Sequence record: SRR20825019_616
Reading direction: 5' to 3' (one strand)
Length of the DNA: 56,957 bases
Shown: positions 1 to 56,957 of the stretch, piece by piece
Numbering within the stretch: the first letter of the stretch is position 1
Layout of the letters: each line of letters opens with the position of its first letter
The notes under the pieces: generated by a model
Told to the model about the DNA's origin: nothing
The model's database searches: none
The model's input: the letters and a program-made list of their open reading frames with translations, nothing else
Translations under genes and position numbers: made by a program

Positions 1-698
1 CCGGCGATGCACCAGCGCCGAACGAGATCGCCGTCGTTGGACGCCCGATTGCCTCTCATTTTCACCCGGTATTCCTCACCATCCCGTTTGAAGGTCCACA
101 AGTCGTAGGGAATGTCCTGCAACTGATAGAAAAGCCCGTTGTGACCCGTGAGGTCATGTGGATGGATGGGGGTACCCTGTTGGTTCAGGTAATCGGGTGT
201 TGCGCAGAGCAGTCGGGGGACATCACAGATTTTGAACCCGTACAGGTTGGCGTCACTGGGTGAGCCATACCGTAGGGCCATATCAACCGAATCCCGAAAA
301 AAGTCCACATTGCTGTCGGTGATCTGTACCCGCAAACTCAGCCCGGGGTGAGATGTCATCAATTGGTCGATCCAGGGCACGACGCGATTTCTACCCAGAT
401 CGGATGACACCGATAGCCGAATTTCTCCCGCCACTGTCTCTGTGCCAAAGCGAATATTCTGTCGGGCCTCATCCATCAGTGTCAGCGCCTGCCGGCATTG
501 GGGCAGGTATTTCTCCCCGGCGGCCGAGAGCCGCAACTGACGGGTAGAGCGGACAAACAGCTCTACCCCTAACTCATGCTCCACACGTTTTACGGCGGCG
601 CTCGCCGTCGCAGCGCGCATATCCAGGCTGGTGGCAGCCGCGGTGATGTTGCGGAATTCGGCCACTTTAAGCACAACGGTCAGATCGTCAAAGTTCAT
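1..698 (-). CDS. LysR-family transcriptional regulator (partial, runs off left edge)
   Basis: Manual translation from ATG at 698: MNFDDLTVVLKVAEFRNITAAATSLDMRAATASAAVKRVEHELGVELFVRSTRQLRLSAAGE, a LysR HTH followed by the substrate-binding domain; divergent from the ADH-like gene. Not in the ORF track. Confidence 0.9.
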   Translation of the reverse strand, partial: MNFDDLTVVLKVAEFRNITAAATSLDMRAATASAAVKRVEHELGVELFVRSTRQLRLSAAGEKYLPQCRQALTLMDEARQNIRFGTETVAGEIRLSVSSDLGRNRVVPWIDQLMTSHPGLSLRVQITDSNVDFFRDSVDMALRYGSPSDANLYGFKICDVPRLLCATPDYLNQQGTPIHPHDLTGHNGLFYQLQDIPYDLWTFKRDGEEYRVKMRGNRASNDGDLVRRWCIA

Positions 699-700
699 TT

Positions 701-715
701 TCAAATATTATTTGA
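701..715. promoter_or_regulatory. Palindrome TCAAATA-T-TATTTGA, probable LysR autoregulatory site
   Basis: Perfect 7-bp inverted repeat immediately upstream of the LysR start in the divergent intergenic region. Confidence 0.55.
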
Positions 716-799
716 TTATGTTTATGGGATTAGGCTGTTTTTCTTAGTGTAAAGAGGGATCACACTGTTGGCCACTACCAACTCACACTGGAGAGAAAC

Positions 800-1840
800 A
801 TGAAAGCGGTTGGATACACTGAATCTTTACCCATTGATGACCCTAAATCCCTTCAAGACGTGGAACTACCTCAGCCGGCGGCCGAGGGAAGGGACCTCTT
901 GGTTCGCGTCAGAGCCATCGGCGTCAATCCTGTTGATTTCAAAGTACGTCAACGGGCTGCAGCGGAGCCTGGTGAGACCAAGGTACTGGGCTGGGATGCC
1001 GTAGGGGAAGTCGTTGCAACGGGAGAGGCCGCATCATTGTTCGAGCCAGGCGACCAGGTTTACTACGCTGGCGATGTTACACGGCAGGGTAGCAATGCCG
1101 AGTATCAGATCGTGGACGAGCGCATTGTGGGCCGCAAACCCGCCAGCCTGAACGACGCAGAGGCGGCAGCACTGCCTCTGACCACTATAACCGCCTGGGA
1201 AATGCTCTTCGACCACCTGGGTCTTGAACAGCAGCCCCCAGAGGAAATAAGCCCAACCGACGACGTGATACTGGTGGTTGGCGCGGCCGGCGGTGTCGGC
1301 TCGATCCTGATTCAGTTGGCAAAAAAGCTGACCGGTGCCACCGTGGTGGCCACCGCATCCCGGCCCGAATCCCGGCAATGGGTTGAATCGCTAGGTGCGG
1401 ATTTCGTCGTGAATCACCGCGAGCCACTGCTGCCGCAAATCGAACAACTGGTGTCCGATGGCAAAATTGCCCCGATCACTCACGTGGCCAGCCTGAACGC
1501 CACCGACCAGTACTTCGATGATTATGTGGCAGCGCTGAGGCCGTTCGGCAGGATTGCCATGATTGACGACCCCGCGTCTCTGGACGTGATGAAAATCAAA
1601 CCGAAAAGCCTGTCCCTGCACATCGAATTCATGTTTGCCCGGTCCATGCACAACGCCGATGACATGCAGGTGCAGCACGAACTTCTTGAGACGGTAGCGA
1701 GTCTTGTGGATCAGGGCCACATTCGTACCACCGCAGGCAAAAATCTCGGGGTAATCAACGCTGACAACCTGCGTGCGGCGCATTCGGAGTTGGAGTCCGG
1801 TACGGCCGTGGGCAAAATAGTGCTGGAAGGGTTCGAGTAA
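800..1840 (+). CDS. Zinc-binding alcohol dehydrogenase-like / quinone oxidoreductase (MDR family)
   Basis: VNPVDFKVR, LGWDAVG, AAALPLTTITAWE, GAAGGVGS Rossmann motif; GGAG RBS. Confidence 0.9.
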   Translation: MKAVGYTESLPIDDPKSLQDVELPQPAAEGRDLLVRVRAIGVNPVDFKVRQRAAAEPGETKVLGWDAVGEVVATGEAASLFEPGDQVYYAGDVTRQGSNAEYQIVDERIVGRKPASLNDAEAAALPLTTITAWEMLFDHLGLEQQPPEEISPTDDVILVVGAAGGVGSILIQLAKKLTGATVVATASRPESRQWVESLGADFVVNHREPLLPQIEQLVSDGKIAPITHVASLNATDQYFDDYVAALRPFGRIAMIDDPASLDVMKIKPKSLSLHIEFMFARSMHNADDMQVQHELLETVASLVDQGHIRTTAGKNLGVINADNLRAAHSELESGTAVGKIVLEGFE

Positions 1841-2029
1841 CCGGTATTCTGGTTATAACGGCCTGCTTTATCGCCGCCGGCCACGATTTGGACACGGGCC
1901 TCGAGCAGCATGTTACGTTTTGGCCTTAAGCCTGTTTTAGATTAGTGACGACACGACGTAACACTTGAGCCTGAAGAGTTACTGGTAGTAAATGGGAAAA
2001 CAGATTTATGAAAACCTCAGGAGCTCAAC

Positions 2030-2599
2030 ATGGCGCACAAGTTTGCGGAAATCGCTTTTACCAGTACGGTTAAGCAGGTTCAGGAGGAAATGGGCAGTCG
2101 GACCGGTTACTCGTCCATTGAAACCGGACCAGACCGTAACAACCTGCTCAGGGATCGGGAACGGGTGTTTATCGAGGCCCGAGACAGCTTTTACATTGCC
2201 AGTGTCAGCGAAACCGGTTGGCCCTACATCCAGCATAGGGGCGGGCCAGCCGGATTTTTGAAGGTCATCGACCAGTCGACCATTGGTTTTGCGGACTACT
2301 CGGGCAACCGCCAGTACGTCACGACTGGCAACGTGCTTACCAATGACCGCGTTGCGTTGTTCCTGATGGACTACCCGAATCAGCGGAGACTAAAACTGCT
2401 TGGCAGGATGGCACTGGTTGGTCCTGAGCGACCATCAATTCTCGACCACTTACAGGACGAGAGCTATAAAGCCCAGATAGAGAGGGGCATGATCATTCGG
2501 GTCGAGGCCTTTGACTGGAACTGTCCGCAACACATTACCCCCCGTTACACACAGTCGGAGGTCGACGCCTTTATTGAGTCGATGGGTGATCAACGCTAA
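2030..2599 (+). CDS. Pyridoxamine 5'-phosphate oxidase-like FMN-binding protein
   Basis: SETGWPYIQHRGGPAGF, FADYSGNRQY, AFDWNCPQHITPR motifs; AGGAG RBS. Confidence 0.88.
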   Translation: MAHKFAEIAFTSTVKQVQEEMGSRTGYSSIETGPDRNNLLRDRERVFIEARDSFYIASVSETGWPYIQHRGGPAGFLKVIDQSTIGFADYSGNRQYVTTGNVLTNDRVALFLMDYPNQRRLKLLGRMALVGPERPSILDHLQDESYKAQIERGMIIRVEAFDWNCPQHITPRYTQSEVDAFIESMGDQR

Positions 2600-2676
2600 A
2601 ACAGCGCTAGAGGGATGGCTGCAAGGGCAGGGCCGGGAAATGCAGAAACTGGATCGAAGAGGGAGGGCTTTGTATC

Positions 2677-2709
2677 AAAAATGCACGGGCGGCCCCACCT
2701 GGACCGCCC
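2677..2709 (-). terminator. Intrinsic terminator after the small secreted ORF
   Basis: Minus strand GGGCGGTCC-AGGTG-GGGCCGCCC hairpin followed by GTGCATTTTT. Confidence 0.6.
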
Positions 2710-2726
2710 ATTGTCGTTTTGGACGG

Positions 2727-2870
2727 TTAGTTGCCAGTGCCCAGTTCGACAGTTTCAACTGCAGGATTATTGCCGCGCTCGATATCGCCCTGGCTAACAC
2801 CTTCGGCTTGCGCGAATGCAGAGAAAGCGAGTACAGAAAAAACGAGAAAGAACTTGTTGATTGCGTTCAT
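2727..2870 (-). CDS. Small (47 aa) secreted protein, not in ORF track
   Basis: MNAINKFFLVFSVLAFSAFAQAEGVSQGDIERGNNPAVETVELGTGN*; AAGGTGGA RBS, Sec signal peptide with AQA cleavage site, own terminator. Confidence 0.7.
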   Translation of the reverse strand: MNAINKFFLVFSVLAFSAFAQAEGVSQGDIERGNNPAVETVELGTGN

Positions 2871-3267
2871 GTGATATTCCACCTTCTATGAGAATTAGAT
2901 TAGACAACGTCGCCTCATTGGCTTGATTGGAATTCTCTCTGTTTCCCGGCTGCAGAAAAAATTGCCTCGCAATATACAGAACATCACACCCGATGATGGG
3001 TTCAGAGCCACCAAAGCCAGTAGGGCCCTGGGCGGCCGGCGAGGTGCGAATAAGTATTCCGGGGTCGTTAAATGCACCTACTGGGGTGAATTCCCCGCTT
3101 CGTGAGAAAACAGGTGCAGTAAGCCAACGATCAAGGTTTCGTGGTTATCGCATTCGCAGCAGGCTATTCAGAGGCTACACCAAAGGTGGATTCACACGGG
3201 CAAACCCCTCCTGCGTTCGATAAGGGTAATAGGGATAAGGCGGCGTCACCGATTTTTCAGGCATACA

Positions 3268-3301
3268 GCAACCTGGCCCCTGACGCAACCTGGCCCCTGA
3301 C
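3268..3301. repeat. Perfect 17-bp tandem duplication GCAACCTGGCCCCTGAC x2
   Basis: Copies at 3268-3284 and 3285-3301. Confidence 0.9.
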
Positions 3302-3443
3302 TTTCGATGGAGAGCAAACTGAACTCGCTCCACAGGGGAGTTTGTTAGTCAGCGATGGTGAAACCATGCGCAAAATGGCCATGGAGGGTGTCGGCCTCGC
3401 ACGTTTGACCCGTTTCCTGGTTGATGAAGACATCCGCCAGGGA
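3268..3443 (+). pseudogene. Fragment of a LysR substrate-binding domain
   Basis: WPLTFDGEQTELAPQGSLLVSDGETMRKMAMEGVGLARLTRFLVDEDIRQG resembles a CrgA-like LysR C-terminus; no HTH upstream; begins at a 17-bp tandem duplication. Confidence 0.6.
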
Positions 3444-3482
3444 ATCACCGTCGGATTAGGCCGAAGCATGTGCGTATGTCAT

Positions 3483-3509
3483 AAAAAAGGCTGCCCCTGT
3501 TGGGCAGCC
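3483..3509 (-). terminator. Intrinsic terminator of the rhodanese gene
   Basis: GGCTGCCC/GGGCAGCC stem with an A6 run on + (U-tract on minus). Confidence 0.75.
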
Positions 3510-3540
3510 CTTGAGATTCATCCTCCACTACTACAACCGG

Positions 3541-3867
3541 TCAAGCGGCACGTTTCCGGCTAAACCAGTCCTCGGTGCCGCCTTCATAGTCGTAGACTTC
3601 CGTAAAGCCGGCATCTTCCAGCTTCTTGGCAGCCTTGGGAGAAGCATCACATTCGAAGTTCGCGCAGTAGACAACAATTTTCCGGTCTTTGCTGCCGGTA
3701 ACTGCCTCGACCTGTTCCAAAAAGGACGGTTCCTCCACAGGAACACTGATGGATGTGCGGATATGTTCTCGGTTGAAGGCATCCCTCGGCAGGACATTGA
3801 TGAGCACAAAATCTTCGTGCTCGGTTTCGTTCATCTGTTTGAGGTCGTCACGGCTAATACTCTTCAT
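3541..3867 (-). CDS. Rhodanese-like domain protein
   Basis: LINVLPRDAFNREHI, IVVYCANFECDAS, GFTEVYDYEGGTEDW; AAGGAG RBS. Confidence 0.88.
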   Translation of the reverse strand: MKSISRDDLKQMNETEHEDFVLINVLPRDAFNREHIRTSISVPVEEPSFLEQVEAVTGSKDRKIVVYCANFECDASPKAAKKLEDAGFTEVYDYEGGTEDWFSRKRAA

Positions 3868-3939
3868 AGCGTTTCTCCTTCGTTAAGGAAATGGCTACCT
3901 CACTATCTAATGATGGTTTGAGACGCGATTTCAAGGTCG

Positions 3940-5097
3940 TTAGCGGCCATCCTCCCGATAGAAAGCACGGCTTTTCTCGTAAACGGCCGCCATATCAATC
4001 AGGACAAAGCCCAGCTCCGATTCATGCAGGAAGAAGGTGTAAGTCTCTTCTGAGGGAAGGCTCTGCCAATATTCAGGGATATTGCTTTCCCGTTGGTCGA
4101 TCGCAGGGTAATGCGAATGTTCAAAGTAGCCGGTTTCAGTGTTGTCGTAGGCAACGGACAGTGGTTCGGGGGATACCACCAACGCGTACCGCTGAAGACT
4201 GGGATAGGTAGCGGCGAAGGCGATGATACAGAGCAGGGCAGCAAGGCCGAAGCGCTCTGCTCGGGGAGCACCTTTACCCAGTTGAACCCCCAAAACACCG
4301 AGCAGCAGCGCGGTTGAAATGAATGGCCAAAGTGGCAAGTCACCAATCACGAGATAGTTGGTGAGCAGTACGTAGTCAACGAGAGCATAGGTGCCGAGCA
4401 CAGCCAGCAGAATTAGCTGCAGCACCATGCCTTTGTGTTTCAATAAGTTGAAATGGTTGGCCAATGGCCCGGTTCTATCAGTTTGGGTTGACGTAAAGTC
4501 CACGTTGCCGGTGATTCCAGACAGAGCTTTGACAAGAGGGGCCTCGGTAATGATGGATTCCAACCTCGCCTTGGGCTTCCCAAAGGCGCTGCCCATGCCG
4601 ATACGGTGATCCGGGTGGCCCTCTCTCAAAAAATGGTAGGGTTGCAGACGATAGGTCCGCCTGTCGGTAACGAGACTGAGTTTTGACTGCTGAAGTGCCT
4701 GAGCCATATTCCGGAATCCCGTAACGGCGGTCAGCTCAACTTTCCGGATCGCATTTAACGGAATGCGGTGGTCTCCGGTGGTGAATCCCATTAGCCCGAG
4801 GCCGGTCAACCGCGGGATGTGAATCGTCAGATTCTCGCTGTCCAGTTCCAGCCAGACCCGGCGATTAACAAACGCCACGACGCAACCCAGCAGCAGACAC
4901 AACGCAATTAGGTGCAGTTCGAAAGGCACGTTACCGTGTTCGTCCGGGTATAGTTGGCTGAAGTCCAGTTCACCGAGGTTGGGCAGTGCCAATAGCAGCA
5001 GACTTCCAAGCAAAATCGTCAGCAAGGCTCCGATTGTTGCAAACAGGTGGCTGGGTTTGAGAATGCTGGCAGAGTAACGAAAGCGCTGTTTACCCAT
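3940..5097 (-). CDS. Hypothetical membrane protein
   Basis: 385-aa ORF with about 5 hydrophobic segments; no family recognised. Confidence 0.7.
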   Translation of the reverse strand: MGKQRFRYSASILKPSHLFATIGALLTILLGSLLLLALPNLGELDFSQLYPDEHGNVPFELHLIALCLLLGCVVAFVNRRVWLELDSENLTIHIPRLTGLGLMGFTTGDHRIPLNAIRKVELTAVTGFRNMAQALQQSKLSLVTDRRTYRLQPYHFLREGHPDHRIGMGSAFGKPKARLESIITEAPLVKALSGITGNVDFTSTQTDRTGPLANHFNLLKHKGMVLQLILLAVLGTYALVDYVLLTNYLVIGDLPLWPFISTALLLGVLGVQLGKGAPRAERFGLAALLCIIAFAATYPSLQRYALVVSPEPLSVAYDNTETGYFEHSHYPAIDQRESNIPEYWQSLPSEETYTFFLHESELGFVLIDMAAVYEKSRAFYREDGR

Positions 5098-5167
5098 GGT
5101 TCAATGTCGTCCCTGAATCTGTATCCGTGAGTTAGAAGTGTATGATAGATAAAGAGGAGTCCCTATT

Positions 5168-6883
5168 ATGTTAACGCGACATCATTTGGAAATGCCTACA
5201 ACGGTCGCGACCCTCGACGATCTCGCACCGCTGGCAGACTATTCACTCATGGACACGCTCAACTGCGACCCTGAGGGGAAAGCAAACGGAGCTGATCACG
5301 CGCCAAGACAAGTCTTCTCGGGCCACTATGTTCCGGTTAGCCCCACGCCCATCGAAAACCCCGAATACGTCGCCCATGGGAAAAACCTGTTTCACGAACT
5401 GGGTTTCGCCGACAGCATGGCGCAGTCCAGCGACTTCATCCGTATGTTCTCCGGCGACTTGTCGCATGTTCCGGAGCCTCTGCGTAACGTGGGGTGGGCG
5501 TGTGGCTACGCACTTTCCATCTACGGCACCGAATTCTACCAACAATGCCCGTTCCAGACTGGCAATGGCTACGGCGACGGCCGCGCGATTTCCGTGCTCG
5601 AGGCTGTCATCAACAAGCAGCGCTGGGAAATGCAGTTAAAAGGGGCAGGGCGCACGCCCTACTGCCGCGGCGCAGACGGCCGGGCAGTTCTGCGTTCCAG
5701 TGTGCGGGAGTTCCTGGCCCAAGAGCATATGCACGCGCTGGGCGTGCCCACGTCACGGTCTCTGAGTCTGTACGTGTCGACAACCGAGAAAGTCAGGCGC
5801 CCCTGGTATTCGGAGGGTTCACGCTCGGTAGATCCCGATATTCTTGTATCCGAGCCAGTGGCCATCTCGACACGTGTTGCACCTTCGTTCATTCGGGTAG
5901 GGCAGCTGGAGCTCTTTAGTCGTCGTGCCCGCAAGCAGGAACACCCCCAGGCGATGGAGGAGCTCGAGAGGATCGTATTGCACCTGATTGATCGCGAGTA
6001 CGATGACGTTATCGATCGGTCGCGGACCACAGCTGAAAAAGTGGTGTCGCTCGCACATGAGTTCCGCAGACGACTGACCTCGCTTGTCGCCAACTGGATC
6101 CGTGTTGGCTACTGCCAGGGTAACTTCAACAGCGACAACTGTGCCGCGGGCGGCTTCACGCTCGACTATGGACCCTTCGGGTTCTGCGATGTGTTTGATC
6201 CGCAGTACCAGCCATGGACGGGCGGGGGAAATCACTTCGCGTTCCTCAACCAACCAGCAGCAGCCGAACGCAATTTCTACTCGTTCTGTTCGGCGGTTCG
6301 GCCTTTGTTGGCAGGGCATCCAGAGTGTCTACAGCAGCTGGAGGACATTCAAAGTGATTTCCCAAAGGTGATGCAGGCGCAAATGGAGACGATGTGGGCG
6401 GCCAAACTCGGACTCGACGCATTTGACGCGGCTTTATTCCGCGAGCTGGCAACACTGATGATGCAGACGCCTGTTGATTACACCATGTTCTTCCGGGAAC
6501 TCTCATCGTTGCCAGATGACATTGAGCCACTCAAGAAGAGCTTCTACAAAGGCCCGACCTATGCTGCAGATCCCGAAGGGCTAGACAAGCGTTGGTCTGC
6601 GTGGCTCACAAATTGGCAATCGCTCACTCAACACCGCTCCCGTGAAGAGCTTTCCAGTCAAATGAAGCGCGTCAACCCGAAGTACAGCTTGAGAGAGTGG
6701 TTTGTTGTACCCGCCTATCAGCAAGCGGCAGCGGGGAATTACGCTTTGCTGCGGGAACTGCAGGACGTGATGACGCAGCCGTACGCCGAGCAATCAGAGG
6801 CAGTAGAGAAAAAATACTACAGGCTGAAGCCGCTGGAGCTCTTTGAGGTTGGCGGTTGTTCGCATTACAGCTGCTCGTCGTGA
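5168..6883 (+). CDS. selO: Protein adenylyltransferase SelO/YdiU family
   Basis: [50 protein letters not shown]-terminal SCSS. Confidence 0.93.
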
Positions 6884-6909
6884 CGGGTTTCCGCGCAGCC
6901 GGAAATTTC

Positions 6910-7533
6910 TTAACTTCGCTGCATCGTTGATGTAAACGCAGCAGCGCCAAACATTGCCATGCCTCCCAGTCTATTGAGCCGTCTTCGGGCCGGGAGGCTT
7001 TGAATCTTATGGCGAACTGCCCCAGCGAAGAGCGCAAATGATGTAATAGATATCGAGACGACGCCCAAAAACGTCACCATTAATATGAGTAACTGTGGAA
7101 CAGCCGGTACTTCGGGATTAACAAACTGAGGAAAAAAAGCAACGAAAAAGACAATATCCTTTGGGTTCAGTGCTGTAACGAGAAAAGAGGACTTGAACAG
7201 GTTCGCTGATGACATCCCTGGAGCTGATAACGACGGCAGATCACGCTGAGGCACTTCGCGCCAGACCTTTATACCAAGGTAAACCAGATACCCAACCCCA
7301 AACCATTTTAGGATTAGGAAAAGCGTCGCTGAAGTCGCTAAAACAGCACCTAGACCAATCAAGGACAACGTCATTGCCACCAAGTCACCAATTAAAACGC
7401 CAAAAACCAGTGGAATAACAGATTTTTTCCCGTGACTGATAGACTGACCAAGCACCAAGATCACAGTTGGCCCGGGGATGATGGCAAAGATGAAGACCAC
7501 AGATACAAAGGTTATCCAGATCTCAAGAGTCAT
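6910..7533 (-). CDS. LysE/RhtB-family amino acid exporter
   Basis: IIPGP, LKWFGVGYLVYLG, TALNPK motifs; about 6 TM segments. Confidence 0.9.
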   Translation of the reverse strand: MTLEIWITFVSVVFIFAIIPGPTVILVLGQSISHGKKSVIPLVFGVLIGDLVAMTLSLIGLGAVLATSATLFLILKWFGVGYLVYLGIKVWREVPQRDLPSLSAPGMSSANLFKSSFLVTALNPKDIVFFVAFFPQFVNPEVPAVPQLLILMVTFLGVVSISITSFALFAGAVRHKIQSLPARRRLNRLGGMAMFGAAAFTSTMQRS

Positions 7534-7650
7534 AGCGTGTCCTTGTTTGGGGACCCGGCCTTTGGCCGGGTTCTTTTATGATGGTTATTATTCAGGACGC
7601 TTTACCGCAGAGAATCGTGACTAGATGCTTGCCCAGCAAGCATAACTCAT

Positions 7651-8451
7651 CTAAAGCTGTTTCAACTGGTCATTTGAAAAATGTGGGGAGACACAGGTTG
7701 CGGTTGGTGATTCTATATATCGACGATAAGCCTCGATACCGTTAGCGCTCTCTGTGTTACTTAATACGGCACCATTTCGAAGCATGACACTGACCTCCTG
7801 TTCATTTGTTACGATCTTAATGCTCACAGGCATGTATAGCTGATCAATCAGAGCCATTTGCGTAACTTTTCCCATTTGAACGACTTTTCCGGTTGATGAC
7901 CACAGCCTGAAGTTCTCCGGCATCCGGGTTATCCGGTCTATTTTCTGCTCTAGTTTGAATAGACTGGAGTTTACTACGGGTATTTCCCCTTTTGTCCAAG
8001 TGCTTATCGTAGGGTGGGCGTTGGGAGCTACAATGTTGTCGAAAGGGGCATGAGTCCAGGCAACCATTCTAAGGGTGGCAGGAAGGGTAAAGTAGTCGTT
8101 GAGTGACTCCATACAGCTAACCTCTGATTTTCCATTTTGAATTTCGTGGAAGCTCCAGCTTTCTATCAGACCTGCCTCAGTTTTTGTTCTTCGATGTATC
8201 AGCATGTTGTATCCGCGATGATGCACATCGTATAGAACGAAACCGGAAACAACAGAGCCACTCGAACGTTTCTGTATTAGTGTAAAATCAACATACTCAG
8301 TTGAACCGTTGAGTTGTGTTGCTATTTCTCCATCAGCAATGTACCAGTTCGTATCCGAGCGATTGGTTCCAGCGGTATTGATTTCAATCGATTGGCCGCA
8401 GCCTGCGATTCCGATACCTAATGCAACCACTAGCATGGCGAGGATCTTCAT
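7651..8451 (-). CDS. Hypothetical lipoprotein
   Basis: Likely start MKILAMLVVALGIGIAG-C at 8451 with AAGGAG RBS and lipobox; visibly AT-richer than neighbours. Confidence 0.65.
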   Translation of the reverse strand: MKILAMLVVALGIGIAGCGQSIEINTAGTNRSDTNWYIADGEIATQLNGSTEYVDFTLIQKRSSGSVVSGFVLYDVHHRGYNMLIHRRTKTEAGLIESWSFHEIQNGKSEVSCMESLNDYFTLPATLRMVAWTHAPFDNIVAPNAHPTISTWTKGEIPVVNSSLFKLEQKIDRITRMPENFRLWSSTGKVVQMGKVTQMALIDQLYMPVSIKIVTNEQEVSVMLRNGAVLSNTESANGIEAYRRYIESPTATCVSPHFSNDQLKQL

Positions 8452-8743
8452 AATTTGCTCCTTGAAAGCTTGGATTTCAAATATATGAATCGGAGCAGTA
8501 CGGAATCCATCTATTAATATACGACTGCTATTAACAAATGTTTGATGCAGCTGATTGGAGGGTTCGTTACGTTTGTTCTGGTGGTTCAACCGATCTTATT
8601 TTTGAGAACACAATTGTGGATGCTTACGCACCGAGATCTGAGGCGAGTGACGCGAATCAAAACTCTGTTGGAAGAGATTGGGGATAGAATTACCCTGAAT
8701 TGATCGGAGGTAAACAAATCTCTACCAAGGTTGAAGCACAAGT

Positions 8744-8771
8744 ACTGCGCATAATGTATATTTAGAGGTCT
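8744..8771 (+). other. Degenerate dif-like site (attL-like): intact XerC arm and spacer, decayed XerD arm
   Basis: ACTGCGCATAA-TGTATA-TTTAGAGGTCT; 20 bp (8743-8762) identical to 9468-9487. Confidence 0.85.
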
Positions 8772-8792
8772 GTTTTTAAAGGGGTTTTCGGG

Positions 8793-8984
8793 TCACACCC
8801 TGTGCGAAATATCGATCCCAAAAGTCGACAGTAGTTCCCGTTTATGGCGGTAGTAGGTTTCGCGGGACATCAGGAAGTAGGGGTTGTATCCCATCAGCCA
8901 AGTGACATAGGTTCCCCGCAATTTGACCGGCAAACGCAGGAAGGTGAGTTGCTGATCTTTGGTCATTGAGAAATGGGCAGGCAT
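8793..8984 (-). CDS. Filamentous phage/plasmid replication protein gene II/X C-terminal-like peptide (fragment or small gene)
   Basis: LPVKLRGTYVTWLMGYNPYFLMSRETYYRHKRELLSTFGIDI resembles the C-terminal signature of gene II/X-family Reps; no nicking domain; start uncertain (ATG 8984 or 8966; track ORF extends to 9107). Confidence 0.65.
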   Translation of the reverse strand: MPAHFSMTKDQQLTFLRLPVKLRGTYVTWLMGYNPYFLMSRETYYRHKRELLSTFGIDISHRV

Positions 8985-9235
8985 GGCTCTGTCGTCAGTG
9001 GGAATCCCGCCACGGCGTTTAATCGCCGTCCAGAGAAGGCCTACAGTGGAATCAACCCGGCAAGGCCGGGTTCGATATTCCCCCAGGTGAAGAATTCGCC
9101 TGGGCATACCAAGCAGGCTTTAAGAATGAGAAATCCCACATCATCGGCGTTGGCGCACCTAGTGGGATCGGGATCTCAAAATGGACTACAGGAGAAGTTT
9201 ACACCGAAATCTCAGGTACGGAAGTTGGCAGATGG

Positions 9236-9260
9236 ACCCCCTTGCTCTAATAGGGGGGGT
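9236..9260 (+). other. Putative Rep_trans-type rolling-circle double-strand origin hairpin
   Basis: ACCCCCTTGCTCTAATAGGGGGGGT: C-run/G-run stem with CTCTAATA loop, like pT181 dso and ICEBs1/Tn916 oriT nick hairpins. Confidence 0.65.
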
Positions 9261-9468
9261 ACAAACTCCAAAATCGGGTAACCCCCTCGAATTTCAGTTC
9301 AATGAGAGAGCCCGAAAACCCCGCAAAGCCACGTATCACAAGGGTTACAGGCGAACTCATGGTGTAATGGACTGCTTTTGAGCCAGTGGCTAAACAAGGG
9401 GGGCACCCGCGTGCGGGGGGTTCCTTGTTGCCAGAACGTCCCTAAATCGACCTAAAGTCACACCCCAT

Positions 9469-9496
9469 ACTGCGCATAATGTATATTATGTTAAAT
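9469..9496 (+). other. dif: Chromosomal dif site (XerC/XerD)
   Basis: ACTGCGCATAA-TGTATA-TTATGTTAAAT, 26/28 identical to E. coli dif GGTGCGCATAATGTATATTATGTTAAAT; KOPS converge on it. Confidence 0.95.
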
Positions 9497-9578
9497 GGTG
9501 TACGTAGCTCTTTAAAGGTAGAAACAGCAGCCCCGGTCAAATTCCCCTCTCTTCCCATACGCCACCTTCTTCAAACCA

Positions 9579-9609
9579 TTGACTCTGCAGCTACTGCAGG
9601 GTTTTTGAT
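9579..9609 (+). promoter_or_regulatory. MerR-family (CadR/PbrR-type) promoter-operator
   Basis: -35 TTGACT, 19-bp spacer, -10 TTTGAT, dyad ACTCTGCAG-CTA-CTGCAGGGT across the spacer. Confidence 0.75.
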
Positions 9610-9648
9610 ACCCACTGACGGCGCAGATTTAATGGGAGCATTTCTGAA

Positions 9649-10035
9649 ATGAAAACTGAACTGAAACAGGCTTATAACGTGGAACTCACCGCGGCGTGCG
9701 AAGCTGAAGAGTCGCGTAACTTTTCAAAGGCGTTCGCCCACCTTGAGCGAGCTCATATTCTGAGCCAGAAGTATGCTTGGGCGCACACAAGGACCCACAT
9801 TCGCATGCTCAAACTCGGCTGGCGTACGCGTGACATGCGGGAAGTCGTTGGGCAGCTTACTCGAACGTTCGCCGCCTTGTTGTTTTCTCGCATATGGGTT
9901 CCCGTTGGAAATACCGGGCGTGCGAACGTCAGTCCGTTTGCGCCAATGCCTTTGCCAGAAGACCTCGCTCGTGTGCTTTATAAAGAGAGCCATCACCTCA
10001 CCAGGCTGAAGGATAAAAACACCGACTACGGCTAG
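9649..10035 (+). CDS. DUF3703 domain protein
   Basis: AFAHLERAHILSQ, HTRTHIRML, PVGNTGRANVSPFAPMPLPEDL. Confidence 0.85.
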   Translation: MKTELKQAYNVELTAACEAEESRNFSKAFAHLERAHILSQKYAWAHTRTHIRMLKLGWRTRDMREVVGQLTRTFAALLFSRIWVPVGNTGRANVSPFAPMPLPEDLARVLYKESHHLTRLKDKNTDYG

Positions 10036-10038
10036 CCG

Positions 10039-10746
10039 TTAATCGACGTAACCACCCACAGCCTGCAGAATCGTCTGTGAATTGTTGGGTGTTACCCAGG
10101 CCGCGATGGCATTTCGTTTCTGCCCTTTTTCGGGGAACTCTGGAAGTGTAACGGTCCAGCTTTTCTCTCCAGGTACTGTTATTAACTTCAACACCACGAA
10201 ATCGTGTGTGAGTTCCCGGCCGCGGTTTTCTCCAGCTTTCACGGATGTTGTTAACCCCATACCGAGTATGGCTATATGCAACTGGCCAGCCTTCTCGCCA
10301 TCAAATTCTGCCTTAAAGCGACGTTTGTCATTAACGCTTGCCCTGAGTACCCCAACCTGTTTGGTGTCGTCTGTCCAGGTTCGTTGCCCTCGAAACCATT
10401 GGCGCCATTCTTTGTTGTTGATAACGATTCCCGGAGTATAAGACTGGCTAACGTGCCCTTCACGCACATAATTCCGCTGGCGTTCGCTATAAGCAGCTTT
10501 TGCGAACGGGTCTTTCCAGCCGATGTAATCCCAGTAGTCAACGTGGAACGCCATTGGAACGAATTCTTTGAACAGCTCAGGGCTGCTCTTCAAAGAGCTC
10601 AGCCAACGATCAGCGGGAGGACAGCTGCTGCATCCCTCTGAAGTAAACAGCTCAACAACGTCGGTTTTACTCGTTCCACTAGTCCACTCTGCAGCGCTGG
10701 CAAACGACGGCAATAAGAAAAGCAATGCAATAAACCATTTTGTCAT
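10039..10746 (-). CDS. DUF1223 secreted thioredoxin-fold protein
   Basis: Signal peptide; VVELFTSEGCSSCPPAD, FHVDYWDYIGWKDPF, GENRGRELTHDFVV. Confidence 0.9.
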   Translation of the reverse strand: MTKWFIALLFLLPSFASAAEWTSGTSKTDVVELFTSEGCSSCPPADRWLSSLKSSPELFKEFVPMAFHVDYWDYIGWKDPFAKAAYSERQRNYVREGHVSQSYTPGIVINNKEWRQWFRGQRTWTDDTKQVGVLRASVNDKRRFKAEFDGEKAGQLHIAILGMGLTTSVKAGENRGRELTHDFVVLKLITVPGEKSWTVTLPEFPEKGQKRNAIAAWVTPNNSQTILQAVGGYVD

Positions 10747-10970
10747 GTGAACCTCTCATCGGATTAGCCATCTGTATTAATGGATCAGAGCAAGAGGTGC
10801 CTGCTTTGGTTCCTCCCCAAACATAACGTTTCTATAACACTTGGTGACGGTTCTTCGCCGGTTGTCGTTTACATAATGTTGCGAGAAACATGGCTTTGTC
10901 ATGTTTGCGAGGTTTGATGACGGTATAAAATGTGGATCCTCCAACGCAAGAATTTCGGGATTTTGGACAA

Positions 10971-11828
10971 ATGAAAGGCCAAAAGAGATGCCGGTACTTT
11001 CAGTACCTACAGCACCTAATGATTCTGATATTTGTGTCGTTTAGTCCGACGTTGCTTGGAGCGAACACCATCAAAATCAGCACCGGGCACTGGCCGCCGT
11101 ACCTGAGCGAAGATCTACCTGGTGGCGGTTTTGTCTCCCAGATTATTCGTGAATCCTTTGAAAGCGAAGGTGTCGACGTAGAGTTTGCATTTCTTCCCTG
11201 GTCGCGGGCGCTGGCAATGACCAAATCGGGAAAATATCAGGCCTCGGCGATCTGGTCTTGCACCGAATCAAGAAGCCGTGACTTCCTGTTCTCTTCTCCT
11301 TTACTGCCCTATCAATACGTTTTCTATCACCGCACTGCTGAGGCTTTTGACTGGGAAGCCCTTGTAGAGTTGAAAGGAAAGAAAGTTGGTCTGACACAGG
11401 ATTACAGTTACGGCGAAACACTCAGTGATGTTATTGAGAGTGGTCTCGTCGACGCTGACGTCACCACTTCTGACGCGGCTAATTTCAAGAAGCTGCTCCT
11501 TGGTCGCATTGATTTGTTTCCCATGGACCCCGTTGTGGGTGAAGCGATGATAAGAAACCAGTTTGCTTCCCAGGCTTATCAACTGACGTTTCATCCCAAA
11601 CCACTCCGGAAGGCGTTTTACCACGTGCTGTTTAACGCGGAGTCAGCCGGCCTCAGGCAGGCGTTCAATGATGGATTAGTGACGTTGCGCAACAACGGGA
11701 GGTACCAAGCCATCATTGAAAAAGCGGTCGCCGAGAACAGCACACCAGTAACTGCGCAGATACTGGAAGATAAACTGGTCAACTGGGACGCCAAGGCGGC
11801 GCCCTGCTCCCCTCCTCCTGCCAAATAA
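10971..11828 (+). CDS. Periplasmic substrate-binding protein (family 3-like), orphan
   Basis: TGHWPPY, FLPWSRA, FKKLLLGRIDL, FNDGL motifs; start uncertain (10932/10971). Confidence 0.85.
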   Translation: MKGQKRCRYFQYLQHLMILIFVSFSPTLLGANTIKISTGHWPPYLSEDLPGGGFVSQIIRESFESEGVDVEFAFLPWSRALAMTKSGKYQASAIWSCTESRSRDFLFSSPLLPYQYVFYHRTAEAFDWEALVELKGKKVGLTQDYSYGETLSDVIESGLVDADVTTSDAANFKKLLLGRIDLFPMDPVVGEAMIRNQFASQAYQLTFHPKPLRKAFYHVLFNAESAGLRQAFNDGLVTLRNNGRYQAIIEKAVAENSTPVTAQILEDKLVNWDAKAAPCSPPPAK

Positions 11829-12050
11829 TGCGGGTTTGATCGTATCGTTAGGTTCCATGCCGTTTAAGACTTGCTTATACGATGAATGCAGCTAAACTCC
11901 TATTCAGCTTGCATTTTTCATCGCTGTTTGGCTAAGAAATGTGCCATCCTTGGCAGTGTGACCGCCAGGTTTGTCAGTAGCAGGTCTCGGAGTGCAATCG
12001 TTGACTGAATCGTTTCAAATAATGCTAAGAGTAAAGTGCTGAGATTGCGC

Positions 12051-14180
12051 ATGCAGGAACGTCTATCGCCCCCAAGCAGAGCTTTACGCCCCAAGGTGGT
12101 TTCGAGGGTGGTAGCCGCCGTTCTTTGCTATTCAACCTCTTCCATCGTTGTTGCCGCGGATGATTCCCTTTGGGACATTCCCCTGGAAGAGCTTGGTCAA
12201 ATTCGTGTTGTCTCAATCGCCTCTGGAACCGAAACACCTCTCGATAAGGCCGCTGCAATTACTTCGGTCATTAATGCGGACGATATTGCAGCCATGGGCG
12301 CCACGGACTTGGACCAGGTACTTGAAACAGTGCCTGGGCTCCATGTGAATCACTCTGATCAGGCGTTCTCGCCCAAATACGTGTTTCGGGGCATTACTTC
12401 CAGCAATAACGCCCAAGCGCTTCTTCTTATCAACGGCATTCCTACAACCACCATGATGTATGGGAACCGTGGCAACGCCTGGGGCGGTATGCCCGTGAAG
12501 GCCATTGAGAGAATTGAAGTCATTCGGGGCCCAGGCTCGGCTCTTTATGGGGCCGATGCCTACTCCGGTGTCATTAATATCACTACAAAGAACCATCAAT
12601 CGATCAACGACCAAACCGTCGGTGGCAGAGTTGGCAGCTTTGATACACAGGGAGCCTGGTTGGAGTCGGGCCACCAAATCGGCGATATGGGGCTCAGCCT
12701 GGTACTGGAATATCAAACGACGGATGGTTGGGATGAAACTATAGAACGTGATGCGCAGACCAACTTCGACGAAACGTTTGGTACGTCAGCGTCGTTGGCC
12801 CCCGGCCCAGTCAATACAGGTGTCGACCAAGTAGATGCTCGATTCGAATTGAGCGGACAGCGATGGACTTTTCGGGCAGGCCTGCAGGACAGAGGAAATC
12901 TCGGCACCGGCCCAGGCGTTGCGCAGGCGTTGGATCCTGAAGGACAGTTCTCGTCTCGACGTGTGAATGCCGATTACAGTTATCGGTGGTCTGATCTGGC
13001 CGAAGGCCTTGATGTCGAGGCACGGGTCTCTTACTTCAATATAACGCAGGATCCGGAGAACGACATCGTTCTCTATCCACCAGGTGCGTTTAACGGAAAC
13101 TTCCCTGAGGGCCTGATTGGAAGTCCCGGCTATAAAGAGAATCAGTTTAGGTTTGATCTGAACGCTATTTATCGGGGCCTCGAAAACCACCGCATACACA
13201 CCGGGATTGGTACTTTGTGGGCGGATCTTTATGAAGTTACTGAACGCAAGAACTTCAACCCTGATTTCAGCCCCAAAGGCAGTGTAGTGGATGTGTCTGA
13301 TGACCCAACGGAAGTCTGGATGCCTGAGGAAGACCGCACGAACTACTATGCGTTCATTCAAGATGAATGGCAGTTTGCACAAAACTGGCAATTGGTCAGC
13401 GGCATTCGTTTTGACGACTATTCTGACTTCGGCAGCACGTTAAACCCAAGAGCTGCCCTGATATGGGCAACTACCGATAACATCACGACCAAGCTGCTCT
13501 ATGGTCGGGCGTTTCGGGCCCCATCACTGAACGAGCTATATGTCGCCAATAACCCGGTGTTCATGGGTAACGACGAGCTTGACGCAGAAACCATCGACAC
13601 GTTCGAGATAGGCGTTTCTCATCAGATTACAGCCCAACTGCTCTACGGGGTTAACCTGTTCTACTATGAAATTGATGATCTTATTAACGCGGTCCCAATG
13701 TCAGGGCTCATTGCCACGCAATATAGAAATGCGGGCCAACGTACCGGGCACGGTGGCGAACTCGAGTTGACGTATCAGGTGTACGAAGACCTGTCATTAC
13801 AAGGGAACTACGCTTATCAAACGGCAAAAGACGAAGGCACCGGGCAATCGGTTGGCGAAGCCCCTAACCATCAGATTTACACCCGTGTTGACTGGACGGT
13901 ATCGCCACAATGGTTGCTGAGCTCACAGGTAAACTGGGTGGGCAAGCAAAAAAGGGCCGCTGGCGACCAAAGAGAGCCCGTATCGGACTACACCACCGTC
14001 GATATGACCCTTCGTACCCGGGGGCTATGGCAAGGGCTGGATCTTTCACTATCCGTTCGTAACGTTTTCGACGAGGACGTGAGAGACCCCAGCCCGTTTG
14101 CTGACCCTGCCCCACCCATTCCAAATGACTTCCCCATGCCGGGGCGCACTGTAGTCGGTGAACTCTCCTATAGCTTTTAG
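12051..14180 (+). CDS. TonB-dependent receptor (YfiR-associated type)
   Basis: Plug motif IERIEVIRGPGSALYGADAYSGVINI, N-terminal LWDIPLEELGQIRVVSIAS, C-terminal F; no STN domain; start uncertain. Confidence 0.92.
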   Translation: MQERLSPPSRALRPKVVSRVVAAVLCYSTSSIVVAADDSLWDIPLEELGQIRVVSIASGTETPLDKAAAITSVINADDIAAMGATDLDQVLETVPGLHVNHSDQAFSPKYVFRGITSSNNAQALLLINGIPTTTMMYGNRGNAWGGMPVKAIERIEVIRGPGSALYGADAYSGVINITTKNHQSINDQTVGGRVGSFDTQGAWLESGHQIGDMGLSLVLEYQTTDGWDETIERDAQTNFDETFGTSASLAPGPVNTGVDQVDARFELSGQRWTFRAGLQDRGNLGTGPGVAQALDPEGQFSSRRVNADYSYRWSDLAEGLDVEARVSYFNITQDPENDIVLYPPGAFNGNFPEGLIGSPGYKENQFRFDLNAIYRGLENHRIHTGIGTLWADLYEVTERKNFNPDFSPKGSVVDVSDDPTEVWMPEEDRTNYYAFIQDEWQFAQNWQLVSGIRFDDYSDFGSTLNPRAALIWATTDNITTKLLYGRAFRAPSLNELYVANNPVFMGNDELDAETIDTFEIGVSHQITAQLLYGVNLFYYEIDDLINAVPMSGLIATQYRNAGQRTGHGGELELTYQVYEDLSLQGNYAYQTAKDEGTGQSVGEAPNHQIYTRVDWTVSPQWLLSSQVNWVGKQKRAAGDQREPVSDYTTVDMTLRTRGLWQGLDLSLSVRNVFDEDVRDPSPFADPAPPIPNDFPMPGRTVVGELSYSF

Positions 14181-14195
14181 CCGGGCACTGACTGC

Positions 14196-14993
14196 CTAAC
14201 CTTCCCAGTCCCTTTTTTCCCTGCCATGGTAAACGATACTTTCACAGCGGATCGGGAAGAAGCTACCTTCGCGGCGACTTTTGGTATCCCGGAAACACGG
14301 AGCCATTCCTGCTACGAAGCAAGGGGTTAGGATAAGTTGGTACTCCTCGCAACTAAACCCCATGTCAGCAGCTAACGCCGCGTGCACAGCTGCCACATTC
14401 ATCGAGTATCCGTACGTCGTGTTCAAGTGTTCGTAGACCGAAAACGCCATCTTGAGGTAGCGTCCCTCAGAGAAGCCGTACTCTTTTGCTTTATCCAATG
14501 TGAACGCAATGCGTTCGTCTGTTGTCGCGAGCGGACGCCCATAACCATAAAGAATTCGCCCTAAGGATTTTTCGTGGTCAACGAAGTCCTCCAACATTCC
14601 TCCCTCATCGCTCCATTCACCTGCTCTGTAGAAGAAATCAAGGGCTCTAACCTCTGGCCGACGGCCGTATATAGAGGCTTCCGAAATACTTAATCCCGCC
14701 ATGAGACCCAAAGACGGTGTTGTTCGAACGGAGCCTGCCAATGCCGCAACGTGATTGGGCCAGATAGATGGATCCGGATAGCTGGTGCCAACCCAATAGG
14801 AGTTGAGCATCTTAGCGACATTTTCTCCTGGGTCTTTCCCAAGAATGCAGTACAGGTATAGATGCAGCCATTCCAGGTGATCCAGTTCATGGTGGAGATC
14901 CTTACCATGCATAACCACACGTTCTGTCAGAAAGGCTTTTCCGATACGGGTCAGCCAGTGACTTTCTGTTTCAAGTAGCTGCTCATGGTTCAT
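14196..14993 (-). CDS. Citrate synthase/citryl-CoA lyase-fold protein B (degenerate active site)
   Basis: WLTRIG...HGKDL N-terminus, GYGRPLATTDER, MNVAAVHAALAADMGF correspond to CS-like motifs. Confidence 0.75.
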   Translation of the reverse strand: MNHEQLLETESHWLTRIGKAFLTERVVMHGKDLHHELDHLEWLHLYLYCILGKDPGENVAKMLNSYWVGTSYPDPSIWPNHVAALAGSVRTTPSLGLMAGLSISEASIYGRRPEVRALDFFYRAGEWSDEGGMLEDFVDHEKSLGRILYGYGRPLATTDERIAFTLDKAKEYGFSEGRYLKMAFSVYEHLNTTYGYSMNVAAVHAALAADMGFSCEEYQLILTPCFVAGMAPCFRDTKSRREGSFFPIRCESIVYHGREKRDWEG

Positions 14994-15820
14994 CGTCCGC
15001 CCTCCTCGTCTCGCTGTTTAAACGGCCCTGGATCATCTTCCAGTTCAATGGCGGAGCTATAAAATGGGAATTTCTTCCATCCCATTTTACGTTGTTCCAA
15101 CGCATGGACCGCTGCACCGGGCAGCCTGAGCATGAGATAAAGCATGCTACCCTGGTCGCGATCCAGACCAAGATCAACGAACGCCGCCGCCGCAACAGAT
15201 GTTATGGATATCGGGCATCCGAAGAACTCCTCCAAGGCCCCGCGTTGGTTTTGCAGCCAGTGCAACGCTCCGTCTTTCGGCGCGAACTGCACCAAAAGTT
15301 CCAGCGACTGCAGGAGCGTGGTTGGAATCTGATCACCGTTAGGATCAAACCCTGGAGGATGTTCTATCGCGGGCCATATGTCGGCTCTTTCATCTTCCTC
15401 TGGGGCCTGCAGCCTTGATTTCCAGCGATCCACGTCCTGACCACATTCTTCCCATAAGCGGATACAGATCTCCAATTCCTGGGAACCGCCATACAGACCG
15501 GACCCAACAGCAAGTGCTGACATAAGTGCGGAGCTATGGTTAGTGGCAGCTACGCCGCCGTTCATAGCCGCACGAATGCTTGCTTCCTTGGGGCCCTGGT
15601 TGGCAAGAACCAGGGCAAGCTTCTCAAGTAGCACAGCTTCATCCGGCCGGGGCCGTTCACCCTTGAACATCAATAGTAAATACTCGAACCAACCAGCCTT
15701 GGCGATCACCTGGCCATACACATCATAGCCATGACAGTAGCTGGCCTTAGCGGCAAACGGGTTGGACTCTTCTGGCTCTTCAAACCAGAAATCAGAGTGA
15801 TAGACGTAATCTGAGGGCAC
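14990..15820 (-). CDS. Citrate synthase/citryl-CoA lyase-fold protein A (degenerate active site)
   Basis: HGYDV, ANQGPKEASIRAA, PGFDP, LRLPGAAVHALEQ; GTG start; overlaps the next gene by 4 bp. Confidence 0.78.
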   Translation of the reverse strand: MPSDYVYHSDFWFEEPEESNPFAAKASYCHGYDVYGQVIAKAGWFEYLLLMFKGERPRPDEAVLLEKLALVLANQGPKEASIRAAMNGGVAATNHSSALMSALAVGSGLYGGSQELEICIRLWEECGQDVDRWKSRLQAPEEDERADIWPAIEHPPGFDPNGDQIPTTLLQSLELLVQFAPKDGALHWLQNQRGALEEFFGCPISITSVAAAAFVDLGLDRDQGSMLYLMLRLPGAAVHALEQRKMGWKKFPFYSSAIELEDDPGPFKQRDEEGGR

Positions 15821-15835
15821 GCGATTTCCCCTAAG

Positions 15836-17572
15836 TTAATTGTCGTTGGGTATCGAGCCGGTTAACACCTTCATTCTCGATCCTAATGGAGGTACCTGAT
15901 CACCATCGACGATGATATCCAGAAGGCAAGGGCCGGGACGTGACAGAATTTCGGGTATGTCCAGGTCTATCAACTGCTCCATGGTCTGTACTGTGTGAGA
16001 CTCAACACCCAATGCTTTGGCCATCATGGCAAAATCCACACTTGGTAGTTGCGTGGCGACCCGTTCCCCTCCGCTCAATTTCTGTCCATGATTGACCATG
16101 CCTAATGAAGCATCGTTCAGAACGAGCATCAATACATTCAGGTTTTCCTGGAGCGCAATCGTCAATTCCTGACCTGACATCAGATAGCTGCCGTCTCCCG
16201 TAAAACAAACAACCGGCTTGTCCCGGTTGGCTGCGGCCATCCCGATAGAACTACCGATCGCCCAGCCCATTGCAGCAAACCCCAACCCGATATTGAACAG
16301 ATTCCTTTCAGCTGGCATGCCTTTCGGGCGCCGAACATTCCAGTAATGAATCCCCCACAGGAAGCTGTTTCCGGTATCCATAAGGACTCGGGAATCCCGG
16401 GGGCATATCGTACTCATGAAATTCATCAGTGCCTGGGCTTTAATGCGCCCCGATCTTTCAAGACAAACCTCAGGTTCATCAAAACGGGTATTTTCCGGCA
16501 AGGGAGCATCGCTGGTAACTGGCTGTCTGGACTCTCCAGTAGCGTCACCAATCAATTTCTCCGCGATCGCTCCAAATACGAGTTTCGGGGAGCCCAGAAC
16601 TACCAACCTCGCCATTGTTGAACGGCTGAGATGTGAAGGGTTGCTGGAAATATGAATCAGGCGGTCCGACAGTATGGTGGTCGGGTCCCATCCACACGTG
16701 GATACTTCATCGAGGGCTGTGCCGATGGCTACGACACGATCCGCATTCTCCACCTTTAACGCGTCGGTCGCGCTATTGTGGCCGGCGAAACCGAATACGC
16801 CCCTGTAGAGTGGATGAAAGCTATCTACGAGCCCTTTTCCTCGCGGCGTGGTAACGAGTAGCCAATTACGTGATTCCGCCAACGCTACCAATATATCATT
16901 TGCCCCCGTAGCGCCCTCACCCAACACCAGCGTGACCTTATCGGTGCACTCTAAATCGTCCAGCAGCGCCTGGAGGGACGCCTGGTTGGGAGCAACTTCG
17001 TGGTTGAGAAAAGCATTGAGCGCCTGATCCTTTACGTTATCCGGAATCCGATGGCGCATTACATCCAGGGGGATCGCAAGGTGTGCCGGCCCGGGTTGAT
17101 TACTCACAGCATGGCTTACAGCCTGAAGCAGTTTGGTTTCGAGTTGGGCAGGATGCGATACCAGAGTGTTGTAACGCGTACATTTGGCAAACATCTCTAC
17201 TGTATGAATTCCTGTGCAAGATGTTTCCTGCAATGAACCCTGGCCAAACTTGTCCAGCCCTGTTTGCGCCGTTATGACGAGAATGGGAATGCCGTCCGCA
17301 TAGGCTGATGCGACACCGGTTAACAGGTTCGTGGCACCAGGACCAGCAGTTGAACAACAGACGCCTATTTTTCCAGTTTCGCGGGCATACCCTTCTGCCA
17401 TGAAGGCCGCTCCGGATTCATGACGAGCAGTAATGGTCCGAATGCCTCCCCGGCGTTCACTTCTTGCCAACGCATCATAAAATGGTTCAATGCTCCCGCC
17501 AGGAACGCCAAACACATACTCGACACCCAGACGCTCCAGGTAGCGTAATATCAAGTCACCATTTTCGAGCAT
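15836..17572 (-). CDS. Thiamine diphosphate-dependent enzyme (acetolactate synthase large-subunit-like)
   Basis: FGVPGG, RHESGAAFMAEGY, TAGPGATN, GDGSYLM...VLND ThDP motif; no adjacent ilvH/ilvN subunit. Confidence 0.9.
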   Translation of the reverse strand: MLENGDLILRYLERLGVEYVFGVPGGSIEPFYDALARSERRGGIRTITARHESGAAFMAEGYARETGKIGVCCSTAGPGATNLLTGVASAYADGIPILVITAQTGLDKFGQGSLQETSCTGIHTVEMFAKCTRYNTLVSHPAQLETKLLQAVSHAVSNQPGPAHLAIPLDVMRHRIPDNVKDQALNAFLNHEVAPNQASLQALLDDLECTDKVTLVLGEGATGANDILVALAESRNWLLVTTPRGKGLVDSFHPLYRGVFGFAGHNSATDALKVENADRVVAIGTALDEVSTCGWDPTTILSDRLIHISSNPSHLSRSTMARLVVLGSPKLVFGAIAEKLIGDATGESRQPVTSDAPLPENTRFDEPEVCLERSGRIKAQALMNFMSTICPRDSRVLMDTGNSFLWGIHYWNVRRPKGMPAERNLFNIGLGFAAMGWAIGSSIGMAAANRDKPVVCFTGDGSYLMSGQELTIALQENLNVLMLVLNDASLGMVNHGQKLSGGERVATQLPSVDFAMMAKALGVESHTVQTMEQLIDLDIPEILSRPGPCLLDIIVDGDQVPPLGSRMKVLTGSIPNDN

Positions 17573-17631
17573 TGATAATCCTTTTGGAGGTTACGTCCAT
17601 TATTGAAGTGTGAACAAAGGCGGAGAGGTAG

Positions 17632-19323
17632 CTATTCCAGCGGTCGAGGCATGGAAATCCCATACCCCTGGGCATAATCGAGCCCCAGTTCAACCAGACG
17701 GGCTCTCACCTCGTCGTTCTCCACGAACTCGGCAACCGTCTTGAGTCCTGCGGAGTGGCCAATCCGGTTGCACGCATCGACTATCGACAAATCGATTGGG
17801 TCGTCCAGCAGGTTGCGGACGAAACCACCATCAATTTTCAGGTAGTCCACTGGCAGGGCTTTCAGATAGGAGAACGAACTCATGCCCGCGCCGAAATCAT
17901 CAAGCGCGAATTTGAACCCTCTTCTTTTGGCGGAATTGATGAACCTCTGAGTCGCGTTCAGATTGGCAATGGCGGAAGTTTCAGTAATTTCAAAGCAGAT
18001 ACGCTCGGGAATCAGCTTGTACCGCTCCGCTAACTGGCTGATGTACAGAAACAGTTCTGGTTCGTTAAACGAGCTTCCAGACAGATTAATAAAGAACGTT
18101 CCTGTGCTCTCACGCCCGAGCCCAGTGCGATCAAGGTAGTCAAATGCCAGGTCGATGACCTTGCGATCAACTCGTGTCATCAAGTTGAAGCGTTCCGCCG
18201 CAGGAATGAAGGCTCCTGGAGGTACGATGTCATCCCCTTCGTTCAGGCGGACCAGAAATTCGGTGCGATAACCGTCGTTGGCTTCTGGCTGAAGGGCAAC
18301 CATTTCCTGCTGCCATAGGCAGAAACTGTTGTTTTGCAGAGCCTGCTGAATTCGGCTGGTCCAGTTCATATCCCGCTGACGTTGCTGCATATCACTGTCA
18401 TCGGTTTCGTAAAGCTGGACGTTATTGCGTCCCCGATCCTTGGCGGCGTAGCAGGCCAGGTCGGCGTGGCTCAGAAGCTCACCGGCACTGTTGTAGTTTT
18501 CGTTGATCAAAACCATACCGATGCTGAGCGACACCGAGAACGGCTTGTTCTGCCAAACAAAGCGGAACTCATGGACCACTTCACACAGCTTTTCAGCGAC
18601 CTTGTGTGCATGGACCGCGTCGCAACCGCGCAGCAGTACTCCAAATTCGTCGCCGCCGAGGCGAGCCAGGGTATCATCAGAGCGAATTTGAAGTGACAGC
18701 AATGCGGCGACCTGCTTAAGCAAGTAATCCCCAGCCACATGACCACAGGTGTCGTTTATGATCTTGAACTGGTCAAGGTCAAGATAGAGCAGTACATGAT
18801 GACGGCCGGTTTTATGGGTGTCTTCGAGCGCCTGCACCAGCCGCCGCTCGAATTCCCGGCGGTTCACAAGATCAGTCAGGCTGTCATGATAGGCCATATG
18901 CTCCAGGGCATTCTCGGCAACACGCTTGGCCTGGCGCATGAATCCTTCACGTACTTCCCGATCAATGGCAGGAATCAACCGGGACAGGTTGTCCTTCATG
19001 ATGTAATCCTGCGCACCGGCTTTCATGGCGGTAACGGCAACGCCCTCGCCGATCGTTCCGGATACGATGATTACTGGCAGGTCCTTGCAGTACTTCTTGG
19101 TCAGCTCCAATACCCTGAACGAAGAGAAGCCGGGCATGTTGTGGTCGGTAATGACGATATCCCACTTACCCCGGCGAAGGGCATAGGACAGACGGTCTTC
19201 GCTGTCTACCAACTCATGATAGGGGGCTATGCCTCCTTTGCGCATCTCTCGCAGTAGAAGCAGCGCATCGTCTTCTGAATCTTCGACGATCAACATCCGT
19301 AGAGGGCTGGCTGTGTCTGTCAA
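17632..19323 (-). CDS. REC-GGDEF-EAL response regulator (c-di-GMP enzyme)
   Basis: LIVEDSEDD/TDHNMP receiver; RSDD I-site five residues before GGDEF; EFLVR and DDFGAGMSS EAL motifs; likely TTG start at 19323. Confidence 0.92.
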   Translation of the reverse strand: MTDTASPLRMLIVEDSEDDALLLLREMRKGGIAPYHELVDSEDRLSYALRRGKWDIVITDHNMPGFSSFRVLELTKKYCKDLPVIIVSGTIGEGVAVTAMKAGAQDYIMKDNLSRLIPAIDREVREGFMRQAKRVAENALEHMAYHDSLTDLVNRREFERRLVQALEDTHKTGRHHVLLYLDLDQFKIINDTCGHVAGDYLLKQVAALLSLQIRSDDTLARLGGDEFGVLLRGCDAVHAHKVAEKLCEVVHEFRFVWQNKPFSVSLSIGMVLINENYNSAGELLSHADLACYAAKDRGRNNVQLYETDDSDMQQRQRDMNWTSRIQQALQNNSFCLWQQEMVALQPEANDGYRTEFLVRLNEGDDIVPPGAFIPAAERFNLMTRVDRKVIDLAFDYLDRTGLGRESTGTFFINLSGSSFNEPELFLYISQLAERYKLIPERICFEITETSAIANLNATQRFINSAKRRGFKFALDDFGAGMSSFSYLKALPVDYLKIDGGFVRNLLDDPIDLSIVDACNRIGHSAGLKTVAEFVENDEVRARLVELGLDYAQGYGISMPRPLE

Positions 19324-19336
19324 TGGCCTTACCTTT

Positions 19337-19792
19337 TTATAACGAGCGAACCGCACCTGCCTTGGGTACTTTATTGACAAAAAGCCAATAGCGGGCAAGC
19401 AACTTCATTTGTTCCGTAAACTCCCGATAATTGATCGACTTGGTGATAAAGCTGTTGGCACCCAGACGGTATGCATTCAACAGGTCTGCCGGCTCATCAG
19501 AGGATGTAACCATAACGACTGGCAGCCAGTTGGTCAGTGGAGAGGACCGAATACCTTTCAGGACCTCCAGGCCACTGACCTTGGGAAGCTTCACATCAAG
19601 CAAAACAAGACCGAGCGAATCCAGATCTTTACACGGCTGCCTGGCATCGTTGCCAAACAGGAAGTCCAGGGCTTCCTGCCCGTCTTCTTTTACGATGACA
19701 GGGCTGTTTTCGCTAGCACTCTTGAGGGCTCGCACTGCCAGAACCTGATCATCCGGGTTGTCTTCAACCACAAGGATTGAATGGCCATCCAT
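19337..19792 (-). CDS. Single-domain response regulator (Rcp1-like)
   Basis: ILVVEDNPDD, LLDVKLPKVSG, AYRLGANSFITK. Confidence 0.9.
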   Translation of the reverse strand: MDGHSILVVEDNPDDQVLAVRALKSASENSPVIVKEDGQEALDFLFGNDARQPCKDLDSLGLVLLDVKLPKVSGLEVLKGIRSSPLTNWLPVVMVTSSDEPADLLNAYRLGANSFITKSINYREFTEQMKLLARYWLFVNKVPKAGAVRSL

Positions 19793-19846
19793 GATTTTAT
19801 TTGCCCTTTCAATGAATTGCATTAATAGGTTGAATCTAACTACAGT

Positions 19847-21301
19847 CTAGTCCTGATCTCCCGAAACAGGCAACTTCACAACAAAACTTGCCCCCTCGCC
19901 CAATTGCGACGTAGCGGAAATATCGCCATGGTGCCGGCGAACAACGCGGTATACAGTCGCCAGGCCAATACCTGTGCCGCCGAACTCCGACGGCGTATGA
20001 AGTCGATTGAATGCCACAAACAGTTTGTCGATATACCTCATATCGAAGCCGACACCGTTATCACGAACCTCAATAGCAACCCAGCGCCCTTCTCTTCGAG
20101 ACAACACTTCGACAATTCGTTTTTCTTCTTTGGCGCTGTATTTCCAGGCGTTCGCCATCAGGTTCTGGAAGGCAACACGCAGCATTCGGCTGTCGCCTAC
20201 AACCCACATACCCGGCTGTATGAGAATTTCCGTTGGCACATCATCGCTGATGTCTTGCAGTTCTTCCGCAATTTCTTCCAACATCTGGCTCAAGTCTATC
20301 GTCTGATTTTCCATGGACTGTCGGCTGACGCGGGACAGAACAAGCAACCCATCGATCAGCCCCGCCATCCGTACACTGGCCGCGCGGATTCGCTTCAGAT
20401 AATCCTTACCGATCTCATTCAACTGATCGCCACAATCCTCTTCCAGGGCTTGCCCAAACCCTTCAACGGCTCTCAGGGGCTGCCTGAGGTCATGGGAGAC
20501 CGAGTAACTGAACGCTTCCAGTTCACGGTTGGCCATGCTCAGCTCGGAGGTCCTGGCCTCGACGATGCGTTCCAGGCTGTCACGGCTTTCCAGGATGCGG
20601 CGGTTCTGTTGCTGGATGGTGCTGATCATCTCATTGAAGGTGTTACCCAGACGCCCGAGTTCGTCGGTGCCGGAAACCGGCGCACGAATGGAATAGTCGT
20701 GATCCTGGGCAATGCGCTCAGCTGTCTCTGAAAGCTTGAGAATGGGTTCGGATACGATTCTCTGTAACCTGAGCGCCAGGAATACCAGTGCGATGAGGAT
20801 CACCGCCCCGATACCGGAGGCTACGGATACAAAGGTCCGGATATGGCCCCGCAAAACTTCAAGGTGTGATGAGAGGAAAAGCTGCCCGACCACTTCGTTG
20901 TCCAGTGTGACCGGCATCAGTAACTGGTAGACGTCTCCGACGAACCCTACTTCCAACGACGAACCAACCGATGGGCATTGCCCCTGTGGCCGGCCTGAAA
21001 GAGACGTCATCACGTCCCCTTGCTGGTTGTAGACACAGGCCTGCCGAATAGTGTCGATACGCTTGAGGCTGGTGATAATACTGCTCAGCTGCTCGTTGTC
21101 CTCGAACACCAGGGCGGCAGCGGACTGCTCCGCCAGGATGCCAGCGATGACATGAAGCTCGGATTCAAGCTGTTTCCGGTAATTCTGGTTCTCAACAAAG
21201 ATGAGGCTCGCGCAGACCAGGGTGATGCCAAGTGCGCTGGTGAACAACGTAAGGAATAGCAGTTTGGTTTTCAGTCGCCAGTATCGCCACCGCCCCATCA
21301 T
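19847..21301 (-). CDS. Sensor histidine kinase with CHASE8-like periplasmic domain and HAMP
   Basis: Two TMs, AAALVFED periplasmic motif as in YfiN, HAMP DELGRLGNTFNEM, H-box FSYSVSHDLRQPL, DNGVGF and GTGIGL boxes. Confidence 0.92.
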   Translation of the reverse strand: MMGRWRYWRLKTKLLFLTLFTSALGITLVCASLIFVENQNYRKQLESELHVIAGILAEQSAAALVFEDNEQLSSIITSLKRIDTIRQACVYNQQGDVMTSLSGRPQGQCPSVGSSLEVGFVGDVYQLLMPVTLDNEVVGQLFLSSHLEVLRGHIRTFVSVASGIGAVILIALVFLALRLQRIVSEPILKLSETAERIAQDHDYSIRAPVSGTDELGRLGNTFNEMISTIQQQNRRILESRDSLERIVEARTSELSMANRELEAFSYSVSHDLRQPLRAVEGFGQALEEDCGDQLNEIGKDYLKRIRAASVRMAGLIDGLLVLSRVSRQSMENQTIDLSQMLEEIAEELQDISDDVPTEILIQPGMWVVGDSRMLRVAFQNLMANAWKYSAKEEKRIVEVLSRREGRWVAIEVRDNGVGFDMRYIDKLFVAFNRLHTPSEFGGTGIGLATVYRVVRRHHGDISATSQLGEGASFVVKLPVSGDQD

Positions 21302-21849
21302 CTCAGGACCCTCACCGCCAGTTCCAGAAGCCTGGAGTTAATGGTCAGGCCCGCTTCCATTGCGGCTTTCAGGCTGATTTCGAAGCGAATAACATTACCC
21401 TGCTTCACGTAACCGACAATCCCGCCCTTGCGAATGAAGTCTGGCAAATCACTCACTGTCAGTATGCCTTCGTGGCTCTCGGCCATTTCGAGCAGTTCGT
21501 CGACATTTCTGGACTGGGATTGCCCTATATAAAGTACGTCGCATCCCGCGATATCGGCCGGAACGTTGGGGTATCGAAGCTGAAGCGCCCTGCCCTGGGA
21601 TTTACGACCTTGCATGGGGTCAAGCAGGTTGCCGAAGGGATCATCGCCGTAGATGCACACATCAAGAGGATCGGAAGCGGTTGCTCCATTTGACCAGGTA
21701 ATAAAACGTGTGAAGTTGTAGAGGAACGCCGCTTTGACTTCATATTCCGAGCGTATGGAAGCATGCGCCGACGCCAGGCTGAGACACAGGCTGAGAACTA
21801 GGGGAATAGAATATTTCAGGTGATCCCTCACGAGTCGGCCACGAAACAA
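21298..21849 (-). CDS. YfiR/HmsC-family (DUF4154) periplasmic protein
   Basis: EYEVKAAFLYNFTRFITW, VCIYGDDPF, GCDVLYI, IRFEI...INSRLLELA. Confidence 0.9.
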   Translation of the reverse strand: MFRGRLVRDHLKYSIPLVLSLCLSLASAHASIRSEYEVKAAFLYNFTRFITWSNGATASDPLDVCIYGDDPFGNLLDPMQGRKSQGRALQLRYPNVPADIAGCDVLYIGQSQSRNVDELLEMAESHEGILTVSDLPDFIRKGGIVGYVKQGNVIRFEISLKAAMEAGLTINSRLLELAVRVLR

Positions 21850-22020
21850 GTAGTCATGTTGAAAAATGAATTATATGGGAGCCCGGCACCTACGGAAGGT
21901 TAGCACCCGTTTCGCTGGCGTCAACTGTATCTTAAAACTGTACTCCCCCAATAGCACCCTTCTGTGTCTGTTCCGCCAACACCGGTCCAATAGAATTTTA
22001 ACAAGCACCGGAGGTGGAAT

Positions 22021-22212
22021 ATGAACATCGACAAAGTCCTGTTTCGCACACTCAAACACTATATTGAGAACCAAAAAACCCGCACACGCCTAAGAAGACG
22101 CCTGCGGGGAATGCCGATGAGAGAGCTGGATCGTTTGGCATGGGACATCGGAACAACCAGAGCTCAGCTGCTACGAGAGGCACACAGCCCGTTCTGGAAG
22201 ACGCATCGCTGA
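22021..22212 (+). CDS. DUF1127-like small protein
   Basis: Arg-rich, RELDRLAWDIGTTRAQLLREAHSPFW; GGAGG RBS. Confidence 0.75.
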   Translation: MNIDKVLFRTLKHYIENQKTRTRLRRRLRGMPMRELDRLAWDIGTTRAQLLREAHSPFWKTHR

Positions 22213-22240
22213 GCCCTGGGGAAAGGGATCAGCGTGACGA

Positions 22241-22489
22241 CTACTCCCGCCAGAATGGCTTGTGCGCTTCCTCTACCAGACTGCCGTGAGGCAACCCTAT
22301 GTCTTTTTCGACCAGTCTGGTGTCCATTTCATACAGCGACTGCCTCAATTGGTACCGGCGACTCCAACGTCCCGCATAGCGCTTGATAGCAGCGATGGCT
22401 CGCCTCATGAAAGCGTTCTTTGAGGGAACACATGCAATCGATGGTGCTTGTCTGAGTGTTTGATTGACGAGGATGGCTTTCATTTTCAT
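22241..22489 (-). CDS. DUF1127 small protein
   Basis: RQSLYEMDTRLVEKDIGL...EEAHKPFWR. Confidence 0.8.
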   Translation of the reverse strand: MKMKAILVNQTLRQAPSIACVPSKNAFMRRAIAAIKRYAGRWSRRYQLRQSLYEMDTRLVEKDIGLPHGSLVEEAHKPFWRE

Positions 22490-22563
22490 CTTCCTTTAAA
22501 TATGAACGATGACTACAATGAAACCATTCTCGACCCGCCGTACCAGGTCGTCCATCGACATTA

Positions 22564-22582
22564 TTTGAACCCGGTGTTCGAA
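22564..22582. promoter_or_regulatory. Imperfect dyad upstream of LysR, probable LysR binding site
   Basis: TTTGAAC-CCGGT-GTTCGAA (one mismatch) directly before the LysR start in a divergent region. Confidence 0.4.
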
Positions 22583-22586
22583 AAAT

Positions 22587-23471
22587 ATGAACATAAAGCT
22601 GGACAGGCTCAAGTCTTTTCTTCTGGTGGCTGAAGAGGCCAATCTGACTCGCGCGGCCGCTCGTCGTCATTCGACACCGTCTGCGGTGAGCGAGCACCTT
22701 CGCCAGCTTGAGGAAGAGTTCGAGGTTCTGCTGTTCGAGCGCAGTAAACAGGGAATGTCCCTGACCGCGGCTGGCGAGCGCTTGCTCATGCCCGTTCGCC
22801 AGGTGTTTACCGCCGTGGAAGATGTACGTAACACTGCGCTTTCCTTGCGTTCGGTGCCCCACGCAACACTCCGCCTTGGACTGAACTCTCCGCCTGAATA
22901 CCTTCGTGTAGACGAAGTGCTTCGCCGGAAGACGGACGCTCTCCCTCACCTCAACCTGGAAATGAAAACCCGGGCGTCAACCCAGATTGTCGAGCAAGTG
23001 CTTTCAGAAGAGCTGGATCTGGGGTATGTCTATGGCAACTGCGAGGACCCGAGGTTGAAGGTGGTGCCACTCACGCCAGTGCGTATTTCCGTTGTTGGCC
23101 CTGCGGATACGGAGCTCGACACCCTACCAGCCGACTTCGAGTCACGTCGGCGCCTGCCCTGGGTCTGGCCCAACCGGGACTGCCCGTTTTTTGATTTCAT
23201 GAAGGACCTGCTTGGCCCTCAGGCAAGCCTCTCCGACGCGGCCACCAGTTCCGACGACGAGTATTCCACGGTGGTTATGGTCAAATCCGGCATGGGGTTT
23301 GGGCTTGTGGAGCGGGAGTTCGCGGAACAATCACAGAGCCGCGGAGGGGTGCGTATTTTTGATGATCCGGAGATGATCACCAACCTCAATCTGATATGCG
23401 GCGTGCGAAACTATGAACGTTCAGAATTGCGGGCACTGTTCGATTTGATCGTCAGTGAATGGAAACCGTAA
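22587..23471 (+). CDS. LysR-family transcriptional regulator
   Basis: NLTRAAARRHSTPSAVSEHLRQLEEEFEVLLFERS HTH; 294 aa. Confidence 0.92.
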   Translation: MNIKLDRLKSFLLVAEEANLTRAAARRHSTPSAVSEHLRQLEEEFEVLLFERSKQGMSLTAAGERLLMPVRQVFTAVEDVRNTALSLRSVPHATLRLGLNSPPEYLRVDEVLRRKTDALPHLNLEMKTRASTQIVEQVLSEELDLGYVYGNCEDPRLKVVPLTPVRISVVGPADTELDTLPADFESRRRLPWVWPNRDCPFFDFMKDLLGPQASLSDAATSSDDEYSTVVMVKSGMGFGLVEREFAEQSQSRGGVRIFDDPEMITNLNLICGVRNYERSELRALFDLIVSEWKP

Positions 23472-23479
23472 CGGTATGC

Positions 23480-24172
23480 TCACGCCTTGGTGAACTTGTT
23501 AACCGAGCTGATTTGCTCACCGTTCCAGATAAACTCGAAATGCGCCGTCTGGATAACACTGCGGACGTGCCTGGGAGTGAACAATCCCCAGCAGGTATCG
23601 CCGGGTTTTCGAACAGAGTGATACCGAAGCCCTTCCGAGCCTGCCCTGTAGAGCCTGCGACCATAACTCCGTGAAGCCGCGTAGCTGTCAGCATCGTAGA
23701 TGGCGTCCCCAAAGGAGAGGGTCGTGGCGTCGTGCAGGGTCATCGTCCCCACCTTGCACTTAAGCCCCCGGAACACCAGCCGGTCGTAGTCCAAACCGTG
23801 AACGCCCTGCCAGTAGCGTGACTGGTGATAGGCCACCTCCGCTATCGCTGTATCGATGCTCTCCCCCATATACAGAACACCGTACTGGCCATCGCTGAAG
23901 CGGCTGCCTTCGGGGTTTACATGGGTAAACGGGCCGGTGGCGTAGGAGCAGCCAGGGATTCCGAACGGGATCTCCGCTTTGCGGATCAGGTTGAGATTAC
24001 CCAACTCGGTCTGAAGACGGGGGTTGGTGAGCGCTTGAAGTTCGTAGAGCGCATCAAACTCATCTTCGTCCGCCACATCATCAAACAGGCTGATGGGCGG
24101 AAACCTCGAGTTGATCAGGCGAAACCCGGTAATGCTCTCGGGTGTGATCGTTGGCGGCAGTTCCTGACTCAC
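23480..24172 (-). CDS. RES-domain toxin (MbcT/ParT-like NAD+-consuming)
   Basis: RLINSRFPP, GSRFSDGQYGVLY, TAIAEVAYH, GLRYHSVR. Confidence 0.88.
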   Translation of the reverse strand: MSQELPPTITPESITGFRLINSRFPPISLFDDVADEDEFDALYELQALTNPRLQTELGNLNLIRKAEIPFGIPGCSYATGPFTHVNPEGSRFSDGQYGVLYMGESIDTAIAEVAYHQSRYWQGVHGLDYDRLVFRGLKCKVGTMTLHDATTLSFGDAIYDADSYAASRSYGRRLYRAGSEGLRYHSVRKPGDTCWGLFTPRHVRSVIQTAHFEFIWNGEQISSVNKFTKA

Positions 24173-24582
24173 CAGAGCCCCCCGCGCAATACATCGATAC
24201 GCCTGAACGTTTCATACAAAGCAGCAAACTGGCCCGTACTGATAATCTCAAGGGGACTTTTGCCGTTGAAGTACGGATTGTCGTTTTTCAGGGCCATAAA
24301 GCCGTAAACGTTCTTCGGGTTCTCGAAGATCATCCGCAGGCAGCCATGGATGTTGACCAGATAACTGAGACGTTCAATCTGGTCATGGGTCAGGCTCGCC
24401 TGCTCCGGCGCTTTACGATACTTGTAGTACGCCGGGCGGGAGATCTGAAGGATTTTCTGTACCTGCTCGGGAGTACAGCCCCAACGGTCCAGAATATTAA
24501 ACACGGTTTTAAGGCCAACGCCGGAGACGTTGTTCTTTTGGACGGTTGCGAGTTTCTGCGCGTTACTCATAGCGGACACCAC
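24169..24582 (-). CDS. Xre/MbcA/ParS antitoxin
   Basis: FNILDRWG, DQIERLSYLVNIH, NDNPYFNGKSPLE; 4-bp overlap with the RES gene. Confidence 0.88.
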   Translation of the reverse strand: MVSAMSNAQKLATVQKNNVSGVGLKTVFNILDRWGCTPEQVQKILQISRPAYYKYRKAPEQASLTHDQIERLSYLVNIHGCLRMIFENPKNVYGFMALKNDNPYFNGKSPLEIISTGQFAALYETFRRIDVLRGGLW

Positions 24583-24669
24583 TGTTTTTCAGGCTTTCGC
24601 CCACTTAACACTTGGTATCATTGTAGACTTATAGCTACATTTTGTCTATACGCAGACTTTACAAACAAC

Positions 24670-25266
24670 TCACCCAGCGTGCTCTTCAGCAACATCGGCC
24701 AGATTTTTGTACTCGCAGTCCTGCTTCGCGATGAAGGCGTCCGCCGAATCAATCAGGATATTGTCGTCGCGCATGAACCGTCGACCCAACAACGCCGGAT
24801 AGGAAAACTTCCCACGGTCCGTGAGTGAGAACTCAGTTTTATGACTGGTACCGGCAATGCAGAAGTCCATAACCACCACAAACCGGCGCTGCGAGGGTGC
24901 GCCCTTGCGCTTGATCTTAACCGTACGCTCAACAGGCAGGCTGAACTCCAGAATCACCTCTTCCAGATTCTTGCCGTCGGCGTCGTCCTCATCCTGGTGG
25001 TCAGCCAGCGGCAACTGGAAACTGACCCATTCTTCATCACCTTTCATGAACGGCTCAACATTGACGGCATGCAGTGAAGAGGTTTTGGCCCCGGTGTCCA
25101 GCCGGGCCTTCATGCGTAGGCCCGTGCCCTCGAGCACAAGCCATTCAACAAAGCCAAGTCGCTCGGGCACAGCGTTTTCATTACTGCTGCTCTCAGCCAT
25201 GGCGATGGAGGGGATCAGGAACGCGAAAAGCGCAGCGACAACGTATCTCTTGGAGTCCGTCAACAT
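24670..25266 (-). CDS. Secreted retropepsin-like protease (RimK-associated 'ATP-dependent Zn protease' family)
   Basis: Signal peptide; KARLDTGAKTSSLHA, FSLTDRGKFSYPALLGRRF. Confidence 0.85.
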   Translation of the reverse strand: MLTDSKRYVVAALFAFLIPSIAMAESSSNENAVPERLGFVEWLVLEGTGLRMKARLDTGAKTSSLHAVNVEPFMKGDEEWVSFQLPLADHQDEDDADGKNLEEVILEFSLPVERTVKIKRKGAPSQRRFVVVMDFCIAGTSHKTEFSLTDRGKFSYPALLGRRFMRDDNILIDSADAFIAKQDCEYKNLADVAEEHAG

Positions 25267-25841
25267 TCAAAATCCTTTGTGGCAAAGTGTTTGAGTTCAG
25301 GGAAAAAGCTGAGGAACCTGTGTTCGAGTTCCTGGTCGTGGGCTTTGATCTCCTCGATGATTCCGCTGAACGCATTCCTGAACCGTATGCGATTGGCGAC
25401 CCGGTCCAGAGCATACCCAATGTTGTCAATGTCCTGGTATGAGCGGAACCAGTCGTAGAGAACGATCTGTTGAGTCACCTTTTGCATTTTCTCAGGCATC
25501 AACGACGCGTTTTCATCGAGTTCCCGATAGACCTGATCGATAAAGGTATCGGAATTCACATGACTAAAGCGTTGCCAGTTTCTTAACAGGTAGTGATCGT
25601 AGAGGATATCCAGCGCCACACCCGAGAAACGTCGGCGCTGAGGGGAGAACAACCGCTTGCTTGCAATGACTTGCGAATGCTGGTCGGTAAACGCATCCAC
25701 CGCCCTGTGATGCTGCAGCCCCACCCTCACTTCCCGGGGCAGTTCGTCCGGCACTATGCCTCTCGCAAAGTCCCCCAGCAGGCTGCCCACACGAACCTTG
25801 GGGGAATCTGGTGCGAGAAAAAGATGGGCAAGGTGATTCAA
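25260..25841 (-). CDS. acpH: Acyl carrier protein phosphodiesterase
   Basis: TTG start (M)NHLAHLFLA, GSLLGDFARG, HRAVDAFTD, LDILYDHYL. Confidence 0.9.
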   Translation of the reverse strand: MNHLAHLFLAPDSPKVRVGSLLGDFARGIVPDELPREVRVGLQHHRAVDAFTDQHSQVIASKRLFSPQRRRFSGVALDILYDHYLLRNWQRFSHVNSDTFIDQVYRELDENASLMPEKMQKVTQQIVLYDWFRSYQDIDNIGYALDRVANRIRFRNAFSGIIEEIKAHDQELEHRFLSFFPELKHFATKDFEC

Positions 25842-25908
25842 ACTAGCTCCCAATAACGGCGGCGAACAGGCCTCCGCCGCCAAGGTTTCTTTGTGCAGAG
25901 CGCTCCGA

Positions 25909-26454
25909 TCAGAAGTTGAAGGTGACGCCCAGGCCCAGACCGTCAACGGTGGAGCCATCCTTGTCATAGTAACGCATGTATTCCACGTTGCCAGACACTT
26001 CCGGTGCCAGCTCAACATTCACACCAGCGCCGTAGGAAAAGTCCGACTCATCCTCGGTGGTGGTCCCCAGGAACGACTTCGCTTCCACTTCAACCCGGGT
26101 TACACCGAAAATAACGTAAGGCGTTGCGGGTGATTCGTTCGCCAGATTCAGCGTGGCGTAGCCGCCGAAGAAATTGTCCAGCGAATAATCGACGCCGCCA
26201 ATGCGATCATCGTCCACGCCAAACCCAGCACGGGCTTCGAGCCCAAAGAAAGGCGACACAAGGCCACCCACCTTCGCGGACAGCGTACCAACGTCAACGT
26301 CGTCACTGCCGTTTTCGATATTGATAAAGCTGTAGTTCAGGCCCGCATAAAGGCTACCACCACCTGACTTGTAGACATCAGCGAAGGCGCCTTGGGAGAC
26401 CGCCATCAGCGGCGCTGCAGAAAGACCAAGCATCAATGCAATCGACTTTTTCAT
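25909..26454 (-). CDS. Outer-membrane beta-barrel (porin family/OmpA-TM-like) protein
   Basis: Signal peptide, amphipathic strands, SYGAGV, C-terminal F. Confidence 0.85.
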   Translation of the reverse strand: MKKSIALMLGLSAAPLMAVSQGAFADVYKSGGGSLYAGLNYSFINIENGSDDVDVGTLSAKVGGLVSPFFGLEARAGFGVDDDRIGGVDYSLDNFFGGYATLNLANESPATPYVIFGVTRVEVEAKSFLGTTTEDESDFSYGAGVNVELAPEVSGNVEYMRYYDKDGSTVDGLGLGVTFNF

Positions 26455-26621
26455 TTGAATTCTCCTTCCGGTTTCAAACCGAACTCACAATTCGAAGTTG
26501 CATCAGGCTGACGACAAACACCAGCGTTCGGATCCTTATTTACGCGGAATTTACAGTGATTTAATGTACCTCTAAGACCCTGACACACTGCGGGTTCCAC
26601 CTTGCGAAAGCCCCAAGCCGC

Positions 26622-28121
26622 ATGTATTCTGACGCCGTCTCTCTGTTCAGCCGGCTAGAGCGTCCTTTGAGAAACCTGAACCCCGTAATCTTTATCATGA
26701 GCGTCATGTTTATACTTCTTAGTATTTTCATGACCTTACCTGTGCTTCTTCTCGTAACTTCTGAATCGCCGAATGCCATGGCGTTTGCGGAGTCTGCGGC
26801 TATCTGTTTTGGCACGGGGCTGCTGGGCATTCTCGCGACCTACCGCCAGGCACGAGACCTGAAGCCCCGCTACATGTTCGTGCTGACCGTCTCCAGCTGG
26901 TTTATTATCGCCCTGCTCTCCTCGCTCCCGTTCTATCTCAGTGATCTGGGGCTCACCCTCGGCGAGGCCTTTTTCGAAGGCACATCCGGCATCACCACCA
27001 CCGGAGCCACGGTGCTTACCGGCCTGGACACCATGGATCAGGACCTACTGCTCTGGCGCTCTGTACTGCAATGGATTGGTGGCATCGGGATCATCGGCAT
27101 GTTCGTTGCCGTATTGCCCTTCCTCCGCGTGGGCGGCATGCGGCTTTTTGCAACGGAATCTTCAGAATGGACTGACAAGGCCCTGCCGCGAATGAAAACC
27201 CTCAGTCGGGGCCTGCTGTTGGTTTACGTGGTGTTTTCGGTGCTTGCGGTAACGACCTATTGGTTGTCCGGTATGAGCCTGTTTGATGCGTTCAACCATG
27301 GCCTGACGAGTATTGCGACCGGTGGCTTCTCCACATCCGACTTGTCCATGGGCAAGTTCGACTCCAACCTGATTCTGTTGGAAGCCACCCTGTTCATGAT
27401 GATCGGCAGCATGCCGTTCTTTCTTTTTGTCCGGGAAATGCATGGCCAGCACGGCGTGCTGTTCAGGGATCAGCAGGTGCGGCTGTTCGTGACCATCCTG
27501 CTGGTGGTACCTGCCTTACTGACTCTTTACCGCTGGTACGTCTCACCAGTGGAGTTCGACCTCGTTAACGGCTACGTGTCGACACTCTTCAATGTCACGT
27601 CTGTGGTCACAACAACAGGCTATGCCTCGGAAGATTACTCTGCGTGGGGCCCACTTGCGTTTGTGCTGTTTTTCTTTCTGATGTTTATCGGCGGGTGCTC
27701 CGGCTCAACAGCCGGGGGCATGAAAGTGTTCCGCTTCCAGCTCTCATTGATCGTACTGAGGGAGCAGCTGATGCGGCTGCTGCATCCCAGGGCCATATTC
27801 ACCCGCAACTACAATGGCCGCGCGGTCAGCGACGAAATTATCGCTTCGATGATTGCCTACACCTTTATCTTTCTGTTGTGCCTGCTGATCATAACGGTCG
27901 CGCTGGCAGCTCTGCAGTTGGACTTTATCACCAGCCTGTCCGGAGCACTCACCGTGCTGACCAACGTCGGCCCGGCGCTCGGCGACACAATTGGGCCAGC
28001 GGGCACTTTTGCACCGCTCCCGGAGCTTGCCAAATGGATTCTATCGGTGGGTATGCTGATGGGGCGTCTGGAAATACTGAGCGTGGTGATTGTGCTTTCA
28101 CCAGCGTTCTGGCGAAGCTAA
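26622..28121 (+). CDS. trkH: TrkH potassium uptake membrane protein
   Basis: SGITTTGAT, IATGGFS, VTTTGY, GGCSGSTAGGMK, NVGPALG, MLMGRLEI. Confidence 0.93.
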   Translation: MYSDAVSLFSRLERPLRNLNPVIFIMSVMFILLSIFMTLPVLLLVTSESPNAMAFAESAAICFGTGLLGILATYRQARDLKPRYMFVLTVSSWFIIALLSSLPFYLSDLGLTLGEAFFEGTSGITTTGATVLTGLDTMDQDLLLWRSVLQWIGGIGIIGMFVAVLPFLRVGGMRLFATESSEWTDKALPRMKTLSRGLLLVYVVFSVLAVTTYWLSGMSLFDAFNHGLTSIATGGFSTSDLSMGKFDSNLILLEATLFMMIGSMPFFLFVREMHGQHGVLFRDQQVRLFVTILLVVPALLTLYRWYVSPVEFDLVNGYVSTLFNVTSVVTTTGYASEDYSAWGPLAFVLFFFLMFIGGCSGSTAGGMKVFRFQLSLIVLREQLMRLLHPRAIFTRNYNGRAVSDEIIASMIAYTFIFLLCLLIITVALAALQLDFITSLSGALTVLTNVGPALGDTIGPAGTFAPLPELAKWILSVGMLMGRLEILSVVIVLSPAFWRS

Positions 28122-28172
28122 GCGAGGCAACCTGCCCTGCTTAGGCTTCGCCAATCGAACGGCAGGCGAGCT

Positions 28173-28832
28173 TTACAGCACGTTATCGCGAAGGAACTTA
28201 CCGATATCCACGATCTCTTCCATGCACACGCTGTGTTCCATCGGATAGGTCTCATACGTGGGTTCAAACCCCATGTCCTGCAGCTTTTCCACGCTTTGCC
28301 GGCCCAGGGCCTCCGGTACCATGGGGTCAAAGGTGCCATGATAGATCCGGATCGGGATATCACGATTCGCCTCTGAGCACTTCACAGTCTTCGCAGTGGC
28401 AAAGTATGTTGACAGGGCAATAATGCCCGCCAGGCGCTTCGGATAGCTCAACCCAAGCTCGTAGGCCACGGCGCCCCCCTGGGAAAATCCGGCAATCACA
28501 ATGTTCTCGCTCTTCACGCCACGCTCAATTTCCCGGTCCACCAGTTTTGCAACCGCGTCTGACGAGGCCATCAACTGATCGGTGTCCACCACTCGATCAA
28601 TATCCATTGCCTTGATGTCGTACCAGGCTGGCATCGTCATTCCACCGTTAATGGTGACCGGCATGTTGGGGGCGTGAGGAAAAATGAACCGAACAGCTGC
28701 ATTGTCGGGCAACCCCAACTCCGGCACTACCGGCTCGAAATCATGGCCACTGGCTCCAAGGCCATGCAGCCAGATAACGGCGGCAGTAGGATTGGGGTTG
28801 GTTTCCAATTCGATATATTGAAGTTCTTGCAC
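28173..28832 (-). CDS. Carboxylesterase/phospholipase (alpha/beta hydrolase)
   Basis: WLHGLGA, GFSQGG nucleophile, HGTFDPMV, MEHSV. Confidence 0.92.
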   Translation of the reverse strand: MQELQYIELETNPNPTAAVIWLHGLGASGHDFEPVVPELGLPDNAAVRFIFPHAPNMPVTINGGMTMPAWYDIKAMDIDRVVDTDQLMASSDAVAKLVDREIERGVKSENIVIAGFSQGGAVAYELGLSYPKRLAGIIALSTYFATAKTVKCSEANRDIPIRIYHGTFDPMVPEALGRQSVEKLQDMGFEPTYETYPMEHSVCMEEIVDIGKFLRDNVL

Positions 28833-28847
28833 AAAATACCTCGGGTA

Positions 28848-30059
28848 TCAGGGGTGTTCCGTTGGTGTATCCGTCGAGCCGTTGCCATTGTGAGCTTCAA
28901 GCGCCGTGACCACCGGGTTGGCGTACATATCCAGCAGGTAGGGCCGAATCGCCGGGTCGCAGGCATCGAGCCGACGCTCCATCTCCGCTTCGGCGGCTTC
29001 TATTTCCGCCGCTGACCAGGCCTCTGCCGTCACCACCGCATCGCTTACAGAGTCCCTGCTGGCGTGCGAATCAGGATGAATGCCTCTTTGCTGGTAGGCC
29101 ACCAGGTTGGACGTGTGCAAGTGATAATTGGCATGCATCTCCCGATCGATCCGGGCAGCCAGTTCCTTAGGCGTGTTTTCGGCATCCGCGATGGGTGCCC
29201 CAAAATGCACGTGCACGTGGCCCTTGAACCCCGTGAGCCCGCGCATTATCTGGTTAGTATCCTCGCCTTCGGCCTTAATGTACTTGCCCGTGCGGGAGCG
29301 GGTTTCGAGCTCTCGGGCCTTGTCCATATCGCAGGGATCATACTCGTAGGCAATGGACACCGGCACGATGTGCAGCCGGTTCATGGCTTCGCCGAAATCC
29401 AACCCACTTTTCTTCTGGCTCATGTAGAACATTTTAATAATGGCGGGATCGGTGAAATCCAGCCCGTCTTTGGCACGCCCTTCACGCTGCGCAATCCAGA
29501 TGCTCTCGTTGTTGTCGATACTGTGATTGATAAACGCCGAAAGCATGATGTAGGCATCCCGCATTTCGCGTGGGCTGGTCATACTGCGACGTACCACAAA
29601 GCTTTTGTTCAGCCGCATCATTTCGGCAAATACGCGGTTCGCCAGCAGGTTGTCGCCAATGGCAATACGTGTGGTATTGAAGCCGTTCGCGAACAGCAGG
29701 TAATTGACCACCATCGGGTCGAACACGATGTCGCGGTGGTTGGAGATGAACAGGTGGGCGGTCTTCTTGTCCAGGTTTTCCAGGCCGCTATGGGTTACCC
29801 GTGTGGTGGTGTGGTCGACCAGTTCGCCAACGTAACCTGACAATCGGGCCTGGAGGTCGTCGATACGGGTAAGTCCGCCAAAGTTCCTGGCCAGCCAGCG
29901 CTTGACCCATACCCGGAGCATTCCCGGCGCCCATTTGGCCAGTGTGGGCGATTTGAAGCGGCCAATCATATCCAGAAATTCCGGATCCCGTACCAGATTG
30001 TTGATGGCGGTTCCGGTTTCCTCGTCCGAGTAAGGTCGGATGGCGTCAAATTCCTGCAT
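28848..30059 (-). CDS. Glycerolipid acyltransferase (PlsC-like)
   Basis: FISNHRDIVFD (NHx4D), IAIGDNL, WIAQREGRAKDG. Confidence 0.88.
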   Translation of the reverse strand: MQEFDAIRPYSDEETGTAINNLVRDPEFLDMIGRFKSPTLAKWAPGMLRVWVKRWLARNFGGLTRIDDLQARLSGYVGELVDHTTTRVTHSGLENLDKKTAHLFISNHRDIVFDPMVVNYLLFANGFNTTRIAIGDNLLANRVFAEMMRLNKSFVVRRSMTSPREMRDAYIMLSAFINHSIDNNESIWIAQREGRAKDGLDFTDPAIIKMFYMSQKKSGLDFGEAMNRLHIVPVSIAYEYDPCDMDKARELETRSRTGKYIKAEGEDTNQIMRGLTGFKGHVHVHFGAPIADAENTPKELAARIDREMHANYHLHTSNLVAYQQRGIHPDSHASRDSVSDAVVTAEAWSAAEIEAAEAEMERRLDACDPAIRPYLLDMYANPVVTALEAHNGNGSTDTPTEHP

Positions 30060-30210
30060 GGAGTTCCTGTTTGTTGGGTGCAGAAAAAAGGCGCATTGTA
30101 GCGTTTATAAGGTTTGTTTGTCTCCGCCGATTCCGTGACCGCTTTCTGGTATCATGGCCTGCCTGCCAGAATGGCACCCTTTACCCTCAACCAACACCGC
30201 TGGCCAAGTC

Positions 30211-32067
30211 ATGGATTTTGCACAACTCAGCACAGAGCGCCCCCGTGTTAACGACCAGGACCCGGAAGAAGTCCTTCATCGTGTTTTCGGTTACGAGACC
30301 TTCCGGCCCTTGCAGGGCGACATTATCCGCGAGCTGGTTAACGGTGGCGATGCGTTGGTACTGATGCCCACCGGTGGTGGTAAATCCCTCTGTTATCAGG
30401 TTCCAGCCCTGGTTCGCGCCGGAACAGCTGTCGTCATATCACCGCTGATTGCACTGATGCAGGATCAGGTGGCGGCGCTGAAAGAACTGGGCGTTAGGGC
30501 CGCGTTCCTGAACTCCACCATGGATTTCGAACAGGCCCGGGACACTGAAAACGCCCTTATGACCGGCGAACTCGACCTGCTTTACTGCGCGCCGGAACGG
30601 CTGATCCAGCCTCGCACACTGGACCTGTTACATGATGCTTCTATTTCCCTGTTTGCCATCGACGAAGCCCACTGCGTGTCCCAGTGGGGCCACGATTTCC
30701 GCTCCGACTACCTGGAGCTAAGCCGGCTGGCCCATGAATTCCCGGGCGTACCCCGCATAGCCCTCACCGCCACCGCGGACGAGCGCACCCGCAAGGAGAT
30801 CGCTGAACGGCTGTCCCTGACCGAAGCCCGACACTTTATCAGTGGTTTTGATCGCCCGAATATTCAGTACAGAATTGCTCCGAAAACCAATGCAAACAAA
30901 CAACTACTGGATTTTATTAAAGCGGAACATGATGGCGACTGCGGCATCGTTTATTGCCTGTCCCGCAACAAAGTCGACAGCACCGCGAAGCTGCTCAGTG
31001 ACAAAGGCTACACCGCTCTGCCCTACCATGCGGGCCTCAATGCCGGTGATCGCGCGCGGAATCAGGAGCGCTTCCTACGCGAGGACGGCGTCATCATCGT
31101 GGCCACCATTGCTTTTGGCATGGGCATCGATAAACCCGATGTTCGATTTGTCGCCCACCTGGACCTTCCAAAAAGCCTGGAAGCCTACTATCAGGAAACC
31201 GGCCGAGCCGGTCGTGATGGAAAGCCTTCGACCGCCTGGATGGTTTACGGCCTGCAGGACGTGATCAAACTGCGACAGATGCTCGAAGGCTCCATGGGCA
31301 ATGACCACTTCAAACGGGTTGAGCGCCAGAAACTGGATGCCATGCTAGGCCTGTGCGAAGTGACAAGTTGCCGGAGGCAGGTGTTGCTGCGGTATTTCGG
31401 CGACACCCTTGAACAACCCTGTGGCAACTGTGACACCTGCCTGACTCCACCGGAAACCTGGGACGGCAAGATTGCTGTTCAGAAGGCGCTCTCCTGCGTG
31501 TTCAGAACCGGCCAACGTTTCGGGGTTACGTATTTGATTGATGTGTTACGCGGCTCTGAGAACGAACGTATCCTGCAGTCCGGCCATCAAACGGTTTCCA
31601 CCTACGGAATTGGTACCGAGTTGTCTGCAAACGACTGGAAGTCCGTATTCCGTCAACTGGTGGCCAACGGTTACCTCAGGGCTGACCCGGAAGGCTACGG
31701 AGCGTTGCAGCTTACGGAGCAATGCCGCCCACTACTTAAGGGCGAGGTAGCTATCCAGTTACGCAAGGATCCGGTAGTGAAGGCCTCCAGTAGCCGTGGG
31801 TCATCAGGGTCCGGCCGCCGCAGGATTGCAGACCAGATCACTGACAAACCCGGCTGGGAAGCCCTGCGGGCCTGCCGAAAATCGCTGGCGGATGAGAAGG
31901 GCGTGCCGCCCTACGTGATTTTCCACGATGCCACGCTGTTTGAAATTCTGGACAAGAAACCGAACAGCCTTGCCGAAATGGCTGAGATAAACGGCGTGGG
32001 TGCGGCAAAGCTCGAAAAATACGGGGAAACTTTCCTCGCCGCCCTACGGGAGTTGGACGGCGCTTGA
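30211..32067 (+). CDS. recQ: DNA helicase RecQ
   Basis: [32 protein letters not shown], Zn-binding cysteines, RQC and HRDC domains; start may be 30154. Confidence 0.96.
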
Positions 32068-32079
32068 ATCTACCTCAGT

Positions 32080-32631
32080 TCACTGCGCCTGGAAGCCTTT
32101 CTTGCGAACACGATAGTGGGCCATCGAAGTGGCCACATGATGGCCGTCACTGTCGTACAGTGTGCCTTCTAACTCAAACGCGGCCCTGCCCGTAGCATCG
32201 GCCTCGGCCTTGATGGCTTCAACCGTGGCGGCGTCCAGTGAAAACTCCACAAACACATCGGAATTCGCCGGCTGCAGGAACTGAAGCGTCATTTCCTTGA
32301 GAATCGGCGTGTAAGCCGGGCCGAGATCAAACAGCGTCAACACGCCACCGGGGATCTCCGCCACCAGGAAATAGGCACCGGCGTAGAGGCTGCCAAAGTG
32401 GTTCTTATTGCCTTTCAGGCGTATTCTTGCCTTAACGAACCCCGGGCGAATCTCCTCGACACTGAATCGATTCCGTGGTGCAAACGGGATTGATAGGCCA
32501 ATAATTCGGTTGACGGCCGCATAACCACTGGTTTTACGGAGCCAGGCCAGCGGTTGGGTGATTCGCGCACCAGGATTCGATTCAGACACCCAATGGCCGG
32601 TTGCACCTATCAGATTGTCGATGAACGCCAT
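32080..32631 (-). CDS. PaaI/DUF4442 hotdog-fold thioesterase
   Basis: NKNHFGSLYAGA motif. Confidence 0.82.
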   Translation of the reverse strand: MAFIDNLIGATGHWVSESNPGARITQPLAWLRKTSGYAAVNRIIGLSIPFAPRNRFSVEEIRPGFVKARIRLKGNKNHFGSLYAGAYFLVAEIPGGVLTLFDLGPAYTPILKEMTLQFLQPANSDVFVEFSLDAATVEAIKAEADATGRAAFELEGTLYDSDGHHVATSMAHYRVRKKGFQAQ

Positions 32632-32808
32632 GTTTTCTTACCTGTTGGTGATTTAACGCCCATGATTGCAGCCGTTTAAAAGGTATCGCAACTGTTTTCG
32701 GGATTTTTTACGGTTATCCCTTTCCGGAAAGAAAAATTCACCTAAACTGCTTGGATATCAAAACGGGCGATAACAAGAAACTCGAATGGACGCGGGAGTA
32801 AGTCTTCA

Positions 32809-33759
32809 ATGAAAGTGAGGCGTGCGCGTGGCTGGCTGACGGCCCTGGCATTGTTTCTGGTTTGCCCGGGAATCGGTGTGTCTTCGGAATATCTGTCTGG
32901 AGAAACACAGGCAAGGGAATATCGCCTGTGGTACCGCAATTACGACAGCCCACCCATACGTGCCCTGGTTGCCCTCGCCTTCGACAAGACACCGGAATAC
33001 GGTTCGTATCGAATCACTCGCACCCCGGAGATGGCCCAAGGCCGGGTTGTCCGCGAACTTGAGCGCCAGCAATCAAAATTGGTCGATCTCGCGAATGTCG
33101 CGACATCAAAACAGAGGGAAGAAAGCCTGCAGGCCATCCCCATACCTATCGATGGCGGACTTTTGGGGCTTCGGGTGTGCGTGGTGCTTAAAGAATCCTT
33201 GCCCAGATTCAAAGGCATCCGAAGCCTTGGCAATCTTGAGGAAGTCGGTATCCGCATCGGCCAGGGCGCACACTGGCCGGATTCGTCGATTCTTCAGGCC
33301 AACGGAGTCAGCGTGGTGACTCACTCGCGGTACGAAATTCTTTTCCGCATGCTGGAGAATCATCGTTTTGAATGCTTCGCCCGGGGAGTCAACGAGGTTC
33401 TTTTCGATCTGGAGCTTGAAAACAACGAAGATTTCGCCATCGAGCCGGACCTGCTGCTGGCCTATCCGATGCCCTCTTACTTCTTCGTCAACCGGCACGA
33501 CCACGAAACGGCACATCGGCTTCAATTGGGCATGGAAAGGGCCATTTTCGATGGCAGCTTTGGCGCGTACCTCAACCAATACTACGGCCAGTCCATCGAC
33601 GAGCTAAACCTGCACAGCCGGAACGTCCTTGTTCTGGAAAATCCCTATCTGACGGACGAGTCCCGGGCCATCGGCACCAGAACCCTCCTCGAACTCCGAC
33701 GGCGAATCCAGATACTATCCGCGCCCCAGAAAACGTCTTACTCAAACCCTGAATCGTGA
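32809..33759 (+). CDS. Periplasmic substrate-binding-like protein
   Basis: [48 protein letters not shown]. Confidence 0.78.
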
Positions 33760-35628
33760 CACGTTCTTACTAAGCGTGTGGCCGACCGATTCAATCTGAC
33801 CGCTATAGACGTCGTTCTCGCTGGCAGCCTTGGCGGCTTCCTGGCCCTGGTCGGCAATCCGGGTGATGGAGGAGTTCAGCTCCTCTGTCACCGAGGTTTG
33901 CTCTTCAGAGGCCGTTGCGATCTGGGAGGTCATCTGGCTGATCGACGTTATGGCATCAGCAATACGGTTGAGGGACTCCATGGCATCCTGAGCTTTCTCC
34001 ATGCTCACATTCGAGACCGCTGTTGATGCCTTCATGACGTCCACAGCCTGGGTTGCACCGCTTTGCAGGCGCTCAATCATGTTGTTGATTTCTTCCGTGC
34101 TGTCCTGGGTGCGACGGGCCAGATTGCGCACTTCGTCAGCAACAACCGCAAAGCCACGGCCCGCGTCCCCTGCCCTTGCGGCCTCGATCGCCGCGTTCAG
34201 TGCCAGCAGGTTGGTCTGTTCAGCAATCCCCTGAATTACCTCGAGAACCGAGGTAATGTCGGTAACGTCCTTGCCGAGTTTATCGATGACTTCCGCAGCG
34301 GCGTTAATCTCTTTTGACAATTTCTGTACTGCATCCCGGGAAGCGGCAACGGTTTCAAGGGAAGCACGGCTGTCTGCATCGGCGGTGTTGGAGGCATCCG
34401 CGGTCTGTTGGGCATTCTGTGCAATTTCCCCGGCAGCGGCAGACATCTCATTGATGGCCGTGGCCACCATATCAATCTCGGCCTGCTGTTTTTCAACGCT
34501 GTCTCGGCTGGTGCTGGCGGTACCCCGCAGGGAGGACACGTTTTCGCCAAGCTCGGCGGTGCCTTGCTGGACGTCCCGGACCACATTCTGGATATTCTCA
34601 ACAAAGCTGTTGAACTCCGCCGCGAGCTTGCCGAACTCGTCGTTGGCGCTATCGTCCAGGCGCTTGGTGAGGTCCGCCTCGCCACTGGCGATTGACGCCA
34701 TGGCGGCATTAAGCTTACGAACGGGAGCCATCAGCACGCGGATACCAAAACGCAGGATCACCAGGGACACCAACAAGCCAATTACTGCGATGATCAGCCC
34801 GGTTACGCGAGCGGCGTGGACCGGCGCATTGATTTTGTCCTCGTTGATAAAAGTGCCGAGATACCACTCAACACCACGGGCACCTTTGATGCGATGGAAA
34901 CCGGCAGTCCAACTGGCATCTCCGGTGTCATATTCGTGAATTTCACCGCTGAGCCGAGGGGATTCTCCCAAAAGATTACTGATCTTCTTGCCAACCAGTT
35001 TCTGGTCCGGGTGAAACAACACGGTGCCGTCGTCACTGATCAGGGCCGCATAGCCAGTGTTGGCCAGCGTAATCGTGGAGAGCGTCTGTTCTATGGTCTT
35101 CAGGGCAATATCACCACCGACAACACCCTGGTAGGCCCCACGTTTGACCGGTGCCAGCGTGGAAATGATGGTGCCTCCAGTGCCCGCGTCCACGTAGGGT
35201 TCGGTGAACGACGCTGAGCCCTTTTGTTTCGCCTGTTTGAACCAGGGCCGCGTGCGTGGGTCGAAATCCGCAGGCAGCGTGGCTTCTGAGGCATCGTCCT
35301 TCATCAGCATATAGCCATCATCACGGCCAACATAGACGTCAATGAACCCGCCACCGGTTGTCGCAGCGGCCAGGATAACCCTCGCCTCGGCATCGGTTTC
35401 CACCGACTCCAGCGCTTTTGCCGTTGCTTCGGTCATGGCAAGACGGGTGTTGAGCCAATCCGCAATGCTGGACGTACTCTGCGCCACGGTGTCTTCAATC
35501 AGTGCATCAACATAGGTATCCGTAGTCTCCTGTAACCGGAGGTTGCCGCTGAGCGTAAACGCCCCCATAACAAGTAAAAGCAAAATACCAAAGGCGACGA
35601 GCAACTTCTGGCCGAAACTCAGGTTCAT
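33742..35628 (-). CDS. Methyl-accepting chemotaxis protein (dCache sensor)
   Basis: [16 protein letters not shown] dCache motif, [21 protein letters not shown]. Confidence 0.95.
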
Positions 35629-35706
35629 TTTCCGGGTCCTTTTCGAGACAGTCTATTCGGGGGGTCAGTCAAACAGCCTATCGGCTGTCTATCATTCATA
35701 AACTGG

Positions 35707-35733
35707 TTTTCGGCGTGTGCTGCAAAGTCTTTA
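35707..35733 (-). promoter_or_regulatory. sigma28 (FliA) promoter of the MCP gene
   Basis: Minus strand TAAA-N15-GCCGAAAA (consensus TAAA-N15-GCCGATAA), about 80 bp upstream of the MCP. Confidence 0.75.
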
Positions 35734-35796
35734 ACTTTATGTGATAAGAAGTCTTTAGCTTTAGGTGATAAGAAGTCTTTAGCGCTCTCTGATAAA
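35725..35796. repeat. Three tandem 24-bp imperfect repeats
   Basis: AAGTCTTTAACTTTATGTGATAAG / AAGTCTTTAGCTTTAGGTGATAAG / AAGTCTTTAGCGCTCTCTGATAAA. Confidence 0.9.
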
Positions 35797-35855
35797 ATAC
35801 CGAAGCAATCGACAATTCTTGCCGTCATTTCCACACCCAACGGGAGCTGCCGTAT

Positions 35856-37403
35856 ATGGCCCACGAAGAACTGCACCTCAACCTTCGTAACCTGACCAGT
35901 GATGATTACCCACAGCTCCAGCGACTGATGGACAGGGTCTACGACGATATTGGCGGTGCCTGGCCAGAGGACACGATCGAAGCTCTGGTGCAACAGTTTC
36001 CGGATGGTCAGATCTGTATCGAAGAGTCCGGTGACCTGGTGGCCGTAGCCCTCACGGTGTGCGTCAAGTATGAGCGATTCAGCAATCCGCACACCTACGA
36101 CGACCTGATCCTGCGCAATGAAAAGATCTGGCACAACGCCAAAGGCGACTCGCTTTACGGCCTCGATGTGTTTATCCACCCGGATTATCGCGGCTACCGC
36201 CTTGGCCGGCGGCTTTATGAAGCTCGCAAAGAACTCTGCCGATCCATGAACCTGCGCGCCATCCTGGCGGGTGGCCGCATCCCCGGATATCACAAGTATT
36301 CAGACCAGCACTCTCCGGAAGAATACATCCAGCGTGTGGATCGCAAGGACATCTACGACCCGATCCTCAGCTTTCAGCTGTCCAACGACTTCCAGGTCAC
36401 CCGGCTGATGCACAAGTACCTGCCGGAAGACGAGAAATCCCTGGGCTACGCCACTCTGCTGGAATGGCGGAACATCCTCTATACACCGCCGTCGCCGGTG
36501 CTTAACGTCAAGAAGACTCAAGTACGCCTGGGTGCCGTTCAGTGGCAAATGCGTGAATTTACCTCTGTTGAGGAAGTGCTGGAACAGGTGGAGTACTTCG
36601 TGGATGCGCTCTCGGATTACAAGAGCGATTTCGCCCTGTTTCCAGAATTTTTCAACGCACCGCTGATGGGCCTGACGGACCAGGTGGACCAGACACGAGC
36701 CATTCGCTTTCTGGCAGGCTTTACCGAGCAATTCCGCAATCAGATGTCGGAAATGGCGGTCAGTTACAACATCAACATCATTACCGGCTCGATGCCCCTG
36801 CTCGAAAATGATCGGGTCTACAACGTGTCCTATCTGTGCCACCGCGACGGCCGCGTCGACGAGCAGCGCAAGATTCATATCACGCCCCACGAACGCCGTG
36901 ACTGGGTCATCGAAGGCGGTGAGAAGTTCCAGGTGTTCGACACCGACGCCGGCCGCGTGGCCATCATGATCTGTTACGACATCGAGTTCCCGGAACTGGG
37001 GCGCCTGGCGGCCATCGAAGAGGTGGATATTATTATGGTGCCCTTCTGGACGGACACCAAGAACGGATACCTTCGGGTGCGGCACTGTGCGCAGGCACGG
37101 GCGATTGAAAACGAGTGCTATGTCGTGATCACCGGTAGTGTGGGCAACCTTCCCAAGGTTGAGAACCTGGACGTGCAGTACGCCCAGTCTTCCGTATTCT
37201 CACCGTCGGACTTTGCGTTCCCCCACGATGCGGTGATGGCGGAAACCACACCGAATACGGAAATGATCATGTTTTCAGATATGGATCTGGAAAAGCTGAA
37301 GCTGGTGCGCAATGAAGGCTCGGTGACCAACCTGAAAGACCGGCGCACGGATATTTACGAGCTCAACACGCTACAAACGGGCCAAAATGATAAAAACAGT
37401 TGA
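35856..37403 (+). CDS. Bifunctional GNAT acetyltransferase / carbon-nitrogen hydrolase
   Basis: VFIHPDYRGYRLGRRL GNAT motif; FPEFF, QRKIH, ICYDIEFPE nitrilase Glu-Lys-Cys triad. Confidence 0.92.
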   Translation: MAHEELHLNLRNLTSDDYPQLQRLMDRVYDDIGGAWPEDTIEALVQQFPDGQICIEESGDLVAVALTVCVKYERFSNPHTYDDLILRNEKIWHNAKGDSLYGLDVFIHPDYRGYRLGRRLYEARKELCRSMNLRAILAGGRIPGYHKYSDQHSPEEYIQRVDRKDIYDPILSFQLSNDFQVTRLMHKYLPEDEKSLGYATLLEWRNILYTPPSPVLNVKKTQVRLGAVQWQMREFTSVEEVLEQVEYFVDALSDYKSDFALFPEFFNAPLMGLTDQVDQTRAIRFLAGFTEQFRNQMSEMAVSYNINIITGSMPLLENDRVYNVSYLCHRDGRVDEQRKIHITPHERRDWVIEGGEKFQVFDTDAGRVAIMICYDIEFPELGRLAAIEEVDIIMVPFWTDTKNGYLRVRHCAQARAIENECYVVITGSVGNLPKVENLDVQYAQSSVFSPSDFAFPHDAVMAETTPNTEMIMFSDMDLEKLKLVRNEGSVTNLKDRRTDIYELNTLQTGQNDKNS

Positions 37404-37548
37404 TGAACCGCCTGAGAGCTCTATCGTATGACACTGAACACGTTGCCAAACCAACAGAGTGTGGCTATTGTTTAACCATATACTTTCAGGAACACGCCCT
37501 CGGGGTGTCGTCCGGACCCCCTCGGGGTGCAAAAGAGATCACTTTTAG

Positions 37549-37947
37549 ATGAACGAAGCACTACCGGATCTTGTCGCACATTTTCACATCAAGCGTGGCC
37601 TCTTTCGCAGGGAGCGTGTACAGGCCGCGCTGTTCGAGCTGGATCACTTCGGATGTGTGATGAAGACGGACAAGATATTTAACCCCGGTGATACGGTTAT
37701 TCTGGATCTCGTGATGGAAATGCCGTTTGACGACATCAGGGCGGATGGAATTACCGGCCTGGTAACGGAACGCAGGAAACACTGTAGCAATTTCTTCTAT
37801 TCCGTTGATTTCGTAGAACTCAATGACAACTCCTCGTCTGCCCTGAGCGAAAAACTCAAGCGCATTCGTGAGGTGGTGCTCAAGAAGCAGACGCTAAAAT
37901 CCAGACGTTCCTCAGGGCCCGCCTCCAGCATTCGGCAACTGGCCTGA
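37549..37947 (+). CDS. Hypothetical protein (possibly degenerate PilZ-like)
   Basis: 132-aa ORF with a beta-rich pattern; no RxxxR motif. Confidence 0.6.
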   Translation: MNEALPDLVAHFHIKRGLFRRERVQAALFELDHFGCVMKTDKIFNPGDTVILDLVMEMPFDDIRADGITGLVTERRKHCSNFFYSVDFVELNDNSSSALSEKLKRIREVVLKKQTLKSRRSSGPASSIRQLA

Positions 37948-37994
37948 ACTCACCAACGCCCCACATCAACTTGCACTTCAAGGAGAAAGTCCTC

Positions 37995-38765
37995 ATGGCG
38001 AAGAAAGCCAACAAGCAAAGCGTTGATAAAGTCGTCAAGAAAGTGAACAAAGAGTTCGATAAAACGTCATCACAGATCGAAAAGCTGATCAACGACGCCC
38101 TCAAGCAGTTCGACAGCCTGCAGAACCAGATTCAGGAACCCGTCCGCAAACTGTTGAAGGAAGTGGATGAGCTTCGTGATCGTGAAATGAAACGTTTCAA
38201 CGAAGAATTTGAACGTCGCTTGGGTGAATTCCACGATTTGCAAAACAATATCCTGGACCGCCTTGGTATTGCCAGCAAGGAAGCCAGCGATGATGCGAAG
38301 AAGGTCGCAGGCCAGGCCGCCAAGAAGGCCAGCCCTGCTGCCAAAGGCAAGTCAGCTCCGAAAAAATCCACCGCCAGTAAGACAGCGGCCAAAAAACCGG
38401 TCGCCAAGAAGCCCGCCACACCAAAAGCGGCAACTGCAAAGAAAGCCGCCAAACCCAAGGCGAGCACCGCCGCCAAAAGTCCGGCCGCAGCCACTAAAGC
38501 CGCTCCCAAGAAAGCCGCCACGGCCGCGCGGAAGCCAGCGGCAAAGCCGGCTGCAGCAACACGCGCTCCAAAGCCGAAGGACAAGAGCGACCTGACCCAG
38601 GTTAAAGGTATTGGGCCGGCCACCGCCCGCAAAATGAAGGAAGCCGGTATCACCTCGGTTGATCAGATCGCCAATCCGTCTGACGCGGACAAAGAAAAGC
38701 TTCAGGCATTTTCAAGCGTGAAAGGCTTTAACACCTTCAGCGACGAAGCCAAGAAAGTTATTTAA
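37995..38765 (+). CDS. Coiled-coil + histone H1-like Lys/Ala-rich + helix-hairpin-helix protein
   Basis: AGGAG RBS; AAKKP repeats; DLTQVKGIGPATARKMKEAGI HhH motif. Confidence 0.8.
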   Translation: MAKKANKQSVDKVVKKVNKEFDKTSSQIEKLINDALKQFDSLQNQIQEPVRKLLKEVDELRDREMKRFNEEFERRLGEFHDLQNNILDRLGIASKEASDDAKKVAGQAAKKASPAAKGKSAPKKSTASKTAAKKPVAKKPATPKAATAKKAAKPKASTAAKSPAAATKAAPKKAATAARKPAAKPAAATRAPKPKDKSDLTQVKGIGPATARKMKEAGITSVDQIANPSDADKEKLQAFSSVKGFNTFSDEAKKVI

Positions 38766-41041
38766 TGCAACAATCCGAACAGCCTGTTTTACGGGACATT
38801 GTCCTGATTGGCGGCGGACACAGCCACGTAGGCGTTCTCAAGCGCTTTGCCATGAACCCAGTGCCTGGTGTCCGCCTTACCCTCATCTGCAGGGATACCC
38901 ATACACCCTACTCCGGAATGCTTCCCGGGTATGTGGCTGGGCATTATTCCTACGACGACGTCCATATAGACCTCAGCAAACTGGCCGAGTTCGCGGGCGC
39001 GCGCTTCTACCGCGATGAAGTTGTTGGCATCGACCGCCATCGAAGACGTGTGGTCTGCCGCTCCCGACCGGACGTGCCTTACGACATTCTGTCGGTGAAT
39101 ATCGGGTCCGCTCCCAAGGTCGGTGACGTCAGCGGCGCAACTGAACATGCAGTGCCCGTCAAGCCTATCAACGGATTCAACAATCGCTGGCTGTCATTAT
39201 TGTCGCGGCTGGAAAACCATGACGGCCCGATGACCGTTGCTGTGGTCGGCGCAGGTGCAGGTGGCGTTGAACTCACACTGGCCATGCAGTTCCGGCTACG
39301 AAATGAGCTCGAAAAGCGCGGCCACGACCCGGACCAGTTGCACTTTCATCTGTTTGATGCAGACCAGCAGATCCTGCCTACCCACAACGCCAGGGTGCGT
39401 GCGGTATTCGCTGACACACTCGCAAGCCGTGGGGTGAAGGTTCACCTGGGATCCGCAGTCTCAGAGGTCGAGGCCAATCGTTTGACCACGGAGTCCGGCG
39501 ACACCCTGTCAGTTGACGAAGTGCTCTGGGTCACCCGTGCCGGCGGCCCCGAGTGGCTGCGGGATACCGGCCTGGCCCTGGACGACGGTGGCTTTATCCG
39601 GGTGACGGACACCCTGCAGACAGAAACCGACAACGATATCTTCGCGGCGGGTGACATTGCCAACGTTGTAAATCACCCCCGGGAAAAAGCCGGCGTATTT
39701 GCCGTTCGTCAGGGCCAGCCACTAGCGGACAACCTCCGCCGCCATGCCCTCGGAAAGCCTGCGAAGCCATTCCGGCCGCAGAAAAAATGGATGGCGCTGA
39801 TCAGTACCGGCGACAAATTCGCAGTGGCCTCCAGAGGTGACCTGTCATTGGCCGGTTCTTGGGTCTGGCGCTGGAAAAACAGCATTGATAGACGCTTCAT
39901 GGCGAAATTCAATGATCTTCCCGCCATGGAAGAGAACGCCGCCCTGCCCGACACCGGCGCCGCACAAAACCCCGAGGAAGCGTCCCAGGCCATCTCCGCG
40001 GTGGCCATGCGTTGCGGTGGCTGCGGAGCCAAAGTCGGCAGTACCGTGCTGTCACGGGCCCTCGGCGAGCTGCGACCAATAGAGCGGGATGACATCCTGA
40101 TTGGTCTACACGCCCCAGACGACGCCGCCGTACTGACCGTCCCACCCGGAAAGGCGGTGGTTCACACCGTCGATTTCTTTCGCGCCTTTATTGACGACCC
40201 CTATGTGTTCGGCCGGGTTGCCGCCAATCACGCCCTGGGCGACGTGTTTGCCATGGGCGCCGAAGCTCAGAGTGCCACCGCCGTAGCGACCGTGCCCTAC
40301 GGCATAGAGTCCAAGGTGGAAGACGTGGTTTACCAGATGATGTCCGGCGCCGTGGAAGTGCTGAATGAAGCTGGCTGCGCGTTGGTAGGCGGCCATACGG
40401 GTGAAGGCCGTGAGCTGGCACTGGGCTTTGCCGTCAACGGGTTGATTGATCCGGATGACGTCATGAGCAAGGGCGGCCTGCGGGCCGGAGACGCTCTGCT
40501 GCTGACCAAGCCCATCGGTACCGGGACCCTGTTCGCTGCCCACGCCAAACTTGCCGCGAAAGGCCGCTGGATTGATTCTGCCCTGGCCTCAATGATGCAG
40601 TCCAACAAAGACGCGGCCCAGTGCCTGCGCCGATATGGTTCACGAGCCTGCACCGACGTAACGGGTTTTGGTTTGCTTGGCCATCTGGTTGAGATGACGC
40701 GCCCCTCTGGCGTTGATGCGGAGCTCGATCTCACGGCAATACCGATTTTGCCTGGCGCTGAGGAAACTGCAGCAGCAGGTATCCTCAGCTCCTTGCAGCC
40801 GGCCAACATTCGTCTCCGGCGTGGTATTCGAGACCAGGAAAAGTGGGTCAACCATCCTCGCTACCCATTGATCTTCGACCCGCAGACCGCCGGCGGACTG
40901 CTGGCCAGCGTGCCCGCTGACCAGGCGGATGCCTGTATCAGTGAGCTGAAAGCAATGGGCTATCCCCACACTGCCATTATAGGGCGGGTGTTGCCGCAGG
41001 ATGAGAGCGGCCCCATCGAGCCCATCACACTCAGGGATTGA
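38765..41041 (+). CDS. selD: FAD-dependent oxidoreductase-selenophosphate synthetase fusion (SelD/SenC)
   Basis: IGGGHSH and GAGAGG Rossmann motifs; CGGCGAK, DDAA, TVDFF, GGHT, TDVTGFGLLGH, DPQTAGGLL. Confidence 0.93.
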   Translation: MQQSEQPVLRDIVLIGGGHSHVGVLKRFAMNPVPGVRLTLICRDTHTPYSGMLPGYVAGHYSYDDVHIDLSKLAEFAGARFYRDEVVGIDRHRRRVVCRSRPDVPYDILSVNIGSAPKVGDVSGATEHAVPVKPINGFNNRWLSLLSRLENHDGPMTVAVVGAGAGGVELTLAMQFRLRNELEKRGHDPDQLHFHLFDADQQILPTHNARVRAVFADTLASRGVKVHLGSAVSEVEANRLTTESGDTLSVDEVLWVTRAGGPEWLRDTGLALDDGGFIRVTDTLQTETDNDIFAAGDIANVVNHPREKAGVFAVRQGQPLADNLRRHALGKPAKPFRPQKKWMALISTGDKFAVASRGDLSLAGSWVWRWKNSIDRRFMAKFNDLPAMEENAALPDTGAAQNPEEASQAISAVAMRCGGCGAKVGSTVLSRALGELRPIERDDILIGLHAPDDAAVLTVPPGKAVVHTVDFFRAFIDDPYVFGRVAANHALGDVFAMGAEAQSATAVATVPYGIESKVEDVVYQMMSGAVEVLNEAGCALVGGHTGEGRELALGFAVNGLIDPDDVMSKGGLRAGDALLLTKPIGTGTLFAAHAKLAAKGRWIDSALASMMQSNKDAAQCLRRYGSRACTDVTGFGLLGHLVEMTRPSGVDAELDLTAIPILPGAEETAAAGILSSLQPANIRLRRGIRDQEKWVNHPRYPLIFDPQTAGGLLASVPADQADACISELKAMGYPHTAIIGRVLPQDESGPIEPITLRD

Positions 41042-42008
41042 GACGGTCGCCTTTGGCCCTGGCCTTCTCAATCGCAGTGAGCAGGGCCGCTTGCTCAGCT
41101 TCAGGAACAAAGCAAGAGGCGAGTTCGGTGACGCGATCGGTCAGTTCCCCGAGATATTCGGGGGATTGTTCCGCCCACAGTAACACCTTCGCAAGATCAG
41201 CCTCGTCGCCTACACGGAAGTACCCCGGGTAATCTTCACCCAGTAGACCAATATTGCCGGAGATGTCCGACGCGATAACCGGCAGCCCTGCACGACAGGC
41301 TTCGGATACGACATTAGCGCCTCCTTCCATCACCGAGCTGATAACCATGGCACGGCAACGGTTCATAAGCTGATGGGTGGACGGTCTGTCAATTTCGCCA
41401 AGCCACTGAAAACGCGGATTGGCCTCCTGTTCGGCTATGGCTCGCCGAGCCCAGTCATGGCTGTGAGCCTTGCCTGCATTCAGCACCCGGATGGTCGAAC
41501 CTGGCGGCAATGTCCTCGCCGCGATTGCGGCCCTCAGAGGGTCCTTCTCCTCGCGCAGGTGTCCGATAACACAGACATCGAAATGCCTGGTATCGACGCC
41601 TGCATTACCCCCGGGCCGATCGGCGGATTGCAACACCGTCACCAGCTTTGGCACGAAACGCTCGGGAATATCCCGGCCAACACGATGGTGGAGCCCCACA
41701 AGGCAATCCGCGAGGGCCATGGAATGGAGGGTTTGCTCCGGGTAGCGGTACTGGTGGTCGTATATGTCCGTGCCCGTAAGCACAACGATTATTGGCGTTT
41801 CCGGGTTGTGGTCACGGAAGCGAAGAACGGCCTCATGGCTCCTCCAGGCGTGCAGGGCAATGTACAGGTCGCAGGGCTCGTTGTTGTATTCGGTCACAAC
41901 GAAAACCCGGTGTCCGGCCTGCTCAAGCAACCGGCACCATCGGTCCGCCGTGGCCCGATTACCAGCCCTGGAGCCCGGTAGCGCCGGGGTATTCAGGATG
42001 ATTTTCAT
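41031..42008 (-). CDS. senB: Selenosugar synthase SenB (glycosyltransferase)
   Basis: GNRATADRW, ALHAWRS, LTGTDIY, GHLREEKDP, SSVMEGGANVVSEA; adjacent to selD. Confidence 0.88.
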   Translation of the reverse strand: MKIILNTPALPGSRAGNRATADRWCRLLEQAGHRVFVVTEYNNEPCDLYIALHAWRSHEAVLRFRDHNPETPIIVVLTGTDIYDHQYRYPEQTLHSMALADCLVGLHHRVGRDIPERFVPKLVTVLQSADRPGGNAGVDTRHFDVCVIGHLREEKDPLRAAIAARTLPPGSTIRVLNAGKAHSHDWARRAIAEQEANPRFQWLGEIDRPSTHQLMNRCRAMVISSVMEGGANVVSEACRAGLPVIASDISGNIGLLGEDYPGYFRVGDEADLAKVLLWAEQSPEYLGELTDRVTELASCFVPEAEQAALLTAIEKARAKGDRLNP

Positions 42009-42184
42009 GAGTGTCGGTTTCCATCAAGATTTTCATTTTTTGCCGGATACCCCTAACCTGATTGGCTCATAGAATCGTATAGCTGTTCAGAGTTGCAGTA
42101 AATCACGGTATTCTGGATAGCTTCGGGCTTCCGGTCCGGACATGTGACCCCGCTAAATTCAGCTCCAGACACAAGGAAATTCAA

Positions 42185-43054
42185 ATGGCTTTGAAATTGA
42201 TACGGAAGTTCGCTGTCGCCAGCTTACTGACCTTGCTCTCTTCAGCAACCGTTTCAGCCCAGACACTAGTCTTCACCGCCATTCCCGATGAAGACGAAAC
42301 CAAACTGGTGGAACGCTTCACGGGTATCGCCGATTACCTGGCAGGAGAGTTGGACGTAGATGTTCGCTATATCCCTGTCAAATCCTACGCCGCCGCGGTT
42401 TCAGCCTTCCGCAACAACCAGGTCCAGCTAGCCTGGTTCGGCGGGCTTTCCGGCGTGCAGGCCCGCGAATTGGTTCCCGGCTCTGAAGCGATTGCCCAGG
42501 GCGTGGAAGACAAAGCGTTTTACACTCATTTCATTGCCCACAAAAGTACCGGACTTGACGAGATGGAAACCCTGTCCGACGAACTCCGGGGGAAGACCTT
42601 TACCTTCGGTTCCAAGGGGTCAACCTCCGGTCGCCTGATTCCGGAGTACTATATTCGCGAATCCTTTGATGACAGCCCCGACGACGTCTTCAGCCGTGTA
42701 GGCTTCAGTGGCAATCACACCCGCACCCTTCGTCTCGTAGAGGCGGGCACCTACGATGTTGGCGCGATCAACTTCTCAGTGTGGGACAAGGAAATGGAAA
42801 ACGGCAACATTGATACAGACGCGGTGAAGGTCATCTGGACAACGCCGTCGTACCCGAACTATCAGTGGAGTGTTCGCGGCGACGTCAACGAACAGTTCGG
42901 TGAAGGTTTCCAGAAACGGCTTCAGGAAGCCCTGCTTGCGATGGACGACCCTGAATTGCTTGAAAGCTTTCCCCGTAGTGGTTTCATCCCAGTCTCCAAT
43001 GACGCTTACGAGCCGATCCGGGTAGTTGGAAAGCAGATCGGAATCATCGATTAA
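42185..43054 (+). CDS. PhnD-like ABC substrate-binding protein (putative selenate/selenium-associated family)
   Basis: FTAIPDED, LAWFGGLSGVQAR, FGSKGSTSGRL, VGFSGNH; context next to selD/senB. Confidence 0.85.
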   Translation: MALKLIRKFAVASLLTLLSSATVSAQTLVFTAIPDEDETKLVERFTGIADYLAGELDVDVRYIPVKSYAAAVSAFRNNQVQLAWFGGLSGVQARELVPGSEAIAQGVEDKAFYTHFIAHKSTGLDEMETLSDELRGKTFTFGSKGSTSGRLIPEYYIRESFDDSPDDVFSRVGFSGNHTRTLRLVEAGTYDVGAINFSVWDKEMENGNIDTDAVKVIWTTPSYPNYQWSVRGDVNEQFGEGFQKRLQEALLAMDDPELLESFPRSGFIPVSNDAYEPIRVVGKQIGIID

Positions 43055-43704
43055 TGTCGGGATTCGATCTATCCGGCCTGACGGCGTCTTTTGGTGGAGA
43101 GCGGGTGATTGGCCCGCTCTCCCTCAGTGTCAGGGAAGGAGAGCGCGTTGGCCTGGTGGGCCGCAGCGGCGCCGGAAAATCCACTCTGATCCGGCTTGTC
43201 TATGAGCAGGTGGAGCGCCTGGCAGCATTGGTCCCCCAGGACCTGGGACTGGTCAACGCGTTACCGGTATTCCACAACGTATACATGGGCCGCCTCGATG
43301 CCCACGGCAACTGGTACAACATGGTTACCCTGGTTCGGCCATTCACCCGGGACAGCCGTGACGTCAAAAGCCTATTGTCGGAACTGGGGATGACCGAGAA
43401 AGCCTGGATGCCCACCGCATCGCTGTCCGGCGGACAGCGCCAGCGCGTGGCCATCGCCCGTGCCCTTTACCGGCAGTCAGGACTTTTGTTGGCGGACGAG
43501 CCTGTCTCTGCCCTGGATGGGCCGCTTGCCCACCAGGTTATGACGTTATTGAGAGAGCGCTTCAAGACCAGCGTTATCGCACTCCATGATGTCGAGCTCG
43601 CTCTGGAATACTGCACCCGTATCGTGGGTATCCAGGACGGGCAGATCGCGCTGGACGAGTCGAGCGAAAAGCTCACACCGGCCGACATTGCGCCACTCTA
43701 CTGA
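43054..43704 (+). CDS. PhnC-like ABC ATP-binding protein
   Basis: GRSGAGKS, LSGGQRQR, LLADEP. Confidence 0.9.
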   Translation: MSGFDLSGLTASFGGERVIGPLSLSVREGERVGLVGRSGAGKSTLIRLVYEQVERLAALVPQDLGLVNALPVFHNVYMGRLDAHGNWYNMVTLVRPFTRDSRDVKSLLSELGMTEKAWMPTASLSGGQRQRVAIARALYRQSGLLLADEPVSALDGPLAHQVMTLLRERFKTSVIALHDVELALEYCTRIVGIQDGQIALDESSEKLTPADIAPLY

Positions 43705-43729
43705 CTCAACCGGCCCAGATTCCACTCCT

Positions 43730-45196
43730 ATGCTGTCTTCGCCAACCGTCAAAACCAGCCTGATCTTTATCGCCATCGCCCTGGTAGGCCTGGTGTTTGC
43801 CGATATCGCTATCACGGCAGCCAATCCCTGGAAAGATCTTGGCCGGTTCTTCCTGGGCGTAATAACACCGGATTTTTTCAGTACCGAAGGGCTGGCAACC
43901 GCCCTGCTTCGGACGGTTGCCTTTGCCTTCGTTGGCGTCGCTCTCGGCAGTATCAGCGGCTTTCTTCTGGCGCTTGTTTATCGCTGGATGCCGGTTCGGA
44001 TTCTGTGCGCGTTTGTGCGGGCGATACATGAGCTGTTCTGGGCGCTTATTTTCCTGCAATTTTTCGGCTTCCATCCGCTGACAGGCGTTCTAGCCATCGC
44101 TATCCCCTACGCCGGTATCTTCGCCAAGGTCTATTCGGAGATCCTGGAAGAAGCCGACCCGGAACCCGGTCGCCTGTTACCGCCCCGTACGGGCGTTGTT
44201 TCGGCCTTCCTGTACACCAAAATACCGGATTGCTGGGTGCAGCTGCGAACCTACACCGCGTACCGGCTGGAATGCGGCTTGCGCTCCAGTGCCATCCTTG
44301 GCTTTGTTGGCTTGCCAACCCTCGGCTTCTACCTGGAATCGGCCTTTTCTCAAGGCCACTATTCCGACGCCGGCGCCATGCTGATCCTTTTCTACGTGCT
44401 GATAGCCACCATGCCGCTCTGGGTAAAGCCGAAGCTGTTGCCCGTTTATATCGTTGGCGCACCGTTTTTTCTTGGCGAAGGTCTCCCGATTGTCTGGAGT
44501 AACGTCGGCCGGTTTTTCACCCAGGACATCGTGCCGTCACCACTGCGCGGAGAAGAAGGCTGGGCCGGCATGGGCGCGTGGCTGGGGGACATGTTTGTCA
44601 ATCAGGCCATGCCGGGCATCTGGAACACGGTAATCCTCACCCAGGTGGCCCTGGTTGCAACCGGGATCATTGCACTACTGGCCTTCCCGTTGATATCGAC
44701 TCACTTCGGCGGGCCTGTTCGCCGTACCTCGGGGCATGTCTTCCTGGTGATCATGCGTTCCACGCCGGAGTACATCCTGGCGTATATCCTTTTGCAGCTA
44801 TGGGGCCCGTCCATGCTGCCCGCCGTTGTTGCGCTGGCATTGCATAACGGGGGCATCATCGGCCATCTGATTGGCCGGCAATCCAGCACCATCCGGTTAC
44901 GCCCGGATGCGCCGATTGGTCTTAATCGGTATACCTACGAACTGGTGCCCAGGGTCTATCGTTCATTCCTGGCGTTCCTGTTCTACCGCTGGGAAATCAT
45001 CATGCGGGAGACTGCGATCCTCGGCATACTGGGCATCTACACCCTGGGTTTCTACGTCGACAGCGCCATCCAGAACATCCAGTTTGATCGCGCGATGGTG
45101 CTGATCCTGATCACTGCATCCCTGAACATTGGTATCGATATATTAGGCCGCTTTATCCGCAGGAAACTCGCCCTGCAGACCATGCCTACCTGCTAG
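43730..45196 (+). CDS. PhnE/PtxC-like ABC permease (duplicated domain)
   Basis: Two permease repeats: YRLECGLRSSAILGFVG and YRWEIIMRETAILGILG. Confidence 0.88.
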   Translation: MLSSPTVKTSLIFIAIALVGLVFADIAITAANPWKDLGRFFLGVITPDFFSTEGLATALLRTVAFAFVGVALGSISGFLLALVYRWMPVRILCAFVRAIHELFWALIFLQFFGFHPLTGVLAIAIPYAGIFAKVYSEILEEADPEPGRLLPPRTGVVSAFLYTKIPDCWVQLRTYTAYRLECGLRSSAILGFVGLPTLGFYLESAFSQGHYSDAGAMLILFYVLIATMPLWVKPKLLPVYIVGAPFFLGEGLPIVWSNVGRFFTQDIVPSPLRGEEGWAGMGAWLGDMFVNQAMPGIWNTVILTQVALVATGIIALLAFPLISTHFGGPVRRTSGHVFLVIMRSTPEYILAYILLQLWGPSMLPAVVALALHNGGIIGHLIGRQSSTIRLRPDAPIGLNRYTYELVPRVYRSFLAFLFYRWEIIMRETAILGILGIYTLGFYVDSAIQNIQFDRAMVLILITASLNIGIDILGRFIRRKLALQTMPTC

Positions 45197-45359
45197 CTGC
45201 CTACCGCGTCACAGTTCCATGGATTCCTGCCGCTTTTGGCCCGGCTTCCCTTCGTGCTCAGAATACATTTGGTTACACTTCAGATAACGGATGTAACAAT
45301 CTCCACCAGAACACCGCTCATCCAGGATTTGAACAGGGTTTGAGCAAGAGGGAACACCT

Positions 45360-45965
45360 ATGATTAGCAGCTTTATTATGCTGTTCGAAGTCGGGCTGAT
45401 CGCGCTGCTGCTTTTACTGGTCTTTCGAATGCTTACCCTGGTCCGGAACGATCCGTTCGTGCCGGCGTCCGTGGTGACAATGGTGGCTGGACACCAACAT
45501 TCGGCCCAGCCTCCACTACCAGAGGCTCAACAGAAACGCTCCGTTGCCGCTCCGCAACCAACCCGCTCAGCTCCCTCAGACACCTGTGGATTGATCACCC
45601 AGATGCATATCCTGCTGAGTCTCCAGGACCGGGATTGCCGGGAACATGGGCTGGTTCTGGAAACCGCGCCCCATGCGGTTCGGGAATACGCCGTCGTCTG
45701 GTTGTATGGCGCTGCCTGCGCCCTGTGTGAAAAACCGCAACGGCATTCAGATGCGCTGCTTGATCTGGTCAGCAAACTGGCCAGCCGAAAAATCGGCATA
45801 CGGCAACCCGAAGCCGTCCAGGCGCTATCAACGATGACCGGCAGTTCGACCTTGTTGGCCTTTTTCAGAGGTGGTGTAAGCGGTGCAGAGCACTGGAGCG
45901 GGCATCGCTATGTTCCGCAGGAACACAGCCTCTACTCAACGGTTACGTCGAACGCCTTTATTTGA
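45360..45965 (+). CDS. Hypothetical protein with N-terminal TM
   Basis: 201-aa ORF, GAGGG RBS. Confidence 0.65.
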   Translation: MISSFIMLFEVGLIALLLLLVFRMLTLVRNDPFVPASVVTMVAGHQHSAQPPLPEAQQKRSVAAPQPTRSAPSDTCGLITQMHILLSLQDRDCREHGLVLETAPHAVREYAVVWLYGAACALCEKPQRHSDALLDLVSKLASRKIGIRQPEAVQALSTMTGSSTLLAFFRGGVSGAEHWSGHRYVPQEHSLYSTVTSNAFI

Positions 45966-45984
45966 CGTTTACAGGAGGACCCGC

Positions 45985-46320
45985 TCAACCGCGGGCTTTG
46001 GGGCGGGTAGCAGACTCTTCCAGCGTCCAGTCAACGCCGAGGTTCACGGGGTCTGTGGTATCCGGGTTATCGGCCGGGCTGCCAGCCACCTCTGGCCGGG
46101 AAAAGCACCCGTCGTCCAGACGCTCCATCGACTCCACATCCACGGAACGTACTACGTAGCTTATGCCATTGCTGATGACCCTGGTGCGATGGCTGAGCCC
46201 AAAGATAAAACGGCAATAATCCAGTTTGAGCTGAAGCAGATCCTGTTCCGCTTTCTGGATCTTTCTTAGCAGGACTTTCTGTACGCTATCACCGTAATCC
46301 ATATACGCTTCCCTGGACAA
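45985..46320 (-). CDS. Hypothetical protein
   Basis: About 105-111 aa ORF filling the gap; start uncertain. Confidence 0.6.
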   Translation of the reverse strand: MSREAYMDYGDSVQKVLLRKIQKAEQDLLQLKLDYCRFIFGLSHRTRVISNGISYVVRSVDVESMERLDDGCFSRPEVAGSPADNPDTTDPVNLGVDWTLEESATRPKARG

Positions 46321-46379
46321 TGTGTGGTGGATGGTGGTTCGCTGATTTTACACAATCCTGACACACTGTCATCCCATCG

Positions 46380-46868
46380 TCAGACACGGCCCCTGGCAAC
46401 AAACGTCAGTTTTACGGGCATCGAGAAGGCATGATCCATCCCGGCCTGAAGGTCGATCCGCCAGGTCATGCTAGGGTCGGTGGTGCAGAAAGGTGCGGTA
46501 AACCGAGCTTCCCAGAGCTGGCCCTCACCATCGGGCGACATCCCCGCCTTGGTCATGGGAACCGGATACTCCCCCAGGTACATGGACTCGCCCCGCAGCA
46601 CAGCCAGCATCCGGGGCTGATTCCCGTTGGTCTTTACCGTTAAATGGTATTCCGTGCCCTGGGCCTGAACACCGCTTTTTTGCAACCGCGCATGCCAACT
46701 CTTGCCCTTTTGTGCCCAGTGGCACGTAGTATTGAGGAGATCGCACTCAACCGCGCCCTGATCGGCCTCGGCGACATCTTCAGACATCAACCAACGCGGG
46801 CCAAAAATGCCCAGCGCAACGACGCCGGCAATGGCAAGCACAGCAACAAGCGCTTTCAACACATCCAC
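46380..46868 (-). CDS. Hypothetical membrane-anchored protein
   Basis: GGAGGA RBS, N-terminal TM, CDLLNTTC and PFCTT cysteines. Confidence 0.7.
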   Translation of the reverse strand: MDVLKALVAVLAIAGVVALGIFGPRWLMSEDVAEADQGAVECDLLNTTCHWAQKGKSWHARLQKSGVQAQGTEYHLTVKTNGNQPRMLAVLRGESMYLGEYPVPMTKAGMSPDGEGQLWEARFTAPFCTTDPSMTWRIDLQAGMDHAFSMPVKLTFVARGRV

Positions 46869-46985
46869 TCCTCCACGGTTTAAGCGGGCATTATGGGGAT
46901 AATCGCTAATAAGGCAAAGCTTTCTAAATCATCACCGGTCATGAGAAAATACCGCGCTTTGATTCACCACCAACAGGACAAGCCA

Positions 46986-47906
46986 GTGCAACCGGACATC
47001 TCCGTCAAGCACCTCAACAAAGTCTATGCGGATGGTTTCAGGGCCCTCAACGACATCAACCTCGACATAGAACGGGGAGAGATCTTCGCCCTGCTCGGCC
47101 CGAATGGCGCCGGCAAGACCACACTGATCAGCATTATCTGTGGCATTGTGAACCTCTCCGATGGCGAAGTGAACGCCGCCGGCTACGACATCGTGAAGGA
47201 TTATCGCAAAGCCCGGGAGAGCATCGGCCTGGTTCCCCAGGAGCTCAACACCGACGCCTTCGAGACCGTTTGGGACGCTGTCTCCTTCAGCCGGGGCCTG
47301 TTCGGCAAGGCGCCTGCACCGGACCATATTGAGAAAGTCCTGAAAGATCTGTCGCTGTGGGACAAACGCAATAATCGCATCATGTCCCTGTCTGGCGGCA
47401 TGAAGCGTCGCGTGATGATCGCCAAGGCGTTGTCCCACGAACCCCGCATCCTCTTCCTTGATGAGCCCACCGCCGGTGTAGACGTGGAGCTGCGCCGGGA
47501 CATGTGGGAAATGGTGCGCAAGCTGCGGGAAAATGGCGTCACCATCATCCTCACCACCCACTACATCGAAGAAGCCGAGGAGATGGCCGACCGCATCGGC
47601 GTTATCCGCCAAGGTGAGATCATCCTGGTTGAAGACAAGTCCCGGCTGATGAGCAAACTGGGCAAGAAAGAGCTTCGCCTGCACCTGCAGAACCCGCTGG
47701 AGAAAATCCCCGGTGAACTCACGCTGGAGCCGGTGGACCTTTCCGATGATGGCTACGAGCTGATCTACACCTTCGACTCACAACAGGAGCAGGCTGGCGT
47801 AGCGCGCCTGCTGCGAACCCTGGGCGACCTGGGCATCGAATACCGGGATCTTCAGACCAGGGAAAGCTCCCTGGAAGAGATTTTTGTTGGCCTGGTGCAT
47901 GAATAA
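46986..47906 (+). CDS. ABC-2 transporter ATP-binding protein (YadG-like)
   Basis: [25 protein letters not shown]; likely GTG start at 46986. Confidence 0.92.
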
Positions 47907-47933
47907 AACCAACCGGTATGCGGGAGTAACGCA

Positions 47934-48695
47934 ATGAACCTTTACGGTGTCCGAGCAATCTACAACTTTGAAATGGCCCGCATGCGCCGCACCCTGATGC
48001 AGAGTGTCGCCTCGCCGGTAATCTCCACCTCTCTGTACTTCGTGGTGTTTGGCTCCGCCATTGGCAGCCGCATGGGCGACATCGACAACATCAGCTACGG
48101 TGCCTACATCATTCCGGGCCTGGTAATGCTGTCGCTGCTGATGCAAAGCATTTCCAATGCCTCGTTTGGTATCTACATGCCGAAGTTCTCCGGAACAATT
48201 TATGAGCTCCTGTCGGCACCGGTCTCCTATCTGGAGGTCGTTCTCGGCTACGTCGGTGCCGCCGCCACCAAGTCGGTCATACTTGGCGTCATCATATTGC
48301 TTACCGCCAAACTGTTTGTCGACTACGACGTGCTGCACCCCTTCTGGATGTTCGCCTTCCTGGTGCTTACCTCCATCACCTTCAGCCTGTTCGGTTTCAT
48401 AATCGGCATCTGGGCGGACGGGTTTGAAAAACTGCAGATTGTTCCGCTGATGATCGTGACACCACTGGTGTTTCTCGGGGGCACGTTCTACTCCATCGAA
48501 ATGCTGCCGGAGATCTGGCAAACCATCAGCCTGTTCAACCCTGTGGTGTACCTGATCAGCGGCTTCCGCTGGGCGTTCTACGGCGTGTCTGACGTGCATG
48601 TGGGCATCAGTGTGGGTATGACACTGCTGTTCCTGACGGCGTGCATGGTCGTGGTGTGGTGGATCTTCAAGACCGGCTACCGGCTGCGTTCGTGA
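47934..48695 (+). CDS. ABC-2 transporter permease (YadH-like)
   Basis: [35 protein letters not shown]. Confidence 0.92.
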
Positions 48696-49168
48696 GAGCC
48701 CTGCTGGTTTGCCTGGCGCTGCTGTTCTCCGGTTGCCTGGCAGCACTCCCGGACAATGACGACCTGCCGGTGGAGAAGGCATGCCTGATCTCCGCCGGGC
48801 AGGCGGTGCCCATTACCGTTGAAGTGGCACGCACGCCGGCCGAACGCAGCCGCGGGCTGATGGACAGGGAGAGACTGGCCCCAAACGCCGGCATGCTGTT
48901 CGTCTATAACAACCAGCGCCGTGCCGACCACGGCTTCTGGATGTACCGAACGCTGATTCCACTGGATATTGCCTATCTGGACCGTGACGGCACCATCGGT
49001 GCCATTCGCCCTATGGTGCCCTGCCCATCGGACCAGGGCCGGGACTGTCCAACCTATGAGGCCGGCGTCCCGTTTTATCGGGCCCTGGAAATGAACCTGG
49101 GCTATTTCGAAAGCCAGGGGATTGGCGTGGGAGATCGGCTCTCCCTGAATGCATCAGACTGCCGTTAG
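48692..49168 (+). CDS. DUF192 domain lipoprotein
   Basis: [39 protein letters not shown] start overlapping the permease stop; FSGC lipobox. Confidence 0.88.
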
Positions 49169-49173
49169 CCGCC

Positions 49174-49968
49174 CTACTCGTCTTTCCATTCCGGTTTGCG
49201 CTTGTCCAGAAACGCACAGATGCCTTCGTGGGCATCTGCAGCCTGCAGGTTCTTTGCCATCACTTCCGACGTAAAGTCGTAGGCCTCGGCCAGCCCCATC
49301 TCCAGTTGTTGATAGAACGCCTCCTTGCCAATCTTCAGGGTATGGCCGGATTTGCCGGTAATGGTCGCGGCCAGGCGGTAGACGGTTTCGTCAAGAACCT
49401 GCTCATCCACCACACGGTTGACCAGCCCAATCTGTTCCGCCTTCAGCGCACCGACCATCTCACCGGTCAACAGCATTTCCATGGCCTGCTTGCGGGATAC
49501 GTTGCGGGACAACGCCACCATGGGCGTGGAGCAAAACAGGCCAATGTTCACGCCCGGCGTGGCAAAACGCGCGGTATCCGCTGCCACCGCCAGATCGCAA
49601 CTGGCCACCAGCTGGCAACCGGCAGCGGTCGCCACGCCAGCCACACGGGCAATCACCGGTTTTGGCAGGTTCACAATCTGCTGCATCACCTTGCTGCACT
49701 GGTTGAACAGTTTCAGTTGGAACTCATGGCTGTCGAGCTGCTCGCGGATTTCCCGCAGGTCGTGCCCGGCGCAGAACACCTGCCCTGCAGCCGCGATGAC
49801 CACCACCCGCGTGTCCACGTCATCCGCAACAGATTCCAGTTCGGCGGAAAGCGCTTCCAGCATGGCCATGGACAGGCTGTTTCGGCGCTCCGGCTGGTTC
49901 AGCGTCAGTGTGGTGATTCCGTTTTCGGAGTATTTCTTTACCAACACCTCGGTTTGCTCGATCATCAT
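49174..49968 (-). CDS. Enoyl-CoA hydratase/isomerase family protein
   Basis: FCAGHDL, ATAAGCQLVASCD, PGVNIGLFCSTP. Confidence 0.92.
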   Translation of the reverse strand: MMIEQTEVLVKKYSENGITTLTLNQPERRNSLSMAMLEALSAELESVADDVDTRVVVIAAAGQVFCAGHDLREIREQLDSHEFQLKLFNQCSKVMQQIVNLPKPVIARVAGVATAAGCQLVASCDLAVAADTARFATPGVNIGLFCSTPMVALSRNVSRKQAMEMLLTGEMVGALKAEQIGLVNRVVDEQVLDETVYRLAATITGKSGHTLKIGKEAFYQQLEMGLAEAYDFTSEVMAKNLQAADAHEGICAFLDKRKPEWKDE

Positions 49969-50005
49969 GCCCCCTACTTCGTTTTCCTGATGTATCCTTT
50001 ATCCC

Positions 50006-51472
50006 ATGAGAGATACAAAGAAACAACGCCGGGAACTGGAAAAGCAACTCACCGAAGTCTCCTCCTACAAGCACTGGCTCGCCACCGCCACAAACCTGGA
50101 TGAACTGGAGGGAACACTGGCGTGGCGGGAAGAGGATGGCTGCGAACTGCTCCACGAAGCCCTGATTCGCGACCACATCACGGCCATGAAACGCTGCCGC
50201 GACAAAGGCGATACCCGAGCGCTGACGCGGGTACTGCAGGAAAGCCTTTATCGCCACCTGGGTGAGATTGGCAACCCTGACCTCTACGCCATCGCCTGGA
50301 GCGGTACCAAAGTCCTGGTCAGCGAGTTCCTTGATGAAGTGGAACGTTCCATGAACTTCCTCTGCGACAACCCCATGCCGGGCGTATCCGACCAGCAAAA
50401 GCTGCGCCTGTTCCGGGATGCTGAACGAGTGTATGGCCGCCCGGCCCTTATGTTGAGTGGTGGCGCCGCCTTCGGGATCTATCATATTGGTGTCACCCGC
50501 GCACTTTGGCAGGAAGGCCTGCTTCCCGACGTGATTGCCGGCTCCAGCATGGGGGCGATTGTCGCCGGCGCCATCTGTACCCGCAACAATCGCGAGCTCG
50601 AACGCTTTTTCAACGACCCCGGGGAGATCCATCTGGATGCCTTCCGCTGGCTCGAACCCAAGCGCATCTGGCGAAAGCGTCATGCCATGGACCAGTTCCA
50701 GCTGCTCCACCACATTCGCACCAACATCGGCCGTACCAGCTTTCAGGAAGCGGCTGAACGAAGTGGCCGCACCCTGAATATCTCCGTATCGCCGACCCGC
50801 ACTCGCCAGAAACCCCGCCTGCTGAACAATCTGGCCTCACCGGAGGTACTGGTGGATTCCGCCATCCTGGCATCCTGTGCCGTGCCTGGCATCTATCCCC
50901 CGGTAACACTTCAGGCCAGGGACAAGGACAGGGGGAAAACCGGGGGCAAGCCCTATATGCCCACGGAGCGCTGGATCGACGGCAGCGTTCATGGCGACCT
51001 GCCGCTGATGCGCATGGCGCGGCTGCATAACGTTAATCGCACCATTGTCAGCCAGGCGAATCCCCACGTGTTGCCCTTTATCAGCCATCACCACCAGCGC
51101 GGCCCGGGCGCCTCTGCCAAACAGGCTGCCGCATCGCTGATGCACGCCCAGGTAGCGACAACGCTTCAGCTCACCCGCAACAGCTGGTCATCAACTGTAC
51201 TGCGGCCTTTACTGGAGCAGGCCCACGCCATGGCCACGCAGACCTACCTGGGGGACATCAACATACAGTTCCCGTTCAAACCGCTGCTGTATCGCAAGAT
51301 ATTGTCCAACCCCAACAAGGAAGACCTGGAAATGTTCATCCGGCTTGGAGAACAGGCTACCTGGCCGAGAATGGCCATGATTCGAGATCAGACACGCATC
51401 AGCCGCACCTTCAGCGACTGCATCACCCGGCTTGAGAAAGCCTGCGCCGCCAACGACAACGCAGCGGAGTAG
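50006..51472 (+). CDS. Patatin-like phospholipase with DUF3336 (TAG lipase-like)
   Basis: LSGGAAFG, GSSMG, IDGS motifs. Confidence 0.9.
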   Translation: MRDTKKQRRELEKQLTEVSSYKHWLATATNLDELEGTLAWREEDGCELLHEALIRDHITAMKRCRDKGDTRALTRVLQESLYRHLGEIGNPDLYAIAWSGTKVLVSEFLDEVERSMNFLCDNPMPGVSDQQKLRLFRDAERVYGRPALMLSGGAAFGIYHIGVTRALWQEGLLPDVIAGSSMGAIVAGAICTRNNRELERFFNDPGEIHLDAFRWLEPKRIWRKRHAMDQFQLLHHIRTNIGRTSFQEAAERSGRTLNISVSPTRTRQKPRLLNNLASPEVLVDSAILASCAVPGIYPPVTLQARDKDRGKTGGKPYMPTERWIDGSVHGDLPLMRMARLHNVNRTIVSQANPHVLPFISHHHQRGPGASAKQAAASLMHAQVATTLQLTRNSWSSTVLRPLLEQAHAMATQTYLGDINIQFPFKPLLYRKILSNPNKEDLEMFIRLGEQATWPRMAMIRDQTRISRTFSDCITRLEKACAANDNAAE

Positions 51473-51476
51473 CGGC

Positions 51477-52349
51477 TTGCAGACGACCCGACTCAAAGGC
51501 CTGACCATTGCCGCACTGGGTGTGCTGTTCATCGTGCCGGACGCCCTTCTGGTGAAAATCACCTCCGTGGAGCCGGTGGTGTTTCTGTTCTGGCGCGGGC
51601 TGCTGCTTGCGTTCAGCTTTCTGGTGATCAGTTCGGTACGCTATCGCGCCCGCCTGGGGACGGAGATCCGTCGATGCGGCTGGAAAGGAGTGTTCTGCGC
51701 AGTCGCCTTCGGGTTAAGCCAGTTGGGTTTTGTGATGGGCATGAAGAACACCGCCGCTGGCAACGTACTGGTCATCCTCAACACCTCACCGGTCATTGCC
51801 GCACTCATCGCCTGGCTGGTCTGGAAAGAAGCCCTGCCGTGGCGAACCTGGGTGGTCATCCTCGTCTGCGTGGCGGGCGCCACCCTGATGGCCCTGGGCG
51901 AGTGGGGCCGTGGTGACCCATTAGGGCTGATCATGGCGGGCGTTGCGGCGACCGCTCTGGCGCTGAATCTCAACGTGGCACGCTCAAAGCCGGACAGCGA
52001 TATGAGCCTTGTACTGATGTTCGGCGCGCTGCTCGTTGCCGGCGTCGCAGCCCTGGCGGGCGGCGCAGTGATGCTCTCTCCCAGGGATGCCGTATTCATC
52101 GCCCTGCTCTGCCTGTTCTTCCTGCCGGCGGCCTGCGTGCTCATCCAGATTGGCCCGCGTTACATTCCGGCCGCAGAAGTCAGCCTGATGCTGTTACTGG
52201 AAACCATACTGGGCTCTTTCCTGGTGTGGCTGTTCCTCGGCGAGGTTCCCACCACCCTGAGCCTGATCGGCGGCGCCATTGTCTTCTCCGCACTGATGGT
52301 CCATGGCTGGATCGAGGTACAACGGTATCGGCAAACCAGTTCGGCCTGA
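51477..52349 (+). CDS. DMT/EamA family transporter
   Basis: About 10 TMs, GPRYIPAAEVSLMLLLE; likely TTG start at 51477. Confidence 0.88.
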   Translation: MQTTRLKGLTIAALGVLFIVPDALLVKITSVEPVVFLFWRGLLLAFSFLVISSVRYRARLGTEIRRCGWKGVFCAVAFGLSQLGFVMGMKNTAAGNVLVILNTSPVIAALIAWLVWKEALPWRTWVVILVCVAGATLMALGEWGRGDPLGLIMAGVAATALALNLNVARSKPDSDMSLVLMFGALLVAGVAALAGGAVMLSPRDAVFIALLCLFFLPAACVLIQIGPRYIPAAEVSLMLLLETILGSFLVWLFLGEVPTTLSLIGGAIVFSALMVHGWIEVQRYRQTSSA

Positions 52350-52478
52350 CGCATCCGTTGATGTACGGACATTCCCCGCCGATTTGTAAGCCACCCAAGA
52401 CGCCGGGCGGCAAAAACTGGATAATGGCCCTCCGGCTTTTGAAAGCCCGCTCAATTCTGCAAACCCGGTACGCTGTTC

Positions 52479-54674
52479 ATGGAAATCAAAGTTAATTTTC
52501 TCGAAAACCTCAGGCTTGAAGCCAAGTTTGACGATTTCACCGTGGTCACGGACCAGCCCATTCGCTACAAAGGCGACGGCTCGGCCCCCAGCCCGTTCGA
52601 TTATTTCCTGGCGTCATCGGCGCTCTGTGCGGCGTACTTTGTGCGGGTTTACTGCAAGGCGCGGGACATTCCCACGGAAAACATCCGCCTGTCGCAGAAC
52701 AACATTGTCGACCCGGAAAACCGCTACAACCAGATTTTCAGAATTGAGGTGGAACTGCCGGAAAACATTTCCGACAAGGACCGCCAGGGCATCCTGCGCT
52801 CGATTGACCGCTGCACCGTGAAAAAAGTGGTACAGACCGGCCCCGAGTTCCAGATTGAAACCGTCGAAAACCTCGACAAAGACGCCCAGGCCCTGCTGAT
52901 GGCCCCGGAAGGTGACACCAGCACCTACATCGAGGGCAAGGACCTCCCGCTGGAACAGACCATCGCCAACATGAGCGGCATACTGGCGGACTTGGGCATG
53001 AAGATCGAAATCGCCTCCTGGCGCAACATCGTGCCCCACGTGTGGTCGCTGCACATTCGTGATGCCGCCTCCCCGATGTGCTTCACCAACGGCAAGGGTG
53101 CTACCAAGGAAAGCGCTCTATGCTCGGCATTGGGTGAATTCATCGAACGCCTGAGCTGCAATTTCTTCTACAACGACCAGTTCTTCGGCGAAGACATCGC
53201 CAACAGCGATTTCGTCCACTACCCCGACGAAAAATGGTTCAAGCCAGGGCCGGACGACGAGCTGCCCGACGGCATCCTCGACGACCACTGTCTGGCCATC
53301 TACAACCCGGAAGGCGAACTCTGCGGGTCCAACCTGATCGACACCAATTCCGGCAAGACCGACCGGGGCATCGTGTCGTTACCGTTCGTACGCCAGTCCG
53401 ACGGCGAAACGGTGTATTTCCCCTCCAACCTGATCGAGAACCTGTTCCTCAGCAACGGCATGAGCGCGGGCAACACCTTGCCAGAAGCCCAGGTACAGTG
53501 CCTGTCTGAAATCTTCGAGCGCGCCGTCAAGAAGCAGATCATTGAAGAGGAAATGGCGCTGCCGGACGTGCCGCAGAGTGTGCTGGATAAATACCCGCAC
53601 ATTGTTGAGGGCATCAATGCTCTGGAAGCACAGGGCTTCCCGATCCTGGTGAAAGATGCCTCCCTGGGCGGTCGATTCCCGGTTATGTGCGTGACGCTGA
53701 TGAACCCGCGAAACGGCGGCGTGTTCGCCTCTTTCGGCGCGCATCCGAGTTTCGAGGTGGCGCTGGAACGCAGCCTGACCGAACTGCTGCAGGGCCGCAG
53801 TTTTGAGAACCTCAACGACGTACCGGCGCCCACCTTTAGCACCCAGGCGGTGACGGAGCCCAACAACTTTGTTGAGCACTTTATCGATTCCACGGGCGTG
53901 GTGTCCTGGCGGTTCTTCAGCGCCAAATCCGACCTGGAGTTCTGCGAATGGAACTTCTCCGGCACCAACGAAGAAGAAGCCAGCACCCTGTTCGGCATTC
54001 TGGAAGACCTTGGCAAAGAAGTGTACGTGGCCACCCATGAAGACCTGGGCGCGCCGGTATGCCGCATCCTGGTGCCCGGCTATTCCGAGGTCTACCCGGT
54101 GGAAGATCTGGTGTGGGACAACACCAACATGGCGCTGGACTACCGCGAGGATATCCTCAACCTCCACGCCCTCAGCAATGATCAACTGGCCGACCTGGCC
54201 GAGCGCCTGGAAGCCAGCCAGCTCGACAACTACATGACCATCATCAGCCTGATTGGCATCGAGTTCGACGAGAACACAATTTGGGGCCAACTCACCATTC
54301 TGGAACTGAAACTGCTGATCTGCCTGGCCCTGCAATGGCACGAAGAAGCCCAGGAATTTGTCGACATGTTCCTGCAGTTCAACGACAACACCGTGGAGCG
54401 CAACCTGTTCTACCGTGCCGTTAACACCGTTCTGGAAATAACCCTGAGTGACGAACTTGAACTGCCCGACTACCTGCCCAATCTGCAGCGCATGTTCGGC
54501 GAAGACAACATGGCCGCCGTGGTTGGCTCAGTCACCGGCGAAGTACGCTTCCACGGCCTGACGCCCACCAGCATGAAACTGGAAGGCCTGGAGAAGCATC
54601 AGCGGTTGGTTGATAGCTATAAGAAGTTACATGCTGCCCGCGCCGTGAAGGCCGGCTTGAGACAAGCCGAATAA
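52479..54674 (+). CDS. OsmC domain / YcaO domain fusion protein
   Basis: N-terminal TDQP...PSPFDYFLASSALC...RCTV (OsmC); TNGKG, SALGEFIER, SNGMSAG, LSEIFER, ELLQGR (YcaO). Confidence 0.92.
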   Translation: MEIKVNFLENLRLEAKFDDFTVVTDQPIRYKGDGSAPSPFDYFLASSALCAAYFVRVYCKARDIPTENIRLSQNNIVDPENRYNQIFRIEVELPENISDKDRQGILRSIDRCTVKKVVQTGPEFQIETVENLDKDAQALLMAPEGDTSTYIEGKDLPLEQTIANMSGILADLGMKIEIASWRNIVPHVWSLHIRDAASPMCFTNGKGATKESALCSALGEFIERLSCNFFYNDQFFGEDIANSDFVHYPDEKWFKPGPDDELPDGILDDHCLAIYNPEGELCGSNLIDTNSGKTDRGIVSLPFVRQSDGETVYFPSNLIENLFLSNGMSAGNTLPEAQVQCLSEIFERAVKKQIIEEEMALPDVPQSVLDKYPHIVEGINALEAQGFPILVKDASLGGRFPVMCVTLMNPRNGGVFASFGAHPSFEVALERSLTELLQGRSFENLNDVPAPTFSTQAVTEPNNFVEHFIDSTGVVSWRFFSAKSDLEFCEWNFSGTNEEEASTLFGILEDLGKEVYVATHEDLGAPVCRILVPGYSEVYPVEDLVWDNTNMALDYREDILNLHALSNDQLADLAERLEASQLDNYMTIISLIGIEFDENTIWGQLTILELKLLICLALQWHEEAQEFVDMFLQFNDNTVERNLFYRAVNTVLEITLSDELELPDYLPNLQRMFGEDNMAAVVGSVTGEVRFHGLTPTSMKLEGLEKHQRLVDSYKKLHAARAVKAGLRQAE

Positions 54675-54690
54675 TACACAGGCTTGAACC

Positions 54691-54714
54691 CCCGAAGGCA
54701 TGGAAGCCTTCGGG
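54691..54714 (+). terminator. Hairpin after the YcaO gene
   Basis: CCCGAAGGC-N6-GCCTTCGGG, no clear U-tract. Confidence 0.45.
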
Positions 54715-54979
54715 CAATGGCTCACCCCAGAAAAGTAATCCTGCAGCCTCAGTGGATCAGCTACAGGTCGCCGTGAACTCTCCCCACAAACCGCCCCTGC
54801 ATTCGTGAAATTACTTGAAGTGACCTGTCATCGCTGAAGACAACCAAGATGAAGCTGGCTTTATTGTTCTTACAAATCATTGACCGACACCCGCTAATTC
54901 ATTATTGATATATTGTTATAACTTTTTGTGAGTTACGATATCGGCATGACTTCTCACCAGAAAATCAGGAGGCATTCCG

Positions 54980-55846
54980 ATGCGTCGACCGATGGTTACT
55001 GCCTTTTTTGAGGAGGCGAGCAAAACGTTCAGTTACGTTGTGAGGGATCCGGAAAGCACAGCCTGCGCCATCATCGATTCAGTCAAGGACTTCGACTATG
55101 CCGCAGGACATACAAGTGTGCACTCGGCCAACGCTATCGCAGATTTCGTCCAGCACGAAGAACTAACAGTAGAGTGGATTCTGGAAACCCATGTTCACGC
55201 CGATCACTTGTCCGCCGCACCATACCTCAACGAAAAATTCGGGGGCCGCATCGGCATTGGCACGAACATCAAAAAGGTGCAGCACATTTTCGGGAAGGTA
55301 TTCAACGCCGGTACTGAATTTGCTCGCGACGGCAGTCAGTTCGACCAGTTGTTCGAGGATGGCGATACCTTTGCTATCGGCAGCCTTGAAGCAAGGGTAC
55401 TGCATACCCCCGGACACACCCCGGCATGTCTAACCTATGTAATCGGCGATGCCGCCTTCGTTGGCGATACGTTGTTCATGCCGGATTACGGTACCGCACG
55501 GTGTGACTTCCCGGGAGGTAATGCACGTGCCCTTTATCGCTCAATTCAGAGAGTCTTGGCTCTGCCGCCGAAGACACGCCTGTTTCTGTGTCATGACTAC
55601 AAGGCATCAGACCGCGAATACTATCAGCACGAAACCACAGTTGCAGAACAGGCCGCTAACAACATCCACGTCCATGAAGGGATAAGTGAGGATGAGTTTG
55701 TAAAGATGCGCACCGAACGTGACGCCACACTCGCAATGCCGCGTCTGCTCCTTCCGTCAATCCAGGTAAACATGAATGCTGGCCAGATGCTCTTCACCGA
55801 GAATGAAGATCAAGCCTATCTAAAGATACCCATTAATCGCTTCTGA
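54980..55846 (+). CDS. Persulfide dioxygenase (ETHE1/Blh-type MBL-fold)
   Basis: LETHVHADH, HTPGHT, GDTLFMPDYGTARCDFPGG, CHDY. Confidence 0.9.
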   Translation: MRRPMVTAFFEEASKTFSYVVRDPESTACAIIDSVKDFDYAAGHTSVHSANAIADFVQHEELTVEWILETHVHADHLSAAPYLNEKFGGRIGIGTNIKKVQHIFGKVFNAGTEFARDGSQFDQLFEDGDTFAIGSLEARVLHTPGHTPACLTYVIGDAAFVGDTLFMPDYGTARCDFPGGNARALYRSIQRVLALPPKTRLFLCHDYKASDREYYQHETTVAEQAANNIHVHEGISEDEFVKMRTERDATLAMPRLLLPSIQVNMNAGQMLFTENEDQAYLKIPINRF

Positions 55847-56017
55847 ACCACTCGTCAGGAGATTTTATGAACATCAGAGTACCCGAGTGTTCTAACTGCC
55901 CACGTAATGAAGCTGCTTAAACGTTGTTCCCCATAACGCATTGGCTACCCCGCTAAGGGCGCGACGTTTTGAACAGTGATGTACTGGCTTCTAAGAAGTC
56001 CTTAAAGGAGACAAAAT

Positions 56018-56479
56018 GTGAACACGATGGCAAATCTCTCCGGATTGGCTGGCGGTGTATTTATCGGTCTGTCGGCCGTGTTGCTGATGGCAACCATCGG
56101 GCGCATCGCCGGGATAAGCGGTATTGTTTCTGGCTTATTGTTGGAGCGTCCTACTGGTGATTCCGCCTGGCGATTGGCCTTTTTGCTCGGCCTGGTCAGC
56201 GGGCCGCTCGCCCTGGTGATCCTGAAACTTGATCTGGGCAATGTCGCGGCAGAGCCCGACGCGATCATTGGTGCGCCTGCGGGTGATGTAGGGTTGATGC
56301 TCCTGGCGGGGCTACTGGTCGGAATTGGCACAGGAATCGGTGGTGGCTGCACCAGTGGCCACGGTGTCTGCGGCTTGGCGCGCTTGTCCCACCGGTCACT
56401 GATCGCAACCCTGACCTTTCTTCTGGTCGCCATGGCCACGGTTTACTTGGTTCGTCACCAGATAGGAGGTGGTGTATGA
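56018..56479 (+). CDS. YeeE/YedE (PmpA-like) sulfur-compound transporter subunit
   Basis: GRIAGISG, GGGCTSGHGVCG. Confidence 0.9.
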   Translation: MNTMANLSGLAGGVFIGLSAVLLMATIGRIAGISGIVSGLLLERPTGDSAWRLAFLLGLVSGPLALVILKLDLGNVAAEPDAIIGAPAGDVGLMLLAGLLVGIGTGIGGGCTSGHGVCGLARLSHRSLIATLTFLLVAMATVYLVRHQIGGGV

Positions 56480-56886
56480 AAGTAATCATAGGCTACCTTG
56501 CCGGACTACTGTTCGGTCTTGGTTTGGCGATTGGAGGCATGACCGACCCCGCTCGGGTACTGAATTTTCTCGATGTTTCCGGCGCCTGGGATCCAACCTT
56601 ACTATTCGTCCTGGGCGGTGCGGTGGTTACCACCTTTATTGGTTATCAGCTGGCTTTTAAACGATCGAATCCGTTGTTCACGGAGAAATTTCAATTGCCC
56701 ACACGCCGTGATCTAGACGGGCGACTGATGGGCGGTGCAGCGCTGTTCGGTATCGGCTGGGGATTATCAGGATATTGTCCGGGGCCAGCCTTCGCCTCCA
56801 TGGCGGGTTTAACCACTCCCCTGGCTGCCATGCTGGTGGCGATGGTGGCCGGCTGGTGGCTCGCAAGGCGCTTTTCCACCCAATAA
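56476..56886 (+). CDS. YeeE/YedE partner (PmpB/DUF6691-like) subunit
   Basis: GMTDPARVLNFLD, WDPTL, FGIGWGLSGYCPGP. Confidence 0.9.
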   Translation: MKVIIGYLAGLLFGLGLAIGGMTDPARVLNFLDVSGAWDPTLLFVLGGAVVTTFIGYQLAFKRSNPLFTEKFQLPTRRDLDGRLMGGAALFGIGWGLSGYCPGPAFASMAGLTTPLAAMLVAMVAGWWLARRFSTQ

Positions 56887-56927
56887 ACAGATCGGCGTAA
56901 AGCCAATTCGGCTTCTTGCTTTTGAAT

Positions 56928-56957
56928 TGGTGCCCGGAGCCGGAATCGAACCGGCAC
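56928..56957 (-). tRNA. 3' part of a tRNA, probably tRNA-Leu (truncated by window edge)
   Basis: Minus strand GTGCCGGTTCGATTCCGGCTCCGGGCACCA: T-arm, acceptor strand, discriminator A and CCA; resembles the leuZ-type 3' end; anticodon is outside the window. Confidence 0.85.

Follow-up and report, generated by a model that had tools for sequence, protein, structure and literature searches.

Organization of the dif locus

The window analysed here is the whole stretch of DNA of sequence record SRR20825019_616, 56,957 bp in length, and its host is a Marinobacter. It contains a 725-bp unit that is integrated at the chromosomal dif site, with a hybrid site on one side and a complete dif on the other. 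An exact 20-mer occurs on the + strand at 8743–8762 and again at 9468–9487, which agrees with the original prediction of two copies 725 bp apart, and no third site is found in the window with up to three mismatches allowed. When the same search was run on dinucleotide shuffles, 0 of 100 gave any match. The right copy extends into a full 28-bp dif, ACTGCGCATAA-TGTATA-TTATGTTAAAT (9469–9496), and the left copy into ACTGCGCATAA-TGTATA-TTTAGAGGTCT (8744–8771), in which the XerC arm and the central region are kept. Compared with dif, the central region of the hybrid site is identical, and its right arm agrees at 4 of 11 positions and differs at the other 7. Direct reading of both sites therefore bears out a left copy with a decayed XerD arm and a right copy that is a complete dif. 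The two sites are direct repeats on the chromosome. The cumulative GC skew of the window has its maximum at approximately 9–13 kb, as expected at a replication terminus. The features of the locus are as follows.

8744..9468, + strand: element unit of 725 bp, beginning with attL and ending immediately ahead of the XerC arm of dif
8744..8771, + strand: attL hybrid site (XerC arm ACTGCGCATAA, central region TGTATA, non-dif right arm TTTAGAGGTCT)
8793..8984, − strand: sole conserved gene, encoding a 63-aa protein (stop included), G2P_X_C or gene-X-like, with three predicted helices; convergent on attL
9014..9027, + strand: invariant hairpin GGCG-TTTAAT-CGCC, upstream of the gene and common to L061; in helix 4, 4 of 4 pairs never vary
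9050..9104, + strand: two conserved hairpins with compensatory changes (alignment columns 316–345 and 351–375)
9133..9168, + strand: conserved nested hairpin with compensatory changes (alignment columns 404–439 and 417–430)
9236..9258, + strand: near-invariant hairpin (helix 15), loop TGCTCTAATA, candidate (+)-strand origin nick site
9393..9429, + strand: conserved large hairpin, some 40 nt ahead of the XerC arm
9469..9496, + strand: attR, the complete chromosomal dif (XerC arm, central region, XerD arm)

The combination of a dif-like XerC arm and central region with a degenerate XerD arm is seen in 12 of 12 distinct copies of the element, and the same dif 28-mer closes every other copy. Within the degenerate arm, the motif RGTCTG has an unchanged register in every relative, including those of Neptunicella and Paraglaciecola and the provirus G409; the fixed register spans four host groups.

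The unit encodes very little. Searches of the 725-bp interior against Pfam and PHROGs gave no match to a Rep, capsid, Zot, integrase, or DUF3653 (XafT) protein, which confirms that it holds no full Rep, capsid or XafT gene, and neither a rolling-circle Rep of its own (Cri) nor a repressor is present in the unit. The 63-aa ORF is the sole conserved ORF, so the element has no recombinase of its own. This ORF has no PF12375 match at E ≤ 5, and no DUF3653 was found at E ≤ 10 on the elements of the four Marinobacter carrier genomes G015, G048, G118, and G190. Kinship of the small protein with XafT was sought by three approaches, none of which revealed a likeness; the DUF3653 protein from G357 looks unrelated.

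Distribution and mobility of the element family

Of 191 Marinobacter species genomes, 4 contain full copies of the element and 9 others contain fragments; the element occurs in at least five species. Units of the same size (715–727 bp) lie between a hybrid site and a dif in the four Marinobacter genomes and in nine metagenome contigs, all with different flanks. Among the metagenome loci, 9 of 14 have a spacing of 715–756 bp between hybrid site and dif, where the 756 belongs to a contig that shows homopolymer expansions. Each of the 12 distinct copies has its own 8-nt context, both on the left side of attL and on the right side of dif. Between the window and the G015 copy, identity is 88% inside the unit and the sequences are unalignable outside; the change falls precisely at attL on one side and where dif ends on the other. 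No match to the element was found among the 72,556 records of a plasmid database, nor at the DNA level in a phage database.

Tandem copies and empty sites were both encountered. G048 contains five tandem copies with 0 differences over 716 bp (in one assembly), with a hybrid site at each junction and the full dif after the last copy. In G001, the nearest genome (97–98% identical in shared DNA), dif is empty; its 28-mer and the 48 bp to the right of it are the same as in the window. In contigs from other runs, dif and the DNA to its right are again shared, and three other left neighbours are seen. The contigs of four runs, in which rare forms would not show, contained no junction of a circle and no excised site. 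A comparison of related dif loci had been proposed as a check, and it yielded both an empty site and elements of the same size. Decayed copies are also found: attL with 110–220 bp of the gene remains in G133, G117, G137, G060, and G069, isolated right ends of 190 bp occur in G069, G106, and G107, and about 100 bp lie beside dif in G025. Rather than a one-off deletion relic, the unit is a member of a discrete element family that has recently been mobile and has moved between hosts.

The small gene and its protein

The single gene is maintained under strong purifying selection. Its dN/dS is 0.03–0.14 between carriers, and its variable columns fall at the three codon positions as 6/1/26, so that 26 of the 33 are third positions. 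Synonymous divergence of the gene among carriers is 0.10–0.78, against 1.28 to saturation for the host xerD, although these dS values are noisy because the gene is short (63 codons, approximately 44 synonymous sites). The host xerD genes are 70–81% identical at the nucleotide level. That the gene is far less diverged than xerD points to horizontal spread of the element. The description of the element as cis-only is not sustained, because it retains a protein gene under strong selection.

The small protein matches the Pfam family G2P_X_C (PF05155), the C-terminal domain of the filamentous-phage Rep, at 28.7 bits where the cut-off is 25 (E 2e-6, profile positions 9–55 of 88); a 104-aa reading of the ORF scores 26.9 bits. 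It also matches phrog_17464. An AlphaFold model has a pLDDT of 90.6, and its best structural match in BFVD is an inovirus G2P (E 0.018, probability 1.00, TMq 0.70, 38% identity over 57 columns), on whose C-terminus the predicted model superposes. Foldseek against the PDB returned nothing below E 3, and with VIA-align the best PDB likeness was to sigma region 4 and helix-turn-helix DNA-binding domains, with a Z of 5.1 that is too weak to name a fold. Both parts of what the original prediction saw in the interior, a gene X-like peptide of about 60 aa and hairpins, are thus real, the former as a 63-aa ORF with a G2P_X_C match and the latter as conserved structures.

Protein matches in the phage database were limited to gene II/X of I2-2 and one other record. 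A word-based search for longer homologues found none, and an exhaustive HMM search with the small protein recovered Rep C-termini. The small proteins form a conserved orthologous group of their own and are 60–72% identical across elements, whereas the Reps of those elements are 29.5% identical, which suggests a conserved host partner. A simple scan found 0 sigma-70-like promoter sites for the small gene, and the one terminator-like site is as expected by chance.

Conserved hairpins and a candidate origin

Over the whole alignment, 91.9% of cells are paired, and 21 pairs have changed on both sides, compared with 12.3 in shuffles (0 of 500 reach 21) and 5–9 when the partners are slid. Three such pairs lie in helix 8 (99.3% of cells paired) and one in helix 9 (99.2%). 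Helices 10 and 11 have two each, with 97.6% and 95.0% of cells paired, and helices 22 and 23 have two compensatory pairs, with 100% and 96.7%. Hairpins H4–H9 lie directly upstream of the gene and are common to L061, a Rep-encoding relative described below. The pattern of the large hairpin before att is found in only 8 of 191 genomes, all of them with element copies or fragments, and a large hairpin occupies the equivalent position in L061, the Neptunicella element, and G409. The overall folding energy of the right part of the element is not unusual (z −0.57 and 0.04), and Rfam gave a single sub-threshold match (19.3 bits vs 50).

The near-invariant hairpin at 9236..9258 may contain the nick site of a (+)-strand origin. 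In the window, its motif CTYTAATAG has a single occurrence, within this loop. L061 likewise has one, located in the loop of a hairpin on the Rep-sense strand, and the intergenic region of M13 has one, also in a hairpin. I2-2 lacks the motif. The candidate nick would lie in the CTCTAATAG loop. Generic local alignment of the nick-hairpin region with the M13 and I2-2 origins was no better than for shuffles. BLAST finds no homology between L061 and the right half of the element (H10 to H22), so that recognition by the L061 Rep would rest on one 9-nt hairpin motif.

Rep-encoding relatives and possible helpers

A terminal module that consists of the small gene and att is common to the 725-bp element and to three Rep-encoding relatives: L061, a Neptunicella element, and G409. 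L061 is metagenomic, measures 2367 bp with ends that overlap by 12 nt within att, and has the same att as the 725-bp element. It encodes a small ORF 92% identical to that of the element and a 344-aa Rep with Phage_CRI and G2P_X_C domains. The Neptunicella element has 3146 bp, is tandem, and carries a Rep, an HTH repressor, and the small ORF; the XerC arm of its att follows the dif of its own host. Its outer ends are not clean att sites, and it lies approximately 41 kb from dif. G409 is a 6.8-kb inovirus provirus with Rep, Zot, and the small ORF beside att; it was found with a narrower profile alignment, and a scan of IMG/VR with the Marinobacter alignment gave nothing. The Rep (Cri) and repressor missing from the 725-bp unit are therefore present among these relatives, in which the separate small gene is kept next to att and antisense to Rep.

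A helper was searched for in the Marinobacter genomes. Neither Zot nor a further G2P_X_C was found in any of five genomes (the carriers G015, G048, G118, and G190, and G001), and a Phage_CRI Rep was found in 0 of 191 genomes with a positive control that worked. Zot is present in 40 of the 191 genomes and in 0 of the 4 carriers. L061 is the only candidate Rep donor. L061 and L052, a copy of the mini-element, share the same data-set prefix.

Proposed life cycle and alternative explanations

Taken as a whole, the 725-bp unit is probably a live or very recently live, non-autonomous integrative element that exploits XerC and XerD (a TLC-type IMEX), a Rep-less miniature of a filamentous-phage lineage. 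The original reading of the two sites as the attL and attR of such an element is supported by exact boundaries in at least 12 genomic contexts and by the fivefold tandem array, and further by purifying selection, by less divergence than in the host, and by Rep-encoding relatives with the same att module. The lineage would have arisen from filamentous phages with a pII/Cri-type rolling-circle Rep. We infer a circular form whose attP has the XerC arm and central region of the host dif, with the XerD arm replaced by the conserved non-dif sequence ending in RGTCTG. Recombination between attP and dif would place the hybrid site on the left and rebuild a full dif on the right, at which further copies could enter to form tandem arrays. 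Besides attP, the element would have kept a 63-aa stand-alone homologue of the Rep C-terminus (gene X) that is convergent on attP, the hairpin with the M13-type nick motif, the large hairpin just before attP, and several more conserved hairpins. A Rep acting in trans, from a Rep-encoding relative of the L061 type, may nick the hairpin so that single-stranded circles roll off, and a filamentous phage may package them. Once in another cell, a circle would become double-stranded, and XerCD would insert it at dif. The element would accordingly depend on a helper phage and could be called a satellite.

Two other origins of the unit can be weighed against this life cycle. In one, a full-length filamentous prophage at dif suffered an internal deletion that left 725 bp, and the inert relic was afterwards inherited only vertically. 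Truncated remnants in other genomes and the failure to find a helper in the carriers would fit such a history, but a unique random deletion, as envisaged in the original prediction, does not account for a recurrent unit size with exact boundaries in so many different contexts, for the low dN/dS of the gene and its dS far below that of the host xerD, for five identical tandem copies in G048, or for an empty dif in the near-conspecific genome G001; we regard it as highly improbable and reject it. A cassette independent of phages is a less remote, although still unlikely, alternative. It would move by XerCD as a double-stranded circle and spread by transformation or with other DNA, with no need of Rep or virion; the hairpins would regulate the gene, which would be kept as a benefit to the element or the host, for instance because a dominant-negative decoy made of a Rep domain would block phages and satellites of the Cri type. 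The spread of the element over several species whose genus yielded no Cri-type Rep in 191 genomes is in keeping with this, as are a protein that is a stand-alone copy of a Rep domain and the position of H4–H9 directly upstream of the gene. Against a cassette stand the M13-type nick motif within a near-invariant hairpin and the second large hairpin before attP, whose position is conserved in all Rep-encoding relatives. Such cis structure exceeds what one small gene should need, and multiple circles are the easiest source of five identical tandem copies.

For the Rep-less integrative element, which remains the preferred explanation, the role of the protein is a separate matter. The retained protein is most likely what the element needs on arriving alone. 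The role that we favour, tentatively and at less than even chances, is that of a factor that assists or activates the Xer reaction at the degenerate arm, XafT-like in function and unrelated in sequence. The better conservation of the small proteins than of the Reps, the fixed register of RGTCTG, and the TLC precedent speak for such a role, and the homology of the small protein, which points to replication and not to recombination, speaks against it. In TLC, attP plus XafT alone suffice for integration, according to the XafT paper (PMC6744903). A more specific and more speculative version is that the C-terminal domain of a filamentous-phage Rep was exapted as a new kind of Xer accessory or activation factor, which binds the RGTCTG arm, where a XerD-binding site would otherwise stand, and recruits or activates XerD. 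If the protein is an Xer activator, attP and one 63-codon gene would form a minimal self-sufficient integrating unit, and the Marinobacter element would be the smallest natural IMEX and a hyper-parasite of Cri-type satellites and inoviruses. Ranked after the Xer accessory, and rather doubtful, is a protein that resembles Ff gene X and modulates the helper Rep or single-strand synthesis at the origin; it would have nothing to do with Xer, and integration would follow an XerC-first or otherwise unassisted route. Sequence and fold homology to the Rep C-terminal or gene X domain argues for this function, as does the weak likeness to DNA-binding domains seen with VIA-align. Nevertheless, the Rep-encoding relatives own that domain in their Rep and yet keep the separate small gene, the contrast in identity between small proteins and Reps is odd for a partner of a fast-evolving Rep or origin, and a Rep-less element that meets a helper could borrow the helper's copy.

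Comparison with known systems

To our knowledge, the known Xer-exploiting elements are multi-kilobase phages, satellites, or islands, and the 725-bp element looks like the smallest known relative of the Xer-borrowing filamentous-phage satellites; its size bears out the original statement that it is much smaller than known IMEXs. A search of the main texts of openly accessible articles retrieved no account of sub-kilobase IMEXs or of G2P_X_C genes that stand alone at dif, nor any paper on IMEX, dif and Marinobacter together. The element shows how far an IMEX can shrink and still spread, down to its attachment site, some hairpins, and a single gene of 63 codons, and it makes the question of what an IMEX must itself encode directly testable in a marine bacterium that is harmless. 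Four elements of graded size (6.8 kb, 3.1 kb, 2.36 kb, and 0.72 kb) have a common terminal module and are probably a natural record of reductive evolution, running from phage to satellite to mini-satellite. Xer activators outside DUF3653 are raised as a possibility in the XafT paper (PMC6744903), and this family offers a candidate for one. A small G2P_X_C gene convergent on a half-dif site can also serve as an annotation marker for cryptic dif elements.

TLC elements measure several kb, against 0.72 kb here, and their type is marked by XerD-first catalysis that does not depend on FtsK. TLC-phi of Vibrio cholerae and the Marinobacter element both integrate at dif without an integrase and restore a usable dif as they do so. 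Their attP sites combine a dif-like XerC arm and central region with a degenerate XerD arm, which is the definition of a TLC-type attP (PMC4246890); the degenerate arm differs at 8 positions in TLC, according to PMC9226527, vs 7 of 11 here. A Cri/pII-type Rep in the lineage (here in L061, Neptunicella, and G409) and a small accessory gene at the end of the element are further common traits. The 725-bp element differs in that it has no Rep, no repressor, and no DUF3653/XafT, in the stand-alone G2P_X_C protein on the degenerate-arm side of attP, and in its Marinobacter host.

RS1 and other satellites of CTX-phi are likewise reduced derivatives of filamentous phages without structural genes, tandem at dif and packaged by a helper, as would be the case here. 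RS1 keeps its own Rep and regulators, whereas the 725-bp element has lost Rep as well and is left with a single 63-aa gene. Ff miniphages, or defective interfering particles, are also sub-kilobase in size, keep the origin and packaging hairpins, and require the gene II protein of a helper; the nick-loop motif CTYTAATAG is common to the element and M13. Miniphages are products of laboratory passage that neither integrate nor form conserved lineages, in contrast to this natural, integrating family under selection across species. The 63-aa protein resembles the Ff gene X protein in that it scores above the G2P_X_C family cut-off and its model fits the inovirus G2P C-terminus. It differs in being encoded by a separate gene antisense to Rep, whereas Ff gene X is an internal restart within gene II.

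The pdif modules of Acinetobacter are plasmid-borne and contain cargo genes, and the sites that flank them are inversely oriented. They are very small units bounded by Xer sites, often with one gene, and are thought to be mobile through XerCD, according to PMC7399989. The 725-bp element is alike in its small size, its Xer-site boundaries, and its one gene, and differs in its direct sites, its location at the chromosomal dif, and its phage-type cis elements.

The unit and its attachment sites

The 725-bp element (8744-9468) is bounded by a 20-mer that occurs at 8743 and 9468, and no third site was found in the whole window with up to 3 mismatches allowed. None of 100 shuffles contained a match. 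The two sites were read in place.

Attachment sites of the element
Left copy: hybrid site (attL), first arm and central hexamer the same as in the right copy, followed by TTTAGAGGTCT
9469-9496: attR, full dif, 28 bp, ACTGCGCATAA-TGTATA-TTATGTTAAAT

The right arm of the left copy agrees with that of dif at 4 of 11 positions, and the predicted pair, with a decayed arm on the left and a complete dif on the right, was borne out by the search and by direct reading. The 28-mer is the dif of the chromosome: it is solitary in the nearest genome compared (Marinobacter G001), where the 48 bases to its right are identical to the window, it terminates every other copy of the element, and the cumulative GC skew of the window peaks at about 9-13 kb. 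One metagenomic copy (L059) has directly beside it an additional dif-like site (4483-4523) that is imperfect and head-to-head with dif.

On its left side the element adjoins a 1.9-kb segment (6884-8742) that contains a LysE-like 207-aa ORF and a 312-aa ORF without a Pfam match. This segment is missing from G001, has a G+C content of 45-46% against 52-57% around it, and could be an island that was stacked at dif earlier. On the right side of dif, the first gene (9649-10035) encodes a DUF3703 protein (E 2.5e-39), and this flank is 93-98% identical to G001 and to contigs of other runs. The window maps to G001 as a mosaic (3444-6883 to 4.445 Mb, 9540-11000 to 1.718 Mb, and dif with 48 bp to 4.280 Mb), a pattern that indicates large rearrangements around the terminus. 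The xerD match of G001 (L094, C1:1877612-1878157) covers query residues 119-300 only, in a 195-aa open frame; the gene could be truncated, or there could be an assembly or contamination problem, as the genome is rated 6% contaminated.

Recurrence in genomes and metagenomes

A DNA search with the element gave matches in 13 of 191 Marinobacter species genomes. Full copies are present in four, each between a hybrid site of the same kind and a full dif.

Full-length copies (identity; distance from attL to dif)
G015: 89%; 725 bp
G118: 84%; 725 bp
G190: 81%; 726 bp
G048: 78%; 716 bp

When the window was aligned with G015, identity was 88% inside the element, and the alignable stretch ended precisely at the outer boundary of the hybrid site on one side and right after the final base of dif on the other. 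Scanning metagenome contigs with the small protein of the element yielded 14 loci, one of which (L061) is larger and represents a relative rather than a copy. Both sites are present in nine of the 14, 715-756 bp apart, the 756-bp spacing coming from a contig with obvious homopolymer expansions. The element reaches the contig end in L054 and L050, is limited to attL and ~215 bp in L063, and stops at position ~678, without dif, in L050 and L051. All 12 distinct full copies differ from one another in the sequence that precedes the hybrid site and in the sequence that follows dif; this recurrence rules out an origin by a unique random deletion, which had been the alternative in the original prediction. 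The proposed comparison of related dif loci yielded both same-size elements, in the four genomes listed, and an empty site, in G001.

Several loci carry only parts of the element. The truncation point is followed by unrelated repeat-bearing sequence in L051 and also in genome loci, L025 among them. The same foreign sequence, with repeated 'ccacacaaagtgctaaa' units, occurs in L051 (4400-4560), L025 (5480-5640), G106 and G107; truncation in these loci falls after the large hairpin of the element, and the sequence may itself be a mobile element, with an insertion site at or close to this hairpin. In G025 (L002/L003, C1 about 113,400-113,500), all that is left beside dif is the last ~100 bp of the element, from the large hairpin to dif. 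The hairpin stem shows compensatory changes, and there is no second att over 10 kb; the sequence is either a relic or a different partner element. Five genomes (L022 8205-8430 in G133, and L009-L012) have an identical left context 'ATTAAACT', the hybrid site and 110-220 bp of the 3' end of the gene. These truncated loci have no dif in their vicinity, abut host genes for an esterase and an alcohol dehydrogenase, and are inherited relics displaced from dif.

Recent activity and transfer

The single-contig genome G048 contains five head-to-tail copies with 0 differences in 716 bp among any of them, a hybrid site at every internal junction, and dif at the end. The dif of G001 is empty although this genome is 97-98% identical to the window in shared DNA. 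Contigs from other public runs, which inform on presence only, share dif and the right flank with the window, and on the left of dif they have three other neighbouring sequences, of which one resembles G001.

Pairwise synonymous divergence of the small gene is 0.10-0.78, single values being noisy because the gene has only 63 codons, whereas that of host xerD in the same genomes (G001 substituted for the window) ranges from 1.28 to saturation, at 70-81% nucleotide identity. The gene is below xerD in 10 of 10 pairs, and whole-element identity, including non-coding DNA, is 72-94%. By these divergences the element is much younger than its hosts, and it has been transferred between species.

The small gene and the conserved hairpins

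Stop-to-stop frames vary among copies, and one ORF is conserved.

8984 down to 8793, minus strand: conserved ORF, 63 codons, ATG start kept in all copies

The protein is 94-97% identical among five genome copies, 26 of 33 variable columns lie at third codon positions, and dN/dS is 0.03-0.14; the element has one gene under selection. The ORF matches Pfam G2P_X_C (28.7 bits, cut-off 25), the C-terminal domain of the filamentous-phage replication protein and gene X protein, as well as PHROG replication-protein families. When 1.84 billion representatives were searched exhaustively with a profile, 66 matches were obtained, of which the nearest are stand-alone proteins of 51-79 aa, followed by the C-termini of ~340-aa Phage_CRI+G2P_X_C Reps. 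The AlphaFold model has three helices (pLDDT 90.6), and among viral models it is closest to an inovirus G2P (E 0.018, TMq 0.70). PDB searches gave only a weak HTH or sigma-region-4 likeness (Z 5.1), and DUF3653, the XafT domain, was not found in the protein.

Covariation was examined in a 14-row alignment (12 distinct rows) with an RNAalifold structure of columns 240-790. In this structure 91.9% of cells are paired, a fraction that is inflated because the structure was derived from the same sequences. Changes on both sides of a pair numbered 21, compared with 12.3 in column shuffles (0 of 500 reached the observed value) and 5-9 when partners were slid by 1-3 columns. They are concentrated in four hairpins; two others are uninformative because they hardly vary.

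Hairpins of the element
9014-9027: helix 4, never varies
9050-9079: compensatory changes
9082-9104: compensatory changes
9133-9168: compensatory changes, nested
9236-9258: helix 15, near-invariant, one unpaired cell
9393-9429: compensatory changes

The pattern of the 9393-9429 hairpin was found in 8 of the 191 genomes, always in element copies or fragments, and was absent from the Zot-bearing prophages.

Rep-encoding relatives, candidate origin, and helper

L061 is a 2367-bp metagenome contig whose ends overlap by 12 nt inside att, as would be expected of a circle or tandem unit. Its att has the Marinobacter XerC arm and central region, then TTTAGGGGTCT. It encodes a small ORF with 92% identity to that of the mini-element, a 61-aa ORF and, on the opposite strand, a 344-aa Phage_CRI+G2P_X_C Rep. 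Identity to the mini-element is 79.7% over 365 nt, from att through the gene and hairpins 9014-9104, and no homology to the right half was found. A Neptunicella sp. has two tandem copies of a 3146-bp unit encoding Rep, an HTH_3 repressor, a membrane protein and a 67-aa small ORF that ends ~20 bp before att. The XerC arm of this att tracks the dif of its own host (ATTCCTATAA vs AGTTCCTATAA), the central hexamer is identical, and the right arm is degenerate. In one copy of the pair (L044 800-1830 vs 3946-4977) Rep is broken into two frames, of 191 aa and 170 aa, and in the other the HTH repressor is split; the distance from the array to dif is ~41 kb, and clean att sites are lacking at its outer ends. 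The IMG/VR provirus G409 (6972 bp, overlapping ends) carries genes for Rep, Zot and coat-like proteins; its small ORF, of 66 aa and antisense to Rep, ends ~40 bp before ACCGCCCATAA-TGTATG-ATAAGGAGTCTGG. L061, Neptunicella, G409 and Paraglaciecola have RGTCTG in the right arm at a constant distance from the central region, and the first three have a large hairpin before the XerC arm. The small proteins are 60-72% identical to each other, the two Reps compared 29.5%, and small protein and Rep C-terminus 32-44%.

The motif CTYTAATAG occurs once in the 57-kb window, in the loop of the 9236-9258 hairpin (TGCTCTAATA then G). A single occurrence was also found in the intergenic region of M13, within the hairpin GTCCAC-GTTCTTTAATA-GTGGAC, the gene II nick site, and another in L061, in the hairpin loop GCGCAC-ATACTTTAATA-GTGCGC on the Rep-sense strand, ~150 nt before attP. 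Over all loci examined, its background does not exceed 0.027 per kb of strand. The motif is absent from Neptunicella, G409 and I2-2, and by generic local alignment the similarity to the origins of M13 and I2-2 was no better than that of shuffles. The hairpin is a good lead as a candidate origin.

A helper inovirus or Rep, as envisaged in the original prediction, did not emerge: neither Zot nor a further G2P_X_C protein was found in the four full-copy carriers or G001, and Phage_CRI was found in 0 of 191 Marinobacter genomes (positive control, three matches in the Neptunicella genome). Zot is present in 40 of the 191, none of them a full-copy carrier. The only candidate Rep donor is therefore the L061 type, represented by one metagenome contig with a data-set prefix common to the mini-element copy L052.

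Probable mechanism and comparison with TLC-type elements

PMC4246890 and PMC9226527 define the TLC-type attP by a dif-like XerC arm and centre and a degenerate XerD arm, and the mini-element has an attP-like site of this design. Dif is reconstituted on one side, and copies stack in tandem. Integration would be performed by XerCD; a Rep of the L061 type may nick the CTCTAATAG hairpin to give single-stranded circles, which a filamentous virion could carry.

The homology of the small protein itself points to replication, in which it would act like gene X protein. Alternatively, it may be a decoy or confer immunity. We favor a role at the Xer step, because this is the sole function that a lone-arriving element would need, because attP and XafT are enough for TLC integration according to PMC6744903, which also raises the possibility of Xer activators outside DUF3653, and because conservation is far stronger in the small protein than in Rep, as would suit interaction with a conserved partner in the host.

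The mini-element is a real, recently mobile, single-gene, Rep-less Xer-exploiting element, of which no description was found in the literature searched. The original reading as an Xer-exploiting element stands, given its site design, the rebuilt dif, tandem stacking and spread between species. It belongs with the TLC type by its dif-like XerC arm and centre and degenerate XerD arm, but is without two TLC features, an own Rep and XafT/DUF3653.

Follow-up and report, generated by a model that had tools for sequence, protein, structure and literature searches.

A candidate gene cluster for making, re-importing and sensing a compound, with a TonB-dependent receptor and c-di-GMP output

The stretch of DNA analysed here (56,957 nucleotides, hereafter the window) carries genes for a periplasmic YfiR-like protein, a sensor kinase and c-di-GMP signalling next to genes for a ThDP enzyme and two citrate-synthase-fold proteins. 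This raises the question of whether the cell makes a compound that it subsequently takes up and senses. A sequence-only reading of the locus had described seven close-packed minus-strand genes and a TonB-dependent receptor (TBDR); the open reading frames bear this layout out and Pfam backs every domain call.

12036..14180, plus strand: TonB-dependent receptor (TBDR) with plug and 22-strand-type barrel (open reading frame and Pfam)
12300..17700, no strand: block swapped between lineages, containing most of the TBDR gene and the CSa, CSb and ThDP genes (drop in DNA identity)
14196..14993, minus strand: CSa, citryl-CoA-lyase-fold protein of 265 aa (weak Pfam Citrate_synt match and Foldseek)
14990..15820, minus strand: CSb, citryl-CoA-lyase-fold protein of 276 aa, distant paralogue of CSa (weak Pfam match and profile search)
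15836..17572, minus strand: ThDP-dependent carboligase-type enzyme of 578 aa (three TPP domains)
17632..19398, minus strand: REC-GGDEF-EAL response regulator, makes and/or breaks c-di-GMP (Pfam; start codon uncertain)
19337..19822, minus strand: single-domain receiver (REC) protein (Pfam Response_reg)
19847..21301, minus strand: membrane sensor histidine kinase, CHASE8 (periplasmic)-HAMP-HisKA-HATPase (Pfam)
21298..21849, minus strand: periplasmic DUF4154 (YfiR-like) protein whose N-terminus resembles a signal peptide; it opens the minus-strand run (Pfam)

Gene products of the window

The 4-bp overlaps at 21298-21301 (stop of the YfiR-like gene, start of the kinase gene) and 14990-14993 (stop of CSb, start of CSa) agree with the open reading frame coordinates, as do the gaps of at most 59 bp, namely 24 bp between the kinase and REC genes, 59 bp between the GGDEF-EAL and ThDP genes and 15 bp between the ThDP gene and the first lyase-fold gene. 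A 62-bp overlap of the REC and GGDEF-EAL genes rests on a TTG start, and the true start of the latter may be located downstream since its receiver domain begins only at residue 36. The TBDR stop is indeed 15 bp from the last minus-strand stop. A convergent TBDR is peculiar to Marinobacter. No terminator-like site was found in the 59-bp gap between the GGDEF-EAL and ThDP genes. RNA-library contigs bridged this junction in 3 of 4 runs (2 of 3 studies) and, being contigs only with DNA contamination possible, give a weak indication of co-transcription; the contigs of one RNA run break at 17451-17580.

All three domains of the ThDP enzyme were matched in Pfam (TPP_enzyme_N 139, TPP_enzyme_M 86 and TPP_enzyme_C 110 bits), and no NCBIfam model reached its cut-off (TIGR00118, 308.5 against 538). 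In a phmmer search of the PDB the alpha-hydroxy-beta-keto-acid (HKA) synthases BbmA (8x3x, 328 bits) and CsmA (8x3z, 295 bits) scored above E. coli AHAS I (216 bits), the corresponding profile search scores were 410, 374 and 296 bits, and Foldseek ranked entries with the title 'ThDP-dependent HKA synthase' at the top (TMq 0.81, 32% identity). The HKA synthases, and not acetolactate synthase, are the closest solved relatives, their HKA role being that given in PDB titles. The same three-domain ThDP fold is found in these synthases and in acetohydroxyacid synthase, at an identity to BbmA and CsmA of 32% and 29%, only about 30%, with functions taken from PDB names and titles. The ThDP superfamily also includes catabolic lyases and decarboxylases.

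The twin citrate-synthase-fold proteins proposed earlier hold up as to fold, which is that of citryl-CoA lyase, whereas the canonical catalytic His/His/Asp set is lost. Pfam Citrate_synt scores were 21.8 bits for CSa and 17.6 bits for CSb, both below the 27-bit cut-off. The AlphaFold model of CSa (pLDDT 88.5) best matched citryl-CoA lyase 6hxp in Foldseek (TMq 0.75, E 1e-9), the CSb profile matched the same CCL entry (E 8e-8) and hhalign aligned CSa with CSb at 93% probability and 19% identity. On alignment to citrate synthase and CCL, the His/His/Asp positions are occupied by Tyr, Arg or a deletion, and Ala in CSa, and by Tyr, a nearby His, and a hydrophobic residue or Ser in CSb. As the catalytic Asp and the first His are missing from both, CSa and CSb might not be enzymes. 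The citrate-synthase motif 'DPR' reads 'DER' in CSa, so that its Arg is kept; CSa is also the most conserved cluster gene within Marinobacter (83-94%, against 67-77% for YfiR). The two proteins were predicted to form a heterodimer (ipSAE 0.71 against 0.31 for the best control; at the mark used, 51 of 78 solved complexes pass, as do 2 of 108 mismatched pairs), with at least 98% of contacts in common between runs and partner pLDDT of at least 91. This pass may reflect likeness to solved oligomers, since those of citrate synthase and CCL are solved. The predicted dimer resembles citryl-CoA lyase (the CCL module of ATP-citrate lyase) and citrate synthase in fold, in its exchanged termini and in the conserved D-x-R Arg of CSa, but differs in being a heterodimer of 19%-identical paralogues that score far under family cut-offs.

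Pfam matched the plug (84.6 bits) and barrel (159.1 bits) of the TBDR and no STN domain, the N-terminal signalling extension. No NCBIfam model reached its cut-off for this protein, the best being TonB-hemin (180.7 of 316.85) and TOL_0244 (167.5 of 645); its best family and structure matches, all under cut-offs, are haem, siderophore, colicin I (CirA) and B12 receptors. The YfiR-like protein scored 137.8 bits against Pfam DUF4154/YfiR, and in NCBIfam 122.4 against a cut-off of 125 for TOL_0243 YfiR-like and 34.2 against 85 for the true YfiR model. Four Pfam domains were found in the kinase (CHASE8 57.4, HAMP 46.9, HisKA 51.2 and HATPase_c 79.1 bits), which reached 149.4 bits of the 194 set for the NCBIfam model 'sensor histidine kinase, YfiR-like protein-associated'. 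The stand-alone REC protein (Response_reg, 63.7 bits) is present in 27 of the 62 loci described below. The REC-GGDEF-EAL protein (46, 149 and 188 bits, respectively) shows GGDEF, RSDD, EFL and DDFGAG motifs in translation; we take RSDD to be RxxD-like and the other three to have their customary meanings.

Linkage and exchange of the modules across genomes

Through the CSa family, 62 loci from about ten genera were collected and evaluated by clustering of open reading frames and by tblastn. The TBDR was found in 61, the ThDP enzyme in 58 and CSb in 55 of these, and unrelated gene families each occurred in at most 8. According to tblastn the TBDR directly adjoins the enzymes, a homologue being placed there in 61 of the 62 loci and in 32 of the 40 order-level loci considered below. 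The core consists of the ThDP enzyme, the two citryl-CoA-lyase-fold proteins and the TBDR, whose order varies (ThDP-TBDR-CSb-CSa; CSb-CSa-ThDP-TBDR) as the set stays intact. In at least five different orders, genes for a GGDEF-EAL enzyme, a sensor kinase and a periplasmic protein accompany this core. In Marinobacter, YfiR-HK-REC-GGDEF/EAL is upstream on the strand of the enzymes, while in Hahella and Oleiphilaceae (8 loci) a single run of YfiR-HK-(REC)-GGDEF/EAL-TBDR converges on the enzymes. The Colwellia type combines a PF04392 protein, an sCache_4 kinase and the TBDR with a REC-PAS-GGDEF-EAL gene upstream, and locus L117 is a single co-directional run of ThDP, CS, CS, TBDR, PF04392 protein and sCache_4-HAMP-HK-REC-Hpt-REC-GGDEF-EAL. 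Within Marinobacter, presence was all or none: CSa, the YfiR-like protein and the TBDR occur together in 5 of 25 genomes and none of them in the other 20. In this genus the modules are thus acquired or lost as a set.

In an order-level sample, 73 of 401 genomes contained a ThDP homologue (E<=1e-110). From 38 of the positive genomes 40 loci were picked to spread over family codes, and these held the CS-like pair in 34 cases, a FabH-like gene in 3, a TBDR in 32, a PF04392 protein with a kinase in 26 and YfiR with a kinase in 1. The adjacent TBDR was missing from 8 loci (one ends at a contig end), and the ThDP gene stood alone in 3. The commonest form in the order is a co-directional operon with the PF04392 binding protein, unrelated to the YfiR-like protein that it replaces outside Marinobacter. 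A FabH-like condensing enzyme replaces the CS pair in three loci (L080/L123, L126, L136); in the only such sequence that was read, from L080, a Cys/His/Asn set is visible that is presumably the motif of such enzymes. Of the 62 loci, about 8 have a short-chain dehydrogenase (SDR) gene next to the TBDR, and the set conserved across these 62 contains no transcription factor, inner-membrane transporter or exporter.

Of 27 non-Marinobacter loci with sufficient flanking sequence, 10 (Moraxellaceae, Ketobacter type) have the enzyme and TBDR core but no sensor beside it, as do several order-level loci (L114, L115, L132, L139 and L150). Consequently, sensing is not obligatory and signalling may be an add-on to a make-and-take-up function. 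Conversely, TBDR/YfiR/kinase trios lacking the enzymes occur in related genera. Since the same gene set recurs across genera, the arrangement is more than chance. The sequence-only reading had made its proposal depend on linkage in other genomes; this was found in several gene orders, with part exchange, and on genomic grounds the enzymes, the TBDR and the YfiR/kinase/c-di-GMP genes are supported as functionally linked modules.

Exchange was also evident on comparison with the Marinobacter salarius R9SW1 record (L020). DNA identity was 96-100% over 9.6-25 kb outside the block (93% in the partial 9300-9599 bin) and went down to 58-84% at about 12300-17700, with 58-76% in its core. The enzyme tree shifts L020 and L021 to another clade, and the AU test rejects the clade of the signalling tree (p 1.3e-7). 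One lineage thus swapped the enzymes and TBDR as a block and kept the sensor genes near-identical. It is awkward, as a result, to suppose that the sensor reads a variable part of the product, because the swapped cassette is located beside almost identical YfiR and kinase genes.

A proposed route from synthesis to sensing and its alternatives

Rearranged as it is in many marine relatives, the Marinobacter cluster suggests an unstudied route by which a cell would make and then sense its own chemical cue; a literature search found no publications on this gene composition. We put at roughly one in two the probability that the eight genes are one functional unit that makes a compound, re-imports it through the TBDR, senses it in the periplasm and responds through c-di-GMP. 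What we infer here comprises all steps of chemistry and signalling, a direction of synthesis and not breakdown, export and the identity of the ligand. In the cytoplasm the ThDP enzyme would couple one 2-oxo acid to another, or to a carbonyl partner, giving an alpha-hydroxy-beta-keto acid or acyloin. This product would then be processed by the CSa/CSb heterodimer, which has lost the Claisen catalytic set but kept the carboxylate-binding Arg, with a short-chain dehydrogenase added in some relatives. After leaving the cell, the product would be returned across the outer membrane by the cognate TBDR, free or as a metal complex. Its periplasmic targets would be the CHASE8 kinase and the YfiR-like protein, to which a Cache-type hybrid kinase and the PF04392 binding protein, respectively, correspond in most relatives. 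Phosphorylation of the single receiver and REC-GGDEF-EAL proteins by the kinase would alter c-di-GMP and with it the choice between attached and motile lifestyle. Module linkage agrees with the make-and-sense idea as first put forward; its quorum-sensing (density-dependent) part is not carried by the evidence. A biosynthetic role of the enzymes is favoured over breakdown on account of the FabH-like replacement of the CS pair, the occasional SDR and the HKA synthases as nearest ThDP relatives, and also because the conserved set has neither transcription factor nor inner-membrane transporter. A product of the three enzymes would be small enough to fit through porins, so that only its scarcity or binding to a metal would explain why a TBDR is needed.

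In an unlikely alternative, acquisition comes first. The enzymes would supply a chelator, namely a small alpha-hydroxy-carboxylate serving as metallophore or other scavenging aid, the TBDR would import the loaded form and the sensor, if present, would only signal uptake to c-di-GMP, much as regulators are informed by siderophore pathways. The sensorless loci and the receptor's sub-cut-off matches fit this, as do the 'DER' Arg of CSa and, by chemical reasoning, the tertiary alpha-hydroxy-carboxylate that HKA shares with citrate; siderophore synthesis and receptor types offer a likeness to the block exchange. However, the Fur-box-like sites seen in the 62 loci ahead of the TBDR, ThDP and YfiR genes reached at best 13-14 of 19 and were no better than those of shuffled sequence, which reaches 15. 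The conserved set also has no NRPS/NIS synthetase, reductase, periplasmic binding protein with ABC importer or exporter, and the output, where present, is always c-di-GMP and never a transcription factor for uptake genes.

It is likewise doubtful that the TBDR imports a foreign compound, such as an algal or hydrocarbon-associated metabolite, upon which the sensor would shift c-di-GMP so that the cell settles and the ThDP and lyase-fold enzymes would degrade or detoxify the substrate. Clusters of a TBDR with enzymes are commonly catabolic, PDB match lists contain C-C cleaving enzymes of the ThDP superfamily as well as of the citryl-CoA-lyase fold, and many carriers belong by record title to marine, surface-associated or oil-associated genera. 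The trios lacking the enzymes imply, in addition, that such a trio can sense ligands made elsewhere. Against this, no conserved inner-membrane transporter leads to the cytoplasmic enzymes and no transcriptional regulator is conserved, the FabH-like condensing enzyme points to assembly and not cleavage, the lyase catalytic residues are missing and the nearest solved ThDP relatives are synthases. Two unrelated neighbours, a metabolic cassette and a generic envelope sensor, are highly improbable and already disfavoured: the window TBDR is on the opposite strand, a separate start could serve the enzymes beyond the 59-bp gap and trios exist elsewhere without them, but the association spans families and at least five gene orders, including co-directional single runs, is all-or-none in 25 Marinobacter genomes and shows no terminator-like site in that gap.

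Returning to the make, re-import and sense proposal, its analogy to Lqs/Cqs holds in logic only. In CqsA/CqsS and LqsA/LqsS the synthase of a small hydroxyketone adjoins its sensor kinase, as proposed here, but CqsA and LqsA are PLP-dependent, their sensors bind the ligand in the membrane with no TBDR, and Pfam found no PLP-type autoinducer synthase domain here. The same three kinds of envelope protein make up an NCBIfam trio, NF053590 (TOL_0244 receptor), NF053591 (TOL_0243 YfiR-like) and NF053592 (kinase N-terminus), for which a literature search found no experimental study. These are the best or near-best NCBIfam matches of the window proteins, yet all fall under the cut-offs (167.5/645, 122.4/125 and 149.4/194). 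The window differs in that its TBDR is on the other strand and not adjacent to YfiR, and in adding two receivers with c-di-GMP output and the three-enzyme cassette.

A precedent for periplasmic sensing after TBDR import is offered, by analogy, by PfeA/PfeS of P. aeruginosa, where ferric enterobactin must pass the outer membrane via PfeA or PirA before PfeS senses it in the periplasm (PMC8001512). Carried in by the TBDR and sensed by the two-component kinase, the ligand has no need to enter the cytoplasm (PMC8001512). Unlike the window, the PfeA/PfeS-PfeR system responds to a siderophore made by another species and acts on transcription of the uptake genes, and it has no periplasmic adaptor, linked synthesis genes or c-di-GMP. 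A YfiR-fold periplasmic protein with a CHASE8-HAMP inner-membrane sensor and c-di-GMP output is likewise found in YfiBNR (TpbB/DgcN; P. aeruginosa, E. coli) and HmsCDE (Yersinia). The window sensor, in contrast, is a histidine kinase and not a diguanylate cyclase, c-di-GMP would be set two steps later by the REC-GGDEF-EAL protein and, in place of a YfiB-type lipoprotein, the outer-membrane member is a TBDR.

Gene layout in the window and RNA contigs

The sequence-only reading had described seven tightly spaced minus-strand genes that converge on a TonB-dependent receptor (TBDR) gene, and this run was borne out to the base by ORF listing and Pfam. The ORF coordinates gave the claimed 4-bp overlaps at 21298-21301 and 14990-14993 and the spacings of 15, 24 and 59 bp, and the last minus-strand gene ends 15 bp from the stop of the plus-strand TBDR gene.

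Genes of the cluster (ORF listing and Pfam; CSb and CSa from weak citrate-synthase matches)
21298-21849, minus strand, first gene of the run: YfiR-like DUF4154 protein
19847-21301, minus strand, second gene: CHASE8-HAMP histidine kinase
19337-19822, minus strand, third gene: single receiver
17632-19398, minus strand, fourth gene: REC-GGDEF-EAL protein
15836-17572, minus strand, fifth gene: three-domain ThDP enzyme
14990-15820, minus strand, sixth gene: CSb, 276 aa
14196-14993, minus strand, seventh gene: CSa, 265 aa
12036-14180, plus strand: TBDR

No terminator-like hairpin is present in the 59-bp gap before the ThDP gene, and a promoter and terminator scan of 11700-22700 gave fewer promoter-like sites than shuffled sequence. 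In assembled contigs of RNA-Seq libraries, which contain the locus at about 99% identity, the junction between the GGDEF-EAL and ThDP genes was bridged in three of four runs (two of three studies), by contigs from which strand, ends and a single transcript are not readable and which may stem from library DNA. In the fourth run (X3) contigs end at 17450 and restart at 17581, leaving 17451-17580 uncovered. These contigs are compatible with co-transcription across the junction, and contig X2 (11203-20847), which spans convergent genes, warns against taking contigs as transcripts.

The listed start of the REC-GGDEF-EAL gene is a TTG codon and entails a 62-bp overlap with the receiver gene at 19337-19822; as the receiver domain begins only at residue 36, translation probably starts at a codon further downstream. 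Between the YfiR-like gene and a divergent LysR gene lies a 740-bp space with an 82-aa minus-strand ORF at 22000-22500 that has no Pfam match, and a consensus scan of 22000-22500 found no promoter for the seven-gene run. The LysR regulator, kept beside the cluster in only 4 loci, adjoins two minus-strand genes at 23480-24582, in which a RES-domain protein (125 bits) immediately follows an Xre-like antitoxin-type HTH protein (54 bits); from their domains the two look like a RES-Xre toxin-antitoxin pair. The remainder of the window is ordinary chromosome. Two fusions in it are unrelated to the cluster, namely a pyridine-nucleotide-disulphide oxidoreductase joined to AIR-synthase-related (SelD-like) domains at 38765-41041 (plus strand) and an OsmC domain joined to a YcaO cyclodehydratase at 52479-54674 (plus strand).

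The ThDP enzyme and the two lyase-fold proteins

The ThDP enzyme reached no curated NCBIfam cut-off. An identity as acetohydroxyacid (acetolactate) synthase (AHAS) was rejected on a score of 308.5 against a cut-off of 538 for TIGR00118, and on HKA synthases outscoring every AHAS: the best solved relatives were BbmA (8x3x, 328 bits) and CsmA (8x3z, 295 bits), against 216 bits for E. coli AHAS I, and a family profile search gave 410, 374 and 296 bits, respectively. Pfam found no gene for the AHAS small regulatory subunit in the cluster. The predicted structure (pLDDT 82) likewise had 8x3x/8x3z as top matches (TMq 0.81, 32% identity), entries titled 'ThDP-dependent HKA synthase', where we take HKA to be alpha-hydroxy-beta-keto acid. 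By likeness the enzyme would belong with HKA synthases of the BbmA/CsmA type, and the joining of two 2-oxo acids to an alpha-hydroxy-beta-keto acid may be its reaction. The review PMC12247030 does not mention BbmA or CsmA.

CSa and CSb are paralogues of 19% identity (hhalign probability 93%). Their description as twin citrate-synthase-fold proteins stood as regards the fold, which is that of citryl-CoA lyase (6hxp); the catalytic His/His/Asp set is not preserved. The CSa model (pLDDT 88.5) matched 6hxp in Foldseek (TMq 0.75, E 1e-9), with ACLY lyase modules as the next-best entries, and the CSb fold was assigned by a profile match to 6hxp at E 8e-8; the ESM Atlas returned only clusters named 'citrate synthase' for CSb. 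Pfam citrate-synthase scores of 21.8 (CSa) and 17.6 (CSb) are both below the cut-off of 27, and NCBIfam citryl-CoA lyase scores for the two proteins were 48.8 against 245 and 39.7 against 261. In alignments to citrate synthase and citryl-CoA lyase, whose catalytic residues are His, His and Asp, CSa replaces the first His by Tyr (...IYGRRP versus ...LHGRAN), the second by Arg or a gap of one residue (GYG-RP versus GYGH) and the Asp by Ala (NVA versus NVD), and it retains the Arg of the D-x-R motif. CSb has Tyr at the first His position (YGG versus HGG), its Asp position is taken by Ser or a hydrophobic residue, and its invariant H154 lies at most two residues from the second catalytic His position. 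The two genes are not decaying: within Marinobacter CSa is the best conserved gene of the cluster, at 83-94% identity where YfiR of these loci has 67-77%.

A CSa/CSb heterodimer whose termini are exchanged is supported by complex prediction. It scored 0.71, compared to 0.31 for the best control; of 78 solved complexes 51 attained this mark, and of 108 mismatched pairs 2, and the runs had at least 98% of contacts in common with a partner pLDDT of at least 91. This pass may reflect only fold likeness because homo-oligomers of the citryl-CoA-lyase fold are already solved.

Linkage and exchange across genomes

Alignment of CSa relatives, with one genome searched per species, resulted in 62 loci from Marinobacter, Hahella, Oleiphilus, Fluviicoccus, Agitococcus, Ketobacter, Colwellia, Cognaticolwellia, Algicola, Planctobacterium and MAGs. 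The proposed linkage of the enzymes with the receptor and signalling genes was recovered there: ORF clustering placed the TBDR in 61 loci, CSa in 60, ThDP in 58 and CSb in 55, and GGDEF-EAL in 41, the kinase in 38, YfiR in 32 and the receiver in 27. The two loci without CSa are an ORF-picking artefact (62 of 62 by tblastn), and the sole TBDR-less locus has only 429 bp of flank. No further gene family occurred in more than 8 of the 62 loci, and the conserved set includes no transcription factor, inner-membrane importer or exporter. At loci having an output, it was always c-di-GMP turnover.

At the level of the order, a ThDP homologue at E<=1e-110 was found in 73 of 401 genomes and 29 of 157 genus codes. 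About 20 kb was fetched around 40 of these matches in 38 genomes, spread over family codes and not chosen at random; some genomes may be common to both samples, so the 40 and 62 loci are not independent. By tblastn, the CS-like pair lay beside ThDP in 34 of the 40 loci (one cut by a contig end), three had a FabH-like gene instead (L123, L126, L136), and three had neither. A TBDR was within the cluster in 32, a PF04392 protein with a kinase in 26, and YfiR with a kinase in one. A single co-directional run was the commonest form.

Gene arrangements at the homologous loci (L-numbers, single loci; HK, kinase)
Marinobacter: YfiR-HK-REC-GGDEF/EAL-ThDP-CSb-CSa, converging on TBDR
Hahella, Oleiphilaceae (8 loci): ThDP-CSb-CSa converging on YfiR-HK-(REC)-GGDEF/EAL-TBDR, in many cases separated from it by a short-chain dehydrogenase
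Colwellia, Planctobacterium, Cognaticolwellia (6 loci, 3 partial): REC-REC-PAS-GGDEF-EAL, enzymes, converging on TBDR-kinase(sCache_4)-PF04392 binding protein
Moraxellaceae and Ketobacter type (10 of the 27 loci outside Marinobacter whose flanks are long enough): enzymes and one or two TBDRs, no sensor adjacent
L117: ThDP, CS, CS, TBDR, PF04392 protein, then a 1400-aa sCache_4-HAMP-HisKA-HATPase-REC-Hpt-REC-GGDEF-EAL protein
L119-L121, L127 and others: TBDR separating ThDP from the CS pair
L083: CSb-CSa-ThDP-TBDR-unknown-hybrid kinase
L080: ThDP, FabH-like, TBDR, PF04392 protein, giant kinase-GGDEF-EAL, second TBDR

The FabH-like protein of L080 has Cys, His and Asn at the catalytic-triad positions. 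No curated NCBIfam model was reached by the proteins of L083, L080 and other relatives. Cores that lack a sensor might depend on one whose gene is located elsewhere in the genome. Genome G316 (contigs L114, L153) carries two systems, one sensor-less with the enzymes and two TBDRs and one complete with a PF04392 protein and giant kinase, and genome G048 (L121, L122) has a second, solitary ThDP paralogue.

Within Marinobacter, CSa, the YfiR-like protein and the TBDR orthologue all occurred in the same 5 of 25 genomes and none of them in the other 20, at thresholds of E<=0.001 for CSa and the YfiR-like protein and E<=1e-60 for the TBDR. Record L011 of Marinobacter algicola DG893 has 99% protein identity to the window for the query gene. 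M. salarius R9SW1 (record L020) shares 96-100% DNA identity with the window over 9.6-25 kb outside an exchanged block at approximately 12300-17700, where identity is down to 58-84% overall and 58-76% in the core. CSa, CSb, the ThDP gene and the TBDR gene from about codon 90 onwards make up this block, and a further record, L021, shows the same pattern. In a tree of YfiR and GGDEF-EAL the window groups with L020 and L021 (support 100), while in a tree of ThDP and CSa these two join the other clade of Marinobacter (support 97). Keeping the window, L020 and L021 together, a group chosen after the identities had been seen, was rejected by the AU test (p 1.3e-7, log-likelihood difference 201). As the two trees are otherwise congruent, this amounts to one replacement and not rampant shuffling. 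Enzymes and receptor were exchanged as a block and therefore move as a unit, separate from the sensor genes.

In L020, at 3700-13000, the kinase is broken up over three ORFs, and CSb and the TBDR over two each (one in-frame TAG), with single-base gaps in DNA whose identity is otherwise 98-100%; the breaks stem either from decay of the system following the cassette swap or from errors in sequencing.

Known systems and candidate function

The sensor genes are similar to YfiBNR/HmsCDE in having a periplasmic YfiR (DUF4154) protein (Pfam PF13689, 137.8 bits against a cut-off of 24.9), but the true-YfiR equivalog model scored it at 34.2 against 85. YfiN/HmsD is a CHASE8-HAMP protein fused to GGDEF, whereas that of the window ends in HisKA-HATPase_c and GGDEF is in the separate REC-GGDEF-EAL protein. 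An OmpA-like outer-membrane lipoprotein of the YfiB/HmsE kind was absent by Pfam from the eight genes and the neighbours at 10039-11828 and 22587-24172. Being without YfiB and having a kinase as output, the cluster is not YfiBNR. Its envelope parts also resemble the TBDR/YfiR-like/kinase trio of NCBIfam (NF053590-2), to whose models they are related, with scores that fall short of every curated cut-off (TBDR 167.5 against 645, YfiR-like 122.4 against 125, kinase 149.4 against 194). The adjacency of the trio is not kept in the window, where 7 kb and a change of strand separate the TBDR from YfiR, whereas in Hahella and Oleiphilaceae the genes form one run in the order YfiR-HK-...-TBDR. Such trios without the enzymes are present in related genera.

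The comparison with Cqs/Lqs systems, which pair a PLP-dependent CqsA/LqsA-type synthase with a CqsS/LqsS-type kinase, did not hold: Pfam gave no aminotransferase-class domain, the candidate synthase depends on ThDP, and the periplasmic domain of the kinase is CHASE8. A signalling TBDR of FecA/FpvA type was rejected, as Pfam shows only Plug and barrel without the N-terminal signalling extension; no sigma or anti-sigma families were among the conserved neighbours of the 62 loci. TBDR-dependent periplasmic sensing by a kinase does exist, in PfeA/PfeS of P. aeruginosa (PMC8001512). A search mostly outside subscription journals found no literature on the gene combination, nor on a TBDR combined with either DUF4154 or a CHASE8 kinase.

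The reading that we favour, with a probability of roughly 0.5, is that the cluster makes a compound, re-imports it, senses it and sets c-di-GMP. A small ligand reaching the periplasm fits better than purely mechanical contact of receptor and adaptor because DUF4154 is swapped for the unrelated PF04392 beside the same enzyme and TBDR core. The clearly unrelated swap is limited to this periplasmic partner. Simple non-homologous replacement of the kinase was rejected on weak cross-matches of the sensor domains, sCache_3_2 on the window CHASE8 domain (16.4 bits) and CHASE8 on one relative's kinase (16.8 bits), and by these matches the sensor domains of the kinases may be related. Near-identical YfiR and kinase sit beside cassettes in which roughly one quarter to one third of residues differ, which argues against their reading the variable part of the product.

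It is unlikely that a foreign compound is instead taken up and converted. The likeness to HKA synthases, the missing lyase residues, the replacement of the CS pair by a condensing enzyme in some loci and the dehydrogenase that is present now and then lead us to favour synthesis over breakdown. HKA shares the tertiary alpha-hydroxy-carboxylate of citrate, from which we infer a chemical reason for a citrate-binding fold to handle HKA. Similarly improbable is a chelator that is made and whose uptake is merely monitored; the Fur signal that would speak for it is absent. The best Fur-box matches, to the consensus, were 13-14 of 19 and not above shuffles, and a Fur-regulated siderophore locus was rejected on this and on the lack of an NRPS/NIS synthetase or inner-membrane importer in the conserved set. 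Chance adjacency of the modules is, beside the linkage across genomes, very improbable.

We rate the candidate make-and-sense cluster as a variant among known kinds of produce-and-sense circuits, built from parts not known in this role. More tentatively, and rather doubtfully as yet, it would represent a widespread, undescribed self-signalling class in which a small cue derived from a hydroxy-keto acid is the product of a ThDP/lyase-fold (or ThDP/FabH-like) synthase and is imported to the periplasm by TonB power and relayed by an adaptor (YfiR-like or PF04392) and kinase to c-di-GMP, with synthase and receptor exchangeable as a cassette. If true, joint exchange of synthase and receptor would create strain-specific 'dialects', the uncharacterised TBDR/YfiR/kinase trios would gain a first ligand class, and bacterial communication or public-good sensing would gain a new synthase chemistry with TonB-gated, periplasmic reception ending in c-di-GMP. 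What the catalogued trios sense would become testable, since the genes for the likely ligand's synthesis adjoin the sensor here, and the carriers are marine bacteria colonising algae, particles and oil, of which M. algicola DG893 is culturable. A strongly conserved citryl-CoA-lyase fold without the Claisen catalytic set, evolutionarily interchangeable with a FabH-like condensing enzyme, would also be new enzymology.

The only NCBIfam match of the PF04392 proteins at L080 9089-10039 and L117 4276-5220 was the tryptophan-binding TrpX, at 38-42 bits against 390. Some HKA synthases use aromatic 2-oxo-acid substrates, and together these give a faint lead towards an aromatic product.
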